The translations under genes were made by a program, and so were the position numbers. From a virus: a stretch of 64,000 nt of DNA. The DNA lies in IMG/VR virus record IMGVR_UViG_3300010885_004110, positions 1 through 64,000 of that record; one strand, given 5' to 3'. This document shows, one piece after another, positions 1-64,000 of this stretch. The notes beneath the pieces are model-generated. The model made no database searches, was not told the origin of the DNA, and saw nothing but the letters and a program-made list of their open reading frames with translations. Each line of letters begins with the position of its first letter. Position 1 is the first letter of the stretch.

Positions 1-1
1 C

Positions 2-220
2 GGTAGTAAATCATGTGAAATACGTAAATGGCGAGGACCCGGCCATTTTCGTATATGTAGCCCTACTTCTTATCATCGTGTTGAGCTTAAGCCTGGCGTA
101 ACTGCATGGACTTTGTTTATGCCCGGTCCACATAAACGTGAGTGGGGTTTTCTAGTTAATGATAAATGGATACAACACGAACAATATTTGAAAGAAAGAT
201 ATGAACAAGCTCATAATTAA
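2..220 (+). CDS. 5'-truncated hypothetical protein, possibly cupin-like
   Basis: Open frame from the window edge (GSKSCEIRKWRGPGHFRICSPTSYHRVELKPGVTAWTLFMPGPHKREWGF...) to TAA 218-220. HRVEL...WTLF resembles cupin motif 2. Confidence 0.55.
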   Translation, partial: GSKSCEIRKWRGPGHFRICSPTSYHRVELKPGVTAWTLFMPGPHKREWGFLVNDKWIQHEQYLKERYEQAHN

Positions 221-698
221 AAACAAACAATTTAAAAAGTTAGTTGCTAATATTTGTAAACAGATTGCCAATGACGGCTGGCGCCCTGATTATGTCGTAG
301 GATTAACTAGAGGAGGGCTGCTACCAGCTGTAATGATCAGTCATTACTTAGATGTCCCTATGCAATCACTAGATATAAGTCTACGTGACGGCGGTGAATG
401 TACTAGCAATTTAGGCATGGCTGAAGATGCGTTTAAGGGAAAGAATATTCTTGTTGTTGACGACATTAACGATCAAGGTAGCACATTAAACTGGATCATG
501 AAGGATTGGCCTAGTGGATGCTTTCCGGGCAACGAACTCTGGGAACAAGTATGGGGCAATAATGTTCGATTTGCAGTAGTAGTTGATAACATGTCTAGCC
601 AATGTGCGGTAGGTATGAGTTATTGGGGTATGGAAGTTAATAAAGCAGAAAACGATGTATGGGTTGAATTTCCTTACGAAGAGTGGTGGACTAAGTGA
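201..698 (+). CDS. type I purine phosphoribosyltransferase (Gpt/Hpt-like)
   Basis: VVGLTRGGLLPA and PRPP-binding loop ILVVDDINDQGSTL; C-terminal WVEFPYE. Confidence 0.85.
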   Translation: MNKLIIKNKQFKKLVANICKQIANDGWRPDYVVGLTRGGLLPAVMISHYLDVPMQSLDISLRDGGECTSNLGMAEDAFKGKNILVVDDINDQGSTLNWIMKDWPSGCFPGNELWEQVWGNNVRFAVVVDNMSSQCAVGMSYWGMEVNKAENDVWVEFPYEEWWTK

Positions 699-892
699 AT
701 GAAATTCTAGTACCTTGGAAAAAAGAACAAACTGGTTTCTGGTGGAACGAAACCTGTGCCATAGTATTAGAACATTTTGGCTTGCCGGGAGATCGATATA
801 CTAGTCACCCGTCAACAGATCAAATGAAATTTAAGTTTCATAACGAACACGATGCAATGATGTGCAAAATATTGTTAAGCGATAGAATATGA
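695..892 (+). CDS. hypothetical protein
   Basis: 65-aa ORF overlapping both neighbours in an operon-like packing. Confidence 0.6.
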   Translation: MNEILVPWKKEQTGFWWNETCAIVLEHFGLPGDRYTSHPSTDQMKFKFHNEHDAMMCKILLSDRI

Positions 893-1086
893 TCAAATAC
901 GTTATCGGTTTTATTATTGCTTGCATCTTTTGGATATTTGTACTTTCTCAAGTAGACATGCCGGAATATAAGGTATACGATTGTAGTATGGCCGACTGGC
1001 ATCCTGATATTCCCAACAGTGTAAAAGAAGAATGCCGTAAGCGTAGATATCAAGATTGGGGGAGAAAGAATGAAACCACGGTTTAA
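889..1086 (+). CDS. small membrane protein
   Basis: N-terminal hydrophobic helix YVIGFIIACIFWIFVL. Confidence 0.6.
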   Translation: MIKYVIGFIIACIFWIFVLSQVDMPEYKVYDCSMADWHPDIPNSVKEECRKRRYQDWGRKNETTV

Positions 1087-1516
1087 GCAGGCTTACATGG
1101 ATGTTGCTCGTAGATTTGCAGAACTTAGTCATGCTCGCAGATTGCACGTTGGTGCTATTGTTGTAAAGGATGATAGAATTATTAGTATTGGTTATAATGG
1201 TATGCCCGCAGGGTGGGACAATAACTGTGAACTTGAAATCTACGAAGAAAATGGTGATGATGAGCCGGAAGTTATTTTAAAAACAAGACCGGAGGTATTA
1301 CATGCTGAAACTAATGCTATTGCAAAATTGGCGAAGTCTAATGACAGTGGTGATGGGGCTGATATTTTTATTACTCATGCCCCTTGTATTGAATGTGCCA
1401 AACTTATATATCAGTCTGGTATTAATTGTGTTTACTATGGTGAAAACTATAGAGATGATTCAGGAATCAAATTTTTACAAAAATCAGGAGTTAAAATTGA
1501 ACAGTTGGACACTTAA
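1070..1516 (+). CDS. dCMP deaminase
   Basis: VGAIVV, GYNG, HAE and PCIEC zinc-binding deaminase motifs. Confidence 0.92.
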   Translation: MKPRFKQAYMDVARRFAELSHARRLHVGAIVVKDDRIISIGYNGMPAGWDNNCELEIYEENGDDEPEVILKTRPEVLHAETNAIAKLAKSNDSGDGADIFITHAPCIECAKLIYQSGINCVYYGENYRDDSGIKFLQKSGVKIEQLDT

Positions 1517-1661
1517 CGTAGAAGAGGATCCCGAAACGGGCGATTGTATATTAGCCTTTCCTCCAGACTTACTAGAACAAACAGGTTGGGTAGAAGGCGA
1601 CGTGTTAACATGGACAGATCAAGGGGACGGCTCTTGGCTTTTAGAGAAAAAGAGTGTATAA
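1497..1661 (+). CDS. small AbrB/MazE-like protein
   Basis: Likely TTG start at 1497 after AGGAG. GDCILAFPPDLLEQTGWVEGDVLTW fits the swapped-hairpin pattern. Confidence 0.55.
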   Translation: MNSWTLNVEEDPETGDCILAFPPDLLEQTGWVEGDVLTWTDQGDGSWLLEKKSV

Positions 1662-1662
1662 T
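1634..1662 (+). promoter_or_regulatory. sigma70-type promoter, probably leaderless, for the queE-like gene
   Basis: TTGGCT-N17-TATAAT; ATG at 1668 only 5 nt after the -10 box. Confidence 0.6.
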
Positions 1663-1667
1663 ATAAT

Positions 1668-2528
1668 ATGAGCAAAATAAAAATAGCAGAGCTGTTTTAC
1701 AGCATTCAAGGCGAAGGACGCTACATGGGCGTCCCTTCTGTTTTCTTACGTACATTTGGTTGTAACTTTAAGTGTGCAGGCTTTGGTATGCCGCGTGGTG
1801 AAATGAGTCACGAGGCAACCGACATCGCGGGCGCCCACACAATGATTAAAGCGTTTGAAAAATATGAAGAACTTCCTTTGGTTTCTACGGGTTGTGATAG
1901 TTATGCTAGTTGGCATCCTGATTTTAAAGATCTTAGTCCAATGCTCACTTCAGAAGCAATCGCCGATCGAATTGCGGAAATTATTCCGTTCGGAGAATGG
2001 CGTGACGAGCATCTAGTTATCACAGGCGGTGAGCCATTACTAGGTTGGCAACGTGCTTATCCAGAGTTGTTAGATCATCCTAAGATGGCAGGTCTTAAAG
2101 AAATCACGTTTGAAACAAACGGTACTCAGAAACTTACTACGGAGTTTAAAAACTTCTTAGGCACGTGGACTGGCTTGCCCAAACATAAGCGTGAGATTAC
2201 ATTTAGCGTAAGTGCCAAACTTCCAGCAAGTGGCGAGAAGTGGGAAGAAGCTATCTGTCCAGAAATTGTTTGCGAGTACGAAGAAGTTGGCACGGCGTAT
2301 CTTAAATTTGTTGTAGCAACGGAAGAAGATATTAAAGATGCCGAACGTGCTGTAGAAGAATTTAAAACAGCTGGATTCAAAGGACACATTTATCTAATGC
2401 CGGTGGGTGGCGTAGAAAGTGTTTACACACTTAATGCTAAGAATGTAGCACTAGCAGCTATGAAGCGTGGATGGCGTTATAGTGATAGATTGCAGGTGCC
2501 GTTATTTAAAAATGAGTGGGGAACATAA
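1668..2528 (+). CDS. queE: QueE-like radical SAM enzyme (7-carboxy-7-deazaguanine synthase family)
   Basis: ELFYSIQGEG, VFLRTFGCNFKC...GCDS, VITGGEP, FETNGT, C-terminal RYSDRLQ. Confidence 0.8.
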   Translation: MSKIKIAELFYSIQGEGRYMGVPSVFLRTFGCNFKCAGFGMPRGEMSHEATDIAGAHTMIKAFEKYEELPLVSTGCDSYASWHPDFKDLSPMLTSEAIADRIAEIIPFGEWRDEHLVITGGEPLLGWQRAYPELLDHPKMAGLKEITFETNGTQKLTTEFKNFLGTWTGLPKHKREITFSVSAKLPASGEKWEEAICPEIVCEYEEVGTAYLKFVVATEEDIKDAERAVEEFKTAGFKGHIYLMPVGGVESVYTLNAKNVALAAMKRGWRYSDRLQVPLFKNEWGT

Positions 2529-2968
2529 TGAAACGATTTATAGAAAAATTATTCGGCATTGATAAACTCAAAGCAAAAACCGAAGCTGCTTTAAAACTAG
2601 CAGAGGAATCAACAAAGATTGCTAAAGATGCTGTAGAGTCTGCAGAACGTGCTAAAGATTCTGAAGAACTTGCAAAACTAACTCCAAAAGATCGTGCTAC
2701 ACGTAAAAAAGAACCATGGGTGGGTGTATTAAACACTCACGTAAATAAAGAAAATGTTCGCAACGGATTCTTTGAACTTGACTGGAATGATCTATTTGTG
2801 TTAAAATTAAAACAAGAAGGTTATGGAGTCGACGGCGATAAAGATGAAGAGATTGTCGATCGTTGGTTCCGTGAACTATGTGCTAATGTAGTAGTTGACG
2901 GAGATTATGGTGGACCAATTGAAACTGGATCTCTCGATATAAAAACAGTGATGAAAAATAATAGATGA
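2528..2968 (+). CDS. hypothetical protein
   Basis: ATG overlaps the queE stop; N-terminal coiled coil. Confidence 0.7.
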   Translation: MKRFIEKLFGIDKLKAKTEAALKLAEESTKIAKDAVESAERAKDSEELAKLTPKDRATRKKEPWVGVLNTHVNKENVRNGFFELDWNDLFVLKLKQEGYGVDGDKDEEIVDRWFRELCANVVVDGDYGGPIETGSLDIKTVMKNNR

Positions 2969-3972
2969 CCTATATTTTAGTAGATACCGCAAATACCTTT
3001 TTTCGTGCAAGGCATGTTATTAACGGAGATGCTGATATTAAACTTGGCATGGCATTTCATATTACATTAAACAGCATTAAAAAAGCATGGCAAGATTTTA
3101 ACGGCAGTCATGTGATTTTTTGTTTAGAAGGTCGTAGCTGGCGTAAAGACTATTATAAACCCTACAAGGCTCAAAGAGCAGAAGCTCGTGCTGCACACAC
3201 AGAAAAAGAAGCTGAAGAAGAAAAAGTATTTTGGGAAGCATTTGATACTTTTAAAGATTTTGTTATTGAAAAAACTAATTGCACAGTAATGCAACATTCT
3301 CAGTTAGAAGCAGACGATTTAATTGCTGGCTGGATCCAGAGTCATCCAAACGACAATCATGTAATTATTAGTACCGACACAGATTTTGTACAATTGATTG
3401 CACCTAATGTAAAACAATATAACGGTGTAATGGAAACTACTATCACACACGAAGGTATATTTGATGCAAAGGGCAAAAGAGTCATTGACAAGAAAACGCA
3501 AGAACCTAAAGCAATCCCAAATCCAGAATGGCTCTTATTTGAAAAATGTATGCGTGGTGATACCAGTGATAATGTCTTCTCGGCGTATCCAGGTGTGCGT
3601 ACTAAAGGCACAAGCAAAAAAGTGGGTCTTACTGAAGCGTTCGAAGATCGTAAAAGCAAAGGATATTCGTGGAACAATCTTATGTTACAGAGATGGACTG
3701 ACCATAACGGAGTAGAACATCGTGTTCTTGAAGACTACGAACGCAATCGTCGACTAATTGATCTAAGCCATCAGCCCGACGATATTAAAGCTATAATGGC
3801 AGATACTATTGCAACCGCAACAAGTGCAAATAAAAATGTTAGTCAGGTCGGAATTCGTCTTATAAAATTCTGTAACTTATACGACTTAAAGAAAATTGCT
3901 GATCAGGCACAGGCATATGCCGAACCATTAAATGCGAGATATATAAATGAAACTCAAACTGTGCCCGTATGA
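2965..3972 (+). CDS. rnh: T4 RNase H-like 5'-3' exonuclease (FEN family)
   Basis: ILVDTAN, SWRKDYYKPYKAQR, EADDLIA, ISTDTDFVQL, GDTSDNV. Confidence 0.9.
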   Translation: MTYILVDTANTFFRARHVINGDADIKLGMAFHITLNSIKKAWQDFNGSHVIFCLEGRSWRKDYYKPYKAQRAEARAAHTEKEAEEEKVFWEAFDTFKDFVIEKTNCTVMQHSQLEADDLIAGWIQSHPNDNHVIISTDTDFVQLIAPNVKQYNGVMETTITHEGIFDAKGKRVIDKKTQEPKAIPNPEWLLFEKCMRGDTSDNVFSAYPGVRTKGTSKKVGLTEAFEDRKSKGYSWNNLMLQRWTDHNGVEHRVLEDYERNRRLIDLSHQPDDIKAIMADTIATATSANKNVSQVGIRLIKFCNLYDLKKIADQAQAYAEPLNARYINETQTVPV

Positions 3973-4012
3973 AGATACGTGTGAAAATAGTAAAACTTGT
4001 GGAGGTCCTCAA

Positions 4013-4489
4013 ATGACAGATTTACATGCTAAACCGATTATTGATGATAAATTTTGGATTGTTGAAAAAGACGGAGCAAAGTTTGCTACTCTAAGAAAGA
4101 ACGAAGACAATCGATTTGTTCTTAGTAATGAACTAGGAATTAAAATTTATGACAATAAAGAAAGTCTAACTCGACAATTTGGTAAAGACTTCTTTGTTGT
4201 TAAAATTATTCAAGAAGCTACTGATTCATTGCCTAATGAAGTACACGGGTATTCAACAAGTACTAGTCCGTTCAATGCAATGTTTGATATCAAACGTAAG
4301 CTGCCACTCTTTACCAAGAGTGACGACAGCAAGAGTTTATATTGTGCTGGATTTTATGTGATCAAGTTTGACAAAGGTTGGGTAAAATCATTCTGTCCTA
4401 AATTAATCACATTACAACGATACGAATACAAAGGTCCTTTTAAAACTGAATTAGAAATGAAGCAGGTGTTAAGCAATGTCTCAAAATAA
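4013..4489 (+). CDS. hypothetical protein
   Basis: GGAGG at 4001-4005 supports ATG 4013 over the longer ORF call. Confidence 0.7.
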   Translation: MTDLHAKPIIDDKFWIVEKDGAKFATLRKNEDNRFVLSNELGIKIYDNKESLTRQFGKDFFVVKIIQEATDSLPNEVHGYSTSTSPFNAMFDIKRKLPLFTKSDDSKSLYCAGFYVIKFDKGWVKSFCPKLITLQRYEYKGPFKTELEMKQVLSNVSK

Positions 4490-4721
4490 TATAACATCTC
4501 TTCCTACTGTAGAAAAACTTATTTCTAGAGTTGCAGTTGCAGAAAAAAGTCAGCAAAAAGAGATTCGTATTTCTATTCAAGAGGCTAGAGACTTAACTTC
4601 TGAACTTAGTGTACTAACTAGCAAATTAGGTAAAACAGTGCAAGAAATACATGCTATGCTATCCGAAATACGCGAGTCTACCACTAAAATTGATGTTAAA
4701 TTCGATGGTGGTCAATTCTAA
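4476..4721 (+). CDS. hypothetical coiled-coil protein
   Basis: 81-aa ORF overlapping the upstream gene. Confidence 0.65.
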   Translation: MSQNNITSLPTVEKLISRVAVAEKSQQKEIRISIQEARDLTSELSVLTSKLGKTVQEIHAMLSEIRESTTKIDVKFDGGQF

Positions 4722-4728
4722 ATAAGGA

Positions 4729-4764
4729 TAAATATATACGTGGTTAATTAGGACACGTATATAT
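4729..4764 (+). promoter_or_regulatory. late promoter (TAAATA) overlapping an 11-bp hairpin that covers the start codon
   Basis: TAAATA 4729-4734; ATATATACGTG 4732-4742 pairs with CACGTATATAT 4754-4764. Confidence 0.65.
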
Positions 4765-5047
4765 GAGCAGACCAAAACCTAAAGTAATACTTGAACATGC
4801 GAATAAGGATTCTTATAAGATTGAACAAATCTTAGAGAGCGATGCCATATGGGCGGTGTTTTATAAAGGTCAGCCTTTCAATTTAAAAAGTGGTAGTCTA
4901 TTGGCGAGTTATCCTGGACCAAAGTATAAAAAAGTAAGTTTTTCAAATCCTGGACATGCACATAATCTTGCTAAAAAATTAAACAAGTTGTTTAAAACAA
5001 CAGATTTTGCAGTTTTTAAGTTAGTACAAGGCGAACAAATAAGTTAG
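4763..5047 (+). CDS. basic hypothetical protein
   Basis: 94-aa ORF with AGGA RBS. Confidence 0.75.
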   Translation: MSRPKPKVILEHANKDSYKIEQILESDAIWAVFYKGQPFNLKSGSLLASYPGPKYKKVSFSNPGHAHNLAKKLNKLFKTTDFAVFKLVQGEQIS

Positions 5048-5048
5048 T

Positions 5049-5432
5049 ATGGATTCAAAGAATACCTATACAGAGGTATTCCTCAAAGCTGCAGGATTAC
5101 CTAACAACAATATCGAAAAATATCGATCTGTATGGTGGTGTAATCTGCGAGAAAAGAATGCTAACGGTCTTAGATTAACTGATCAAGGTATTGAGTTTGT
5201 AGAAACTCATGCTGAAATTAAAACATATAATATTGATCTTCCAAAAGAACTTAAAATAACACCTCAAATTTTAGTTTGGTTAGATCACTATATTCAATCT
5301 CCATTTTATCTCGGAAAAAATTATATTAAAGTTATGTCTGAAAAATCAGCATTTGAACTTTATCTGTTCTCTGGAGATATTAGAAAAATGGGCATGGCAA
5401 AAGCTATGAACAAAAGACTTAGCCAGAATTAA
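5049..5432 (+). CDS. hypothetical protein
   Basis: 127-aa ORF adjacent to the upstream stop. Confidence 0.7.
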   Translation: MDSKNTYTEVFLKAAGLPNNNIEKYRSVWWCNLREKNANGLRLTDQGIEFVETHAEIKTYNIDLPKELKITPQILVWLDHYIQSPFYLGKNYIKVMSEKSAFELYLFSGDIRKMGMAKAMNKRLSQN

Positions 5433-5467
5433 CATTTTCTTTAATCATCTATATTAAATATTGTACT

Positions 5468-5740
5468 ATGATAGAATTGAATGCCTTAGATGTTTTGAAT
5501 CGTCGAAAGATTGATTTTATAGCACCTCAGTTTTCTAAGATTAAAATTTCCGAAGGAGATTTGTTTGGAGATGATCTTGAAAATTGGATTAAAGTAAAAC
5601 TCAAAGGTAGATTCTATTTGCAAAAAACACCAGGTCTTGGCACTGATAGTAAAGTAAGATCAGTAACATACTTGGGGTTTGAAGATCATAAAGAATTGAC
5701 ATATTTTATGTTAGCATGTCCACATTTAAGGAGAAAATAA
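5468..5740 (+). CDS. hypothetical protein
   Basis: 90-aa ORF; TAAATA at 5455-5460 just upstream. Confidence 0.7.
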   Translation: MIELNALDVLNRRKIDFIAPQFSKIKISEGDLFGDDLENWIKVKLKGRFYLQKTPGLGTDSKVRSVTYLGFEDHKELTYFMLACPHLRRK

Positions 5741-5949
5741 TGACAGACGAAGTCAAACAAGAAGTTCCCGTAGAACAGGCGGCGCCACAAGGTCCAGATT
5801 TAAATCTTAACGATCTTGCAGCACTAAAAAGTATTATTGAAGTCGCATCACAACGAGGAGCGTTTAAAGCAGCAGAACTAGAATCAGTTGGCAAAGTATT
5901 CAACAAACTTAACACATTCCTAGAGTCTGTAGCAAAAAAGGAGGCTTAA
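5740..5949 (+). CDS. hypothetical protein
   Basis: AAGGAG RBS; ATG 5740 overlaps the upstream stop. Confidence 0.7.
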   Translation: MTDEVKQEVPVEQAAPQGPDLNLNDLAALKSIIEVASQRGAFKAAELESVGKVFNKLNTFLESVAKKEA

Positions 5950-6606
5950 ATGATAACCATTAAGCATATAGGTAAAATTAAGGCCAACGGAGCAAAAGTT
6001 CTAGTTGCCTTTAGAACTTTACCAGGCGAATCTAATATGGCATTGGTGTTGCCAGTTGCCCCTTTGAAAGATGAATATCACGATTCTATTATGAAGATGG
6101 TTGAAACTGACCAAGCTCAAGAAGTATTTGAGTTAGGTGAAATCATGTTTACACGAACTTTTCCAGATGGACGTCCAATGTTACAAGCACTAAGAGCAGA
6201 CGGATCATTGATAAAAGTACCTACCGATACTATTGTGATGACTCCAACGCCTGGCAGTGAAATTGATTTGCATCAGTTAAATGTTCTTATCGCAGAACAA
6301 AAAAATGTAGCCATTGACGATCTATACACATTTGTTTCCGGTGCCCCTAAAAAAGCAACAGTTGAAGAAATTGTTGAAGTTAAAGATTTGATGAGAGATG
6401 TTGGTGAACCTAATATTCCTAAGAAACAGGAACCGTTAAAGGCTGCAACTAACGAAGTATTATCGGATAAAGACATTGCTAAGTCGTATCGAAGTCAAGC
6501 AGATGCAATGTATAAAGAAGCTGCTAGATTACGTAAACAGGCAGACGATCTCGATCCAATACCTAAGAAAGCAACTAAAAAGGCTGAAGAAACTTCTGAT
6601 GCCTAA
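5950..6606 (+). CDS. hypothetical protein
   Basis: 218-aa ORF with GGAGG RBS. Confidence 0.75.
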   Translation: MITIKHIGKIKANGAKVLVAFRTLPGESNMALVLPVAPLKDEYHDSIMKMVETDQAQEVFELGEIMFTRTFPDGRPMLQALRADGSLIKVPTDTIVMTPTPGSEIDLHQLNVLIAEQKNVAIDDLYTFVSGAPKKATVEEIVEVKDLMRDVGEPNIPKKQEPLKAATNEVLSDKDIAKSYRSQADAMYKEAARLRKQADDLDPIPKKATKKAEETSDA

Positions 6607-6904
6607 ACCCTTATTTAGACCACCAAAACATCTTGTACAAGAATGGCCGGAAGTTTTTGAGGATCTTTATATGAATACCATGCCAGTTCACTATGTAGAA
6701 ATGATTAGATTAGAATTTGGCAACGGTAGAATTTGGGAAATTAATGTTAAAGAACAATTAGCTCACAGTCATAGTGATATAATTGCCAGTAAATTAATAG
6801 AAACGTTTCAAGAATATAAAGAAGAAATTAAAAAAATAGATTTTAAAATAGATGTCGACAGGCTTAAGGGCGATATCGGCAACGAAACTAAAAATATTTT
6901 ATGA
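6599..6904 (+). CDS. hypothetical protein
   Basis: Likely start ATG 6599 (MPKPLFRPP); ends convergent with the - strand operon. Confidence 0.65.
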   Translation: MPKPLFRPPKHLVQEWPEVFEDLYMNTMPVHYVEMIRLEFGNGRIWEINVKEQLAHSHSDIIASKLIETFQEYKEEIKKIDFKIDVDRLKGDIGNETKNIL

Positions 6905-7687
6905 ATTATATATAATCTTAAACTTATCTGAGGTATAAGAAAGTCCAAGAGTTATAATAATTATGGCTTTGACAACGTCTTTAAAATCAAAATTGTTTGA
7001 AAATGTAATATCAACAACTGGTTTTAAAGACGTTTTCCATTTGCGTAACAGTTCTATATCAACATTGCTTCTTATAGAAAACTCAGAATTAAATCTATTT
7101 CTAATCCTATTGTGATATGTCATTACATTATCTACTAACAAATGTTGTTCATAATGTATATGAGGAATAATACTGCCGTGATCCGGAACCAATGCAATAT
7201 AACATCCGGTATTTAAATAGTCGGAAATTTCTATCTTTTTCATAGATGCTAACCAAGGATACTGTATTCCGCCGGTATTAAAATAAACAACTTCTATTGT
7301 ATCATTATGGAATAAACTGTATACCGCTTGCCTAGAACGTCCAGGATGTATTACATTTTTTTTCAATCTAGGATTATAATGTGCTCCCAAAGGATTACGT
7401 ATTCCCTGAGAAAAATATACATCAGTTAACCAGCACATCTTTACAAAACTTTTAAATTCTGATGCATAGGGTGTAGTATGGAATTCTTTATCAAATTCAG
7501 TAGCAAAATATTTTTTAATATCAGCATAGATTTCTCTAGCAGAACTAAACTCTAAATAATTTTTAGAGACTAATCCTTTATATAAAAATTCATTTGATTT
7601 TTTAAATTTATTAAATGTCTCAACTAATTCTGGTTGAGTTCCGGGCAACGAGTCAAGCAAATAATCGGGCATACAATTCTTTTGCAA
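6899..7687 (-). CDS. hypothetical protein, possible ParB/Srx-like fold
   Basis: GIRNPL...VIHPGRSR resembles the ParB-N/sulfiredoxin GxxR motif; last gene of the - strand operon. Confidence 0.55.
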   Translation of the reverse strand: MQKNCMPDYLLDSLPGTQPELVETFNKFKKSNEFLYKGLVSKNYLEFSSAREIYADIKKYFATEFDKEFHTTPYASEFKSFVKMCWLTDVYFSQGIRNPLGAHYNPRLKKNVIHPGRSRQAVYSLFHNDTIEVVYFNTGGIQYPWLASMKKIEISDYLNTGCYIALVPDHGSIIPHIHYEQHLLVDNVMTYHNRIRNRFNSEFSIRSNVDIELLRKWKTSLKPVVDITFSNNFDFKDVVKAIIIITLGLSYTSDKFKIIYNS

Positions 7688-8474
7688 AATGTTCGTGAAC
7701 TATTTCGTTGTAATGCCCGCCTGGAAGATTTGCAGACCTGGGCACATCAAATGCCATTGATCCCATTTCATGTAGAATCTTTAATGATCTAGATATAGTA
7801 TGATGTCTTGTTTTTTTAGAATCGTGTTTATAATTTTTTATATACCAACCCCATAAGCAACTGTCTAAAAAGTACACAGTTCCCCCCAAGGATTCAATAT
7901 GATGCTTTGCTGCTATTAAGTTAGAATAACTAAACCACAATAAATCATAGTCGTCAAAATCTTTTATAATTCTTTCACAATAATGTTTAATAGATCTAGG
8001 CATAAACTCATATCCCGGCATAAAAGATTGATATTCAAAATCTCCGCCATAATCTATATCATGCTGAGGAGCTCCAAATCGATTCGGAGATGTTAACATC
8101 ATTAGTACAATAATATTATTAGCATCTATGCCTTTGCTTAGTTTAAGATGGAATGTTTCAACTGCTCTATGCGCTATTTCTTGATTGCTAATTCCTCTCC
8201 GACCTACGTTACTTATTGGTATTCCTGACAGTTTACCAAGATATGCAGGCCATGCTTTAGCCTTACTATTTTCCCAGTATTCATTATGTTCGTTTGTAGA
8301 TAATTTTTTTTCTGCTGCTTTTATTTGATCTCTTAATTCCTGTGCATCTTTAGGAACACCTGCTAACGGATAAAGATTAGATGTATATCCCGGTATTAAT
8401 AAATCTGCTGCTAACTCGTCGCCTGCAACATAACTATCACCACTGCATATAATAATTTTATTTGCATTCGTCAT
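7653..8474 (-). CDS. SGNH/GDSL-like hydrolase or acyltransferase
   Basis: GDSY block I, AWP, GISNQEI block II, C-terminal GGHYNEIVH. Confidence 0.65.
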   Translation of the reverse strand: MTNANKIIICSGDSYVAGDELAADLLIPGYTSNLYPLAGVPKDAQELRDQIKAAEKKLSTNEHNEYWENSKAKAWPAYLGKLSGIPISNVGRRGISNQEIAHRAVETFHLKLSKGIDANNIIVLMMLTSPNRFGAPQHDIDYGGDFEYQSFMPGYEFMPRSIKHYCERIIKDFDDYDLLWFSYSNLIAAKHHIESLGGTVYFLDSCLWGWYIKNYKHDSKKTRHHTISRSLKILHEMGSMAFDVPRSANLPGGHYNEIVHEHFAKELYARLFA

Positions 8475-9813
8475 ATATTTGTTTACATAGGTTATAAAAG
8501 TCTGTGTATTCTGGAAATGTATTTAATAAATCAGTACCTAGACGTTTATCGTTTTCAGTAAAAAAGCTATAAAAATCTCTGCGTCCTGCACGTATTTTTT
8601 CTTCTGAGATAGTCTTAGCCTTCATGTAATCTGTTACACGAAGAAATTTTTCATATTCTACTCCGGTAAACCATTCTTTATTATCTTGAATAAATTTTAA
8701 TGTATTGTCCATATAGACTACAAAATCATCTGTAAGAATATTAATCATCCAATGAGGAGGTTCCTTTAAGTAAGGAGTATCAAAAGATACTGCATTCATA
8801 CCAAATTCTTTACGCCATTCAATTACCTTATGTAATAGACTTTGAAAATTTGTCACACATAACACATTAAACGTACACATTAAATTAACTGTGGCTCCAG
8901 TAGCAATCACTGCTTTCATATTTCGTTCCCAATGATCACATTTTAACCCGGTACGCATATATTCTGCTTGTTCGCCCCAACTGTCTATGCTAGTAAAAAA
9001 ACTAAATTTACGGATTTTCTTTTGATCTAACAAACTCTGTACACGTTCTAGAAGTCTATCAACTCGATCAAAAGTAACTCCTAAATTACTGTTTAACGTA
9101 ATTTCTAAATGAGGACTAGGTTCAGACTCTAGTAAATCAAAAAACTGCATAGCACCCGGATTCATCAGTGGCTCGCCACCGGTTATACGTAGAGTATCTA
9201 AATCATTTTTTAAACTTGGCCACCAGCGCCAAAATGCTTCAATGTAGGGATTTTCGTCTTTAGGACCATAGTAAGTTCCGTTACTCATAAATTCAATGCC
9301 ATATTGATTATAAGTTAAGTCATAATTTCCATGTTTCTTAATTTCTTCTGTCCACATAGTACTTGCTTGAGGGCAACAGTAGCCGCAACGATAATTGCAA
9401 GCATTACCGAAACTGACTTCTAAATATTTTGGATTAATTGGAGCATCCCACGGAAGTTCTGCTAACTTTTCAATCAACGGTGTGGAAAAATTACTAGCAC
9501 TGTGAATCATTCTATCACTTATATGATCACCTTCTAAGTCTTCAATGTTCCAACAATAAGAGCATTCGCTGGGACGCTCACCTTCTAGCATTTTTTTACG
9601 TTGTTCTTTTTTCCATTTGGTGTTATGTAATGCACTTGGATCAATGGCAATTTCATCAAGCCCAATGTGATGGGGGCGAGGATGATAACAACTGTGATTG
9701 TCGCCTGTGTGTAGATACAAAGTTTGATGCAACCATTTCATTGTACAGTAACTAGGACTTACTGCATTTAATCTATCTCTAACACTTTTTACAAATTGTA
9801 CTCTATGATCCAT
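8458..9813 (-). CDS. radical SAM protein with N-terminal SPASM/twitch-like Cys cluster
   Basis: CNYRCGYC, ITGGEP; N-terminal CTMKW..SCYH..CSYCW. Confidence 0.85.
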   Translation of the reverse strand: MDHRVQFVKSVRDRLNAVSPSYCTMKWLHQTLYLHTGDNHSCYHPRPHHIGLDEIAIDPSALHNTKWKKEQRKKMLEGERPSECSYCWNIEDLEGDHISDRMIHSASNFSTPLIEKLAELPWDAPINPKYLEVSFGNACNYRCGYCCPQASTMWTEEIKKHGNYDLTYNQYGIEFMSNGTYYGPKDENPYIEAFWRWWPSLKNDLDTLRITGGEPLMNPGAMQFFDLLESEPSPHLEITLNSNLGVTFDRVDRLLERVQSLLDQKKIRKFSFFTSIDSWGEQAEYMRTGLKCDHWERNMKAVIATGATVNLMCTFNVLCVTNFQSLLHKVIEWRKEFGMNAVSFDTPYLKEPPHWMINILTDDFVVYMDNTLKFIQDNKEWFTGVEYEKFLRVTDYMKAKTISEEKIRAGRRDFYSFFTENDKRLGTDLLNTFPEYTDFYNLCKQIYDECK

Positions 9814-11221
9814 GTTTGCTCTTGTTATATAAATTTTTGAATTCTGGAAATGTATTTACAAATGATGTGCCTTTGCGGCGATCATGTTCATCCCAATACA
9901 TGTGAAAATCTTTTAATGCAGATACCTTATCAAAAGGTGTTGTTTTAATCCAGTCTAACAATCGTTGTACTTTACTGATTTCAAAATCTTTAAACCCTTT
10001 AAATCGAGTTTCCGGAGTTTCGTGGTTATCTTTCATAAACTCAATGGCAGATTCTAACAATGTTGCCATCTCGGGAGCTATTCTAGGATCCATCCAATTA
10101 GGACTAGTAAGTTGCGGAATGTCAACCCATATTAACTGTCGATCTGTATTATACGTTTGTCTTAATAATAAAATATTTTTTAAATATTCTAAAAATCTAG
10201 GGTAACTTAACACATTAAAAGTCACAATAAAAGTTAAACTGTGTTTGCTACTATTTTGTAGATAGTTGGTAATATTTTTATAAAGTGTGTTAAAATTTAA
10301 TCCGTCTCTAATGTATTCTGCTTGATTGCCCCAACTGTCTAAACTGCAAAACAACATGAAATGTTCTATGGCATTGGTATCTGTTACTTCTTTAAGGCTT
10401 GATAAAAATTTATTCCACTGATCGCCGGGTGGACAACAATTACTAGTGATGCTAAGATGAAGATCTTTTTTAGGACGAGATTTAATATATTCAAATACTT
10501 TAAATGTATTTTTATCCATTAAAGGTTCGCCACCTGTCATTCGAAATGTTTGAAGGTTAAAATAAATTTGAGGCAACCATTTCCAAAATGCTATTAGATA
10601 AGGATTAGACAAACTGTTGTCGGGTACTGTATCACGCTGCTGCATCCATGTAATATCATTATGCTTTTTAGTAGACAATTGATACGGACCGTTACGTTCT
10701 ATATCTTGCATCCATGCTGTGGATAAATGTGGACTACAATATGTGCATCGTAAATTGCAGGCTTGATTAAAATTTACTTCTAAGTACCTAGGGGCAGGGT
10801 TACCGTCTGCACCTAAGGCAACAGCTTCATTAATGATTCCCGGTCGATATACATCTTTACTTCTATATGCACGGTCGCTTATGTTATCTCCGCTGTCTTC
10901 TATTTCCCAACAAAAACTACACTCTTCTGGTCTTTTACCATCCAGCATTAATTGACGCTGTTCTTTTTTATATTTGGTATTATGTAACGCACTAACATCA
11001 ATGGCAATTTCTTCTAAAGGTATTTTATGACTGCGTGGATGATAGCAACTATGCGTTTGTCCCGTGGGGATATGAATACTAACATTATACCATTTTGCTA
11101 GACAAAAACTAGGACTTACTGCATTAAGACCGTGTAGGATTTTTTCAGTATCGTGAAGATATACAGATTGAATTTTTCCATCAACAACCTTAATTTTATC
11201 CCCATTAATATTATTCAACAT
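9803..11221 (-). CDS. radical SAM protein, paralog of 8458-9813
   Basis: CNLRCTYC, MTGGEP; N-terminal CLAKW..SCYH..CSFCW. Confidence 0.85.
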   Translation of the reverse strand: MLNNINGDKIKVVDGKIQSVYLHDTEKILHGLNAVSPSFCLAKWYNVSIHIPTGQTHSCYHPRSHKIPLEEIAIDVSALHNTKYKKEQRQLMLDGKRPEECSFCWEIEDSGDNISDRAYRSKDVYRPGIINEAVALGADGNPAPRYLEVNFNQACNLRCTYCSPHLSTAWMQDIERNGPYQLSTKKHNDITWMQQRDTVPDNSLSNPYLIAFWKWLPQIYFNLQTFRMTGGEPLMDKNTFKVFEYIKSRPKKDLHLSITSNCCPPGDQWNKFLSSLKEVTDTNAIEHFMLFCSLDSWGNQAEYIRDGLNFNTLYKNITNYLQNSSKHSLTFIVTFNVLSYPRFLEYLKNILLLRQTYNTDRQLIWVDIPQLTSPNWMDPRIAPEMATLLESAIEFMKDNHETPETRFKGFKDFEISKVQRLLDWIKTTPFDKVSALKDFHMYWDEHDRRKGTSFVNTFPEFKNLYNKSKHGS

Positions 11222-12629
11222 CGGTTTCTTTTTTATATCGATCTTTAGTTTTTAAATGCAATTCTAACGACGGTAACCATTCTGTATACTCGGAGAACAA
11301 CCAATCAAAATCGTTAATTTTTGAAAGTTCTTCTAAGTCACCAACATTTGCTGTTCCAAATCTGTAACCTGCAAGGGCGCCGCCGATAGAATATAATCCA
11401 AACGGCTCATTTTTTCCAACTGCACACCAAATTCTTAATCTAACTGTTGTTTCTTTATCATAGTTTCGATCAATTGATTTACTAGATAACTTTGCACATT
11501 CTCTAAATGCACTTCTCCAGGTGCTAAATTCATCAATATTGAACGCTGTTATATTACTAACTTCTTTCATTACTTGAAATTTGTCGCTAATAGACGTTGT
11601 CATATCTGGTTTTGTTATATCCATTGACATAGTTAAATGCTTAGGAAACAATTTTACACCGCCGTATCCGTATCTTAATTTGTTTACGGGATTTTTACTG
11701 CGCCAGACATGAACAGTTTCTATTAAATTAATTCTACGCTGACGATCATAATAGGGAATTTGTTCAAATTCAAAATTAAATTCTGGAAGTATTTCAGCAT
11801 CGGCATCTATTACCCAAAACATTTCAGTACTAGATAATTCTGCTGCTTTAATATGGGCTTGATGTATACCTTTAACTCCATGCACACGTTTAGCTAATGG
11901 AAATCTATCAAGAAGCTTTTGATAATTTATATCAGCATTAGTTTCGTCGTACGACATAAAAAACATATCGTAGGGCCTAGGCATCGACGCAACTACATCA
12001 ATTTCTTTCTTGTTAATATAAAATCTGTTTTCAAACTCACGTTGGGTAACTATGGTGCTTTTTGGGAAAATACAAATTCCATCAAAATATTTGCCATTTT
12101 TAAATACATGCGGAATATGTTGATCGTATTTAGGAACTTTAAAATCAAATGCAAATTCCGGATTAACTAATACTTCATCCCATATTACCCAAAACATATC
12201 AGTGGTAGCAGTTTCAATAGCATTTAGATATTCTTCATATGTGTCTATGTAAAACTTGTCGTAAGGTTTAGGTGTCGATGCAACCACATCAATTTCCTTT
12301 TTGTTAACATAAAATCTGTTGCTAAATTCTCTCTCAGATACTGTTGAATTTTTAGAAAATAGTGATATTCCGTCATAGTATTCACCATTTTTAAATACAT
12401 GAGTATAGGATTCATCCCATTTAGCAACTCGATAATCAAATATAAAATTGTCAGATACTACTAAGTCATCCCAGACAATCCAAAAAAACTTAGTAAAAGA
12501 TTTTAACTTAACATCATTAAAAGATTTTACATTTTCTAATTTTCTTGCCGCAGGAAATCTTTTAGAAAACAAGTTCCAGGCATCAGTATTAACTGATGTA
12601 TTACTAATGTAAAAAATATCATATATCAT
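11211..12629 (-). CDS. glycosyltransferase-like protein with three tandem GT-A-like units
   Basis: Repeats FWIVWDD / FWVIWDE / FWVIDAD; last unit is homologous to the next gene. Confidence 0.6.
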   Translation of the reverse strand: MIYDIFYISNTSVNTDAWNLFSKRFPAARKLENVKSFNDVKLKSFTKFFWIVWDDLVVSDNFIFDYRVAKWDESYTHVFKNGEYYDGISLFSKNSTVSEREFSNRFYVNKKEIDVVASTPKPYDKFYIDTYEEYLNAIETATTDMFWVIWDEVLVNPEFAFDFKVPKYDQHIPHVFKNGKYFDGICIFPKSTIVTQREFENRFYINKKEIDVVASMPRPYDMFFMSYDETNADINYQKLLDRFPLAKRVHGVKGIHQAHIKAAELSSTEMFWVIDADAEILPEFNFEFEQIPYYDRQRRINLIETVHVWRSKNPVNKLRYGYGGVKLFPKHLTMSMDITKPDMTTSISDKFQVMKEVSNITAFNIDEFSTWRSAFRECAKLSSKSIDRNYDKETTVRLRIWCAVGKNEPFGLYSIGGALAGYRFGTANVGDLEELSKINDFDWLFSEYTEWLPSLELHLKTKDRYKKETDVE

Positions 12630-13504
12630 TTTAAATAAGTATTTGTAAGTTTAATAGTTTCGTGATATAAATCTAATGTATATCGACTTTGATTAGAATC
12701 AAGATATGGCCAATCTAGACCTAACTCTATTTTTAATTTGTCACCTAACTCTTTAATGTCATCAACAATAGTATTAGAATTAACATGTTCATTATAGATA
12801 TTGTTTAGTATTTCAAAATCTCGAACATCAACATAGTTCCATGATGTACAATTAGCTAACCAGGTACCCAACCTTGCACCGTGAACAGCATACATGCCGT
12901 GTTCTTCATGAGCGCCGACTGTGCTCCACATGCGCAATCGATGAAGATTATGCCACCAAATACGTTCTTTAATTTCCTGTGGAGGTATTTTAATGCCATC
13001 ATCTAAGGTCATTTTTACGCCTTCACGGAATCCTGCTCTCCACGCTTGATACGGACTTCCTGTAATTATTGTTTCGCTATAGCACTCTTTGAATTGTTGA
13101 TAACCGTCTTCCCAACAAAAGTCCACTTGAGCACGATCATTATCGCTAGCTTCATGACTTTTCATATTAAGAATAAAATCTTTTTTCCAAATTTTTAATC
13201 CGCCGTTTCCATACATTAGTCCGTTGAGCTTGTTTTTGCCTAACCAACTGTATACCTGTATTTTAGGATTGTTTGTGTCAATTTCTAAATTAAAAAATTT
13301 AGGATCGACTATGTTATCAGCATCAACGGTGATGAGCCATTCGGTATCGCTTAACTCAGCAGCAGCCTTGTGTGCAGCATCGCTACCTTTAACTCCGTGT
13401 ACACGTTTTGCCCAGGGCACTTTATTACATAAATCAGCATAGTGCAAATCTGCATTAGGTTCGTCGTAACTTAAGAATACAACATCAAATTCAACTGTTT
13501 TCAT
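12626..13504 (-). CDS. GT-A-fold glycosyltransferase-like protein
   Basis: DVVFLSYDEPNAD, RVHGVKG, ITVDADN (DxD), YGNGGLK, AWRAGFRE. Confidence 0.6.
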   Translation of the reverse strand: MKTVEFDVVFLSYDEPNADLHYADLCNKVPWAKRVHGVKGSDAAHKAAAELSDTEWLITVDADNIVDPKFFNLEIDTNNPKIQVYSWLGKNKLNGLMYGNGGLKIWKKDFILNMKSHEASDNDRAQVDFCWEDGYQQFKECYSETIITGSPYQAWRAGFREGVKMTLDDGIKIPPQEIKERIWWHNLHRLRMWSTVGAHEEHGMYAVHGARLGTWLANCTSWNYVDVRDFEILNNIYNEHVNSNTIVDDIKELGDKLKIELGLDWPYLDSNQSRYTLDLYHETIKLTNTYLK

Positions 13505-14091
13505 AATGTATCAATGACATATTGATCAAACAATCTTCTAGTATAAACACTAAACTGATTAGATGAATCTACAGAAAAGATCTTATCACTCGATGCAATG
13601 TCCCCTACTTTAAATGTTATTAATTGTAATAGAATATTAGGATCGTTATAATCAGTGATTAAGAAATTCATTTCCGTATCACCTTCCCAAATATTTTTTT
13701 TATATTTGTTATCCATAGAAAATATTAATTTAGAAGTTGTTACATCGTGCTGTATTAATATGTCGGGGGAGCTAATTTTAGACCACTTCCTATCAATGAC
13801 TCGATGTAAGACATCGTCAATTTTAGTTAATGTATGCGTAGCAAAATTGTTAAGCCTAATTAAAGTTTTTGTTATTACATCAACTCGATAAGAAAATAAA
13901 TTTTCTCTACCATCAAGTATTGCCAATGCAACATCATCATCAATTTTAATTGTTGTTGCATGATGTTGAACACTGGTAGAAGGACCTACACTAGTAACTT
14001 CACCCTCAGCATTGTATACTACATGATATTCTATTACATTAGTTTGTTGAAGTTCGATCCACTCATCAAAATCCATTAATTCTTGTTCCAT
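13501..14091 (-). CDS. hypothetical protein
   Basis: 196-aa ORF translationally coupled within the operon. Confidence 0.7.
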   Translation of the reverse strand: MEQELMDFDEWIELQQTNVIEYHVVYNAEGEVTSVGPSTSVQHHATTIKIDDDVALAILDGRENLFSYRVDVITKTLIRLNNFATHTLTKIDDVLHRVIDRKWSKISSPDILIQHDVTTSKLIFSMDNKYKKNIWEGDTEMNFLITDYNDPNILLQLITFKVGDIASSDKIFSVDSSNQFSVYTRRLFDQYVIDTL

Positions 14092-14918
14092 GCAATCTCC
14101 TCTAATAGACTTATCACTTCGTCAGTTATTAAATCTTTTTCTACATAATGCACAATATCTGTTTGTTGATAATTACCAATTTTTAAATTACCATCTTTGT
14201 TGAGATAAAATCCCGCATGTTCTGTTACCTTTTCAGCGGACCATGGCCAATTTTGTACCATTGGTTTCATGTGTACAACTTTTGGAAAGTCTAAATTGTG
14301 TGAAATTTCGTCGGTAATATCTAAAATTTTTGCTGCAAGTCCAAATGCTTCATCTGTACCTAACACTTTAGGTTTATGATCTACCATATACAGATTTTTA
14401 AACTCGGTGGGATTTTTTAAAATATATCTGCCGAGCGTAAAAAATTCAGTTGCAATCTCTGTATTCTTTTTAAAAAAAGTAAACATTGAATATAAATTAG
14501 GAATATTATTTTTTGTAAATGCTTTTCTGTAAAAATCACTAGAAATTTCTTCACCTCGGTATGTAAACGATTTGTTAGAAATATATAAATCTTTATTTTC
14601 AACAAAATAATCAATCCAGTGACTGTAATCTCTAAGAAAAATCATGTCTGCATCTATGCAAACAGTATTAGTAAACGGGGATAATTTATCCATCCAACTT
14701 CTACCGTCCCAATGCTTTTCTTTATTCCATTCGATCACATAGTCAAATACCCAGGGACTTTTTAAATTTTTAACAACGGTTGGATTATCGATCACCAATG
14801 CTACTTGATCGTATCCGGGTTTCTGTGTATTCTTAATACTCAATGCTGCTGCATATGCACATTTAAGATAATCAATGTCTGCATGAGTAGATACAATAAT
14901 TAAATATCCAAAATTCAT
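14076..14918 (-). CDS. glycosyltransferase (GT8-like GT-A)
   Basis: AALSIK, SPFTNTVCIDADM (DxD), TDEAF, HMK, VHYVEK. Confidence 0.7.
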   Translation of the reverse strand: MNFGYLIIVSTHADIDYLKCAYAAALSIKNTQKPGYDQVALVIDNPTVVKNLKSPWVFDYVIEWNKEKHWDGRSWMDKLSPFTNTVCIDADMIFLRDYSHWIDYFVENKDLYISNKSFTYRGEEISSDFYRKAFTKNNIPNLYSMFTFFKKNTEIATEFFTLGRYILKNPTEFKNLYMVDHKPKVLGTDEAFGLAAKILDITDEISHNLDFPKVVHMKPMVQNWPWSAEKVTEHAGFYLNKDGNLKIGNYQQTDIVHYVEKDLITDEVISLLEEIAWNKN

Positions 14919-15775
14919 ATTAACTCCAGTAACTTATCTTTATTTCTAATAATGCTCTGTTTGTTAATTATGTGTACATCAACACCTTTAGTTGCAGATG
15001 CCCAAAAACTTCCGCAGTCAAGAGGCTTGTCAACTAAAAAAATTAATTTTTCTTTATCAACATCAAGTAAAATATCTTTGTCAAAAATTGTAAATACTGG
15101 CGGCAAGGTATAAACAAATTCAGTTTCAAACCCATTCATAATGTGTTTGGCAATACTAAATGCAATATCATTTCTAAATTGTTTAGGACTAAATCTAAAT
15201 AAATCTGCGTAATATCTATAATTGTCTTTGATAAAATCAACTAATTTAAAAAAGAATTGACTTTCTGGACTTTTATCAAACATTACCGTTGTTGCCCAGA
15301 ACATATGAATTCCAGTTTCGCTAACTCTGTTATCAAGGATGCCGGCTCTATCACCTGTGATATCATTCATAGAATGACTCATCATTACTGGCGCTTCGAT
15401 ATCCCAGTATTCATTTAAGACTGTAGAAAAGATCAAATAGTCACTGTCGATCATTAAAGTTTTATCGTAAGGGCTTAAATCCCAAACACTAAATCTGTTA
15501 GAATTTTCAAAAGGAATTGTTTGACTATTGAATCCGTCGTGCAATTTTCTATAGTTTTTAGTTACTGGCTTGTCTACTTCAATTATCTTATCAAAAATAG
15601 ATTCTGCTTTAGAATACATATTTGATTCTTTTAACCAAGCAATTGTCCATTTGTCAGTCACTAGACTAACAGGCACCTTAAGATTTTTCTTTGCCAGGCC
15701 AGCCGATATAATTGCCATTAATCCGTAATCAATTTGCGGATTGTTGTGAGCAAATATTAAAATACCTTTAGTCAT
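14915..15775 (-). CDS. glycosyltransferase (GT8-like GT-A), paralog of 14076-14918
   Basis: KGILIFA, SPYDKTLMIDSDY (DxD), RNDIAFSIA, DVHIINK. Confidence 0.7.
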   Translation of the reverse strand: MTKGILIFAHNNPQIDYGLMAIISAGLAKKNLKVPVSLVTDKWTIAWLKESNMYSKAESIFDKIIEVDKPVTKNYRKLHDGFNSQTIPFENSNRFSVWDLSPYDKTLMIDSDYLIFSTVLNEYWDIEAPVMMSHSMNDITGDRAGILDNRVSETGIHMFWATTVMFDKSPESQFFFKLVDFIKDNYRYYADLFRFSPKQFRNDIAFSIAKHIMNGFETEFVYTLPPVFTIFDKDILLDVDKEKLIFLVDKPLDCGSFWASATKGVDVHIINKQSIIRNKDKLLELI

Positions 15776-16122
15776 AGATCTAATAATTTTTCAACAGTTC
15801 TACTAGATTTAATTTTTTGATATTCTTCTAAATATTCATATGTAGCTGAAAAATATCTATCTAATATTTCATCTCTAAATGCATTTAAATCAGCAATTAG
15901 GATTGGATTTTCATTAATATCAATTAAAGGAATGTTTTCAACACGACCTTCATTAATTAACATCTGAACAAATGCTATAAGCGTTTGATCAATTTTAAAG
16001 AGACCCCCATTACAGCCGTAGGTAAGCCTAGCATTAATTTTCTCTTTAAGAGTTTTACGCTGAATAGCTAGCGTTTGCCTGTAGTTTGAAAAATCTAAGG
16101 CTTTTTGTAGACGTTCGTCCAT
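15772..16122 (-). CDS. hypothetical protein, first gene of the modification operon
   Basis: 116-aa ORF with AGGAG RBS. Confidence 0.7.
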   Translation of the reverse strand: MDERLQKALDFSNYRQTLAIQRKTLKEKINARLTYGCNGGLFKIDQTLIAFVQMLINEGRVENIPLIDINENPILIADLNAFRDEILDRYFSATYEYLEEYQKIKSSRTVEKLLDL

Positions 16123-16127
16123 GAGAT

Positions 16128-16171
16128 CTCCTATTAAATACGCACATTATTTATGTGGCACTTAACAGGAG
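16128..16171 (-). promoter_or_regulatory. late promoter in the loop of an RBS-sequestering hairpin
   Basis: - strand CTCCTGTTAAGTGC CACAT AAATA ATGTG CGTATTTAATAGGAG; TAAATA at 16148-16153. Confidence 0.65.
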
Positions 16172-16178
16172 TAAAAAT

Positions 16179-17120
16179 TTAACTACCAGTAATTGGATCT
16201 AGTACCGTCGATGCAGGGCCGACAATTGCAAAACTACCTGCAGTTCCAGTGGGCTGCAATACTCCGTAGGCTCTAACAGCAGTAACTGATAATGATAACG
16301 TTCCGTCAACTAGATCGCCAGGGGCTGGACTAGGCTCAGGACCTGGATCATAATATCCGTCTGTCCATGTAATTCTAAATGTTAAAACAGTAGCAGTACC
16401 GTTAGAATTGTTAGCTACATCGGACTTTGCTTCTAATTTCCAATTATTTGCAGAATACGGACTACTTGCAACTAAAGAATAATATTGTTGATACGATGTT
16501 GTTAAATTATAAAAATTAACTCCAGCAGTAATAGCTCCAAAACCCTGTGCTCCGGCAGATGCTAATAAATTACTCCACGCAGTATTTTGTTGGACGCCAC
16601 TAGTGCCACCGGTTCTTGAGCTTGAAAAACGTATTGACCCGCCGCTGTTAAAAAAGAATCTTGCTTCTTCGGCAGTGTTAAATGTAACCGTTGCAGTTGT
16701 GCTACGTGACTGATACCAGGACGAAGAAGTTGAAGTTGATGCTAATGCATCTGTAACAAATTGGCCGGATCCCAGATTAAATCTATTTGTTTTTGCTGTA
16801 TCTGCTAAAGTAGAATATTGAGTGTTGGGATTTCCAGCACCGTAGGCAATAAGACCGCCTACTGCAATTTGTACAATACTAGGTGTGACTCCAGTTTGAT
16901 GTATTAATGTATTGTAAAGATCATAGCGTAATGCATCCCACTGAGCTTTTGTTACTTGATTTCCTGATACTACCGCCGAACTAAAAGTTGTTTGCCCGTA
17001 TCCATGCGATGCATCGTAAAAATAAGTTAACTCAGGAGTTTTACCTGTTCCTATCAAAGCAATTGCTTTGTCTCGAATACTGTTATAATCCGTTGCCGAA
17101 ATTAGATCACCGATTGCCAT
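16179..17120 (-). CDS. virion structural protein (tail/fibre associated)
   Basis: Ser/Thr/Gly-rich beta protein directly after the fibre genes. Confidence 0.65.
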   Translation of the reverse strand: MAIGDLISATDYNSIRDKAIALIGTGKTPELTYFYDASHGYGQTTFSSAVVSGNQVTKAQWDALRYDLYNTLIHQTGVTPSIVQIAVGGLIAYGAGNPNTQYSTLADTAKTNRFNLGSGQFVTDALASTSTSSSWYQSRSTTATVTFNTAEEARFFFNSGGSIRFSSSRTGGTSGVQQNTAWSNLLASAGAQGFGAITAGVNFYNLTTSYQQYYSLVASSPYSANNWKLEAKSDVANNSNGTATVLTFRITWTDGYYDPGPEPSPAPGDLVDGTLSLSVTAVRAYGVLQPTGTAGSFAIVGPASTVLDPITGS

Positions 17121-17129
17121 GTCTTATCC

Positions 17130-18884
17130 TTATAATACCAATGCTTCAATCATTTTAATACCATCGTCATCACTAGATTCTAATGCTACTGCAAAGACTC
17201 CAGTTGCGTGTGGTACTGCAAATGATGCACATCCATCATTGGCTGCAATTAATTCGTCACCCTTTTTAATACGTCCGATGACTTTTACTGGAACACGACC
17301 CTTAAGTGCAATATATGTGCCGCCTTCAAGATCTTTATTCATCATAAATGCTGGATTAGTACTTACTACACCAATAGCACGTTTGCCCCAAGAGCTGGCA
17401 GTGACTTCTTTTTCACCACCAATACATACTACAGTGCCGGGTTCGTACTGGGCATCAGATAAATATTTCTCAGCTAAATCAGCATATTGTGCGGCTGTTG
17501 CAGTGCCTTGAAATAAATTAGCAGTTAAGTTCCCAGATCCGTCTCTAGCTGCAATAGTATTTGATGTTGCTGTTGTTTTTGCAGATTTGTACACTGGATC
17601 TGTGTCAACTGCTGTATTATCTATTTTAAGCCTATCGGCCTTATCAACAACTCCGATAAATCTATTAGCTGTAATATTGGCTAAACTATCTCGTAATGCA
17701 ATAGAACTGTTTACTGCACCTAACTCGCCTACTAGACTGTTAAGTGTAAGGGCATTGGACGATGTACCAGTAACTGATCCAATTACATTACCGGTTAATG
17801 TTCCGGCAAATGCGCCTGCAAACGTCTTACTGGTTGCATTAAAAGCTATCGATAAATCTTCTGCAAGTACATTACCTTTTGTAGATCCAACTAAATTGCC
17901 TGTAACATTTCCGGTTAAACTTCCTAGAAATGTAGTTGCATATATATTTGCATATTTGCTAGTTGAACTTCCAATATTAAAAAAGTTATTAGTACCTGGA
18001 ATTATTGCAGTTGGGGTAAAAATTGCAACATTACGTAGATCGCTATCAGTGACTCGAACTCGAATAGTTATAGTATTGCCTAAGCGATTTTCAATTACTG
18101 GTTCGTCGCCATTTTCAATTCTAAAACGTATGTCGTTTTGATCACCTATTGTAAATCCTGCATCGCTAAATGAAATTTCTTGCGTGAAGGCAATTTCACC
18201 AGTTCTAACATAGTCACTTGCTAGATATCCACCTAATCTAGCAGCGTTACTGGCTGTTCCCCAGAAGTAATGATCAGTAGTTGTAACTCCGGTTGTTCCG
18301 TTTGTGTTGACTAGCGTTATGCCTTTCTTAATAACATCAAATCCTGTAATAGGATTAATGACGCTGTTTAGTGTAAATGCATCTTTACTAACAATAGAAA
18401 CAGTATCTCCACCAGAATTAAACTTAACAATTGTATGGTTATTTCCTAACGTGTCTTTGACAACTTGTGAGACAACTGCACTTGCACCTAAATCTGGGGC
18501 TGCTTCTGGCCCAATTAAAATAAATTCTGTGCCGTTCCATGCTTTTAATTGGTCTGAGCTAGTATCGAACCAAAAATCTCCAGATTGTAGTCCGTTGGGT
18601 GCAGTTGGTCCTATTTCAGCTCCGCTTGCAGTCCTAAAATTAGTACCGTCATAAAATCTTAATTTTTTATTACCACTATCAAACCAAATTTGTCCAGTAA
18701 TAGCCCTAGGAGGCTGACTTGTATTTGCAAAATTTTCTAATAAATGCAAAAAGTTTTCGTTTTGTACTTCGCCGTATCCGGCATAGTTCTTGCCTACAAA
18801 GCGTAAATCGGTGGTAGTATCAATGGTGCCGTCGTCTACTGAGACTAAGAAAGTTCCATTAAATTTGTCTACTTGATATGCCAT
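17130..18884 (-). CDS. tail fibre protein with C-terminal chaperone-like domain
   Basis: Shared N-terminus (GKNYAGYGEVQNENFLHLLENFAN), GNVTG repeats, C-terminal YADLAEKY...GRVPVKV. Confidence 0.75.
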   Translation of the reverse strand: MAYQVDKFNGTFLVSVDDGTIDTTTDLRFVGKNYAGYGEVQNENFLHLLENFANTSQPPRAITGQIWFDSGNKKLRFYDGTNFRTASGAEIGPTAPNGLQSGDFWFDTSSDQLKAWNGTEFILIGPEAAPDLGASAVVSQVVKDTLGNNHTIVKFNSGGDTVSIVSKDAFTLNSVINPITGFDVIKKGITLVNTNGTTGVTTTDHYFWGTASNAARLGGYLASDYVRTGEIAFTQEISFSDAGFTIGDQNDIRFRIENGDEPVIENRLGNTITIRVRVTDSDLRNVAIFTPTAIIPGTNNFFNIGSSTSKYANIYATTFLGSLTGNVTGNLVGSTKGNVLAEDLSIAFNATSKTFAGAFAGTLTGNVIGSVTGTSSNALTLNSLVGELGAVNSSIALRDSLANITANRFIGVVDKADRLKIDNTAVDTDPVYKSAKTTATSNTIAARDGSGNLTANLFQGTATAAQYADLAEKYLSDAQYEPGTVVCIGGEKEVTASSWGKRAIGVVSTNPAFMMNKDLEGGTYIALKGRVPVKVIGRIKKGDELIAANDGCASFAVPHATGVFAVALESSDDDGIKMIEALVL

Positions 18885-18928
18885 TGATCAACTCCGTTAT
18901 AACTGTTATTTATCGTAAATATGATGAT

Positions 18929-20731
18929 TTAATTTCTACCCACAGCAACTTCGATTACGCCAAAAACTCCGTCGAAATTCTCTAATGCTTTGCCAATTAT
19001 TGTGCCTATGGCTAACAAATTACCAGCTGCTTGAGCAACTCCGTTCCCAGCACTTATTAGCATATCACCCTTGGATATCTTTCCTTGAACTTTACACGGA
19101 ACTCTACCTTGCAAGGCAATTCCTATGACAATCTCTCCTACACACTCGCTATTCATTAAATATGCAGGATTTGTAGTGACTACTCCTGCTAATTTATTAG
19201 TGGCATTAGCTGCTATTGTTACTTCAAATTCTCCACCAAACTCTAATACGGTTCCTGGCTCATACTCTGCATCTGCAACATAGTTTTCGGCTAAGTCTGC
19301 TGCGGTTCCGTAGTATAAATTGGCATGCACTGCATTCCATTTGCGAGTAGAAATACCTAAATTAGTATTATTTGCAGAATCTGGAATAAATGCAGGAGCA
19401 GCTACGCCTCCGGAAACTAAAGAAACTGTAGAATTAATGAATGCAAAATTTGTTTTTCCGCCTGGCTGGGTTGAATCAAGAATATTGATTTTTATTGATC
19501 CAGTATTACCTATAATTGTTGGAGTAACTCCGTCGACAATTATAGACATATTTGCTGTAGTTAGGCTCGGGCCGCCTATGGTAATGTGTCCTGTTGAACT
19601 AACATCTACACTGTTTAATGTTCCTAAAGATGTTAGACTCGAAGTGATTAAGTTATTTGCTAATGTTGATCCAGAAATGTCAATTCCATCTACTGGGATT
19701 GTAATATTTTGAGATCCATCGAACGAAACACCGTTAATTTCTCTAGAAGTTGCTAATCTGTTAGCAGTATTTGCATTGCCGGAAAGTGTTGCTCCAATAA
19801 TTTGATTTGCTTGAATAATATTAAATGAACTGGTACCTGTTGTAGCCGATACATTACCTGTAACATTTCCTATTAAGTCTGCCGTGATTGTTCCGGCAGC
19901 GAAATCACCAGCACTATCTCTTACAACAATTTTTCCCACAGTATTAGATGTTGAGGCATCAACTGACCATGTTGTTGTTGCGGAACCATCAAAGTTACCA
20001 CCAGTAAGATATGTTCCACGAGTTAGTACATTAGTAGTGCTAGCTTTAATCTCAATATTGTTTTGCCCGTCAAAAAATACACCGTTAACAGTTTTACCTG
20101 GAGTTAGTCTACTGGCTGTGTCGGCGTTTCCGGTTAAATTTCCAATTAGACGTTTTGACGGATTAGTATTAATTCCTGTAGTTATTTCGGAAAATCCAGC
20201 TATTGGATTCAGGGAATTTAAAACAAAATCATTATTAGAACATACGGCAATAGTAGCACCATCAACTAATAATTCTAAAATAGCACGATTAACTCCGGAT
20301 GCATCTAAAACACGTCTGGCTTTTAATTGTGTAGTAGCAAACCCCGCTACTGCTTCTGGGCCAATGACATTCCAAATATTATTTTGGTAAACTGATAATT
20401 GATCAGTGCCGGTGTTATACCAGAGACTACCGTTAAATCCGGTAGGTTCTGTAGGTGAAATTATTGCCGATCCTACAGGAGCCCATCCTAAATCATTATA
20501 AACGCTGAGCGAATTAGTTTTTGTGTTATACCATGTTTGACCTGACAACGGTCTAGCCGGTGGAGATTCATTTGCAAAATTTTCTAACAAATGTAGAAAG
20601 TTTTCATTTTGTACCTCGCCGTAACCGGTATAGTTACGTCCTACCAGACTTATGCTAGTAGAAGTATCCAAAGTACCGTCTTCTAGTACTACTAGATATT
20701 GACCGCTAAATCTGTTAATTATATACGCCAT
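18929..20731 (-). CDS. tail fibre protein with C-terminal chaperone-like domain
   Basis: Same N-terminal module; INGVSFDGSQNI fibre repeats; ADLAENY...GRVPCKV. Confidence 0.75.
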   Translation of the reverse strand: MAYIINRFSGQYLVVLEDGTLDTSTSISLVGRNYTGYGEVQNENFLHLLENFANESPPARPLSGQTWYNTKTNSLSVYNDLGWAPVGSAIISPTEPTGFNGSLWYNTGTDQLSVYQNNIWNVIGPEAVAGFATTQLKARRVLDASGVNRAILELLVDGATIAVCSNNDFVLNSLNPIAGFSEITTGINTNPSKRLIGNLTGNADTASRLTPGKTVNGVFFDGQNNIEIKASTTNVLTRGTYLTGGNFDGSATTTWSVDASTSNTVGKIVVRDSAGDFAAGTITADLIGNVTGNVSATTGTSSFNIIQANQIIGATLSGNANTANRLATSREINGVSFDGSQNITIPVDGIDISGSTLANNLITSSLTSLGTLNSVDVSSTGHITIGGPSLTTANMSIIVDGVTPTIIGNTGSIKINILDSTQPGGKTNFAFINSTVSLVSGGVAAPAFIPDSANNTNLGISTRKWNAVHANLYYGTAADLAENYVADAEYEPGTVLEFGGEFEVTIAANATNKLAGVVTTNPAYLMNSECVGEIVIGIALQGRVPCKVQGKISKGDMLISAGNGVAQAAGNLLAIGTIIGKALENFDGVFGVIEVAVGRN

Positions 20732-20756
20732 TTTTCGCTCCCTACATATTTACTCA

Positions 20757-22628
20757 TTAACTTACAAATGTCCATGCACCGCTAATAATCTGGAAAGTTT
20801 TAACTGTCCTTGAAATAGACAAGCCGGGTGCTGCTATTGTGGCTGTTGCAAAATTTACATTACTTAAACCAAATGCAGTGCCAGTGGGTGTTACAAATTC
20901 TGTATTACTTGTTGACAGAATTGGATTAATATCTAAATTTGTTGTACCGTTGACTGCAAATGAACATAAAATACGTGCTAGTGTGCCATTTCTATATTCT
21001 GCAACTGGGGCAATTTGTTCTAATAATGCTGAAATACCGGAGTTTGCAATTCCGTCCGAAATATCCATACTAAAGGCTAAATTTCGGCTTTCAGTCTTCT
21101 GATCAACATATTCTCTGTTTGCAGCATCTGTTGCTCCAGGGTCGGGATCTAATAAACTAAGGGGTCGAGAACGAGGAGCCAATACATTTGAAATTATTTT
21201 ATTACCTAGATTTAATGTACCCGATCCGTTGATAGTTAAAATTAAATCAGTATTTGGTGCTGTGACTTCAATTGCGGTATCATTAAAAAACAATTGATCA
21301 ACTGTTATCTGAGTCTGAGCACCGAATGATGTTACTCCAGGAATACTTGTAATACTAGATCCCAATGCTGTAGCAGATAATACAGTGACACCGTTAATTT
21401 TAAATTCTTTTCCGGACGATAAATTTAAATGTTCTGAACTATTCCAGCTTCCACTAAACAATTCCGGCAATGCATCGTTATAGCCTTCGGCTAAAGCACC
21501 GGAGGTTGCTGCTTGAGCTGCTTGTCCAACATCGTGCCATAACAATATATGGCTCGTTGCACCTTGCAATATTACGCCGCCGCCGGCAGCATTTGCATTA
21601 GTAGGTATTGTATCTGTTTGTTTTGCAAGTACAATATTTTTATCTTCAACTGTCATTACGCTGGTGTTGACTGTAACCACATCACCATTAACAGTTAAAT
21701 TTCCTTCAACTGTTAAACTTCCACCCATGCGTACTTCGCTACTTAGCTGACCACTATACATATTAATAATTCGATCTGCAGATTCAATTTTTATAGCTTC
21801 TTCAGCAATAACGTCACGTCTAACGTTAAGAATTAAGTTTTTGTTAGATGCAATGTTAGCAATAAGAACATTACCGTCTTGAACTTGTAACTGCCCTTGA
21901 TTTGCATCACCGATAATCAAACCTAAATTTGATGAAATAATAATTTGACCGTTAACAATATTTGATGTATCATTACGTACATAAGAACTTGCTGGTTGAT
22001 TACCTAATTTGTCCGAATTACTAGCAGTAACATTAAATTTAATGCCGCTTAATGTACTAGCATTAAATCCAGGCTCGACATTTCCACTAAATCCATCAAT
22101 TGCTAATTTTGGTGTAAAACTGTCCTTAGAAAATATACCTAATAAAATTCCATTTGTGTACAAGTATGTTACAACTCGATTTTGATTTAATGTATCTAAT
22201 ACACTAGCTACTCGTAATCCGCTGACTCCTTGGCCAACAGAATAATCAGGCCCTAATAATATTGTATTAGTGCCATCATAGAAATATAATTGTTTATCAA
22301 CATTATTGAACCATAAATCTCCTACTCCTAGACTGGTAGGACGAGTTCCGGAAATTGTAGCACTGCTAACTGGAATAAATCCTGTTCCGTTGTAAACTTT
22401 TAACTTTGATTCAGTAACATCGAACCAAATTTGTCCTCTAATAGGATGCGTTGGTGCTGCTGCGTTTGAAAAATTTTCTAATAATTTAACTAGATTTTCA
22501 TTTAACGATTCACCAAATCCGCTGTAATTTTTTCCTATTAAGGTCAAATCTGAGGATAATGTATCAACTTGTCCGTCTGCAACTGTAGCTAAAATTGTTC
22601 CATCGGTTTTGTTTATTGTATATGCCAT
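20757..22628 (-). CDS. tail fibre/baseplate protein
   Basis: Same N-terminal module (GKNYSGFGESLNENLVKLLENFS); DAANREYVD fibre motif. Confidence 0.7.
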   Translation of the reverse strand: MAYTINKTDGTILATVADGQVDTLSSDLTLIGKNYSGFGESLNENLVKLLENFSNAAAPTHPIRGQIWFDVTESKLKVYNGTGFIPVSSATISGTRPTSLGVGDLWFNNVDKQLYFYDGTNTILLGPDYSVGQGVSGLRVASVLDTLNQNRVVTYLYTNGILLGIFSKDSFTPKLAIDGFSGNVEPGFNASTLSGIKFNVTASNSDKLGNQPASSYVRNDTSNIVNGQIIISSNLGLIIGDANQGQLQVQDGNVLIANIASNKNLILNVRRDVIAEEAIKIESADRIINMYSGQLSSEVRMGGSLTVEGNLTVNGDVVTVNTSVMTVEDKNIVLAKQTDTIPTNANAAGGGVILQGATSHILLWHDVGQAAQAATSGALAEGYNDALPELFSGSWNSSEHLNLSSGKEFKINGVTVLSATALGSSITSIPGVTSFGAQTQITVDQLFFNDTAIEVTAPNTDLILTINGSGTLNLGNKIISNVLAPRSRPLSLLDPDPGATDAANREYVDQKTESRNLAFSMDISDGIANSGISALLEQIAPVAEYRNGTLARILCSFAVNGTTNLDINPILSTSNTEFVTPTGTAFGLSNVNFATATIAAPGLSISRTVKTFQIISGAWTFVS

Positions 22629-22639
22629 TTATGTTTACC

Positions 22640-24715
22640 TTAGAATGCTGGAGGACCAGAACGAATAATATAGTTCAGTGTTAAGAACGGATTCATAACC
22701 GAGAAAGGTTGTCCTAAAGATCCCGCTGTTTTAATACCACCGCTAGTTGGAAGATATTGACTCTGTCCGACCGTAGTTGGACCTTTATCTGATAACGAAC
22801 CAGTATCGATAGGAATTGCACTGTCGACCCTAGTTGCATAATATTGTTGTCCTGTTGACCCTTTCATGTTATGTTCATGTTGTGGTATGTTAGACACTAA
22901 TAAACTATTAGAACTTTGACCTCCACCTTCGCCTAAATTATCCGGCGCAGTACCTGCTACTCTGTCGACATTACCTCCACCAGCGTCAACATACCCGCCT
23001 GTAGAGTTTGGAACTGTTCCAGCGTTATCCATGTTATCCTTACCTAGCGCAAATCTTCCTCTAAGGTCAGGCAATCTAAATGTGTTTACACCAATTAACG
23101 GGATCGAACCGTTATAAGTTGTACCTATAATATCATATAAATCACTGTATTTGGTTCTTTCAAGTTCACTACCATCACATAATAAATAGCCGTATGGTGC
23201 TGAAATACCAGCATACGGTAAAATTCCGCCTAATGGTACTGCTAGATCTGAAACAAATACATCTCTAGATTCTTTTAAAAGTCCTTCAGTCCCTCTATAC
23301 ACTAAAACATAATCAGATGGCTTAGATACATTAGGCAGTGGTTCACTTTTACTGCTGATAAGACCAGATGTTAACGATGTAGTAAACGTTTTTGTAAGAC
23401 CATTGACTTGACCATCAAATTGAAGACTAGGTGATGTAACATCACCTTCCATTTTAAATGTAGTAACAAATTTTAAATTTGTTGCAGTTGAAGCATTTCC
23501 TACAATGTTACCTGTTAACACACCTTCGATTGTTTCAGCTACTAATGTTTTTGTTCTAACAACATTCCATCGTTTAAGAACGGTTCCTAGATCATGCAAA
23601 TCTGTGGTATTAGGTTGAATATTATTAAATTCACTAACTCCGGTCACTTTAAGTCCGTCACCAATTATTAAGTTTTTTGATATTGCAGCGCCGCCGGCAG
23701 TTCTAAAAGTACCATTATTAAAATTACTACTCATTGTAGTATCAGTTAACACTAGTGATCCGTTAGTTTTAATATTACCGTCGATGTGTAATGCTTCGTC
23801 GGGGCTTGCTACATTAATACCAACATTATTGTTAATGACTCGTAATACCGTTGAAGGTATTCCATCTCGATTGATTTGTAAATCAACACTTGATCCAGGA
23901 CTAGAATTATAAATTTTGGCTGCTGTTTCACTGTTACTAATACTAAATGTACCGTCTACTCCAATAGTAACGCCTTGATTATTTCTAATGCCAATGCCAT
24001 ATTCTAATGTTTGATTTGCTACATCGGATCTTAAAAATTTACTAGCAGCAATTTCAACTCCGGCTACTGTTAGCGACTCAGCTGAAGTGGCTGTGCCCCA
24101 AATTTTAGTTTCGGCTGTACCTATACTAACGTTATTTGATGTAATGTTTAATCCAGATTTAATAGTTACAAATCCTGTTATAGAAATTTTTGGAGTAAAT
24201 GCATCTTTACTAAAAATAATTACAGGGATATCTTCAACATAAAATATTAAAATAACTCTTGATATATTGTCAGAGTCAATTACCGAATCAACAATAGGGC
24301 CGCTACGCAATCCAGTGCTAAACTGAGGGCCGACTAAAATCCAACGAGCTCCGGAATAAACATATAATTGTTGATTTGTAGTGTCAACCCATAGTTCACC
24401 GACCGCTGAAGATGCAGTTGGAGGTTCGACTCCTCCCTTTTGAATATTACTAGCTGCTTTCCAAGTTGTGCTATCCCATAACTGTAATACACCATCAGCA
24501 GTGTTAAACCATAATTGGCCTTCTACTGGATTCACCGGAGCAGTTTCTTTGGCAAAATTCTCTAGTAACGCTAAGAAATTTTCAGCAATAGTCTGGCCGT
24601 ATCCTGTCACATTCCTTCCCGGAAATGTTAAACTAGTATCTGTACTAGAAGTATTATCATAAACTGTAATTGGTAGTTTATTTTCTTTATCTGTAAAATT
24701 AACAATATATGGCAT
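22640..24715 (-). CDS. short tail fibre-like protein with tail collar domain
   Basis: Same N-terminal module; PLGGILPYAG...GYLLCDG...FRLPDLRGRF collar; HEH; MNPFLTLNYII tip. Confidence 0.8.
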   Translation of the reverse strand: MPYIVNFTDKENKLPITVYDNTSSTDTSLTFPGRNVTGYGQTIAENFLALLENFAKETAPVNPVEGQLWFNTADGVLQLWDSTTWKAASNIQKGGVEPPTASSAVGELWVDTTNQQLYVYSGARWILVGPQFSTGLRSGPIVDSVIDSDNISRVILIFYVEDIPVIIFSKDAFTPKISITGFVTIKSGLNITSNNVSIGTAETKIWGTATSAESLTVAGVEIAASKFLRSDVANQTLEYGIGIRNNQGVTIGVDGTFSISNSETAAKIYNSSPGSSVDLQINRDGIPSTVLRVINNNVGINVASPDEALHIDGNIKTNGSLVLTDTTMSSNFNNGTFRTAGGAAISKNLIIGDGLKVTGVSEFNNIQPNTTDLHDLGTVLKRWNVVRTKTLVAETIEGVLTGNIVGNASTATNLKFVTTFKMEGDVTSPSLQFDGQVNGLTKTFTTSLTSGLISSKSEPLPNVSKPSDYVLVYRGTEGLLKESRDVFVSDLAVPLGGILPYAGISAPYGYLLCDGSELERTKYSDLYDIIGTTYNGSIPLIGVNTFRLPDLRGRFALGKDNMDNAGTVPNSTGGYVDAGGGNVDRVAGTAPDNLGEGGGQSSNSLLVSNIPQHEHNMKGSTGQQYYATRVDSAIPIDTGSLSDKGPTTVGQSQYLPTSGGIKTAGSLGQPFSVMNPFLTLNYIIRSGPPAF

Positions 24716-24718
24716 CTA

Positions 24719-25381
24719 TTATACCTCAGTGAAGCTGGTTAAGCTCTGAATACGGATTGTATAATCAATCTGTAGCAATCTATTCAAAGATTTTTGTACA
24801 GGGTGGAAAACTACATGTGTTAACAACTTGCCATCACCTAATGGATTATAAGATCGCAATCCCAACTCATCAAAAACAAAATCTCCGTTTAAATCCTGGC
24901 TGTTATCGTAGGCTTCTTGGCCGTCGGGTTCTCCGTAGTCTAGAATACAACTAATAATGATATCGCTATATGTTGCTCCGCTGACGTGTCTAATTTCCAT
25001 TTTATTTCTAATAGGATCTGCATTTTCAGATGCACTTTGATCTACTATCTTTATATAAGTTTGATTATAAAGACTAGTATTTGTTCCAACGGTATTTGGA
25101 GTTAGATATGTAATAAGTCCGGTTGGATCTACAGTAGTACCACCATTTCCAAATACCATTTCGTAGATTGTTCCTTGCCCTTGATTGGAAATAGCATTTA
25201 CCATAGCAACGCTCATATTTTCGTAATGGATGGCGTTTCGTTTGTCAATAAACACATCACCCGATTCTGGGTCAAATATTTTGATATGACCTTCAAAATG
25301 GAATCCACCTGTTTCGTTGGGTGTTTTTTCAGAAGGTTTATTTGTTTGATTATCTGGCATATTGGTCTCTGTTTTATTCAT
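24719..25381 (-). CDS. baseplate/tail structural protein
   Basis: GHIKIFD, FDELGL, HPVQKSLNR; start probably ATG 25381 (or 25360) behind TAAATA at 25389-25394. Confidence 0.65.
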   Translation of the reverse strand: MNKTETNMPDNQTNKPSEKTPNETGGFHFEGHIKIFDPESGDVFIDKRNAIHYENMSVAMVNAISNQGQGTIYEMVFGNGGTTVDPTGLITYLTPNTVGTNTSLYNQTYIKIVDQSASENADPIRNKMEIRHVSGATYSDIIISCILDYGEPDGQEAYDNSQDLNGDFVFDELGLRSYNPLGDGKLLTHVVFHPVQKSLNRLLQIDYTIRIQSLTSFTEV

Positions 25382-25391
25382 GATAGTGTAT

Positions 25392-28300
25392 TTATTCAGG
25401 CAATTCTGTGCTACTGTTTGCAATGAAATTAGCTACAGGGGTGTTGTTTGATAATAAGCTAATACCTTTACTAGGAGTATTTTGGCCGCGATCGTACCAA
25501 ATTTTACCCTGTTTTCTGATTATAGTAATGCGGGTGCCAGCTGGTACTGATTCAGTTAATCTAATATATTTGCTAACACCGTCTACAGAAAATTCGGCTT
25601 CGATCATAATATCCGATGACGGACTAGAAATTCCTAAATCTTCATTATAGATAGACATAGGATTTTTAATCAATCGTTTGCCGCCAACAAATACTTCAAC
25701 AGTATCACATGGTCCGTATCCTGTAGGAATCGTATCTCTATACCAAGTTGTTCTAGAACTTTGTGTTGGGATAAAATCTAACGGACCTACTAATATTGTG
25801 CTACCATCGCTGGTAAAATCTGCTCTTTCTTGAGTTTCAGTATACGGTAATGTTTCGGTAAACCCAACGTTGATAACAAAACTATCAGCATTGTGTTTTT
25901 CAGCAATAGCTGTGCCTAAACTACCTCTTCTTAATTGTGAAATAGTATTTTCTGTTTTTGCAAAATATTCAATCCTTTCATTATTAATAATAATAACTCC
26001 TGGAATATTTCTAATAGGCAACGGATCAGGTAATAGGGTACCATTTGTTACTTCAATTGTAGTATCGTAATAATTTACATCATTAACTAATTTAACTGAA
26101 TTCTTTTTTGAATATCTCTTATAATGATAGTTGTTTAACATATCTTTAAAGATTTCAAAGGCCCTAGGTGGCGCATAAATGATATTACCAAACTGAACTA
26201 TTTTAATCTTATCAGATGAATTTGTATTGTCAGTTAGATATAATACCGATCTAGGTGATGAAATATGATAATCCCTATCTTGAGTTAATCTAACACCATT
26301 TTTATAAACCCAGACATAATTTACACTTAATGGTGTTCGAGACAATTGATACTGTACTTTCCCGCCTGTATATTCGTCGGAAATAATATCCATAGTCGGA
26401 TATTCGCTGAACCATGTTACATTTATAATGTCGTCTACTGCCAATGGCACTGCTGAATCTATAACTATGTTTCCACTAACTATTGAAAATTCTGTTCTGG
26501 TACTAGTCTCAATTCGAATAATATCTTCAATGCTTAAATTTTCTGTAGAAATTTCAATTAAATTCAAATTACCATTGTATGTATAGTCAATAACAAATCT
26601 CTGCAATATATTGTTAATGTAGACTTTAATTGCGCCCGATGTAATAGTACCGATGGCTTCAGCAGGATCAATTCCTAACTCAATAGCATTATTTGTTCCA
26701 TTATAAACTGTGTAAGTTGTGTCAATTCCGGTTAATTGTACTCCGTTAACTTCCACTAACATTGCAGACAAAACTGAACCTCTAGATAAAGGAACAAATT
26801 TGTCTAAATCAAAACTTCTGGTACTGCCATCATATACAATTGTTTGTTGATTAATTCTAACAAAAGGATAGCCTGTTGAATCAGTTTCTGTACTATTTCC
26901 AAAACAAATAATTTTAACTACTTGTCTATAAGTAGGCATGTCACCAAACTGGACCATAGTCTTGTCTTGAGTATCTATAAATTCACCACTATTAACAAAT
27001 CCTGTATCTATTGCAATGCCGTCAACTGTTACTAGTACCGAAGCAGTTTGAGAATATAGAGCTTTTGTTAAGAACAAACTAGTTGTGCCGTCTGCAACAA
27101 ATTCTTGATAATCAAGTAGACCGATACCGCCTCTGCCTATAGATATGATTTCAATAATAGTACCTTGCGCCGGAGGTACTTCAAACTCTATAGTATTGTC
27201 AACAAAATTAATAATGTAATCTGTTGGATTTTCTTGTTTAATTTTATCTACATAAACGATAACCGATTTAGATTCAACAATTGATAATCCTATATTGAAT
27301 ATTTTTGTAGCACCGTTACTGATCAATACTTTAGATTGTAGAGGTGTTGACCCGGGATCAGTCGATGTAAAAACTTTAATGCTCAAGCTATCTAAAACTT
27401 GCCCTGGAACATTTTCTTCAGGAGCCGGAACTTGATCAGGCGTAACAAATTTATCACCGTCAATCACAATTTCTTCAGGAGTCAAACCAGTTGCTGTTAC
27501 ATACGCACCGCCCATGTTAGATAACGATCCGCCACTAATTCTAGTATCTAATAAATTAACATCAGTAATTGTTACTGATCCATCGCTATCTAGTTTTCGG
27601 AAAATTAATACATCGCCTGTAGAAACTGTAACATAAGGAAGATCAGTAATTGCATCATGTAGCTGAATAACATTTGTAGAACCATCCCCTACAAATGTTG
27701 GCATTAATGCAGAGTCGGGTGCAGTAACTCTGCCGTTAGGCTGAGGAGTTATTCCATCATACACTAGAAAGAATGGATCGTCAATACGTACTGCCCTAGT
27801 AGCATCTACTCTTTTTAGGTATATAGATATTGGTGAATTATTTTCTGGAATGTAAGGTAATACTACATAGGTAGTACTACCGTCTGCAACATAATGATAA
27901 TCGGAATTACTTTCAACACTATCCCAGCTGTCAGTAAACCAAGGTAGGGCATCCCACCCGCCGGTAATATCAAAAGTTGTGCCTTGTACCTGAACACCGC
28001 CAAAATCAATCCCGGTCATTAATTGCCCGATTTCGTTCCCTTTCATTCCAGCAGTAGGAGCATAATACTTGTTAATTCTGTTAACAGCATCAAGATATTC
28101 ATCATTTTTATCATAATCAATAATGATTATATCTCCAGCTTTTGGCGCTATATTGAATCCTAGTTTTCCTTTTAATACTGAATAACCATCAATTGAATCT
28201 TTGTAAAGAGAAATAGTGTATTCATTTTTTAAAATAATTGTGCCGTTTTTTATTACCTGAATTTTTGTTTTATCGTGCGTTGGTGCATATTTTAAATTAA

Positions 28301-31300
28301 AAACCGCACTGTATCCGGTGGCTATAAAAGTTTGAGACTGTGTGAATGATTTATACAAACCGGATTTAGTAATCCTGTCAAATTTCATTGTTAGGTCAAA
28401 AGATCTAACTTTAGTATCGCCTATAATAGCAGCAGCGGTAGCAATATCTTGACTTGTGCCGTTTCCACCAACCAATGTAACTATAGGGGTTGAAGTATAA
28501 CCAGATCCTTTAGTATCAACTCGAATTCCGGAAACTTTTCCGTTTGCAATAAATGCAGTAGCAGTAGTTCCTGTTCCGTTACCTGTAATTATTACTTTAG
28601 GAGGTGATGTATAATTACTTCCTGCATTAGCTACTGCTATAGAAGTAATTGAGTATCCATTATTATCTGCCCACCATTTCCAGGGATACTCATTAAATCG
28701 ATTGTACTGAGCACTTACTGGCAAAATTTTACCATCTCTTACTGAATAGGCAGGTGGTAAATCAAAGTCTATTGTGCCACCGTAGAAGTTTTCATTTTCT
28801 GTATATCGACTTGTGTATTCTCTTATAGTTGTTCGATAGGGTTTAACTTCTTCAATATAATTTCTAAATTGATCTAAATTATCATTTTTATAATTAGGGC
28901 GTTGATCTAAATCTCCAACATTATGTATCGCATTTAAGAAGCTAGTTTTAAACGCCCAATCAATGTATTCTTGCTCAGAGAAGGCATATCTTACAGAACT
29001 AAAGAATAATTTGTTCCATTCTACTCTTAAATCGTCAACAAAAATATCTTCTTTTGCAGCCTTTAAAATATTTCTTAATTCTGCAATCGGCTGTAAATCG
29101 TAATATGCAACATCATACGAACCAACATTATCATAACCCAATGCGGTAGTTAAAGCATTATATAAGCTATCTTTGATAAAAATAGTGCCGTTTTCTCTTC
29201 CAACTAAATTATAGTTGTTTAATAAATTACCTAAACCAGTTTTTGTTTTTTCTAAAACAGCCCATCCACCATTTGAATATTCTTTAACTCTAAGTAATGC
29301 TCCAACAGATAATGAAACTGTTGGTTCTTCGTAAAGACTTATAATTTCTTCTGCAATTCTTGAAGTTGGGTTAAATCCAGATGCCCACCAATCAGTATAC
29401 TCCCAATATATTTTTGTATCGTATCCTTGAGTTCGGCTTCTATAAAATATTTTTCTCTGCTGATCCCAAGAATAGATGCTCCAGAAACCTTTATCACTAG
29501 AGTCATTATTAACTAACACCGAAAATGCTCTAATTTTAACAAATGCTGATAGATATTTTTTTCCTCGATTTGTAACAGTTATCGAATTAACTCTACCTTG
29601 ACTATCTATTGTAATTACTGCTTTGGCTCCAGTTCCGGTGCCTTCGATTACAATATACGGTGTTGTTCGATATCCAAACCCGGGATCAATAATATCTATA
29701 GTATCAACTTCTCCATTAATAATATTAACTGAAAAGATTGCTTGACGTACTTTAACTGTACCTACTTGTTCTAAATCAATAAAATTATTAACTTCTAAAT
29801 CATAGCGATTTAATAAGAAACTAGGAATTGAATCTGTTGCTGACAGATTTTTAAAATTAATAGTATCGACAAATGGTCTAGTTAATAGTATGGCATTAAT
29901 ATTATCTATAACAATTTTTAAAGCCTTTTCTCTATTAACAAACATTGTTTGTCTTGGTCTAAAACTTAAACCGTATCGTTGTTTTTCTGATAGATTGATG
30001 TCGGGAACTGTATTTCCAGCTTCGTCAAATCCTACCAAACTATCTATCCATTTTTTCTCTAAGAATTCTGCAGGAATATTATCTGCAACTCCTTCAGTCA
30101 ATAACTGATATTCTCTGTGAACTGGATTTGCTTCTACAGAATTTTTATTATATTCTATATTAACCAATACAGAGTCTGTACTGATAATAGATGAAAAATT
30201 ATAAAAAGCTAATTTATCTGATCCTAATAATGCAACAAACGGAATACCTGTACTAATAGGGCTATCAATATACGATGCAATTGTTGCTACTGATGTTCGT
30301 CTATCTTTATTAATTGGTAATACTGTTTTATTTTTAACCCAGTAATAGTACATTGTACTTGTAGGATTACCAGTTGTTGCATTATATAATATTTTTGTAT
30401 TATAAACTGTATCGTCTGTATGCTTAGGTTGTCCGCTGATACTTTCTGCCAGTCCTTCAACAGTATCTGCTAATAGACTCCATTCAGACGGCAACAACGG
30501 TGTTTCAACCCATTCGTATACATCAACTGACGATCCGTGAACTTGTGTGCTCCAATTTCCAACTCTATAAGACAATTCATCTTGTTCAGCATTTATAAAT
30601 TTAACTGTGCTAAGATCCCACCAAACTTCTCCAACATGATTTTCAAGCCATGCTTGGGTTTCATCGATAGTTTCGTTGTCAGTTGCCTTTATATAGGTTG
30701 CGGGATCGTATACAGTTTTAAATTTAATATCTTCTTCTGCAACGCTAAGAATTTTTAATTTATAATGATCAATAATATCAACATCTGCAATTTTTAAATT
30801 CTTTTGTTTATTGTATAGTTCAATATTTTTAATAGAATCTAAGTCAACTAGATCAGTTTGGCTTCTAATAATATTAATGCTGTCTTTATTTGCTGTTTTC
30901 TTGAATAATCTAACTCTACCAATTTCATCGCCATCAAGTGTATATGTAGGTGATCCTACGGCAATTACAGAATTTGTACAGTCAACAGAAGCACCAAACG
31001 ATTCATACGCTTTAAATTCTGCTTCTAATTTTTCAGCTAAGAAATATCCTTGATCTTTTCTTTCATAAACATAAACTTGCCCTGGGAATCGTAGTCGACC
31101 GCTAAAAATTGTTCTTCTGCTGTCAAATTCTGTGCCTGCTCCGAATGTTGTTGGTAATGTATATCCAGCATCTTTTGCTCCGATAACAATACGTTCAGTT
31201 GCGGCACTTATAGATACACTTGTTCCAAAGTATTCATTAGTATAATTTTCGTAGGTTTGTAATTGTTGTGATAATTCAAATTTCAAAGATGTTGCACTAT

Positions 31301-34300
31301 ATTTAAAAACATAGGCTGCACCTTGATTCTCTCTTACTAAATCAGCCAACGGACTTGTAACAACAAGAGTAGTACCTGATGCATCAATGTCAATTGCTGT
31401 GCCAAATTTGTCGCCAGATGCTATAACTCCGTCGCCCAGTGTTTGAGCTGTGAGTGTTTGCGTTAAATTATAAACACCTGCTGTATTTCGACGGTAGACA
31501 AAAACTTTGCCAGTTGTAGTGTATGTGCTATCACCTGTAACTTCCCAAGGAGATCCTTCGTCAGGTCTTTCATTCTTGCTAACAGTTGCCGAGTCTCCGG
31601 TATCAACATCAAGGAGTATATAATAACTATCTTGATATTTTACAACATCATTAGCTACGTATTCTTGATATGTATTCCAAATACCCTTGTAATTATTAAA
31701 GAATTGCCCGTCGCTATTTGGCACGCCTACTACCAATACACTAGCATCGCGTGACATGCATAGACTGTGTCCAAAATTATCACCGTCTTTGACTAACTCG
31801 GCTTGTTGACTTGTAGATAATAATCCCATCGCTAAGGTAGAACCGTCATCATTAACGGATACATTAGTCGGCAAGGAACTACTTGTAGAAACTGGATCTA
31901 ATTTTAACCAATCTACTGAATCAATAGATATAGAGCTTCCGTCACCAGCAGTTTCATTTACCGCTTGCCATAGACTATCTTCGGCCCACACAACACTGCC
32001 TGTTGGATACACTGTAGCTCCGGTTGTATCATAGATTCCTAGATAATTTGTATTTTCATGATGTGACCATGTAACACCGTTATAGTAATACATGTAGACT
32101 CTGCCACGACCAGTAGCAGCGCCGATTTGAGGATCGCACATTGAGCCGGTAGCTGAGACTGCCATGTAATATGTTTTTCCACTAACTCCAAAAGATACCG
32201 AACTACCAAATCTTTCATCAGTTGCTGGTCTTGGACTTACAAAATTATAAACGTTTTCCCATTGATCATTTTGATACTTGTACAAAGATATCATGCCTTG
32301 ATTAACAAATCCAGTGCCTTGACCAATAGGCGTTGCATCAACTATTGTTGCAGGCTCCCATAGATGAGAACCAATAGTTATCCAGATAGAGGAACCATCG
32401 TCTCGTTCGTCTACCGGAACTCGAGGTACATTAGTAACTGCTTTCCATAACTTACCATCGCTTAATACGATCGATCCGGTGATATACTCAGAAGCAGGGT
32501 CGTACTCTCCTATATAATGTGACGGTACTGCGGTTGCCCTTGGAGATGCAATAGCCAACCATTTATAGTCTGGACTAACTGCAATAACTTCTCCAAATAC
32601 TCCAGCAACTGGCGCACTAAGATCATCAACTGGTGCAACCATCTGCTTTAATCCTAATGATTGATTTACTGCTGTTCTATCAGTGTAGATCATCACATAT
32701 CCAGACGCAGGCAACGATGTTGCTATTTGTTTCAACGGTTCAATATATGCAATTGCCGTTCCGGTATTTAACGGAGCAGTAATACCATAATCAACTAGAT
32801 CATAAGTTTGATATTGTTTAATTTTTTCAACAACTTCCCATTTTCCCGCTTCATTTGAATCAATCCAAATCTTAGAACCAGTTGCCAACAACGCTGTTGT
32901 TCTATAATCTAAGTCCTGATAAGTGTTTGCTTTTGCCTCAGTAAAAATCCCAATGACTGCTGATGCACTATCTTCAATCGCCGGATTGTCACTGCTTGTT
33001 GTTTTAACTGTAATAGTTGTTGAGGTTGCTGCTGTTATTTTGTAGAATCCTGTTAGGTTAGCAACATAGATAATACCAATAATATCACCTATTGATAAAT
33101 TATGAATTCTACTTAAAGATAAAATTACATCGGTTCCATCTTTTAATACCGAAACAATTCTTAAAGATAGTGCTTCGTTGTATCTTAGGACTGTCCATTT
33201 GTAACTATCAAATGTTACCCAAAAATGATCGTTGTCTGCAACTGATGCAATGTTGATATTTAAAATATCATCTCTAATCTTAACAACAAAATCAATGTCG
33301 TTGAGATGGACAGGTCCTGCGGAACGAGTAGCTTTATCAAAAGATGCTAACGGTGTAATGTTAGATGTAAATGGCAACGGAGCAAGTGTAAACTTAGTTG
33401 GATCAATTCTTAAATTTTGATCAACAATAACTGTAGATTTTTCAGCAACAATTAATGTAGGTTGTGGATTTATTTGTATAGACTCTTTAGAAATTTCAAA
33501 CTCAATTTCTCTTAGTTGTTCAACTCCGCCCAATTCTCCAACTTTAAATGCCCATTCTTCGTTTAACACTACACTGTCGTCTGCTGTTCTACTAAGTTTA
33601 TCAAATACTTTAGTTACAGCATTGTTTGTGCCTTTTTCTCTAATAAATCCCTGATATAATCTAAATTGACTAATTTCATCTTCTGCTAACCCTTGGAGGT
33701 ATTCTCTTGGTTGGTATCCTATTGCATGTCTTGCTAACTCACGTTGGCTAGATCCTACGCCGTCGGCTTCAACTTCATAATAGTCTTCGAATTGATTAAT
33801 TCTATAATCAAAATTAGCTACTAACCCTTTAGTAGGAGTAGAATCTAATTTTGTCCAGTTAGCGTCTATAAATTCTTGAGTACCTAATTGATTAGTTTTA
33901 CTGGTCCAATTATATGACTTGTGTGCAACAATATCACCTAATCGATAATCAGTAAATGGTTGCCATACTGCGATATTGACATTGTCAAACAAGAAACCAG
34001 GACTGGTATAATCACCATCCCAATCCACCGTACGGAACCCTCGGCTCTTAATACGTTCTTGTCGATAGCCGGTTGGCTTATCATACATTACATCATTAAA
34101 CACTGTTCTGTCATCAAATATTACAATGTGTTCTTTGAGAACAAAGTTTGCTCTTATAAAATAGATACCACGATTTGTATTAGTAGTTGATAATATTAAA
34201 TTTTTATAATCTCGACTTACATTAATATATTGCGGGCCTAGTGGTGTGCCGTCATCTTGTAGAATCTGATAATCATAAAAACTATCTAAGAAACTATCTG

Positions 34301-37300
34301 CAACACCTAATGAAATACTAACATTAATTTTTTGAGAGTTAGGACTTAATGTTAATAACGATCCTTCACTCCAATTGTGTTTACTCCAAAACATAAATTC
34401 TTTTGCAGAGGTAAACCAATCCATAGAAGCCTGAATTGTTGTATCATAACCATCAAATACAAATCCAATACTAATTAAGTATTCTTGATAGCCTAACATA
34501 AAGTCAACAACTTCTTGAATTGAAGTCATTAATGTACCGTAATTCAATCGATTAGTTACTAATTTATTATAATTTCTTCTTTTAAATGCTTGAACTGCTC
34601 CGGTTACAGGCAGTGCAGAAAGTTGTTTCCATTCTGCACTATCAAATGTATTGTTACTAGTATGGCTTCTAAGACTTCTAAAATAAGTCTGGCCGTACTT
34701 AACAATTACACCGTTGCCGTAAAATTTGTTGGAAGTCCATGATAAGAAATTCTCACTAACTCCGCCAACAGCTATTAACGGATCACTCTGAGAGCTAATG
34801 GGTTTAAAATATGTAAAGAACGGATCTTTAGTATCATATCCGCTGATTTTCCAACCCCGAGTTGTTTTTTCAATAATGATACCGCTGTATGCTACAGAAT
34901 ATATTGGAGAACTTACATTAAAAATAATGTCATAGTTTTCTTGAGGAACAAAAACACTACTGGTTGTGGATTTAGGATTTTTACTATCTAATACATATTT
35001 TTGTTGTTGTTGATCAACAAATCCCGATAATCTATTTGAAAGAGCAACATCAATGTTAGTAAGTTTATTAACTAACGTAGAGACTGGTATTGTTTTGCTC
35101 TTTAAGTAATTTACCACGTAAGAAACTAAACCAGAAACTGGTGTTGATTCAGAATTTTCAAAAATTACATCACTTAATCTAGCAAACGATTTAGAAGTTT
35201 TGTTTATTGTTTGACCTAATAAATTTAGTGCAGTTTCTGATTTATTAAATGTATCGGTGATGTATTCAAACGGTTTCAATAAACACAAGGCTAGTACTAC
35301 AGCAAAAGGCCATTCGGAACTAGCACTCCATGCAGCTTCTACAGGTCCCTTGTCGCCTAATATAAAAGTACCTTTATTATTAATAAGAGTAAAGTTACCA
35401 GCTAATCCGGAATTTAAAGGGCTTAATAAATTACCATCTCCGTCTACTGGAATGTGCTGCATTATCGACGGACGTTTGTATCTATCGCGTGTTCCGGCTC
35501 TTTCGCCCTGACGAATAACACCGTCACGCAAATCTTCCCAAAGAATTAAATTATTAGAAGTGTAAGGTGCTGGACCATATTCACTTTCCCACCATGTTGG
35601 TTTTTCTGAAAATCCTAACATTTCCCACGGACATGTATGTGGGCGATCGGTATCATAAAACCATTTGTAAACACCTCTCCAGTATCCAGGTAAATTTTTT
35701 GTCTTTGATGGATCTACCATATTAGAATACGTATAGGTAAAACTATTTTCACTATCAAAGAATGTATTATTTACATAGTCAATATTTGTATCCGCAATCC
35801 ATTTTAAAAATTCAGGGGAGGCAATATTATCAAGTTCGGATTTGCCATACTCTGCATTTCCATAATATCCGCCCAAGATTGCATCGTTATCAAAAATAGT
35901 TTCATCGTATGTTTGTTTAATATTATTGTAAATTCTTTTTTCTAATTCTAATAATATATCATCTCGGAAATCGCCATAGGCAATAGTAATGCTACCGTCG
36001 TGTCCTTGAATAACTTCTTTTGGCACAACATACGTATTATCTAAAAATTTCTTAGGTTCGTATTTTCTATACAATCCTAATTTTGTAGGAGTCGGAGGAA
36101 TAAAATTTGAAGAAGTAGAAACATATTCACGTATTTCTATCGTATCGCCTTCAACTAGCGGAATACTTAAACTAACAAATCCAAATGTTGAATTAAAACT
36201 ATAATCTCTACCAGTTAATAATTGAGTATTATTATAATAAACATATACAGCCTTAGAACTTAATGTTTGTAAATCAAATTTTTGTGATAGTGCAAATGTC
36301 TTAATACCTTCGTCTTCAACTGTGTAGTTCAATACCGAATACGCCCCGCTTCCGATCATATCTGAATCAGAAAAAGGTCTAGATGAATTTTGTGTTTTAC
36401 TAATTTCTTCTAATATAATATCTACATAATCAAGAGGTTGTTGATCATAATATAAACGATATGCAATATCAACAAATGTATTTTTAAAATCAGTATAAGA
36501 TTTTTTAGCATATTGTATAGATTTTACAATATTAATTTCTTTATCACATAGTAACACTGCTGCTAACGGAGCAATATTACTGTGTTTTAAAAATCGTCTT
36601 GCTTTATTTTCGTACCCTGAAATATTTCTAAGATTACTAGTACCCGGATATATTCCAGCAAATTCGTCTGTTACTTCAATACCTGTTAATATATGATCAG
36701 ACGCCTGACCTAAAGTAAAAGAAGTAATTTTGTCATTTAACGGATTTTTTTCTAATCCTAAAGGAATTTCATAATAGCCGGTTGTTGGATCTAAATCTGC
36801 AAATATTTTAATAGTAACAACATCCCCAACTTTAAATTTACTGCTAAATGTAAAAGTGTCTACTAATCGAGTCCATGTTTTTTTACTAATTATGCCGTTA
36901 ACATAAAATATAATTTTATTAATATCAGTTTCTAATACTGATTCCCAGTCAACGGCGGTTGAAACAATAGTGTTAGTAATTTCAGTAACTATTGTCGAAT
37001 CAATAATAGGTTGGCTAAGTGTACGATCTAAAACTTTCCATCCATTATCATAAGATACAATACCATTAAATTTATAGTATCCTGTAAAAATATTTTCTGT
37101 ATAGATAGTCTGAGCAATTTTATATGTGAATTGATCTTTATCTAAATCAAATTCAAATTGAATGTCGCCTACATTATCAATATTCAAATAAGAAAGACTA
37201 AATCCTAATTCTTTATCAATAACACTGTTGCCAATAACATAACTTAATAATTCAGTACCCTGAAATGAGCTAATTGGATATTTGTCAACATCTGATAAAC

Positions 37301-39131
37301 TAACTAATTCTTTATCAAATATATCAAATAACGGCGACTGATTTACTTTGGTTTTTAATTGACTTTTAATCCAAGCGGTTCCGTTAAAATGATACATTAA
37401 CCCCTTGTAATTATTACCTCTACGAATTAACGCAGATTCACCAAGTATCGATTCAGCATCATCAGCTTTTTGTAAATTAATTTGTGTGACATTATTATGT
37501 CGAATAAATCGCACAACATATATTTTATTGTTTGCTAAACTATCGGTGTCAGCGGTAACTAAAACTCGAGCACCGTCAAATAGTTGTTCACCGTCTACAA
37601 TATATCCTCTACTACCTTCAATGACTGAAAATATATCTGTTGTAAAATTGTCTATGTAATCAACTGTCTGTTTTGCAATACTACCATGATTAAATAATTG
37701 TAGATTAGATTTAAACTCAATAATAGGACGTTTTGCTCGAGAAGTCTCAGCAGCTTCAAAACTTGTACCGTTAAACGAATGTGAAAAATCTAAAGTTTCT
37801 CTGTGAAACCAACGATTATATCGACTCCATGGATTCGAGTCAATGCTTGATTTTGAAATGGTTGTATAATCTTTTAAAGCAGGATATGCACTAGCATCAT
37901 CATACGGTTGGCTGTCAAAGCCGCCATTGTCAAATAATATTTCTGGGGCAGTTGCATTTAAATTTCCAGAAACGATCAAGTCTGAAAACTTGGTTAGAGT
38001 AATCTGTGTACCAACACCTTCAACAAGCCATCTATCATTATTGTTACTATATCGAGTCGGCGTAACTGATCCAACAAAATATAAAAGCATACCGTTAGAT
38101 AACGATATGTTGTTACTACTAGTATACGATGCTTTGCCAATAATTTCTTTTTCTATGTCAATTTTCGTATTGGTCTCAATATTCCCAATTATAAATCTTC
38201 CAAACTTATTAACATCTGTACTACTTTGATAAAATAATACATCAGGGGCATCAAATGGTACTTCAAACGTAACTGTACCGTTTTCAATTCCGTTATTTGT
38301 TATTCCCTTGGTATAATCTAAAGAATTTGTTAACAAAATATTATCAACAAATTCCCAATCTTGATTTTCAAGATTAATTGTACTGCCGTCTCCTGAATTA
38401 ATGTTATCTTTGGCTCTCCACAATTTTTCATCAAATACAACCAATTGTCCTTTGGTATATGAAACTAAAGGATTGTATAATAGAGTACCGGTATCGATTG
38501 CAGTCTTGATTAAAAATCCATTGTTTGGAGCATTAATTTGAAATTTATAAGTTTGACCTCTATACAAGGTTAATGTTGGATTATTTGTCAATCCGTCGGG
38601 GGTAAACAAATAAACACTGCCTACTCCTAATCCAACTCTATATGTACTAGTAACAGTCTGTGATTGTCCTAAGATTTTGATAGGAGGTGGTCCTTCAGGG
38701 ACCCAATAATATTCTCTATAGTTAACAAACTTATCCCAATCGATTGGAGGATTCCAGGAATAATGTTCTTGATTTGTAGTAATTGCATCAAACTCTCCAG
38801 TATTTCCAAAGAATTTAATTTGATTTTTAAAATCAAGATAGTCGTAAAAATTCTTAATAACTCCGTCTTCTTTAATTATTACACCGGGTTCTAGCTGATA
38901 TCGACTTCTTAATGTTGCATCACTGTCCAAGTAAATATCTTTGCCATTATAAGTTTTTCCGTACCTACGTCCAATATATCCAACAGTTTTTTCCAATACG
39001 CCTGGCTGTACCAGCGGATCAACTACTGCTGATAAAAATTTAGAATTGGCTTCTGTTTGAAAAATCTGTGGTAATAACTCAACAGTTTTTCTAATTGGTA
39101 GTTGACTTTCTGGAAAAAATTCTTGTGCCAT
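25392..39131 (-). CDS. giant (4579 aa) baseplate wedge/adhesin protein, gp7-like position
   Basis: Uninterrupted ORF after the gp6-like gene; FG-GAP-like propeller repeats, CBM5/12-like modules, GSGYTSTP repeats. Confidence 0.75.
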   Translation of the reverse strand: MAQEFFPESQLPIRKTVELLPQIFQTEANSKFLSAVVDPLVQPGVLEKTVGYIGRRYGKTYNGKDIYLDSDATLRSRYQLEPGVIIKEDGVIKNFYDYLDFKNQIKFFGNTGEFDAITTNQEHYSWNPPIDWDKFVNYREYYWVPEGPPPIKILGQSQTVTSTYRVGLGVGSVYLFTPDGLTNNPTLTLYRGQTYKFQINAPNNGFLIKTAIDTGTLLYNPLVSYTKGQLVVFDEKLWRAKDNINSGDGSTINLENQDWEFVDNILLTNSLDYTKGITNNGIENGTVTFEVPFDAPDVLFYQSSTDVNKFGRFIIGNIETNTKIDIEKEIIGKASYTSSNNISLSNGMLLYFVGSVTPTRYSNNNDRWLVEGVGTQITLTKFSDLIVSGNLNATAPEILFDNGGFDSQPYDDASAYPALKDYTTISKSSIDSNPWSRYNRWFHRETLDFSHSFNGTSFEAAETSRAKRPIIEFKSNLQLFNHGSIAKQTVDYIDNFTTDIFSVIEGSRGYIVDGEQLFDGARVLVTADTDSLANNKIYVVRFIRHNNVTQINLQKADDAESILGESALIRRGNNYKGLMYHFNGTAWIKSQLKTKVNQSPLFDIFDKELVSLSDVDKYPISSFQGTELLSYVIGNSVIDKELGFSLSYLNIDNVGDIQFEFDLDKDQFTYKIAQTIYTENIFTGYYKFNGIVSYDNGWKVLDRTLSQPIIDSTIVTEITNTIVSTAVDWESVLETDINKIIFYVNGIISKKTWTRLVDTFTFSSKFKVGDVVTIKIFADLDPTTGYYEIPLGLEKNPLNDKITSFTLGQASDHILTGIEVTDEFAGIYPGTSNLRNISGYENKARRFLKHSNIAPLAAVLLCDKEINIVKSIQYAKKSYTDFKNTFVDIAYRLYYDQQPLDYVDIILEEISKTQNSSRPFSDSDMIGSGAYSVLNYTVEDEGIKTFALSQKFDLQTLSSKAVYVYYNNTQLLTGRDYSFNSTFGFVSLSIPLVEGDTIEIREYVSTSSNFIPPTPTKLGLYRKYEPKKFLDNTYVVPKEVIQGHDGSITIAYGDFRDDILLELEKRIYNNIKQTYDETIFDNDAILGGYYGNAEYGKSELDNIASPEFLKWIADTNIDYVNNTFFDSENSFTYTYSNMVDPSKTKNLPGYWRGVYKWFYDTDRPHTCPWEMLGFSEKPTWWESEYGPAPYTSNNLILWEDLRDGVIRQGERAGTRDRYKRPSIMQHIPVDGDGNLLSPLNSGLAGNFTLINNKGTFILGDKGPVEAAWSASSEWPFAVVLALCLLKPFEYITDTFNKSETALNLLGQTINKTSKSFARLSDVIFENSESTPVSGLVSYVVNYLKSKTIPVSTLVNKLTNIDVALSNRLSGFVDQQQQKYVLDSKNPKSTTSSVFVPQENYDIIFNVSSPIYSVAYSGIIIEKTTRGWKISGYDTKDPFFTYFKPISSQSDPLIAVGGVSENFLSWTSNKFYGNGVIVKYGQTYFRSLRSHTSNNTFDSAEWKQLSALPVTGAVQAFKRRNYNKLVTNRLNYGTLMTSIQEVVDFMLGYQEYLISIGFVFDGYDTTIQASMDWFTSAKEFMFWSKHNWSEGSLLTLSPNSQKINVSISLGVADSFLDSFYDYQILQDDGTPLGPQYINVSRDYKNLILSTTNTNRGIYFIRANFVLKEHIVIFDDRTVFNDVMYDKPTGYRQERIKSRGFRTVDWDGDYTSPGFLFDNVNIAVWQPFTDYRLGDIVAHKSYNWTSKTNQLGTQEFIDANWTKLDSTPTKGLVANFDYRINQFEDYYEVEADGVGSSQRELARHAIGYQPREYLQGLAEDEISQFRLYQGFIREKGTNNAVTKVFDKLSRTADDSVVLNEEWAFKVGELGGVEQLREIEFEISKESIQINPQPTLIVAEKSTVIVDQNLRIDPTKFTLAPLPFTSNITPLASFDKATRSAGPVHLNDIDFVVKIRDDILNINIASVADNDHFWVTFDSYKWTVLRYNEALSLRIVSVLKDGTDVILSLSRIHNLSIGDIIGIIYVANLTGFYKITAATSTTITVKTTSSDNPAIEDSASAVIGIFTEAKANTYQDLDYRTTALLATGSKIWIDSNEAGKWEVVEKIKQYQTYDLVDYGITAPLNTGTAIAYIEPLKQIATSLPASGYVMIYTDRTAVNQSLGLKQMVAPVDDLSAPVAGVFGEVIAVSPDYKWLAIASPRATAVPSHYIGEYDPASEYITGSIVLSDGKLWKAVTNVPRVPVDERDDGSSIWITIGSHLWEPATIVDATPIGQGTGFVNQGMISLYKYQNDQWENVYNFVSPRPATDERFGSSVSFGVSGKTYYMAVSATGSMCDPQIGAATGRGRVYMYYYNGVTWSHHENTNYLGIYDTTGATVYPTGSVVWAEDSLWQAVNETAGDGSSISIDSVDWLKLDPVSTSSSLPTNVSVNDDGSTLAMGLLSTSQQAELVKDGDNFGHSLCMSRDASVLVVGVPNSDGQFFNNYKGIWNTYQEYVANDVVKYQDSYYILLDVDTGDSATVSKNERPDEGSPWEVTGDSTYTTTGKVFVYRRNTAGVYNLTQTLTAQTLGDGVIASGDKFGTAIDIDASGTTLVVTSPLADLVRENQGAAYVFKYSATSLKFELSQQLQTYENYTNEYFGTSVSISAATERIVIGAKDAGYTLPTTFGAGTEFDSRRTIFSGRLRFPGQVYVYERKDQGYFLAEKLEAEFKAYESFGASVDCTNSVIAVGSPTYTLDGDEIGRVRLFKKTANKDSINIIRSQTDLVDLDSIKNIELYNKQKNLKIADVDIIDHYKLKILSVAEEDIKFKTVYDPATYIKATDNETIDETQAWLENHVGEVWWDLSTVKFINAEQDELSYRVGNWSTQVHGSSVDVYEWVETPLLPSEWSLLADTVEGLAESISGQPKHTDDTVYNTKILYNATTGNPTSTMYYYWVKNKTVLPINKDRRTSVATIASYIDSPISTGIPFVALLGSDKLAFYNFSSIISTDSVLVNIEYNKNSVEANPVHREYQLLTEGVADNIPAEFLEKKWIDSLVGFDEAGNTVPDINLSEKQRYGLSFRPRQTMFVNREKALKIVIDNINAILLTRPFVDTINFKNLSATDSIPSFLLNRYDLEVNNFIDLEQVGTVKVRQAIFSVNIINGEVDTIDIIDPGFGYRTTPYIVIEGTGTGAKAVITIDSQGRVNSITVTNRGKKYLSAFVKIRAFSVLVNNDSSDKGFWSIYSWDQQRKIFYRSRTQGYDTKIYWEYTDWWASGFNPTSRIAEEIISLYEEPTVSLSVGALLRVKEYSNGGWAVLEKTKTGLGNLLNNYNLVGRENGTIFIKDSLYNALTTALGYDNVGSYDVAYYDLQPIAELRNILKAAKEDIFVDDLRVEWNKLFFSSVRYAFSEQEYIDWAFKTSFLNAIHNVGDLDQRPNYKNDNLDQFRNYIEEVKPYRTTIREYTSRYTENENFYGGTIDFDLPPAYSVRDGKILPVSAQYNRFNEYPWKWWADNNGYSITSIAVANAGSNYTSPPKVIITGNGTGTTATAFIANGKVSGIRVDTKGSGYTSTPIVTLVGGNGTSQDIATAAAIIGDTKVRSFDLTMKFDRITKSGLYKSFTQSQTFIATGYSAVFNLKYAPTHDKTKIQVIKNGTIILKNEYTISLYKDSIDGYSVLKGKLGFNIAPKAGDIIIIDYDKNDEYLDAVNRINKYYAPTAGMKGNEIGQLMTGIDFGGVQVQGTTFDITGGWDALPWFTDSWDSVESNSDYHYVADGSTTYVVLPYIPENNSPISIYLKRVDATRAVRIDDPFFLVYDGITPQPNGRVTAPDSALMPTFVGDGSTNVIQLHDAITDLPYVTVSTGDVLIFRKLDSDGSVTITDVNLLDTRISGGSLSNMGGAYVTATGLTPEEIVIDGDKFVTPDQVPAPEENVPGQVLDSLSIKVFTSTDPGSTPLQSKVLISNGATKIFNIGLSIVESKSVIVYVDKIKQENPTDYIINFVDNTIEFEVPPAQGTIIEIISIGRGGIGLLDYQEFVADGTTSLFLTKALYSQTASVLVTVDGIAIDTGFVNSGEFIDTQDKTMVQFGDMPTYRQVVKIICFGNSTETDSTGYPFVRINQQTIVYDGSTRSFDLDKFVPLSRGSVLSAMLVEVNGVQLTGIDTTYTVYNGTNNAIELGIDPAEAIGTITSGAIKVYINNILQRFVIDYTYNGNLNLIEISTENLSIEDIIRIETSTRTEFSIVSGNIVIDSAVPLAVDDIINVTWFSEYPTMDIISDEYTGGKVQYQLSRTPLSVNYVWVYKNGVRLTQDRDYHISSPRSVLYLTDNTNSSDKIKIVQFGNIIYAPPRAFEIFKDMLNNYHYKRYSKKNSVKLVNDVNYYDTTIEVTNGTLLPDPLPIRNIPGVIIINNERIEYFAKTENTISQLRRGSLGTAIAEKHNADSFVINVGFTETLPYTETQERADFTSDGSTILVGPLDFIPTQSSRTTWYRDTIPTGYGPCDTVEVFVGGKRLIKNPMSIYNEDLGISSPSSDIMIEAEFSVDGVSKYIRLTESVPAGTRITIIRKQGKIWYDRGQNTPSKGISLLSNNTPVANFIANSSTELPE

Positions 39132-39132
39132 A

Positions 39133-42100
39133 TTAATTTGTACTTGTAATTATTGTGTTACTTGCTGCTCTAATTTCTGTAGCAGAAATTGCAGATACTA
39201 TTTCTATATCGTCTACAGTTGCACCGCTAACGAATATTTCGTCTACTCTACTTTGAATTTCAAACAAACTTCCAAAACTTTGAGTAGCTTGTCTAGGCAC
39301 TAACACCATGTTTGAAATGTCCGGAGATACGGAATTAATAACATACGTAATCATTTCACTAATATAAAATCTATCACCAAAATCCCAATTATTAACATCA
39401 AAAAATAGATTAATTGCACCAATAATTCTAACTTTTAAATCATTATCATTGATCAATTTATTTGTATTTTTAACTACTTTAAATTTTGCTTGAAGTTTTA
39501 CATTGGCAGTTGCGCCGAATAAAACTTTATATGTTACTGGATGATAAATTATTTCATCGCTGATAGTTTTAATTTGTCCTAACTTAGTACCAAAACTAAT
39601 TCTTAAACTATCACTGTTAGGTGCAGCTGGTTCAAGCAAAATTGCTCCTGCAAGATAATTTCTAAAATTAGTATCATAACTTCTTGTTAAAATATAAACG
39701 TCAATAATATTGCTAGCACTAGGATCGATTCTACGATCAACATTGGCATTATGAATATATTGAAATTTTAAATTTGAACGTCCATAATTTGCAAAATATG
39801 TAGGTTCTAAAATTAATGTATTCGTAGTCCTCGATACACGCTTTACTTGATCTTCATCGCTATTATAAAAATAAATTAACGCACCGTCGGCATAATTATT
39901 AACGTTAACTAAACTTTCTTTTTGTATAACGTCGATATGTCCATCGGTATTATCAATATATTGTTTAATTTTATTGCCTAAAGAATCGTTAATTTCTTTA
40001 AAGAAAATAAATTTCTTTTTATCTTGTTCTGTTAATATCTGATCGTTACCAACTAACATTTCAAATGCTTCGGGATTATCGATAACTCCGTCATCGTCGT
40101 TATCGAAAAATGCTATTTTAATATTATCAATACTTTGATAACCGTCGTCGTATCTAATAGTATCGCTAATTTCAAATTTAATATCTTGTTTTAAAGGTAA
40201 AATTAATTCACTGTTGGTATTTACTCCAAGTATTTTAATTTGATCTTTAACTACTTTTCCTGTTTTTCCATTGTATGTTTTAGACTTTGAATCAAAATAA
40301 AATCTATTTTGCTCAAGACTTCCAAAAATATAATCTAATCCTCTAATTCTTAAAATATATTCATCTGCTTCTTTTACAAATGCTAATACCCAAGATGCAT
40401 CTAAACTACTATTTGTAACATCACCAGATTTACCTAAACTAAAATTACTCAATAGATTTAAATTAGAACTTGTGATTAGTTTCCAGTCGCCGTCAATAAC
40501 GCTATATCGTAATCCAAAATTTAAATTACTAAACATTTGATTGGTTATTTCAGATTCTAATGCTGTTGATAAATTTGTAGAAAACTTAGGAACAATTCTA
40601 CTTGCAATAGCCCCCGTAGGAACAACATCACTAAACTGTATTGCACCTAGTCCAGAAGTTAAAATGCCAACTCCGGCATTTGTACCATCTCCGGTAATTT
40701 TAATAGCCTTGGTCCATATCCTATCATATTGATCAGGATCAGAAGAATTTGTTACTACTATCGATCCTTTCTTAAAACTATAACCGGCCGGTGGAACAAA
40801 CTTTACCAATGATCCCACCGCAACATATTTTAATGTGCTAGTAGTGTAGGTTCCTACTTTTAAGATTAAGTTTGTATCGTTTGCATTAATAAAATAACCA
40901 GTTGATAAATTAACATCTGTAGTAACTGTAACCCAGGACACTGGTTCAGTAAAAGTAATTTTATCGAATTTTGTTACAAAATAATTATAAACATCGGTAT
41001 TGTTGATTGTTGGTTCAACAGTGTTCCTAATAAAATTTAAAATTTCAACTCTATTTGTGTACTTGAAAGATGCCGAACGTTCGATTTCTTCTTTATAAAT
41101 TAAGCCGTCGTCGGCAAATACATTAACTGCACTATATTTTCCTGTAGCGTCAATAATTTCAAAATTTCTACTGATACCGCTAGATGTTCGATTAATTGCA
41201 TTTATTTTTAATATATCTTGAGAAGTAGTTAATGGTGCTAAATTATAATCTTCACCTGTAACCATTCTATTTTGAGTGTAATATTGTGCAGGGGCATTGG
41301 CTCTGATAGAATCAATTGACTCAGTTGGTGATGAACTACTTACTGTATATTTTAAACCAAGAGTAATTGTTAACGTATGACTAATGCCTTGACGGTTAAC
41401 GTACGGAACAGAAATAGTAATGCCTCGCATTTCATTTGGAGCAATCTGATAAGCTAGGCCGTTACTAGTTCGATAAAATACTCTAAAACTACCTTGTGGT
41501 AAATTACCATATACCCCATCGGCAAATGCTAAATCAACTCTGTCATTTTGTTTAGTAATTACAGAATATATATTTCGTATGCTCGATGTGACACTGTTAT
41601 AAGCAATGTTGTTTCCTACTAGAGCTGATACTTTTGTCCACTCGTCTTGTTGTGCGCCGTTAGCGTTTAAACTAAACAGCCAAAGATCATCATTATTAAT
41701 GTTATCACTGTCTACTGCTATAATTTCATTAGAAGAAGGCACATTTATCGAAAAGTCGGCAAGCTCTAAATTTCCTTGTTTAAACATTAAGAAGAAACCA
41801 GTATTCGAACTTGTGCCGCCACGTCCGTCATTTTTATAGACAAATCCTAATTGATTTCCAGGAACCGGCGGCTCTTCGTAGATCTCTTCTTTTCCTTTGA
41901 ATGCAGTACTAATTAACTCAAAAGTCATTTGGCGTCCAGAAACAATTTTACTAAAAGTAAAAACAGGAACATCAGTAGATGCTGTTCTAAATCTATATTG
42001 ATCAGTTTGAATCCCTTCGATTGTTGAAGTTCCTTGGCTGCGACCAAACTCAGTATTGTCTGCCATTGCTGCATTTAATACCGCTATAAATTGTTCTGAC

Positions 42101-42555
42101 CAGTTTTGATTTGTTGGATCATTCCATACAATTGTTTGTTGTGAAAGATTTTTACCGTTGCTGTCTAATACACTTTCTGTTGTGCTTACAGTATCAAATT
42201 TCAATAATCCCTTGGCGGCGATATTTCGTTTGGCATTATAACTTAACATCTTTGCCAAACGTAATACGCTTTCTTTACGCTCTGCTAGTTCAATAAAGTT
42301 TTCTCTACTGGCTAAATCAATACGGAATGACAAACTTTGTCCAAGAAAAGCAATGGCGTCGATTAATGCTAGGTACTCCGAACTTTCAATATAGTCGTTA
42401 AAATCTTCGGGATAGTTTTCACGGAAATAAGAAATTACAACTCTGCGAAGATTTTCAAAATCGTAAGATTTGAAGTCAGCAGTTTTAAACGTCTGGTATA
42501 TTCTTGTCCAATCCTCATTTAAAATAAGGTTGTTTTGTCTCGATGTAGTTGTCAT
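39133..42555 (-). CDS. baseplate wedge protein, gp6-like
   Basis: DFENLR..FNDYIESS..ENFIELAER.ESVLRLAKMLSYNAKR; ESIDSIRANAP..YTQNRMVTGEDY. Confidence 0.88.
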   Translation of the reverse strand: MTTTSRQNNLILNEDWTRIYQTFKTADFKSYDFENLRRVVISYFRENYPEDFNDYIESSEYLALIDAIAFLGQSLSFRIDLASRENFIELAERKESVLRLAKMLSYNAKRNIAAKGLLKFDTVSTTESVLDSNGKNLSQQTIVWNDPTNQNWSEQFIAVLNAAMADNTEFGRSQGTSTIEGIQTDQYRFRTASTDVPVFTFSKIVSGRQMTFELISTAFKGKEEIYEEPPVPGNQLGFVYKNDGRGGTSSNTGFFLMFKQGNLELADFSINVPSSNEIIAVDSDNINNDDLWLFSLNANGAQQDEWTKVSALVGNNIAYNSVTSSIRNIYSVITKQNDRVDLAFADGVYGNLPQGSFRVFYRTSNGLAYQIAPNEMRGITISVPYVNRQGISHTLTITLGLKYTVSSSSPTESIDSIRANAPAQYYTQNRMVTGEDYNLAPLTTSQDILKINAINRTSSGISRNFEIIDATGKYSAVNVFADDGLIYKEEIERSASFKYTNRVEILNFIRNTVEPTINNTDVYNYFVTKFDKITFTEPVSWVTVTTDVNLSTGYFINANDTNLILKVGTYTTSTLKYVAVGSLVKFVPPAGYSFKKGSIVVTNSSDPDQYDRIWTKAIKITGDGTNAGVGILTSGLGAIQFSDVVPTGAIASRIVPKFSTNLSTALESEITNQMFSNLNFGLRYSVIDGDWKLITSSNLNLLSNFSLGKSGDVTNSSLDASWVLAFVKEADEYILRIRGLDYIFGSLEQNRFYFDSKSKTYNGKTGKVVKDQIKILGVNTNSELILPLKQDIKFEISDTIRYDDGYQSIDNIKIAFFDNDDDGVIDNPEAFEMLVGNDQILTEQDKKKFIFFKEINDSLGNKIKQYIDNTDGHIDVIQKESLVNVNNYADGALIYFYNSDEDQVKRVSRTTNTLILEPTYFANYGRSNLKFQYIHNANVDRRIDPSASNIIDVYILTRSYDTNFRNYLAGAILLEPAAPNSDSLRISFGTKLGQIKTISDEIIYHPVTYKVLFGATANVKLQAKFKVVKNTNKLINDNDLKVRIIGAINLFFDVNNWDFGDRFYISEMITYVINSVSPDISNMVLVPRQATQSFGSLFEIQSRVDEIFVSGATVDDIEIVSAISATEIRAASNTIITSTN

Positions 42556-42598
42556 AGATCCTAGTCCTGTACTGTATTTACCGGAGAAAATAAAGTGC

Positions 42599-43033
42599 TT
42601 AGTTTATAATATTATTTTGTTTATCAAAATCAAACGTCATGCGTTCATTGATATTAAAGGGCAAATATGTGATGTCTGCTTCGATTCTAATACCCATGTC
42701 GGTGCTGTCTATAACAACTCCATTAATGGCAATCCTAGGATCATAATTAATAATCTGCTCAACATCTTTTGTTATTAGTTGTTTAACTTCTTCAGTAAAG
42801 GGTTCAAATAATAAATCCCATATAATTGTTCCAAAATCAGGATTCATAAGTTTTTCACCTTTACGAATATAAAAGTGATTAATTAAATCTTGTTTTACTA
42901 AATCAATATCGTTTAACTTAAAGGTATTAGATGTTTCTTTACTGCTAAATCCTTTATAGGTAAATGATTGCTGACTGTCACTTACGCTTGCTGTGAAGGA
43001 TGCTACTGATTTTTTATTGTAAATTTTAGCCAT
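42599..43033 (-). CDS. baseplate wedge protein, gp25-like
   Basis: RKGEKLMNPDFGTIIWDLLFEP...YDPRI; start ATG 43033. Confidence 0.9.
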   Translation of the reverse strand: MAKIYNKKSVASFTASVSDSQQSFTYKGFSSKETSNTFKLNDIDLVKQDLINHFYIRKGEKLMNPDFGTIIWDLLFEPFTEEVKQLITKDVEQIINYDPRIAINGVVIDSTDMGIRIEADITYLPFNINERMTFDFDKQNNIIN

Positions 43034-43034
43034 T

Positions 43035-44594
43035 TTATGCGTCCCTATCTGTATTTGTTGGTGTAAAGAAATCAGGTGCCTGATTCTCATGTAGTGCCCA
43101 CGGTTCGTGCATTGGTATACGTTTCATTATGCTTTTTAATGGTTTACTAACTGCATATCTATTTTTGCCGTCCCATTTTTCTGTTGAGCTAGTTACAACA
43201 TTTTCGTGTGTTTGTAACAACTCTGTTAACGCTGCATCTGCTGCTGCGGGAGCGGCAGGACCGTTAAGATTAATATTGCCACCTGAAATTGTTGTGTTTG
43301 TAGCACCGACTGAAAAATCTCCACCGGCAGTGATTTTTGCTGCGCCTCCACTTTTAATATCAAGTGTGCCAGCAGATGTAATTTTATTATTTCCTGTAGT
43401 GTTTATATCTACATTTCCAGTAGTAGTTATAAGCCCATCTTTACCGACTACTATTTCTAAATTTGTTGCAATGTCAGCGTGTAGTCTACCTTCTTCTGCT
43501 CTTAAATTTAAATTTCTTCCTGCTTCAAAATTGATATCTCTATCGGCTCTAAAATTTAAATCATTTTCGCTGTGTATACTAATGCTATCTTCGGCATAGA
43601 TATCGATCTTACCATTGCTAGTCATTTCAATCCAAGTTGTTCCCCTAGCGTTTCCTATATAGATTAAATCTTCGCTATTGTGTAATAGTATCTGGTGCCC
43701 TGTTCTTGTACGAACTCTAAAGTATTCATTGTAGGGAATATTAGGATCACCTTTTTCGTTATTTAAAGTGTCGGCATAATCCATTGATCCGGTGCTTGCA
43801 GGTTTTTTACGTTGATATTGATCGTCACCATCGTCAAATACCATTGTTGTTCCACCAAGTCTACTAACAGGAACAGTGCTTGGACTCTTTGTTTGTTTCT
43901 TTCCAATAAATTGTTTTTTAGCGCCACTTCCTCTATCAAACGGACCGGGGGTGCTAATTCCAAATACTGTATTAGGTATACTACGTCTACTAGTCGATGT
44001 AGTGACTCCCCTAACATCGTCTTCTAATAAACCTTGTTCTAAAAATCTATCAGCAATGGGATGAACAGCTTTTTTAATCTTACCCATTTCTAATTTTTTT
44101 TCTAGATTATTAGTTTTTCTATTAACTTCCCCCACTGGCAGAGGTTGAGTAGTATCATACTTTTTCTTTTGATCAGCAGTTAGTTCAACTTCTGTTGACC
44201 CTGCAATTGCCGGGATCATATGATTTGCAAAGCGTCCGGGTACACAGGCAAACCAATATCCTTCCGATGGTTTACCATCTACAAATGCACACAACACTGT
44301 AGTGCCAATTTCCGGTGTAGGAAACCACATTCCGTAACTTTTTTGAGTGTCATTAAAGTCATCTTTGTTTAACCCTTGATACTCATAGGCAGTTACACCA
44401 TAGAAGGGACTAGCATATTTTAAATTATATGTTTGTCCAATATCTCCTATTTCATTTCCGTTATCTCTTGTAATTGCTGCTTCAACTCCACCCATAAATG
44501 AAGGATCCAAATATCCAACTACCTTGGCCATCATGACCCCAGTACCCATTTTACCGGATGCTTCACTAACGGCTGTTCTTTTTTCTGTTGACAT
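43035..44594 (-). CDS. baseplate central spike, gp5/VgrG-like, no lysozyme domain
   Basis: OB-fold SYGMWFPTPEIGTTVLCAF, RTRTGHQILLHNSE, beta-helix repeats, INLN. Confidence 0.8.
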   Translation of the reverse strand: MSTEKRTAVSEASGKMGTGVMMAKVVGYLDPSFMGGVEAAITRDNGNEIGDIGQTYNLKYASPFYGVTAYEYQGLNKDDFNDTQKSYGMWFPTPEIGTTVLCAFVDGKPSEGYWFACVPGRFANHMIPAIAGSTEVELTADQKKKYDTTQPLPVGEVNRKTNNLEKKLEMGKIKKAVHPIADRFLEQGLLEDDVRGVTTSTSRRSIPNTVFGISTPGPFDRGSGAKKQFIGKKQTKSPSTVPVSRLGGTTMVFDDGDDQYQRKKPASTGSMDYADTLNNEKGDPNIPYNEYFRVRTRTGHQILLHNSEDLIYIGNARGTTWIEMTSNGKIDIYAEDSISIHSENDLNFRADRDINFEAGRNLNLRAEEGRLHADIATNLEIVVGKDGLITTTGNVDINTTGNNKITSAGTLDIKSGGAAKITAGGDFSVGATNTTISGGNINLNGPAAPAAADAALTELLQTHENVVTSSTEKWDGKNRYAVSKPLKSIMKRIPMHEPWALHENQAPDFFTPTNTDRDA

Positions 44595-44597
44595 TTG

Positions 44598-46925
44598 TTA
44601 TCCCATAAAGTCGCCAAGTGCGGCGTTGTTTGCTGCTATGTCTTCATCTGTTGGTCCGGACCTTGGAGGCTCAGGTGTAGTTGTATCGTATAACATCTGT
44701 GTTTGTTTGCTAATTGCTTCAGAACCGTCAATGTAATCGTTACCTTGGCCTTGTAATCTCATTAGTTCAAGAGTTTGCTGGAAGGATCCGCCGGAAAATT
44801 TGCTGTTGACATAGTTGACTTTGTAAATTCCGCTGAACGGACTAATCCATTCTCCCTTAGGAAAATTGTATAATCCACCTTCACCTGTAACTCCTAAATT
44901 AGGTTCTATAGGACTTCTCCAAGATATAAAAACATAAATTTCGCTAGCTTCCCAATTCATACTAGCATCTGTAGTGACTTGTGGATTACTACTTTCTTCT
45001 GCAAAATAATTAGAATTAATTCCGCTGTCAGATATAAAAAACGGATCTCCTAAAATATCAATGTTGACATTTGCTAAATCTTTAGAGCCGTTTAAGAATG
45101 CATGATTAAATGCATCAGCAATCACTTGTTCAACTGTTTTATCTCCAGAGGCAGTTCCTGTTTTAATACTGTAATCAGGCTTAATTGCGGCTCCTCCAGC
45201 TAGTGAAGTAACACCACTAGAAGCTTCGCCTTTTTGTATAATTGCTTGATTTTTTTGTTCATCGGTGCCTGCTTGAATATCTTTATTAGCAACACTACCG
45301 TGCTGATTAGGTGGAGTTGGCATTTGTCCTTGGAACCACAAAGCATTTAATTGTATATCAAACTTTAATAAATCATTATTTGTTCCTGTATAGATATAAT
45401 CATATTTTTTTGCAATAATCTTTTGTAGTGCTCCTCGACCTGGAGGTGCTGCATTAGGATTTTTAAATACTGCAGAATCGACTTTGTAAGGAACTATACG
45501 ATAAACGTATTTTTTTGCCCTTACATTTCGTAATGGATCATATTCTAATAGTTGTATTTGACAATCAATTCTATACCAATTAATTGCATTATCTACAATT
45601 GCCGTAGGTTTGATTGCATTTTCGGCAAACTTAGAACTTAAAATAATTCTATTAATAATTTGACTTATTTTTTCTCCTTGTGGAAAAGTAAATAATCTTA
45701 AATTAGTATCAATAGACATTTTTTCTTTAATTACTTTTTGACCCTTTTCATCTACAACATCGCTTTCTGATTTGAAAACATAATTACCACCGGAGGTTGC
45801 ATCAAATCCCATAGTGTTAACATCACTACCTATTGCTCCACTGCCGAAGTCAACATCACTATCGTCTTCAGAAGTACCGAGATTTATAGGAATCTGAGCA
45901 TTGGGGTCGGCGGTGGCTCTAAGACTATCTGTGGATGTTGACTTATCCTCTGTCCCCACCGGATCTGAAGCACTTACCGGAAATACTATCTGATACACGT
46001 CTGGATATGTTTGTTGTTTTTTAGCCACACGTTCTCGTTGAATTCTATTTAAAGTAGTGCATAAACTTCTTGCACCTGACGACAATACACTCTTACAAGT
46101 TTCGCCGGTGATTGATATTTCGTTAGGAACAACATTAACAAGATCACTAAATCCAGAATAGTGCAGTGGCATTGCTGTTACTTTGTATTTGCTTCCACCT
46201 TCATCTACTTTAAATTCTATTTGATTAATACGAACAGTAAAATATCTAGTTAGGTCGTCAGTTGATGAAAAGATTGCGCCGTTGTCTTTGAAACCTTTAA
46301 ATTCTAACATTAACAAATATGGTGTTACTTCTAGATAACTAGGATATCCTGCATTAACTGCGGCAGTTTTCATACTCTGTAAAAATAATCCCATACTGTA
46401 AGGTTCGAATACATCAAAGGTAATGTTAAAATTATTTGTGTTACCTTCTTTAGCACCTGGAGCAACATTGTGCTTCATTTGTACGTTGTCTATAAAATAC
46501 TCAGGGGCGCCGTTTACTGTATTTGCACGTTTGTCGTCAAACCTACCGGCCGATGATAAAATTACATTGTTTAGTGCTGATGGATTATTCCTATATAATT
46601 TAGGATTGTTAAATTGATTTGGTTCTAAACAGGCCAGTGTCCATAGAGGAGCATAAGAAGCAAATTGTTCTAATACGTTTTCATACGGGGGGCCGCCGGC
46701 AGGCGAGTTTACAAAAGCAGTTAACAATGGAGCAATTTTAGCAGGATCAGGTTCATAGTTTTGACCTTGTCCTGGAGTCATTGTTGCTCCACCGACAACG
46801 GCATTAGTCAATTGTCTTGCAGATCCAACCGCTAGATTAATTGCCGCTGCTACATTAAGAACCGGGTTGCCATCGGGTCTTAATACATTTCCTAGAGCTT
46901 GCCCGATATCACGAAAATCTGGCAT
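44598..46925 (-). CDS. baseplate hub protein, gp27-like
   Basis: Position between gp53-like and gp5-like genes; IDILGDP and FSGIYKVNYVNSKFSGGSFQQTL hub motifs. Confidence 0.65.
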   Translation of the reverse strand: MPDFRDIGQALGNVLRPDGNPVLNVAAAINLAVGSARQLTNAVVGGATMTPGQGQNYEPDPAKIAPLLTAFVNSPAGGPPYENVLEQFASYAPLWTLACLEPNQFNNPKLYRNNPSALNNVILSSAGRFDDKRANTVNGAPEYFIDNVQMKHNVAPGAKEGNTNNFNITFDVFEPYSMGLFLQSMKTAAVNAGYPSYLEVTPYLLMLEFKGFKDNGAIFSSTDDLTRYFTVRINQIEFKVDEGGSKYKVTAMPLHYSGFSDLVNVVPNEISITGETCKSVLSSGARSLCTTLNRIQRERVAKKQQTYPDVYQIVFPVSASDPVGTEDKSTSTDSLRATADPNAQIPINLGTSEDDSDVDFGSGAIGSDVNTMGFDATSGGNYVFKSESDVVDEKGQKVIKEKMSIDTNLRLFTFPQGEKISQIINRIILSSKFAENAIKPTAIVDNAINWYRIDCQIQLLEYDPLRNVRAKKYVYRIVPYKVDSAVFKNPNAAPPGRGALQKIIAKKYDYIYTGTNNDLLKFDIQLNALWFQGQMPTPPNQHGSVANKDIQAGTDEQKNQAIIQKGEASSGVTSLAGGAAIKPDYSIKTGTASGDKTVEQVIADAFNHAFLNGSKDLANVNIDILGDPFFISDSGINSNYFAEESSNPQVTTDASMNWEASEIYVFISWRSPIEPNLGVTGEGGLYNFPKGEWISPFSGIYKVNYVNSKFSGGSFQQTLELMRLQGQGNDYIDGSEAISKQTQMLYDTTTPEPPRSGPTDEDIAANNAALGDFMG

Positions 46926-46926
46926 G

Positions 46927-47226
46927 TTAAACCCCTATGTACTTTTCTATATTAGATTTTTTAGGACAATAGATTTGTGTGCCCGGGGAAAAATCATATA
47001 TAGGATCTTTGAGAATGCTCATGTTACGCTGCACAAATACCCACCATAGTTTTGGATTACCGTATAAATCATAAGCTAATAAATCCGGTCTATTCTTATA
47101 CTGAGTTTCAATTGTATATAAGAAATCATCTGCTTCTGCAGGAACTGGTCTAATTGTTATTAACTCTAGATAAAGATTATTTTGCTTAGAGTTATAATAT
47201 GGTGATGCTCGATTGTAAGTTGCCAT
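46927..47226 (-). CDS. baseplate wedge protein, gp53/LysM-like
   Basis: RPDLLAYDLYGNPKLWWVF..N. Confidence 0.85.
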   Translation of the reverse strand: MATYNRASPYYNSKQNNLYLELITIRPVPAEADDFLYTIETQYKNRPDLLAYDLYGNPKLWWVFVQRNMSILKDPIYDFSPGTQIYCPKKSNIEKYIGV

Positions 47227-47227
47227 T

Positions 47228-48361
47228 TTAGATGTATCCCGTTAGTTTGCCGCCGGCATAATCTTTTAAATTAAATTGTCTTAATCGTGTTCTATTATAG
47301 ATAGGCGATACAGTAACGCTGATAGTTGACATGATCGGAACCCATGTCGGTGCCCCGCCACTAGCAGGTGTATATTTCATGTAGTTTACATCGTCTTTAA
47401 AGTCTACGCTAAAACTTTTTACAATCACAGGAACATTATTAAAAATTCTTGCACCATATCCTGTTAAATTACAAACTACAGGAGGATTACCAACATGTTC
47501 GCCTTGTCCGAAAAACATTTTTGTTGAAGTTTTTAAGAATGTAGTCCCTTGTATCCAATATTCTGCATCCATTTCGTTTTCTACAGAAAACTCTCCACTA
47601 ATTTGAATATCGTCTACCTGACTATTTTTATAAGCATAGAACGGTTGAATATTGTGTATCGGATCTATCTGCGAGTAGTTAGCTTTTGATGCTACTGTGA
47701 TGCTTGGCAAATAGGGCCAAACAAATCCACCAGTTTCAGATAGTCGACTAAATGCGCCTCCAAATAAACCAAAGTTGCAATTTAATTTAACACGCCAGTC
47801 AGCTTCTGACCCCGCTTTTAACTCAACAAATGCTCCCTGTTGCTTAAATAATTCTGCACCACTAGGTAGATTCTTTCCTCTTGTCATACTGAGAAGATTG
47901 TTTAACATTCCAGCTGCCGATGAAATTTGTCCAGCTGCTGCTGCTAGACCACCGCCTAGTCCACCACTGGCTAACCCTAATTTGTTTAAACTTGCACCAA
48001 TAGCTGCACTAGCATTACTGATTGCACCGGCGGCGCCGCCTAATGCACCCGCAGCACCCGCTAATGCTCCTTGTGCATTTGAAACCATACTTTGTATAGG
48101 GTTTCCAATGTTACCAAGTGCTGAAGCTGCTCCACCTAGCGCACCACCTGTCTTGCCAATTAACTCGCTGGCTGCAGATGTTGCTCCGTTCAACCCGCTA
48201 CCTAGTTCGCCAGCTAGACTGCCAATTTTAGAATCCAATCCTGCTTTAAGAGATGCAAAATTTGTGCTGGCTATTGCACCGCTTGCTGCGGCAGAGGCAG
48301 AGTTTACCTGCGCTGACACAGAAGAAACTAACTTAGCCAAAGGATTTGTAGATAATGCCAT
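47228..48361 (-). CDS. tail tube initiator/baseplate cap (gp48/gp54-like) with Gly/Ala-rich N-terminus
   Basis: C-terminal tube-fold motifs WPYLPSI, PPVVCNLTGYG, VPVIVKSFSVDF. Confidence 0.6.
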   Translation of the reverse strand: MALSTNPLAKLVSSVSAQVNSASAAASGAIASTNFASLKAGLDSKIGSLAGELGSGLNGATSAASELIGKTGGALGGAASALGNIGNPIQSMVSNAQGALAGAAGALGGAAGAISNASAAIGASLNKLGLASGGLGGGLAAAAGQISSAAGMLNNLLSMTRGKNLPSGAELFKQQGAFVELKAGSEADWRVKLNCNFGLFGGAFSRLSETGGFVWPYLPSITVASKANYSQIDPIHNIQPFYAYKNSQVDDIQISGEFSVENEMDAEYWIQGTTFLKTSTKMFFGQGEHVGNPPVVCNLTGYGARIFNNVPVIVKSFSVDFKDDVNYMKYTPASGGAPTWVPIMSTISVTVSPIYNRTRLRQFNLKDYAGGKLTGYI

Positions 48362-48424
48362 TTTGAATGAATTTTCCTATTATTCAGTATTTATTCTTGA
48401 CAAAATGTGCTATTATATTAACTA

Positions 48425-49294
48425 ATGGAGAAACCACCGTCAATGACACCTATACCTAAAGTAAAATATCTAACGAACAAGGATCTACTAAAAGAAATAC
48501 ATTTAAGCAAAAATACATATTGTTCATATGTAGATCCTAGCTATGGAGATTATGATATTATTCTCCCTAGTCTAGAAAAACTTAATATTAGAACTGTAGC
48601 AGAAGCCAAAAGAAATAAAGCAATTAAAATGAGCAAGAAAGCTCACGAGATAGCGCAATCGGGAGGAAAGAAATTTCCTGCCAAAGACTACGAAGTAGAT
48701 TATAAAAAAATTCAGAAAACAGACGTAGTATTTCGTATTATGACGTTTGAACATGTGCCATTGGCGCCCGGTCGTAAAAAGACTCTCAAGAATACTGCTG
48801 ACAGTCATGAAAAAGTAAATTTTCCTCCATTCCAACATTGGAAATACGACGACAATGATAATTTGATCTTAGTCGGCAAGAGTCATTGGAAGGGAGACTT
48901 TGTTACTGGAACGTTTAATAAAGAACACGGAAAGATGACTAACAATCTTGCACGTATGTTTTTAAAACTTTGTGAGCGTTATGCTACTAGAGGTAATGTT
49001 CGTGGATACACCTACAACGATGAAATGCGTGGGCAGGCTATTCTTCAACTAACTCAAATAGGACTTCAATTCGATGAAAGCAAATCTGACAATCCTTTTG
49101 CTTATTATACTGCTGCTGTTACAAATAGTTTTGTGCGTATCATTAACATCGAGAAACGAAATCAAAATATCAGAGACGATATTCTCGAAATGAATGGTAT
49201 GAATCCTAGTTGGACTAGACAGAATGCCAGTGGAGGTAGTCAATATAACGGCCCTGCTGCTGCTGGAGACGGCGGTGGTAGCGATTGGGATTGA
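48425..49294 (+). CDS. late-transcription sigma factor, gp55-like
   Basis: YLTNKDLL, RGYTYNDEM, FDESKSDNPFAYYT, IEKRNQ; upstream of gp47/gp46 as in T4. True start may be ATG 48443. Confidence 0.85.
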   Translation: MEKPPSMTPIPKVKYLTNKDLLKEIHLSKNTYCSYVDPSYGDYDIILPSLEKLNIRTVAEAKRNKAIKMSKKAHEIAQSGGKKFPAKDYEVDYKKIQKTDVVFRIMTFEHVPLAPGRKKTLKNTADSHEKVNFPPFQHWKYDDNDNLILVGKSHWKGDFVTGTFNKEHGKMTNNLARMFLKLCERYATRGNVRGYTYNDEMRGQAILQLTQIGLQFDESKSDNPFAYYTAAVTNSFVRIINIEKRNQNIRDDILEMNGMNPSWTRQNASGGSQYNGPAAAGDGGGSDWD

Positions 49295-49319
49295 CCCGTG
49301 TGTTGTAAAATAGTACAAT
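49291..49319 (+). promoter_or_regulatory. sigma70-type promoter for gp47-gp46
   Basis: TTGACC-N17-TACAAT, then AAGGAG and ATG 49335. Confidence 0.7.
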
Positions 49320-49334
49320 ACTAAAGGAGAATCT

Positions 49335-50345
49335 ATGTCATTATTTAAAAAAGTAGCGTGTTTTACTGATATCCATTTTGGTCTTAAATCAGGAAGTCGT
49401 ACACATAATCAAGATTGCGAAGATTTTGTAACTTGGTTTTGTGAAACTGCCAAGGCAGCAGGTGCAGAAACTTGCATCTTCCTTGGCGACTGGCATCATA
49501 ATCGCAGTACTACAGATGTTAGTACTATGAATTATACCGTTTCAAACTTAGAGAAGCTTAATAATAACTTTGAAAAAGTATATCTTATCATGGGTAATCA
49601 TGATGAGTTTTATAAAGACAAACGTGAAATCCATAGTCTAGAATTTGCTAGACTGTTCCCTAATATTCAAGTTGTTAATAAAACACACACTGACGGTGAT
49701 GTTACTATTATGCCGTGGTTAGTTGGGGACGAATGGAAAACTATTCCAAATATTAAAAGCAAATACATATTTGGACATTTAGAACTACCTAGCTTCTACA
49801 TGAATGCCATGGTACAGATGCCGGATCACGGGCAGGTACAGAGTAGTCATTTTGTTAATCAAGAATATGTATTCACTGGTCATTTTCACAAAAGACAAAA
49901 TTCTCAAAACATATGGTATATGGGTAATGCATTCCCACACAACTACGCCGATGCAGGTGACGATGATCGAGGTATGATGTTATTAGAATGGGGCAACAAA
50001 CCTGAATTTAAAACTTGGCCTGGGCAACCAATTTATAGAACTTATAAACTTAGTCAAATTATTGATACCCCTGATGCTCTACTCAGAGAAAAAATGCATT
50101 GTCGTGTTACTATCGACTTGCCTATTAGTTTTGAAGAAGCAAACTTTATCAAAGAACAATTTATTCCACAATACAACTTGCGTGAACTAATGCTAATACC
50201 GGAAAAGGTAGAAGTAGAATCAAATTCAGTTCCTATAGATATTAATTTTGAAAGCGTAGATACAATAGTCATGAATCAAATTAATGCTATTGAGAGCGAT
50301 AGTTATAACAAAGCAATGTTGTTAGACATTTACAAAGACCTATGA
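49335..50345 (+). CDS. recombination nuclease gp47 (Mre11/SbcD)
   Basis: TDIHFG, LGDWHH, MGNHD, GHLE, TGHFH. Confidence 0.93.
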   Translation: MSLFKKVACFTDIHFGLKSGSRTHNQDCEDFVTWFCETAKAAGAETCIFLGDWHHNRSTTDVSTMNYTVSNLEKLNNNFEKVYLIMGNHDEFYKDKREIHSLEFARLFPNIQVVNKTHTDGDVTIMPWLVGDEWKTIPNIKSKYIFGHLELPSFYMNAMVQMPDHGQVQSSHFVNQEYVFTGHFHKRQNSQNIWYMGNAFPHNYADAGDDDRGMMLLEWGNKPEFKTWPGQPIYRTYKLSQIIDTPDALLREKMHCRVTIDLPISFEEANFIKEQFIPQYNLRELMLIPEKVEVESNSVPIDINFESVDTIVMNQINAIESDSYNKAMLLDIYKDL

Positions 50346-52120
50346 TAAAAATTAAAAATTTAACAGTACGTAATTTTATGAGTGTTGGCGCACAAACTCA
50401 AGCTATTGGGTTTGACAAAGGAAATCTAACATTGGTGTTAGGTGAAAATTTAGATTTAGGTGGAGACGATAGTGGAGCTCGTAATGGTACTGGCAAAACA
50501 ACTATTATTAACGGACTCAGTTATGCTATTTTTGGCACAGCATTAACAAACATTAAAAAAGATAACCTCATTAATAAAATTAACGGCAAGGGAATGTTGT
50601 GTACTGTTAGTTTTGAGAAAGACGGTGTTGATTATCATATTGAAAGAGGTCGCAAGCCTAACCTATTGAAGTTTAGTATTAACGGACAAGAACAAGAATC
50701 TACAGATCGAGACGAAAGTCAAGGTGATAGTAGAGAAACACAGAAAGCCATCGATGAGTTATTCGGTCTAAGTCATGATATGTTTAAAAATATCATAGCA
50801 TTGAACACTTACACTGAACCGTTTTTGTCTATGAAATCTTCTGATCAAAGAAATATTATTGAGCAATTGTTAGGTATTACACAGTTGTCTGAAAAAGCAG
50901 AAGCATTGAAGGAACAAATTAAATTATCCAAAGATGCTATTGTAACAGAGAATACAAAAATTGAAACAATTAAAATTTCAAATGAAAAAATACAACAAAG
51001 TATTGATGCTCTAGAACGTAAACAACGCATGTGGGAAGAACAGCATGAAACTAATGTTACTAATCTAGCAAAAGCCATTGACAAACTATTGCATATTAAC
51101 ATCGACGATGAAATTCTGGCGCATCGAGCATTAGATGCACACAACGTAAAACGTAAAACTATTAACGATCTTAATAGTTGGATTAAGCGATGTGAATTAG
51201 ATGAAACTAGAGAACAAAAACTAATTGACACTCTTAAGATAGAAATTGCTAGTTTAGAAAATCATACATGTCATAGTTGTGGACAGTCATTTCATGACGA
51301 CAAACAAGTTATATTGCTAGAAAAGAAGAAAAAAGATCTACAAGAAGCTGCATTACAGGCATTAGCTACTAACGGTCAATTACTCGAACACTCCGAGGCG
51401 CTTGCAACTCTAGGAGAGTTAGATGCTATGCCAGAAGTAACTTACGATAATCTAGAACAAGCGTTAAATCACAAAAATACATTGAGTAGTCTAGAACGTG
51501 ATTTAGAAGTTAAATGTTCAGAAAGCAATCCTTATCTTGAACAAATTAACGAACTTAAAAATACCGCTGTACAAGACATCAACTGGGATTCAGTAAATCA
51601 ACTGGTTAAACTTAAAGATCATCAAGAGTTTTTATACAAGTTATTAACAAATAAAGATAGTTTTGTTCGTAAACGAATAATTGATCAGAACCTAGCCTTC
51701 TTAAATCAACGATTAACCTACTATCTTGATAAGATTGGATTACCACACATTGTAGAATTTCAGAACGATTTAACGGTGATTATTACACAACTTGGGCAGG
51801 ACTTAGACTTCGATAATCTCAGTAGAGGTGAACGAAATAGACTCATATTGAGCATGAGTTGGGCGTTCCGTGATGTGTGGGAAAACCTATATACTTCTAT
51901 TAATTTGTTGTTTATTGACGAATTAGTAGATAGCGGCATGGATTCTAGTGGTGTTGAATCCAGCATTGCGGTATTAAAACGCATGAGTCGAGAGCGTGAT
52001 AAGAATATTTTCTTAATTTCACATCGAGACGATTTAGCTAGCCGTGTAAATCATGTACTTAAAGTTATTAAAGAGAATGGATTTACTAGCTATTCAAATG
52101 ACGTGGAGATTGTTGCTTGA
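50342..52120 (+). CDS. recombination ATPase gp46 (Rad50/SbcC)
   Basis: NGTGKTT Walker A, CHSC zinc hook, LSRGE signature, LFIDE Walker B, ISH. Confidence 0.93.
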   Translation: MIKIKNLTVRNFMSVGAQTQAIGFDKGNLTLVLGENLDLGGDDSGARNGTGKTTIINGLSYAIFGTALTNIKKDNLINKINGKGMLCTVSFEKDGVDYHIERGRKPNLLKFSINGQEQESTDRDESQGDSRETQKAIDELFGLSHDMFKNIIALNTYTEPFLSMKSSDQRNIIEQLLGITQLSEKAEALKEQIKLSKDAIVTENTKIETIKISNEKIQQSIDALERKQRMWEEQHETNVTNLAKAIDKLLHINIDDEILAHRALDAHNVKRKTINDLNSWIKRCELDETREQKLIDTLKIEIASLENHTCHSCGQSFHDDKQVILLEKKKKDLQEAALQALATNGQLLEHSEALATLGELDAMPEVTYDNLEQALNHKNTLSSLERDLEVKCSESNPYLEQINELKNTAVQDINWDSVNQLVKLKDHQEFLYKLLTNKDSFVRKRIIDQNLAFLNQRLTYYLDKIGLPHIVEFQNDLTVIITQLGQDLDFDNLSRGERNRLILSMSWAFRDVWENLYTSINLLFIDELVDSGMDSSGVESSIAVLKRMSRERDKNIFLISHRDDLASRVNHVLKVIKENGFTSYSNDVEIVA

Positions 52121-52347
52121 GTACAGATTCGCATGATAACATGATTCATGCATTTCAAGAATATTTTAAATGGCAGACCCGTTTTGAATACACAGGTGTA
52201 GACGAAGCGGGAATTAAGGCACGATATTGGTTATCAGAAATTAGAAACGAAGCAAGCATTAGGCGAACAGAAATCCAAAATAAGCGAAAAGATAGGCGAA
52301 CAGCCAGAAATGGCAAAACAGGAAGGCCACGTAAACTAATTACGTGA
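52117..52347 (+). CDS. small basic hypothetical protein
   Basis: TTG start overlapping the gp46 stop; Arg-rich C-terminus. Confidence 0.6.
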   Translation: MSTDSHDNMIHAFQEYFKWQTRFEYTGVDEAGIKARYWLSEIRNEASIRRTEIQNKRKDRRTARNGKTGRPRKLIT

Positions 52348-52781
52348 TGACATGGACTTATAAGAAGAAAGAAGTTACTGAAATCTCTGAAGATTACCTT
52401 GGTTTCGTATATCTTATTACTAATGTTGTCTCTGGTCGCAAGTATATAGGCAAAAAACTAGCTAAGTTTGCAAAGACAACTTATAAAACGGTTACTTTGA
52501 AGAACGGCAAAAAGAAGAAAAAGAAAATTAGAGGCAAGATCGAAAGCGACTGGAAGGACTATTATGGTTCTAGCGATGCGTTAACAGCAGATATACAGGC
52601 ATTAGGCAAAGACAATTTCACCAGAGAAATACTATTCTACTGCAAAAACAAATCAGAATGCAGTTATATTGAGGCAAGAGAACAATTCAAACATAAAGTT
52701 CTAGAATCAACTGACTGGTACAACGGTCATATACAAGTTCGAGTTCACGGCTCACACATTATTAAGAATAAGCTACCGTAG
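52347..52781 (+). CDS. minimal GIY-YIG family endonuclease
   Basis: GFVYLITN...KYIGKK, YYGSS, FTREIL, YIEAREQ, WYN; no appended DNA-binding domain. Confidence 0.8.
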   Translation: MTWTYKKKEVTEISEDYLGFVYLITNVVSGRKYIGKKLAKFAKTTYKTVTLKNGKKKKKKIRGKIESDWKDYYGSSDALTADIQALGKDNFTREILFYCKNKSECSYIEAREQFKHKVLESTDWYNGHIQVRVHGSHIIKNKLP

Positions 52782-53280
52782 GCACATAGTAGGCTCAATA
52801 AATTTAGGCAAGTTATCGCCAAACAAGCCCGCACAGGCGATTATATTGTGCCCAAAATCCGTTCTGATGTGTGACGGTAAGGAATCTCTTATTGGCGAAG
52901 AGTAGCAAATCACTATCCTTAACAGGACGACGATCGGATATGCCTTTCATAAAACCGGTTTGATTTGTAAGAGAATTCAGTAGACAAGGCTAAAAGAAGG
53001 GAGAAAAACCCTTAGACTAATGTATGTGTTAGCGTATGTATGTTAGTCCACCGTCAGTAATAAGACAAAGCTCGTGGTACCGGCTGACCGCCACTGTAAT
53101 GCTTTAACGCTAAGTGTATTGTGCAACTCACATAATGCTAACTTTACCCTGCTCGGGTAAAGTGTGACTGAACAATCTACATAATACTTAAACTGCTTCG
53201 CAGTAAAATATCTCATCATTAAAGAAGAAAAAATTCGTTGAGCGTTAAGCGAAAACGAATACGAGCGTTAGCTCGTAAAT
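52782..53280 (+). ncRNA. putative large structured non-coding RNA (or structured replication origin)
   Basis: About 525 nt with no ORF in the track; more than 10 complementary segments, crossing long-range pairings, G-U pairs favouring the + strand. Confidence 0.55.
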
Positions 53281-53313
53281 ACAATAAATAACACATATAT
53301 CTTTAGGTTGAGC

Positions 53314-55224
53314 ATGAGAATACAACAATTATCTACTAGTAAGCATTATCTCTATGAAGGACTGGACTATAGTAATAGAAAAACTATGGTTTTATGGGAA
53401 AGTGCTGGCTTACAATTAAAAGAAGCAGCTCTAACAGCTGATCAAATACAAAGTCTATTTGCTGAGATTGAGAAATCAGCAACAGATGCTGGGGGTAATC
53501 GTACAGCCCTAGGTATTGGCAAAGATGCAATGTCTGCTGTTAATAAAGCATGGGAAGATCTAAAAACAAAGATTCAAGATAGTGGTCCGATTAAAGCTGT
53601 TGATCAGAAATATGATGATGTTGTTGGGAAGATCGAAAAAGGTTTAGGTGGCCCAGACAATGCTGTTAATCAAGTAATTCAAAAATATCGTCAATTTGCT
53701 AAAGATCATCCTATTGCACAGGGTCTAATCTATTCAGCACTAATTGCTGCTGCTGGTATTAGTGGTGCAGGTCTAGGTGGAGCAGCAGTATTAGGACTGC
53801 TCAAGATGACAGACAAGCTGCTACAAGGTGAAAAATTTAGTAGTGCTGCATATGCTGGCGGTAAAACTGGTGCTATGGCCTACGGTGCAAGTAAAATTGG
53901 AGATTATGTCAAGGGCAAAATGGCAGACAAAGATGCCTATGATGCCATGGGTGATGCACAGGATCTAAGACAACAACTAGGCGATCCTAATGGCGAATTG
54001 CCTGGCGCTAGTTTAAAAGTAGGCCAAGAACTTCCGGACGGCGAAACTATTACTGGATTAGATTCAAGTAACCCAAATGCAGGTGTTACTATTACAAAAC
54101 CAGATGGCGGAACATATACAGTTAGTCGAGACACTGCCCAGTCAATGACAGGTCAAACTGGTATTAGTCCTCAATCAACTGGCCCTGTTTCAACAGGTGC
54201 TGCTAGTGATCCTTCTGCAGGTGTTACTGACACTGTAGCCAAGCGTGGTAATTCGGGTTGGGACACAATGAAGGCAAATACAAATCCTGATGGTAGTCCA
54301 TTGACAGTAGATCAAATAAATGCTGCTAAGGCTTCGTTACGTGCAGGTAATGCAACTGATATGTCCACCCCGACAGATGCTGGATCAACAGTTGCATCTA
54401 AAGCAGCAGATGTTGCTGTTGGTGCTGGTAGTCCGCCACCGGCCGGAGCAGCATTTAATTCTGCCTATCTACAACAGGTAGTAGATGCAGAAGGTAAAAG
54501 CGGTATAAGATTTAAAATTAGTCCCGAGGATGCACAAAAAGCTCTAGATTGGCAAGACTCAAATGGCGGACAACTTGTACAGGCTGCTAGTACCGCAGGC
54601 AAAGCTGCCTCTGGATATAGTAAAGACTACTTAGAAAAAGTCTTAAGTGGTGATCATCCACGCCCAATGATTTCAAAAGAAAAAGCTGCTGCCTTATTGA
54701 AGAGTATGGAAAGCGTTAATCGTAGTGGAAAACGATTAAGTGAAGGTCAGATTTATCTAGTTTTTAATCGTGTCTGTACTGTTAACAATTATATGTTATC
54801 AGAAGGTCGATTAGTTGAAGGTCCTATGGATTGGGCTAAAGGACTTGCAGGTAAAGCAATAGGTAAAGCTAAGACAGTTGGACATAATTTAACAACTAAA
54901 GTCACTGCCGACAAATTAAACTCAGCTTGGCAAAAAGCTGGAAGTCCAATGGACAGTGCCAAACTTAAGGCATTCTTAACACAGCAAGGTGTTTCACCGG
55001 AAGTAGTAGACACTGTATATTCATCTATGAAAATAACAGATGCACCAGCCGATCAACAAGGACAAGCAGTTGACTTTGAACAAGTTAAAGCAATGATTGC
55101 TAAATTACCTTTAGATAGAAAAGAAAGATTATTAAAATATATACAAAAGAATTCAGGATCTGCTGCGCCAGCAGCACCGAATAGAGATGCCGGAGACGGC
55201 CGCATAGAACCAACACTCGCATAA
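53314..55224 (+). CDS. probable internal head/ejection protein
   Basis: Late TAAATA boxes at 53276 and 53285; many LxE motifs; hydrophobic Gly-rich segment. Confidence 0.55.
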   Translation: MRIQQLSTSKHYLYEGLDYSNRKTMVLWESAGLQLKEAALTADQIQSLFAEIEKSATDAGGNRTALGIGKDAMSAVNKAWEDLKTKIQDSGPIKAVDQKYDDVVGKIEKGLGGPDNAVNQVIQKYRQFAKDHPIAQGLIYSALIAAAGISGAGLGGAAVLGLLKMTDKLLQGEKFSSAAYAGGKTGAMAYGASKIGDYVKGKMADKDAYDAMGDAQDLRQQLGDPNGELPGASLKVGQELPDGETITGLDSSNPNAGVTITKPDGGTYTVSRDTAQSMTGQTGISPQSTGPVSTGAASDPSAGVTDTVAKRGNSGWDTMKANTNPDGSPLTVDQINAAKASLRAGNATDMSTPTDAGSTVASKAADVAVGAGSPPPAGAAFNSAYLQQVVDAEGKSGIRFKISPEDAQKALDWQDSNGGQLVQAASTAGKAASGYSKDYLEKVLSGDHPRPMISKEKAAALLKSMESVNRSGKRLSEGQIYLVFNRVCTVNNYMLSEGRLVEGPMDWAKGLAGKAIGKAKTVGHNLTTKVTADKLNSAWQKAGSPMDSAKLKAFLTQQGVSPEVVDTVYSSMKITDAPADQQGQAVDFEQVKAMIAKLPLDRKERLLKYIQKNSGSAAPAAPNRDAGDGRIEPTLA

Positions 55225-55235
55225 GGAATAACACC

Positions 55236-56378
55236 ATGAGAATTAATGAATTTTTAACCGAATCGGAATTGCAAGAAGGCCCAATTCTAAATAAAATAGG
55301 AGCAGGCATCGGCAAAGCTGTTGGAACAGCAGCCAAGGGAGTCGGAGCAGTTGCTGGCGGAGTTGCGGGATTAGGTCGTGCAATCAAAAAAGGTTTTACG
55401 GCAGGTAGAGACACAGTCGGTGGAGCAGGCGACGATGAAGCAGATGCAGCACCAGCAGGAGGAGGTGCCTCAGCAGCACCAGCAGCACCAGCAGGTAATG
55501 CACCAGCAGGTAATGCACCAGCAGCGCCAACAGCACCAGCAGGTAATGCGCCAGCAGCACCAGCAGGTAATGCACCAGCAGGTAATGCACCAGCAGCGCC
55601 AGCAGCACCAGCAGCACCAGCAGCACCAGCAGGTAATGCACCAGCAGCGCCGGCAGCACCTAAATCACAATTTGGAAAATTATCAGCAGCAGCAAATGGC
55701 GAACCCGCAGCACCGGCAGCTAATCCTAAAGCAGATACAGCATATGCTCAAGCGCAAAAAGCAATTGCAGGATTAGATTCTAAACAAAAAGGTGAGTTAG
55801 TTGCAATGTTGCAGAAAGAAGTTAGTAAAAAACCGCCTGCTGCTCCGAAGACAAAAGCTGATCCAGGTGCAGGAGCAATGGGTAACATGGCAGGACAGTT
55901 AGCTAAAGGTGGAGCAGCAAAACCAAACACAATGGCTAATGCTCCAGTGAGCAAAACAAATACTGCCAAGCCCGGTAATCCAAATGCAGCACCAGCCGGT
56001 AACTACAATGGAAATACCGGAGCACCGGTATCAGGTAAAGCTAAAGCAGATGCAGAATTTGATGCTAGTCCAGAAGGTCAAGCAATGCAAGCTAAAGTTG
56101 ATGCAATGGGAACTACTCCAACAAAACCAAAAAGAGCATCAAGAGCTAAAGCGCCAGCAGCAGCGCCTGTAGATCCTACAGCAGCACCAGGTGCTGAGCC
56201 AACAACTCCAAAGAAGAAAGGTGGACGTAAGAAGCCAGCAGCACCAAGTCAAGCAGAGATTGATGCAGACAGAGATCGTATCATGGGTAACTTTACCGAC
56301 AGCGTTAATCGATATAAGAAAGTTATAGCAGAAAATGCTATTAGGTCCGGAGAGATTAGTATTTTTAGAAAGCGTTAA
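55236..56378 (+). CDS. Ala/Pro-rich probable internal head protein
   Basis: MRINEFLTESELQEGP N-terminus; APAGN repeats; AAGGA RBS. Confidence 0.6.
   Translation: MRINEFLTESELQEGPILNKIGAGIGKAVGTAAKGVGAVAGGVAGLGRAIKKGFTAGRDTVGGAGDDEADAAPAGGGASAAPAAPAGNAPAGNAPAAPTAPAGNAPAAPAGNAPAGNAPAAPAAPAAPAAPAGNAPAAPAAPKSQFGKLSAAANGEPAAPAANPKADTAYAQAQKAIAGLDSKQKGELVAMLQKEVSKKPPAAPKTKADPGAGAMGNMAGQLAKGGAAKPNTMANAPVSKTNTAKPGNPNAAPAGNYNGNTGAPVSGKAKADAEFDASPEGQAMQAKVDAMGTTPTKPKRASRAKAPAAAPVDPTAAPGAEPTTPKKKGGRKKPAAPSQAEIDADRDRIMGNFTDSVNRYKKVIAENAIRSGEISIFRKR
55446..55660 (+). repeat. coding tandem repeat of GCACCAGCA(GGTAAT) units
   Basis: Six APAGN units mixed with APA units. Confidence 0.9.
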
Positions 56379-56380
56379 AC

Positions 56381-56406
56381 AAAAAGGGCTCTAAGAGCCC
56401 TTTTTT
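56381..56406. terminator. bidirectional intrinsic terminator
   Basis: AAAAAGGGCTCTAAGAGCCCTTTTTT between convergent genes. Confidence 0.9.
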
Positions 56407-56407
56407 A

Positions 56408-56590
56408 TTAGAAGAACGGTAGTCCCGACTTTTTAGTTGTTTCAAGATTGTCTTTGATGATTTCACCAACTATACCACGTTCCTCACTACTGAGCATTAA
56501 TGCATCCCAGTAATTCATGCCACGCATGTACCAGCATATCTTCAAGATATCTTTTTTAATTTCCTTAGCCTCTTTTTCGAGATGCTGCAC
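56408..56590 (-). CDS. small gp51-like protein, probably also the -1 frameshift extension of the gp26-like gene
   Basis: In the -1 frame relative to the upstream gene; frame is open from the slippery site. Confidence 0.65.
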   Translation of the reverse strand: MQHLEKEAKEIKKDILKICWYMRGMNYWDALMLSSEERGIVGEIIKDNLETTKKSGLPFF

Positions 56591-56619
56591 ATACAGTAGG
56601 ATCTCCGGCTGAGGAAGAA

Positions 56620-57477
56620 TTAAGAGCCTACCCCGAAAAAATTTGTTTGATCCATTGTAAGCTCAACGTTAAATTCGTGCTCACATTCTAGACATTTAAC
56701 ATTTTGAGATTTTAATGACATTAAATCTTTCATTTCGGAAATACGTTCGTTTACCATGTTGAATACTTGACTTGATGTATTCTCCATAAACTCTTTAATC
56801 ATACCTTTGTCATTAACAATCCCTTCGGGAGTTTCAATACTAGCAATACAATTGACAACAATATCAACAGTAAGTTCTGTTAATTTTACAAAACTCTCAC
56901 CAAACTTTTCAACTTTTTCTTCTTCTGATAAGTTTTCATCTGTTACCACTGCAATTAACTTTTGTTGTTCAAACGTCTTGATAGCAGCTTTGGTAATTTC
57001 TTTATAGTTGTAAGGTCTTAGATTAATAATCAATCCGTTGACCTCTAATCGACTATCATAATGGAACTCGGCAGCATGATCTAAATATTTTAATAAATCT
57101 AAATCGTATTCATTTCGATGCTCGCATGCAGGACAGTCTGTTGATACTTCCATGCTTTCACCATAACTGGCAATACGGATAGCAATTAACACAGTGTCCA
57201 AATCAATGCTGGGCATAAGCCAAGGATTTTTAATAGCCGGAATGCAACTTTTAATAACCTCAACAGTTGCTTGCCCGTTCATTAATGCATCCGGAGTCTT
57301 AAACATTAATTCGTCTTTAGCTGTCATTGCATACACAGCATATTCGTCGTTTTGACTTACATCTAACGATCCTTCTTTATAATACTCACCGTGACTAGGC
57401 AATCGAATAAACAATTTTGGTTGTCTAAAATAATTGGCTAGAGGGTTGCCAATAGGCTTATTAACTTGATCTGACAT
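56620..57477 (-). CDS. baseplate hub assembly chaperone, gp26-like
   Basis: RLPSHG, MTAKDEL, DLDTVLIAIRIASYGE, CPAC and CLEC zinc knuckles, C-terminal NFF. Confidence 0.8.
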   Translation of the reverse strand: MSDQVNKPIGNPLANYFRQPKLFIRLPSHGEYYKEGSLDVSQNDEYAVYAMTAKDELMFKTPDALMNGQATVEVIKSCIPAIKNPWLMPSIDLDTVLIAIRIASYGESMEVSTDCPACEHRNEYDLDLLKYLDHAAEFHYDSRLEVNGLIINLRPYNYKEITKAAIKTFEQQKLIAVVTDENLSEEEKVEKFGESFVKLTELTVDIVVNCIASIETPEGIVNDKGMIKEFMENTSSQVFNMVNERISEMKDLMSLKSQNVKCLECEHEFNVELTMDQTNFFGVGS

Positions 57478-57489
57478 TTTTTTCTCCGA

Positions 57490-57518
57490 TAAATACTTTA
57501 TCTACTCGTGTATTTATA
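57490..57518. promoter_or_regulatory. paired late promoters for divergent genes
   Basis: + strand TAAATA 57490-57495; - strand TATAAATA 57511-57518. Confidence 0.6.
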
Positions 57519-57543
57519 TGCGTAGTTTTTGGGGTTTTATTAA

Positions 57544-60500
57544 ATGGCAGAAGTAACCGGTGATTTTGGCGGACAGCCAATACAATTAAACAACGCAGCT
57601 ACTGAAGCAACGTTGAAGCAACTTCTTGCGGCAATGCTGGCCAGTGTGGCGCAGCAGGGTAAGAATACCAAAAAAGATATTAAAATACAGCAAGACCTAG
57701 AAGCAGAATTACGAAAGATAGCCAAAGGCGCACAGGATTTTAAGAAAGCACAAGCCGATGCCGCTGCTGCTACTAAAGATAATACTAAGAAAATAGATGA
57801 TGCTGCTGAAGCCACGAAGAAAAATACCAAAGCAACAGCAGATGCAAAGAAAGCACAAGAAGAATACAAAAAGAAACTAGAAGAAAACATTGCAATGATC
57901 GGAGCATTAAGCTCTGCCATTGAAAACGGTGTTGGACAAATTAACAAAATAACTAGTAGCTTTACCAACATGGGTAGCAGTGTTACGGCAGCAGCAGCGT
58001 CGTTAAGCGCAATACCAGTAGTTGGTAATATGCTTGCCGGAGTGTTTGGTACAGTTGCCGGAGCAGCTGAAAAGAGTTACAAAGCCTTTCAGCAATCTGC
58101 TAGTGTTGGTGCAAACTTTGGCGGTAGTATTAATGACATGATTCGTGCATCTAGTGATGCAGGATTAACCTTTGATCAGTTTAGTGGAGTTGTTGCAAAG
58201 AACGGTGAAGCATTAGCTTTACTAGGTGGAAGCACTAGAGATGGCGCAAAACGACTAGCAGAACTAGGTAAAGAAATTAAAAAGTCTCCATTAATGGGAG
58301 AACTTGCAGGACTTGGCTACAGCACAGAAGAAGTTAATTCTGGTATGGCCAAATACTCAAGTATGTTGGCCAAGACAGGTCAGTTGGAAGGAAAAACAAA
58401 TGCACAATTAGTTGCTGGCAGTGCAGAATATCTTAAGAATTTAGATCAACTATCTCGACTAACTGGACAGAGCAAAGATGCATTACAAGCCCAACAAGAT
58501 GCGCTAATGGCCGATGCTCAGTTTCGTTCAAGATTGCAAGGCATGGACGAAGCCGGACAAGCACGATTGAATAAATTAATGTTGAGTTTGCCTGCTAGTC
58601 TACAAAAAGGTGCTAAGGAATTTATAGCCTTCGGTGGTGCCACTACTGATGCTGGTAGAGAATTTGCAACATTCATGCAGAAAGGTGCAGGAGCATCTAA
58701 TGCAGCATTTAGAGAAATTGAACAAAGTGGTACGTTGTCACAGAAAGGTGCCGATGCTGTATACAGTGCTATTAAAGAAGATGCCGATGCACTTAAGAAA
58801 AGCGGTACCGGTAAATTAATTGCCAACGTTGGTAATGGTGCGCAACAGGCCATTGCATTAGATGCAATGAATCTTTCCGCAAGAAAAACTACAACATCAC
58901 AAATACAAAAGCAACAAGAAGAAGAATTAGCAGCACAAAAAGAAAGAACTAAGAAAGCTCAGGAAGGAATGAATCCTGAGGCAATGATGAAATTCCAACA
59001 GTTGATTGCTGAAACAAGTAATCGATTTACAGAGATGGTTGGTAATCATTTACCTCAACTACAAAGTATGTTTACAAAGCTAGCAGGCTTTGTCGAGTCG
59101 TATGTACTACCAGCATTTTCTTTAATTGCAAAACACATTGAAATTGTTGTTGCTGGTATGATTGCACTAAAAGTAGCACAGCTGGCTTATAAAGCTGCAA
59201 TGTTTGTTGAGAAGATGAAAGAAGGTAAACGTCCAGCAGGTACCTCGGCTGATCCAATTCATACTACCGATGGTGGCAAAGGTGGTGGACTTGACGGCGG
59301 TAATGGTAAGGGCGGTAAGAAAGGTGGCAAAGCAGGTGGAATGAAAGGTGCAGGCGGCCTCGTAAAAGGGGTAGCAGTGCTTGGTGCAGTAACAGCACTA
59401 GTTGGTTTGTATGATGATATCAAAGATGTTAATAAAGAAGTTGATTCTGGAGATATCACCGAACGTGAAGGAACTGTAAAGAAAGGTGAAGCTGTTGGTA
59501 CCGCTGCAGGTACCGCAGGGGGAGCATGGGCCGGAGCAGCCGCAGGAGCAGCTATTGGTTCAGTAGTACCTATTGTTGGTACAGTTGTAGGCGGCTTAAT
59601 TGGCGGAGCCATTGGTGGTTGGTTGGGTGGAAAAGGTGGTGCAATGATTGGTAGTAGTGTAACAGAAGCTGTTACAGAATTATCAATGGACGATCTCAAG
59701 AAAGATAAAAATCTTTATAAACAATATCTAGACAAGTATAATGAATCGCTAAACCGCAATTTAAAATTAGGTAAATCCAAAGAAGAAGCAGATAAACTTG
59801 CAATAGCAGAAGCCAATAAAGCCCTCAATGTTAAGAAAGAAGAAATAAAAGTCACCAAAGCCAAAATTGAAGCAGATGCAAAAGCAGCAGATGCAGCAAA
59901 AACAGCAGCAGCAACACCAGCCGAACCTGCGCCAGAATTAGATTTTGGTGATCCACAAAAACTATTTGATTCATTTAAGAAGCGCCAAGATGCACTATCC
60001 GGACAACCGCAAGTTGCACCTCCTGCCGGCAACGTTCCTGCTCCGGCAGCAGTAGTACCACCGGGCGGCGCTGTTGCTACTCCTCCACCACTTAAGCAAG
60101 ATCAAACTAAAAATATGGAGTTGATTAAAGCAGCTCTACAAAAACAAGGAATAACAGATCCTAAGTACATTGCAGCAACACTTGGCAATGTTATGAAAGA
60201 GACTGGCGGTCAAAGTAAGTCGGAAAATTTAGATTACTCTAAAACTAGTAATGATAGAATTAAATCAGTATTTGGTTCTAGAGCAGCAGGCAAGACTGAT
60301 CAAGAATTAAATCAAATAAAATCAGACCCTAAACAAATGGGTGAGATGATGTATGGCGCAAGTACTAAAATGGGCCAACAGATGGGCAACACTGAACCGG
60401 GCGACGGTTGGAAATATCGAGGTCGTGGCTTTATTCAACTTACTGGTAAAAGCAATTATGCACAGGCATCTAAGGCAATTTATGGTGACGACAGGTTAGT

Positions 60501-62118
60501 TCAAAACCCAGACTTGGTAAATGACCCAGCAGTAGCAGCTGAAGTTAGTGCTTGGTACATGAAGAAAGGCAAGTCAGCAATGGCTGCTAAAATGGGCATA
60601 GACGAAAAGAATATGTCTCAAGGTGATGCTAACTTATTAGCAACTAGTCAAATTGCAGGTGGTGATGTCCGCAAAAAAGGTAGTTACCTAGCCGGCGAAG
60701 TAATGAATAAAGTTACTGCATATTCTGGACAAATGGCTGGTATTGCCGGAACAGCCCCAAGTGCAGAAGCAGCAACAGCGTTAGCAGCTAATAAAAAATT
60801 ACCAGCAGCAGCACCGGTTGTTGCGGCAGCAGCACCGGTCGTTGCAGCAGCACCTCCAACAGATAAAAAATTACCAGCAGCAGCACCGGTTGTTGCGGCA
60901 GCACTGCCGACAGATAAAAATAAGACAGATGCAGCTAACCCAATGGCTAAAGATCCATCACAACAAGTAGCCACAGCACAACCAACAGATAAGAATAAGA
61001 AAGATACTGCACTAGCACAGCCAGTTGGACAGCAGACTGCTCCCGGTAATAATAACTATGATTTTGGAATGTCAGTTGCAATTGCCGGACAAACATTCCA
61101 GGCAGCGGTATTAAAAAGTGCTCAACTAATTGATACTACTTTTGGAAAATTTAGTGCTTCTTTTGATAAAACAAAATCAGTATCGCCTAATGAAACAAAT
61201 GCAAAAGTAGCAAATGAGAATTTGCAGAAAAGTATTGATAGTACTTTTGGAAAATTTAGTACTGATGTTACATCAATGTCAACTGATGCAACAATGGCCA
61301 ATGCCGCAAATCAAAACTTACAGAAAAGTATTGATAGTACTTTTGGAAATTTTAGTACTGATTTTGCAAAGATGTCATCAACTTCAACAATGGCCAATGC
61401 GGCAAATGAAAATTTACAGAAGAGTATTGATGCCACTCTTGGAAATTTTAGCACTGATTTTGCAACTATATCATCTGATAAAACACCGGCCGACACGGGA
61501 CCTAGTAATCTACAAAAAATTATAGATAGTATTGTTGGAAATTTTAGTTCGTTGTTTGATAACACAAAAGTAGAATCACCTGATATAAATCTAGCAAATG
61601 AAAATTTACAGAAAAGTATGGATACTGCTTTTGGAAATTTTAGTTCGTTGTTTGATAACACAAAAGTAGAACAGCCTGACACAACAGCATTATCAGATAA
61701 TACAAAAGAATTATTAACAAGTGCTCAGATGATTGATACTACTTTTGGAAAAGTTGGATCACTATTTGAAAAAACACAATTATCTTCACCGGACGCATCA
61801 ACTGCAACCGCAACAGTTTCAGCAGATACAACAAAAGCATTAATAGAAAAAATGTTTGCAGACAGCCAAACACAATTAGCCCAACTACAAACAATAAAAG
61901 ACTCAAAAGCAAGTGATACTGAAACTAAACCTGGACCAGGAACAGGAGCTCCGGGTGCCGGTGGAGTTTCAACTCTTAATGAAGTGGTAGCTAGTTTAGA
62001 AATGTTAAATAAACAGATAGGACAATTAATTGGTATAAGTAGAACTACCGCCGATTTAAATGAAAGTCAGCTACGTGTACAAAAGAACATGGGTGGTGAC
62101 ATGTTCTTATCAGCTTAA
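57544..62118 (+). CDS. tape measure protein with GH19-like muramidase domain
   Basis: Long Ala-rich helical protein, glycine zipper, KETGG...DGWKYRGRGFIQLTGKSNY...NPDLV. Confidence 0.8.
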   Translation: MAEVTGDFGGQPIQLNNAATEATLKQLLAAMLASVAQQGKNTKKDIKIQQDLEAELRKIAKGAQDFKKAQADAAAATKDNTKKIDDAAEATKKNTKATADAKKAQEEYKKKLEENIAMIGALSSAIENGVGQINKITSSFTNMGSSVTAAAASLSAIPVVGNMLAGVFGTVAGAAEKSYKAFQQSASVGANFGGSINDMIRASSDAGLTFDQFSGVVAKNGEALALLGGSTRDGAKRLAELGKEIKKSPLMGELAGLGYSTEEVNSGMAKYSSMLAKTGQLEGKTNAQLVAGSAEYLKNLDQLSRLTGQSKDALQAQQDALMADAQFRSRLQGMDEAGQARLNKLMLSLPASLQKGAKEFIAFGGATTDAGREFATFMQKGAGASNAAFREIEQSGTLSQKGADAVYSAIKEDADALKKSGTGKLIANVGNGAQQAIALDAMNLSARKTTTSQIQKQQEEELAAQKERTKKAQEGMNPEAMMKFQQLIAETSNRFTEMVGNHLPQLQSMFTKLAGFVESYVLPAFSLIAKHIEIVVAGMIALKVAQLAYKAAMFVEKMKEGKRPAGTSADPIHTTDGGKGGGLDGGNGKGGKKGGKAGGMKGAGGLVKGVAVLGAVTALVGLYDDIKDVNKEVDSGDITEREGTVKKGEAVGTAAGTAGGAWAGAAAGAAIGSVVPIVGTVVGGLIGGAIGGWLGGKGGAMIGSSVTEAVTELSMDDLKKDKNLYKQYLDKYNESLNRNLKLGKSKEEADKLAIAEANKALNVKKEEIKVTKAKIEADAKAADAAKTAAATPAEPAPELDFGDPQKLFDSFKKRQDALSGQPQVAPPAGNVPAPAAVVPPGGAVATPPPLKQDQTKNMELIKAALQKQGITDPKYIAATLGNVMKETGGQSKSENLDYSKTSNDRIKSVFGSRAAGKTDQELNQIKSDPKQMGEMMYGASTKMGQQMGNTEPGDGWKYRGRGFIQLTGKSNYAQASKAIYGDDRLVQNPDLVNDPAVAAEVSAWYMKKGKSAMAAKMGIDEKNMSQGDANLLATSQIAGGDVRKKGSYLAGEVMNKVTAYSGQMAGIAGTAPSAEAATALAANKKLPAAAPVVAAAAPVVAAAPPTDKKLPAAAPVVAAALPTDKNKTDAANPMAKDPSQQVATAQPTDKNKKDTALAQPVGQQTAPGNNNYDFGMSVAIAGQTFQAAVLKSAQLIDTTFGKFSASFDKTKSVSPNETNAKVANENLQKSIDSTFGKFSTDVTSMSTDATMANAANQNLQKSIDSTFGNFSTDFAKMSSTSTMANAANENLQKSIDATLGNFSTDFATISSDKTPADTGPSNLQKIIDSIVGNFSSLFDNTKVESPDINLANENLQKSMDTAFGNFSSLFDNTKVEQPDTTALSDNTKELLTSAQMIDTTFGKVGSLFEKTQLSSPDASTATATVSADTTKALIEKMFADSQTQLAQLQTIKDSKASDTETKPGPGTGAPGAGGVSTLNEVVASLEMLNKQIGQLIGISRTTADLNESQLRVQKNMGGDMFLSA
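61117..61780 (+). repeat. about seven ~32-aa repeats in the tape measure C-terminus
   Basis: (A)NENLQKSIDSTFGxFS and variants; conserved at DNA level. Confidence 0.85.
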
Positions 62119-62129
62119 CGGAATAACGC

Positions 62130-63830
62130 ATGTCTTGGAAAAAATATTTTACACCAGTAAACGTCGATAACCAAAGGGGCAACATAAGCCCAATTGGCAG
62201 TGGCGGCCGCCCCGGCCCTGCTAGATCAAACTATTCTAGCTTTTTACCCGATGTATATGCCGGAGCACCGAATCGTGTTGACAAATATATGCAATACGAC
62301 ACTATGGATATGGACAGTGAGGTTAATGCTGCTCTAGACATTCTTGCAGAATTCTGTACACAAAAAGACAAAGAAAACTCAACAGCCTTTCATATTTTCT
62401 TTAGAGGACAACCAACTTCAACTGAAGTTAAATTAATCAAAGAAAGTCTTCAAAAGTGGAGTAAACAACAAAAATTTGAAACTAGGATTTTCCGTATTGT
62501 ACGCAATGCATTCAAATACGGAGACTGTTTCTTTATTCGTGATCCACAGACTCTAAAATGGTTATTTGTTGATGCAGCTAAAGTTAGCAAAATTATTGTT
62601 AATGAAAGTGAAGGTAAAGTTCCCGAACAATATGTAGTTAGAGATATAAACTTTAATTTCAAAGAGTTAATCGCAGTAACGCCACACGGTACTACCAATA
62701 CAGCACCCAGTGGTACTAGTTCTTACACTAGTGGAGGAGGAGGCGGTAGAGGTATGGTAGGTTCGGCAGCACAGCCTCCAGGCACTCGTTTTAGTAATCA
62801 AACTAACGAAGTTACAGTTGATGCTAAAAATGTTGTACATATTAGTCTAAGCGAAGGGTTAGATAACAATTATCCGTTTGGTAATTCGTTATTAGAATCA
62901 GTATTCAAAGTCTACAAGCAGAAAGAATTGCTTGAAGATGCTATTATTATCTATCGTATACAACGTGCTCCGGAACGTAGAATCTTCTATATTGACGTAG
63001 GTAATATGCCAGCACACATGGCTATGAGTTTTGTAGAACGTGTTAAAAATGAAATACATCAACGCAGAATTCCTAGTTCAACAGGTGGTGGCACTAATAT
63101 GGTTGATGCTAGCTACAACCCACTGTCAGCATCGGAAGATTACTTTTTCCCGCAAACAGCAGAAGGCCGTGGATCAAAAGTTGATACATTACCGGGCGGC
63201 ACTAATCTAGGTGAAATTACAGACTTACGTTATTTTACCAATAAGTTATTCCGTGCGTTACGCATCCCTAGTAGCTACTTGCCAACGTCAGTTGATGATG
63301 CAAGTAACACAGTAGCTGACGGAAAAGTTGGAACAGCTTATATTCAAGAGCTACGTTTTAACAAATACTGCGAACGTTTACAATCAATGGTTGTAGAAAC
63401 ATTCGACGAAGAATTTAAATATTGGTTAGTAAACAATGGTATTAACATTGATAACAGCATATTTGAATTAAAGTTTAATCCACCACAGAATTTTGCGGCT
63501 TATCGTCAAAGCGAGTTAGATACTACTCGTGCAGCTACGTTTGCTACTTTACAAGAAATACCGCATTTAAGTAAACGATTTGCATTAAAACGATACTTAG
63601 GATTAACCGAAGAAGAGATTAAAGAAAACGAAAAATTATGGCGTGAAGAAAACGGCAAAAATCTTAAACCTACAATAGATGCTAGTGGGCAAATGAGAAG
63701 TGTTGGTATTACGCCCGGTGGAATGGAAGCTGAAGTAGGCGGTCAAGATGCCGAAGCAGACATGGAAGCACCCCCAGAAACAGGGGAGCAGCCAGCTGAA
63801 GCAGCGACCCCAGATCAAGTAGTACAGTAA
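62130..63830 (+). CDS. portal protein, gp20-like
   Basis: LLEDAIIIYRIQRAPERRIFYIDVGNMP, EDYFFP..EGRGSKVDTLPGG.NLGEI.D. Confidence 0.95.
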   Translation: MSWKKYFTPVNVDNQRGNISPIGSGGRPGPARSNYSSFLPDVYAGAPNRVDKYMQYDTMDMDSEVNAALDILAEFCTQKDKENSTAFHIFFRGQPTSTEVKLIKESLQKWSKQQKFETRIFRIVRNAFKYGDCFFIRDPQTLKWLFVDAAKVSKIIVNESEGKVPEQYVVRDINFNFKELIAVTPHGTTNTAPSGTSSYTSGGGGGRGMVGSAAQPPGTRFSNQTNEVTVDAKNVVHISLSEGLDNNYPFGNSLLESVFKVYKQKELLEDAIIIYRIQRAPERRIFYIDVGNMPAHMAMSFVERVKNEIHQRRIPSSTGGGTNMVDASYNPLSASEDYFFPQTAEGRGSKVDTLPGGTNLGEITDLRYFTNKLFRALRIPSSYLPTSVDDASNTVADGKVGTAYIQELRFNKYCERLQSMVVETFDEEFKYWLVNNGINIDNSIFELKFNPPQNFAAYRQSELDTTRAATFATLQEIPHLSKRFALKRYLGLTEEEIKENEKLWREENGKNLKPTIDASGQMRSVGITPGGMEAEVGGQDAEADMEAPPETGEQPAEAATPDQVVQ

Positions 63831-63840
63831 TAAATACATT

Positions 63841-64000
63841 ATGCTTCTACTAGAGTTCCTTTATTTTAATGATAACAACAACGACTTTGCAGTTGATCGT
63901 CGCTACGACAACGCCAATGATAGATCTGTGGTTAAGAAAAGCGACACCAGAAAAATTCGCTTGACTTTAAGACAACTAAATCAATTGAGAATGCAAAGCG
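63841..64000 (+). CDS. 3'-truncated protein after the portal (prohead core-like position)
   Basis: MLLLEFLYFND...RLTLRQLNQLRMQS open to the window end; TAAATA at 63831-63836. Confidence 0.6.
   Translation, partial: MLLLEFLYFNDNNNDFAVDRRYDNANDRSVVKKSDTRKIRLTLRQLNQLRMQS

What the first reader, a model, noticed from the sequence alone, without database searches (positions are those of the whole stretch)
52347..53290. Minimal GIY-YIG nuclease followed by a ~500-nt multi-pseudoknot putative RNA: candidate nuclease-RNA system
Seen: this is the only long ORF-free stretch in 64 kb. Local stems: ATCGCC 52815/GGCGAT 52836, CTCTT 52886/AAGAG 52898, TCCT 52916/AGGA 52924, AAGGG 52997/CCCTT 53009, a long GU-rich stem 53015-53048, GTGG..CGG/CCG..CCAC 53074-53094, ACTTTACCC 53141/GGGTAAAGT 53155. 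Crossing long-range pairs: ATCCG 52857/CGGAT 52935, GCAAATCA 52905/TGATTTGT 52961, TGACGGT 52872/ACCGTCA 53050, GCCTT 52942/AAGGC 52986, TTAGCGT 53029/ACGCTAA 53107. G-U pairs work only on the + strand, which points to RNA. The upstream GIY-YIG protein lacks the DNA-binding tail typical of Seg/I-TevI homing enzymes and carries a Lys-rich insert (KTVTLKNGKKKKKKIRGK). Known: endonuclease-associated large RNAs exist (HEARO/omegaRNA with IscB). Inference: this may be an undescribed ribonucleoprotein, ribozyme or large phage ncRNA. I do not recognise it as group I/II intron, RNase P or tmRNA.
Basis: partly seen in the sequence, partly recalled or inferred. Interest (0 to 1): 0.85.

Follow-up and report, generated by a model that had tools for sequence, protein, structure and literature searches.

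The report
Large knotted RNA behind phage nuclease
The gene-free gap behind a small DNA-cutting enzyme gene of this uncultured T4-like freshwater phage encodes a real, roughly 450-base, multiply knotted non-coding RNA whose first third is a catalogued but unexplained RNA motif and whose function is still unknown.

Summary
The 526-nt ORF-free gap (52782-53307) is real. It holds one + strand gene for a ~452-nt, multiply pseudoknotted non-coding RNA (52826-53277). Its first 145 nt match the orphan Rfam motif Polynucleobacter-1 over its full length (77 bits; cut-off 37). The other ~300 nt are in no Rfam family but are equally conserved. In 71 non-redundant phage relatives, 84 of 106 proposed pairs show compensatory changes.

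Two single-stranded 7-nt boxes (ACAUAAU at 53130 and 53179) are letter-identical in 70/71 and 68/68 relatives, although about ten words occur. I found no complement.

The upstream 144-aa protein is a domain-only SegE-type GIY-YIG nuclease. It is linked to the RNA in 64/65 informative RNA loci and 68/72 nuclease loci. However, the RNA also occurs without it in bacterial islands, beside DUF6641 and a small integrase. The nuclease family also occurs without the RNA in cultured phages. An obligate nuclease-RNA particle is therefore unproven.

The RNA is not a 5' leader, because a late promoter or a convergent gene follows it. Its function is unknown. My best reading is an autonomous, trans-acting scaffold RNA whose boxes are read by base pairing.

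This scan has already reported the same RNA family in several hundred other genomes.

The parts
52347..52781 (+). Gene for a 144-aa domain-only GIY-YIG nuclease (SegE type). Its ATG overlaps the stop of the 76-aa ORF 52117-52347 by one base.
   Evidence: Pfam PF19835 E 6e-34, residues 3-129 of 144. PHROG 447 E 1e-37. The AF2 model (pLDDT 78) resembles the I-TevI catalytic domain, with weak E-values. Sequence read.
52826..53277 (+). Full-length structured non-coding RNA: about 452 nt, 14 helices and 4 pseudoknots.
   Evidence: Profile of 71 relatives matches 52825-53277, E 6e-87, one copy in the 122.6-kb record. 106-pair structure: 83.9% of cells paired against 72.1% shuffled (0/500) and 36-45% when slid; 84 pairs have compensatory change.
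52826..52970 (+). 5' domain, equal to Rfam RF01718 Polynucleobacter-1 (P1-P6, PK0).
   Evidence: cmscan 77.3 bits against gathering score 37, model positions 1-141 of 141.
52971..53277 (+). 3' domain, in no Rfam family (P7-P14, PK1, PK2, both boxes).
   Evidence: No Rfam match at E<=1. Conservation 0.6-0.86 across 71 loci. Helices covary.
52826..52839 (+). PK0: 52826-52828 pairs with 52837-52839, which lie in the loop of P1.
   Evidence: 91.6% paired, 2 of 3 pairs covary (GGC/GCC to GAC/GUC).
52942..52990 (+). PK3: the end of the P6 loop (GCC core, 52942-52946) pairs with the junction 52986-52990.
   Evidence: The exact complement of the 3-nt loop core is present in 67/71 loci against 43.4 +/- 2.8 in 1000 permutations (max 52). 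Types: GCC 37, CCU 16, GCU 13, CCC 1.
53029..53113 (+). PK1: the loop of P8 (53029-53035) pairs with 53107-53113.
   Evidence: 94.4% paired, 7 of 7 pairs covary.
53054..53087 (+). PK2: 53054-53057 pairs with the loop of P10 (53084-53087).
   Evidence: 97.9% paired, 3 of 4 pairs covary.
53130..53136 (+). Box 1, ACAUAAU, single-stranded, preceded by ACUC.
   Evidence: Identical to box 2 in 70/71 and 68/68 loci. The mutual information with box 2 equals the column entropy in 124 distinct RNAs.
53179..53185 (+). Box 2, ACAUAAU, single-stranded, preceded by AUCU, 49 nt after box 1.
   Evidence: As for box 1. Spacing is 47-61 nt in the family, mode 50.
53234..53277 (+). Terminal hairpins P13 (conserved internal GAGCG..AGCGAA) and P14; the end of the conserved block.
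   Evidence: P13 84.8-94.9% paired. P14 97.9% paired with 6/6 pairs covarying. Read on the - strand, P14 plus the T-rich stretch scores as terminator-like.
53285..53290 (+). TAAATA, a T4-type late-promoter-like core ahead of the next gene (53308/53315-55224).
   Evidence: In 23 of 23 relatives whose next gene is on the + strand, TAAATA lies within 90 nt after P14. The consensus itself is recalled, not tested.

Best explanation
The gap encodes one copy of a large (about 452 nt), multiply pseudoknotted non-coding RNA on the + strand. It is the full-length form of the orphan Rfam motif Polynucleobacter-1.

Shown: the RNA family exists, with its fold (14 helices, 4 pseudoknots), its strand and its borders. 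It carries two single-stranded 7-nt boxes that are kept identical while the word changes between genomes. In phages it is tightly linked to a domain-only GIY-YIG nuclease gene. It also occurs without that gene in bacterial islands.

Inferred: it is transcribed rightward as the tail of the gp55-like/SbcD/SbcC/orf76/GIY-YIG unit. In most relatives the upstream stop codon is 0-30 nt from the first helix, which leaves no room for a promoter. Transcription ends at hairpins P13/P14, and a late promoter then starts the next gene.

My committed reading is that it is an autonomous, trans-acting scaffold RNA. Its folded core presents the two identical boxes to one kind of partner, bound twice and read letter by letter. 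That partner is most likely a nucleic acid, DNA or RNA. The RNA probably acts in the same pathway as the small DNA-cutting or DNA-joining enzyme encoded beside it: GIY-YIG or PD-(D/E)XK nuclease in phages, mini tyrosine recombinase on bacterial islands.

It is not a leader of the downstream gene and does not strictly need the GIY-YIG protein.
For: Family and fold:
- RF01718 scores 77.3 bits against a cut-off of 37, full length.
- Conservation runs through 52826-53277.
- 83.9% of 7272 cells are paired, against 72.1% shuffled and 36-45% slid. 84/106 pairs have changes on both sides; 0/500 shuffles reach this. PK3 is supported.
- G-U 482 against A-C 202 cells.

Boxes:
- Identical in 70/71 and 68/68 loci, with 10-11 words.
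- The closest nuclease relatives (95-96% aa) carry GCAUAAU against the window's ACAUAAU.
- Mutual information with the twin box equals the column entropy; the next best partner scores 0.27-0.59.

End of a transcription unit:
- 109/109 upstream ORFs are on the same strand; the gap is under 90 nt in 104/109.
- 23/23 loci with a + strand downstream gene have TAAATA after P14. 35/38 loci with a convergent gene have none.

Autonomy:
- RF01718 is above cut-off in 3 of 151 sampled bacterial genomes.
- In G055 the full RNA has two AGCGAAA boxes. It lies divergent from a DUF6641 gene, followed by a 224-aa ORF and a 212-aa integrase, next to ZorABCD.
- G008 has two GGCGAAA boxes and a DUF6641 gene.
- In phage L008 a PDDEXK_15 nuclease fills the slot.

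Linkage:
- 64/65 informative RNA loci have the GIY-YIG gene within two genes upstream.
- 68/72 nuclease loci have the RNA within 250 nt.
Against: No transcript has been seen: no RNA run was listed for this stretch. Transcription, the 5' and 3' ends, and action in trans are all inferred.

No partner for the boxes was found:
- No complement within +/-1.5 kb.
- No enrichment of the genome's own word in 650 kb of flanks: 48 seen against 52.7 expected on the same strand, 45 against 38.5 for the reverse complement.
- Ordinary counts in the 122.6-kb record: 18 and 17 against 21.8 expected.
- No tRNA genes.
- No special mutual information with GIY-YIG columns: ranks 179, 45 and 64 of 237.

Seven letters are few for specific base pairing. 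The boxes could be read by a protein instead. The 'same pathway as the neighbouring DNA enzyme' step rests only on gene neighbourhood, which in phages can be plain synteny. The bacterial context comes from 3 loci only.
Confidence: 0.5

Rival explanations
1. Nuclease-RNA particle. The RNA binds the domain-only GIY-YIG protein as it leaves the ribosome and supplies target recognition, with the two boxes acting as short guides.
For: Bidirectional linkage: 64/65 and 68/72. The genes share a strand, and the stop codon abuts the first helix in most relatives. The protein has only 15 aa beyond the catalytic domain, plus a Lys-rich beta-hairpin. It is under stronger constraint than SbcC/SbcD: codon position 1+2 identity 0.78 against 0.70 over 741 pairs. 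Neighbours vary on both sides while the pair stays together. On bacterial islands the same RNA sits near another minimal DNA enzyme.
Against: The RNA stands without GIY-YIG in 3 bacterial genomes and in phage L008. The protein family is present in 505 cultured phage records, and the two inspected (S-CAM7, Melnitz-3) have no RNA behind it. One or two genes are inserted between nuclease and RNA in 6 of 65 loci. The boxes show no co-variation with the protein. There is no target complement. The RNA's own gene would be a perfect target. Seven nucleotides is far below known guide lengths (recalled).
Confidence: 0.08
2. Plain neighbours. The GIY-YIG gene is a resident or homing-type nuclease gene that merely sits upstream of a conserved RNA gene and supplies its transcription. 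There is no biochemical link.
For: A different nuclease family (PDDEXK_15) occupies the same slot in L008. In the window's clade the GIY-YIG ORF is far more alike than its flanks at silent sites: codon position 3 identity 0.72-0.79 against 0.46-0.65. The RNA (0.71-0.78) matches the flanks, as expected if the ORF alone was exchanged recently. RNA and protein each occur alone elsewhere. Seg-type nucleases of T4 sit next to conserved genes, including the tRNA cluster (recalled).
Against: The gene is present in 64/65 loci across lineages whose silent sites are saturated: position 3 identity 0.46 against 0.40 for SbcC. It is strongly constrained, unlike sporadic, decaying homing genes. No intact empty site was seen. 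The pair is kept while both flanks change.
Confidence: 0.25
3. A cis-acting 3' untranslated element of the nuclease operon: a terminator, a block to 3' exonucleases, or an autoregulator of nuclease translation.
For: The RNA always lies at the end of a rightward unit, directly after a stop codon. It ends in two hairpins, which score as terminator-like on the opposite strand.
Against: A 450-nt RNA with four covarying pseudoknots and long invariant single-stranded stretches is far more than such roles need. In bacteria it is a separate gene, divergent from its neighbour. It stays intact when other genes precede it. The in-step boxes are left unexplained.
Confidence: 0.08
4. A 5' leader or riboswitch of the downstream gene. 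The 2010 catalogue marked the motif as probably cis-regulatory.
Against: In 23/23 loci with a + strand downstream gene, a late-promoter-like TAAATA lies between the RNA and that gene. In 35/38 other loci the next gene converges on the RNA. Downstream genes belong to many unrelated clusters. About 300 conserved nt separate the Rfam motif from any downstream start.
Confidence: 0.03
5. Replication-primer or origin RNA (ColE1 RNA II-like), or a DNA-level element in which the identical 7-mers are crossover or slippage sites rather than RNA signals.
For: The position lies between recombination/replication genes and late genes. Identity of two direct 7-mers, whatever their sequence, is what crossover cores of tyrosine recombinases require (recalled), and a small integrase sits beside the bacterial copy.
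Against: G-U against A-C asymmetry and compensatory changes show selection on the RNA fold around the boxes. No read joint links box 1 to box 2 in four DNA runs (weak). No recombinase was seen near the phage copies.
Confidence: 0.05

Closest known systems
Polynucleobacter-1 RNA motif (Rfam RF01718; Weinberg et al. 2010, Genome Biol 11:R31, PMC2864571; table passage read)
   Same: Window 52826-52970 matches the whole 141-position model at 77.3 bits. Helices P1, P2, P3, P4 and P6 of the model covary in the phage relatives. The habitat is the same: fresh water, and small genomes of the order of a Rhodoferax-titled MAG.
   Different: The catalogued motif is only the first third. The RNA runs on for about 300 conserved nt, with 8 more helices, three more pseudoknots (PK1, PK2, PK3) and the two identical boxes. 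It is mostly a phage RNA. It is not placed as a 5' leader.
Large 'ornate' RNAs of unknown or emerging function: GOLLD, ROOL, OLE, HEARO (recalled; abstract of bioRxiv 10.1101/2024.12.08.627333 seen in a search listing)
   Same: Size of several hundred nt, many pseudoknots, strong covariation, presence in phages or mobile DNA, no known biochemical function.
   Different: No Rfam match to any of them. Nothing here tests multimer formation. The in-step identical boxes are not a described feature of those RNAs (recalled).
Guide or bridge RNAs of mobile-element enzymes: omega-RNA of IscB/TnpB, IS110 bridge RNA (recalled; abstract of PMC10690162 seen in a search listing)
   Same: A structured RNA encoded directly beside, and on the same strand as, a small DNA enzyme on mobile DNA, with short variable segments inside a conserved scaffold.
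   Different: The enzymes here are GIY-YIG, PD-(D/E)XK or a tyrosine recombinase, not RuvC/HNH/DEDD. There is no 15-20-nt guide and no transposon ends. No target complement was found. RNA and enzyme each occur alone.
SegE / I-TevI type GIY-YIG homing nucleases
   Same: Pfam SegE_GIY-YIG domain at E 6e-34. The predicted fold is nearest to the I-TevI catalytic domain (TM 0.62-0.67 by target length). The setting is a T4-like phage.
   Different: There is no C-terminal DNA-binding domain (144 aa in all). The protein has an extra Lys-rich beta-hairpin. It is present in almost every relative and is strongly constrained, rather than sporadic. It is widely mis-annotated as 'NAD synthetase'.

Membership tests
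Rfam RF01718 Polynucleobacter-1 | Covariance-model score at or above the curated gathering score, over the whole model | tested here: met
   77.3 bits against 37; model positions 1-141 of 141.
Rfam RF01718 Polynucleobacter-1 | Consensus helices kept by compensatory change in relatives | tested here: met
   Percent of cells paired: P1 98.6, P2 80.4, P3 91.9, P6 94.4, P4 69.4 (inner six pairs). 4-5 pairs covary in each helix.
Rfam RF01718 Polynucleobacter-1 | Placement as a probable cis-regulatory 5' element (as tabulated in 2010) | tested here: not met
   A late-promoter-like TAAATA lies between RNA and next gene in 23/23 loci; the next gene converges in 35/38 others. This feature is an annotation, not part of the model.
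GIY-YIG nuclease superfamily, SegE type | Profile match to the catalytic domain | tested here: met
   PF19835 scores 117 bits against a cut-off of 25, profile positions 1-123 of 123. The general PF01541 profile gives only E 0.018.
GIY-YIG nuclease superfamily, SegE type | Conserved motif residues (GxY ... YxG, later Arg/Glu/Asn) | tested here: met
   G19, Y22, Y33, G35, R93, E109 and N126 are invariant in 25 relatives. Their catalytic role was not tested.
GIY-YIG nuclease superfamily, SegE type | GIY-YIG fold | tested here: inconclusive
   AF2 model pLDDT 78. The only fold-like Foldseek hits are I-TevI 1ln0/1mk0 (probability 0.84-0.91, TM 0.62-0.67 by target), but E is 0.27-0.37.
Homing endonuclease of the I-TevI/Seg kind | Separate DNA-binding domain joined to the catalytic domain | tested here: not met
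   Only 15 residues follow the domain. 94 relatives are 105-159 aa long, the shortest cut by contig ends.
Homing endonuclease of the I-TevI/Seg kind | Sporadic presence, with empty sites in close relatives | tested here: not met
   Present in 64 of 65 informative loci. The one exception carries another nuclease.
Nuclease guide RNA (omega-RNA / HEARO type) | Variable guide of about 15-20 nt at one end, matching a DNA target | tested here: not met
   Only two 7-nt variable boxes; no complement found.
Nuclease guide RNA (omega-RNA / HEARO type) | Obligate co-occurrence of RNA and nuclease | tested here: not met
   RNA without GIY-YIG in bacteria and in L008. Nuclease without RNA in S-CAM7 and Melnitz-3.
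Nuclease guide RNA (omega-RNA / HEARO type) | Physical binding of RNA and nuclease | not testable with these tools
Group I/II intron, RNase P RNA, tmRNA | Match to the family model | tested here: not met
   No Rfam match at E<=1 in 52300-53400 other than RF01718 and one chance snoRNA hit. ARAGORN finds no tRNA or tmRNA.

The most novel reading that the evidence does not exclude
The RNA is the DNA-recognition subunit for minimal, domain-only DNA enzymes of unrelated folds: GIY-YIG or PD-(D/E)XK nuclease in phages, a mini tyrosine recombinase on bacterial islands. Its two identical 7-nt boxes each pair with one copy of the same short DNA core. They thereby bridge two DNA sites for cutting or joining. 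This would be a new kind of RNA-directed homing or recombination module.
Probability: 0.07. Interest if true: 0.95.

Novelty: new variant of a known kind. Interest (0 to 1): 0.66.

Why it matters
Large RNAs with several pseudoknots and long invariant single strands are rare, and those understood so far are mostly ribozymes or cores of RNA-protein machines. It also sits on bacterial islands, yet only its first third is catalogued and nothing is known of its function.

The two boxes that change in step give a direct experimental handle: mutate one, then both. The steady neighbourhood of minimal DNA-cutting or DNA-joining enzymes points to a role in DNA transactions of mobile elements.

If the boxes are read by base pairing with DNA, this would be a new RNA-directed system. 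If not, it is still a new large RNA class worth structural study. The work also corrects the motif's listing as a probable 5' regulatory element, and the widespread 'NAD synthetase' label on the nuclease family.

Tried and rejected
Known RNA classes. The whole window at Rfam gathering thresholds and 52300-53400 at E<=1 gave only RF01718, plus a chance snoRNA hit (21 bits against a cut-off of 44). ARAGORN found no tRNA or tmRNA in the window or in the 122.6-kb record.

Coding. No ORF of 60 aa or more lies in the gap. The longest stop-free run in 124 relatives has a median of 68 codons, range 41-128, in any frame. I did not test frame conservation further.

Thermodynamics. The z-scores of -2.2 and -2.0 do not separate the strands.

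Reader of the boxes:
- No exact complement at a consistent place within +/-1.5 kb in 71 loci.
- No enrichment of a genome's own word or its complement in 650 kb of flanks.
- Ordinary counts in the whole record.
- No third covarying column in 124 RNAs.
- No consistent third copy: 8 of 124 have stray extra copies or parse badly.
- No special mutual information with GIY-YIG columns.
- I considered and dropped several readings on sequence grounds alone: tRNA anticodon loop, box C/D K-turn, -10 promoter element, MotA box, and translational bypass (take-off codon plus stop).
- A test for compensating changes elsewhere in close relatives with another word was not feasible. The relatives are only about 75% identical, and I held only 20 kb of them.

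Expression. No RNA holder was listed. Laying four DNA runs showed only that the nuclease and RNA bins collect contigs of many related phages. No clean joint removes the cassette or links the boxes. I draw nothing from it.

Bacteria by pattern.

DUF6641. Not found in the phage record. Only 3 of 16 DUF6641 loci in 8 of 151 genomes have the RNA beside them.

Structure search. Foldseek E-values for the nuclease model are weak. No sequence relative has a solved structure. NCBIfam gave nothing.

Literature:
- 'Polynucleobacter-1': 1 paper; I read its table passage.
- 'GIY-YIG' + 'structured RNA' + 'phage' + 'covariation': 57 papers; listing read.
- 'GIY-YIG' + 'RNA-guided' + 'ncRNA': 3 papers; listing read.
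- T4-like / freshwater / noncoding RNA / homing endonuclease terms: 11 papers; listing read.
- 'DUF6641': 0 papers.
None describes the full-length RNA. I claim absence only for these searches.

My crude ORF caller missed the intact nuclease gene of L017. I corrected this by alignment and translation, so '94 of 109' is an undercount.
Full report
WHAT IS AT THE COORDINATES. The window is the first 64 kb of a 122,587-base virus record that CheckV rates 35% complete. It has T4-like genes just upstream of the finding:
- a late sigma factor like gp55 (48425-49294, PHROG 12791, E 3e-78);
- SbcD-like (49335-50345) and SbcC-like (50342-52120) nuclease subunits;
- a 76-aa ORF (52117-52347);
- the flagged ORF.
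That ORF most likely starts at the ATG 52347, which shares one base with the upstream stop, and ends at 52781. It is a GIY-YIG protein: Pfam SegE_GIY-YIG at E 6e-34, covering residues 3-129 of 144. The following 526 nt (52782-53307) are the longest stretch of the window without an ORF of 60 aa or more; the next longest is 292 nt.

A KNOWN MOTIF COVERS THE FIRST THIRD. Rfam places RF01718, the Polynucleobacter-1 RNA, at 52826-52970 on the + strand. The score is 77.3 bits against a gathering score of 37, over all 141 model positions. Nothing else in 52300-53400 reaches E<=1 except a chance snoRNA hit. There is no tRNA or tmRNA.

The only paper in the library that names the motif is Weinberg et al. 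2010. Its table lists it as a probable RNA, probably cis-regulatory, from Burkholderiales and fresh water or estuary. I could not open its supplements.

RELATIVES.
- Reading the 90 nt upstream of each, I dropped 9 loci with unrelated, coding-like flanks (L018, L026, L046, L087, L028, L034, L038, L103, L121). I also dropped L001, which is the window itself, and later L039.
- Of the remaining 110 loci plus the window, 92 had 95 nt before and 400 nt after the pattern. After removing copies 95% or more identical, 71 were left.
- Conservation does not stop at the end of the Rfam motif. It runs to about 53277, and 53076-53185 is the best-kept part, with 0.6-0.86 identity to the window.
- A profile built from the 71 matches the window at 52825-53277 (E 6e-87), and only there in the whole record.

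THE FOLD. Using mutual information and inspection of the alignment, I drew 106 pairs in 14 helices and three pseudoknots and counted them on the tool's own alignment of the 71 sequences.
- 83.9% of 7272 cells form standard pairs, against 72.1% after shuffling (0 of 500 shuffles as high) and 36-45% when the partners are slid by 1-3 columns.
- 84 of 106 pairs show changes on both sides.
- Best supported, by percent of cells paired and pairs covarying: P1 (98.6%, 5/5), P6 (94.4%, 5/6), P9 (93.2%, 5/5), P14 (97.9%, 6/6), PK1 53029-35/53107-13 (94.4%, 7/7), PK2 53054-57/53084-87 (97.9%, 3/4) and PK0 52826-28/52837-39 (91.6%, 2/3).
- P7 and P8 score lower (51% and 63%) because MAFFT misaligns these variable-length hairpins, yet 4/5 and 13/13 of their pairs covary. 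P12 is weak.
- A fourth pseudoknot, PK3, joins the end of the P6 loop to the junction before P7. The exact complement of the 3-nt loop core is present in 67 of 71 sequences, against 43.4 +/- 2.8 (maximum 52) in 1000 permutations. Four pair types occur.
- G-U cells outnumber A-C cells 482 to 202, so the + strand is the folded one.
- The folding energy of the window's copy alone is only mildly unusual and does not tell the strands apart.

Six of seven local stems and three of five long-range pairs are right; see the observation check. The following do not hold in the family:
- ATCGCC/GGCGAT is not supported, because its 5' arm lies outside the conserved block.
- ATCCG/CGGAT and TGACGGT/ACCGTCA do not hold in the family. 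The stretch around 53054 pairs with the P10 loop instead.

TWO BOXES THAT CHANGE IN STEP. After PK1 come two related units of about 49 nt. Each has GUGAC-like letters, then ACUC (unit 1) or AUCU (unit 2), then a 7-nt word, then a hairpin (P11, P12). (I take the term 'twin boxes' for these from earlier notes of this scan.)
- In the window both words are ACAUAAU (53130-36 and 53179-85).
- The two words are identical in 70 of 71 non-redundant loci, with ten words of the form R-V-A-U-R-A-D. The exception, L037, is a divergent copy.
- In a second set found through the protein rather than the RNA, they are identical in 68 of 68, window included.
- In 124 distinct RNAs, each variable box column shares all of its entropy with its twin (1.0/1.0, 0.67/0.67, 1.0/1.0, 1.19/1.20 bits). 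The next best column scores 0.27-0.59.
- The phages with the most similar nuclease (95-96% aa) carry GCAUAAU, so the window lineage changed the first letter in both boxes.
- Spacing is 47-61 nt, mode 50.
- The letters flanking the boxes differ between the units in the same way in all genomes, so gene conversion of a 7-nt tract is an unlikely cause. Selection by a common reader is the simplest account. This is inference.

WHAT READS THE BOXES: NOT FOUND.
- There is no complement at a consistent place within 1.5 kb.
- There is no excess of a genome's own word or its complement in 650 kb of flanks: 48 against 52.7 expected, and 45 against 38.5.
- Counts in the 122.6-kb record are ordinary, 18 and 17 against 21.8 expected, and the record holds no tRNA genes.
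- No third covarying column exists in the RNA.
- There is no special co-variation with columns of the nuclease.

LINK TO THE NUCLEASE GENE IN PHAGES.
- The ORF just upstream of the RNA is on the same strand in 109 of 109 loci that have one. It ends less than 90 nt before the RNA in 104 of them.
- In 94 of 109 it is a homologue of the window's protein, at E 1e-45 to 1e-64.
- Among the 71 non-redundant loci, 65 have usable upstream sequence. Of these, 58 have the nuclease gene directly upstream; L017's intact gene was missed by my ORF caller. Six have it one or two genes further up, and one (L008) has a PDDEXK_15 nuclease in the same slot.
Of these, 68 have the RNA starting within 250 nt.
- The other four (L275, L276, L298, L299) have a 3'-domain match about 1.15 kb away. 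In 7 of the 72 only the 3' domain matches the profile, so the 5' domain is the more variable half.
- Genes on both sides of the pair vary.
- Against four related phages, the nuclease ORF is 0.87-0.90 identical in DNA. The flanking genes are 0.67-0.77 and the RNA 0.71-0.78. At third codon positions the figures are 0.72-0.79 for the nuclease against 0.46-0.65 for the flanks. This fits recent exchange of the ORF alone within this clade.
- Over all pairs, third positions are near saturation for both (0.46 against 0.40 for SbcC, 741 pairs), and the nuclease is the more constrained protein (0.78 against 0.70 at positions 1+2). It is an old, useful gene rather than a decaying selfish one.

THE PROTEIN. 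It has 144 residues and no second domain. Motif residues are invariant in 25 relatives. The AlphaFold model (pLDDT 78, pTM 0.68) has as its only fold-like PDB neighbours the catalytic domain of I-TevI, with weak E-values.

The family is found in 505 cultured phage records, mostly T4-like cyanophages. All are below 60% identity, and the gene is often labelled 'NAD synthetase'. In the two I inspected, Synechococcus phage S-CAM7 and Methylophilales phage Melnitz-3 (the best hit, 52.5%), ordinary genes follow it and no RNA is detectable.

NOT A LEADER. Of the 71 non-redundant loci, 61 could be scored; 10 gave no data. Where the next gene (80 aa or more) is on the + strand (23 loci), all 23 have TAAATA, the core of the T4-type late promoter (recalled), within 90 nt after P14, mostly 1-16 nt. 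In the window it is at 53285-53290. Where the next gene converges (38 loci), 35 have none. The 3 exceptions look like miscalled + strand genes. The RNA therefore closes a rightward unit and lies upstream of the next gene's promoter.

BACTERIA. The pattern scan of bacterial genomes returned only chance hits (0 of 120). I therefore sampled 151 genomes of the order of one MAG (titled Rhodoferax sp.) with the Rfam model. Three small genomes (1.8-1.9 Mb) match above the cut-off and one matches weakly.
- In G055 the copy lies inside a 149-kb contig. The phage-built profile matches both domains, and both boxes read AGCGAAA behind ACUC and AUCU.
- In G008 both boxes read GGCGAAA (by eye).
- No GIY-YIG gene is near these copies. 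In all three loci with context, a DUF6641 gene lies divergently about 150-190 nt upstream.
- In G055 a 224-aa ORF and a 212-aa tyrosine integrase follow the RNA, and a complete type I Zorya system lies beyond the DUF6641 gene.
- DUF6641 is wider than the RNA: 16 copies in 8 of 151 genomes, only 3 with the motif beside them. It is absent from the phage record. No paper in the library mentions it.

HOW I READ IT. Firm: this is a real RNA gene of a large family shared by freshwater T4-like phages and bacterial islands. Its fold, strand and borders are as given above, and its first third is RF01718.

Probable (inference): it is made as the tail of the upstream transcription unit in phages and from its own promoter region in bacteria, and it acts in trans.

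I commit to a scaffold RNA whose two identical boxes bind one kind of partner twice, read letter by letter. That partner is most likely a nucleic acid, in the pathway of the small DNA enzyme encoded nearby (0.5 for the whole statement, less for its last step). Odds for the rivals:
- plain neighbourhood with no biochemical link, 0.25;
- a cis-acting 3' element, 0.08;
- a primer or DNA-level element, 0.05;
- a 5' leader, 0.03.

PRIOR NOTES OF THIS SCAN. Look-ups show that follow-up agents have described the same family many times: 493 notes in at least 334 genomes hold the words Polynucleobacter, GIY, YIG and RNA. Those notes include the in-step boxes and the island form with DUF6641 and a mini recombinase. 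I reached the extension, the boxes and the DUF6641/integrase context from my own calls before or independently of reading those notes, and the results agree. What I add:
- the reciprocal linkage counts;
- PK3;
- the late-promoter test against the leader reading;
- the silent-site comparison of nuclease, RNA and flanks;
- the two cultured phages that have the nuclease without the RNA.

LIMITS.
- There is no expression data.
- The alignments are MAFFT or profile-HMM alignments, not covariance-model alignments.
- My ORF calls are crude.
- The phage loci come from two capped scans and are biased toward close relatives of the pattern and of the protein.
- The bacterial picture rests on three loci from one sampled order.

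Noticed in passing
window 52347-52781 against L323-L326: The nuclease ORF is much more alike between the window and four related phages than any flanking gene, also at third codon positions (0.72-0.79 against 0.46-0.65). The RNA behaves like the flanks, except for its 5' domain against L326 (0.89). This looks like recent exchange of the ORF, with a short co-converted tract in one pair.
   Followed up: partly
A1 columns 414-496 (between P10 and the 3' strand of P9); loci L004, L040, L043, L053, L065, L093, L115, L119, L019, L097: Some relatives carry an extra 15-75-nt insert here, several with repeated TATAG-like words. It may be an optional extra hairpin or a small inserted repeat.
   Followed up: no
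L275, L276, L285, L288, L291, L298, L299, L322: Only the 3' domain of the RNA matches the phage profile. In four of these loci it lies about 1.15 kb behind the nuclease gene. The 5' (Rfam) domain seems replaceable or strongly diverged.
   Followed up: no
L358 (G055:C4:64000-82000): The bacterial island order is ZorA-ZorB-ZorC-ZorD (complete type I Zorya), two small ORFs, DUF6641, the RNA, a 224-aa ORF of no family, and a 212-aa tyrosine integrase.
   Followed up: partly
505 records of the phage collection: The SegE-type GIY-YIG family (PHROG 447; gp202 of P-SSM2) is widely annotated as 'NAD synthetase' in T4-like cyanophage genomes. This looks like a propagated mis-annotation.
   Followed up: partly
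window 53260-53277, - strand: Read on the - strand, P14 followed by the T-rich complement of P13 scores as an intrinsic-terminator-like site. In many relatives a convergent gene ends 1-12 nt from P14. The two terminal hairpins may stop transcription from both sides.
   Followed up: no
window 50342-52781: SbcC, the 76-aa ORF and the nuclease ORF overlap by 4, 1 or 4 bases (ATGA/TGATG type junctions), which suggests translational coupling along the unit that ends in the RNA.
   Followed up: no
window 25392-39131, - strand: A single 4579-aa ORF, with further ORFs of 1140 and 1524 aa nearby. These are giant virion-type proteins that I did not examine.
   Followed up: no
L358 8245-8330 and window 53240-53253: The invariant internal sequence of P13 (..AGCGAAA..) equals the box word of the bacterial copy in G055 (AGCGAAA). 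In G008 the two differ (GGCGAAA against AGCGAAG), so this may be chance or an ancestral relation.
   Followed up: no
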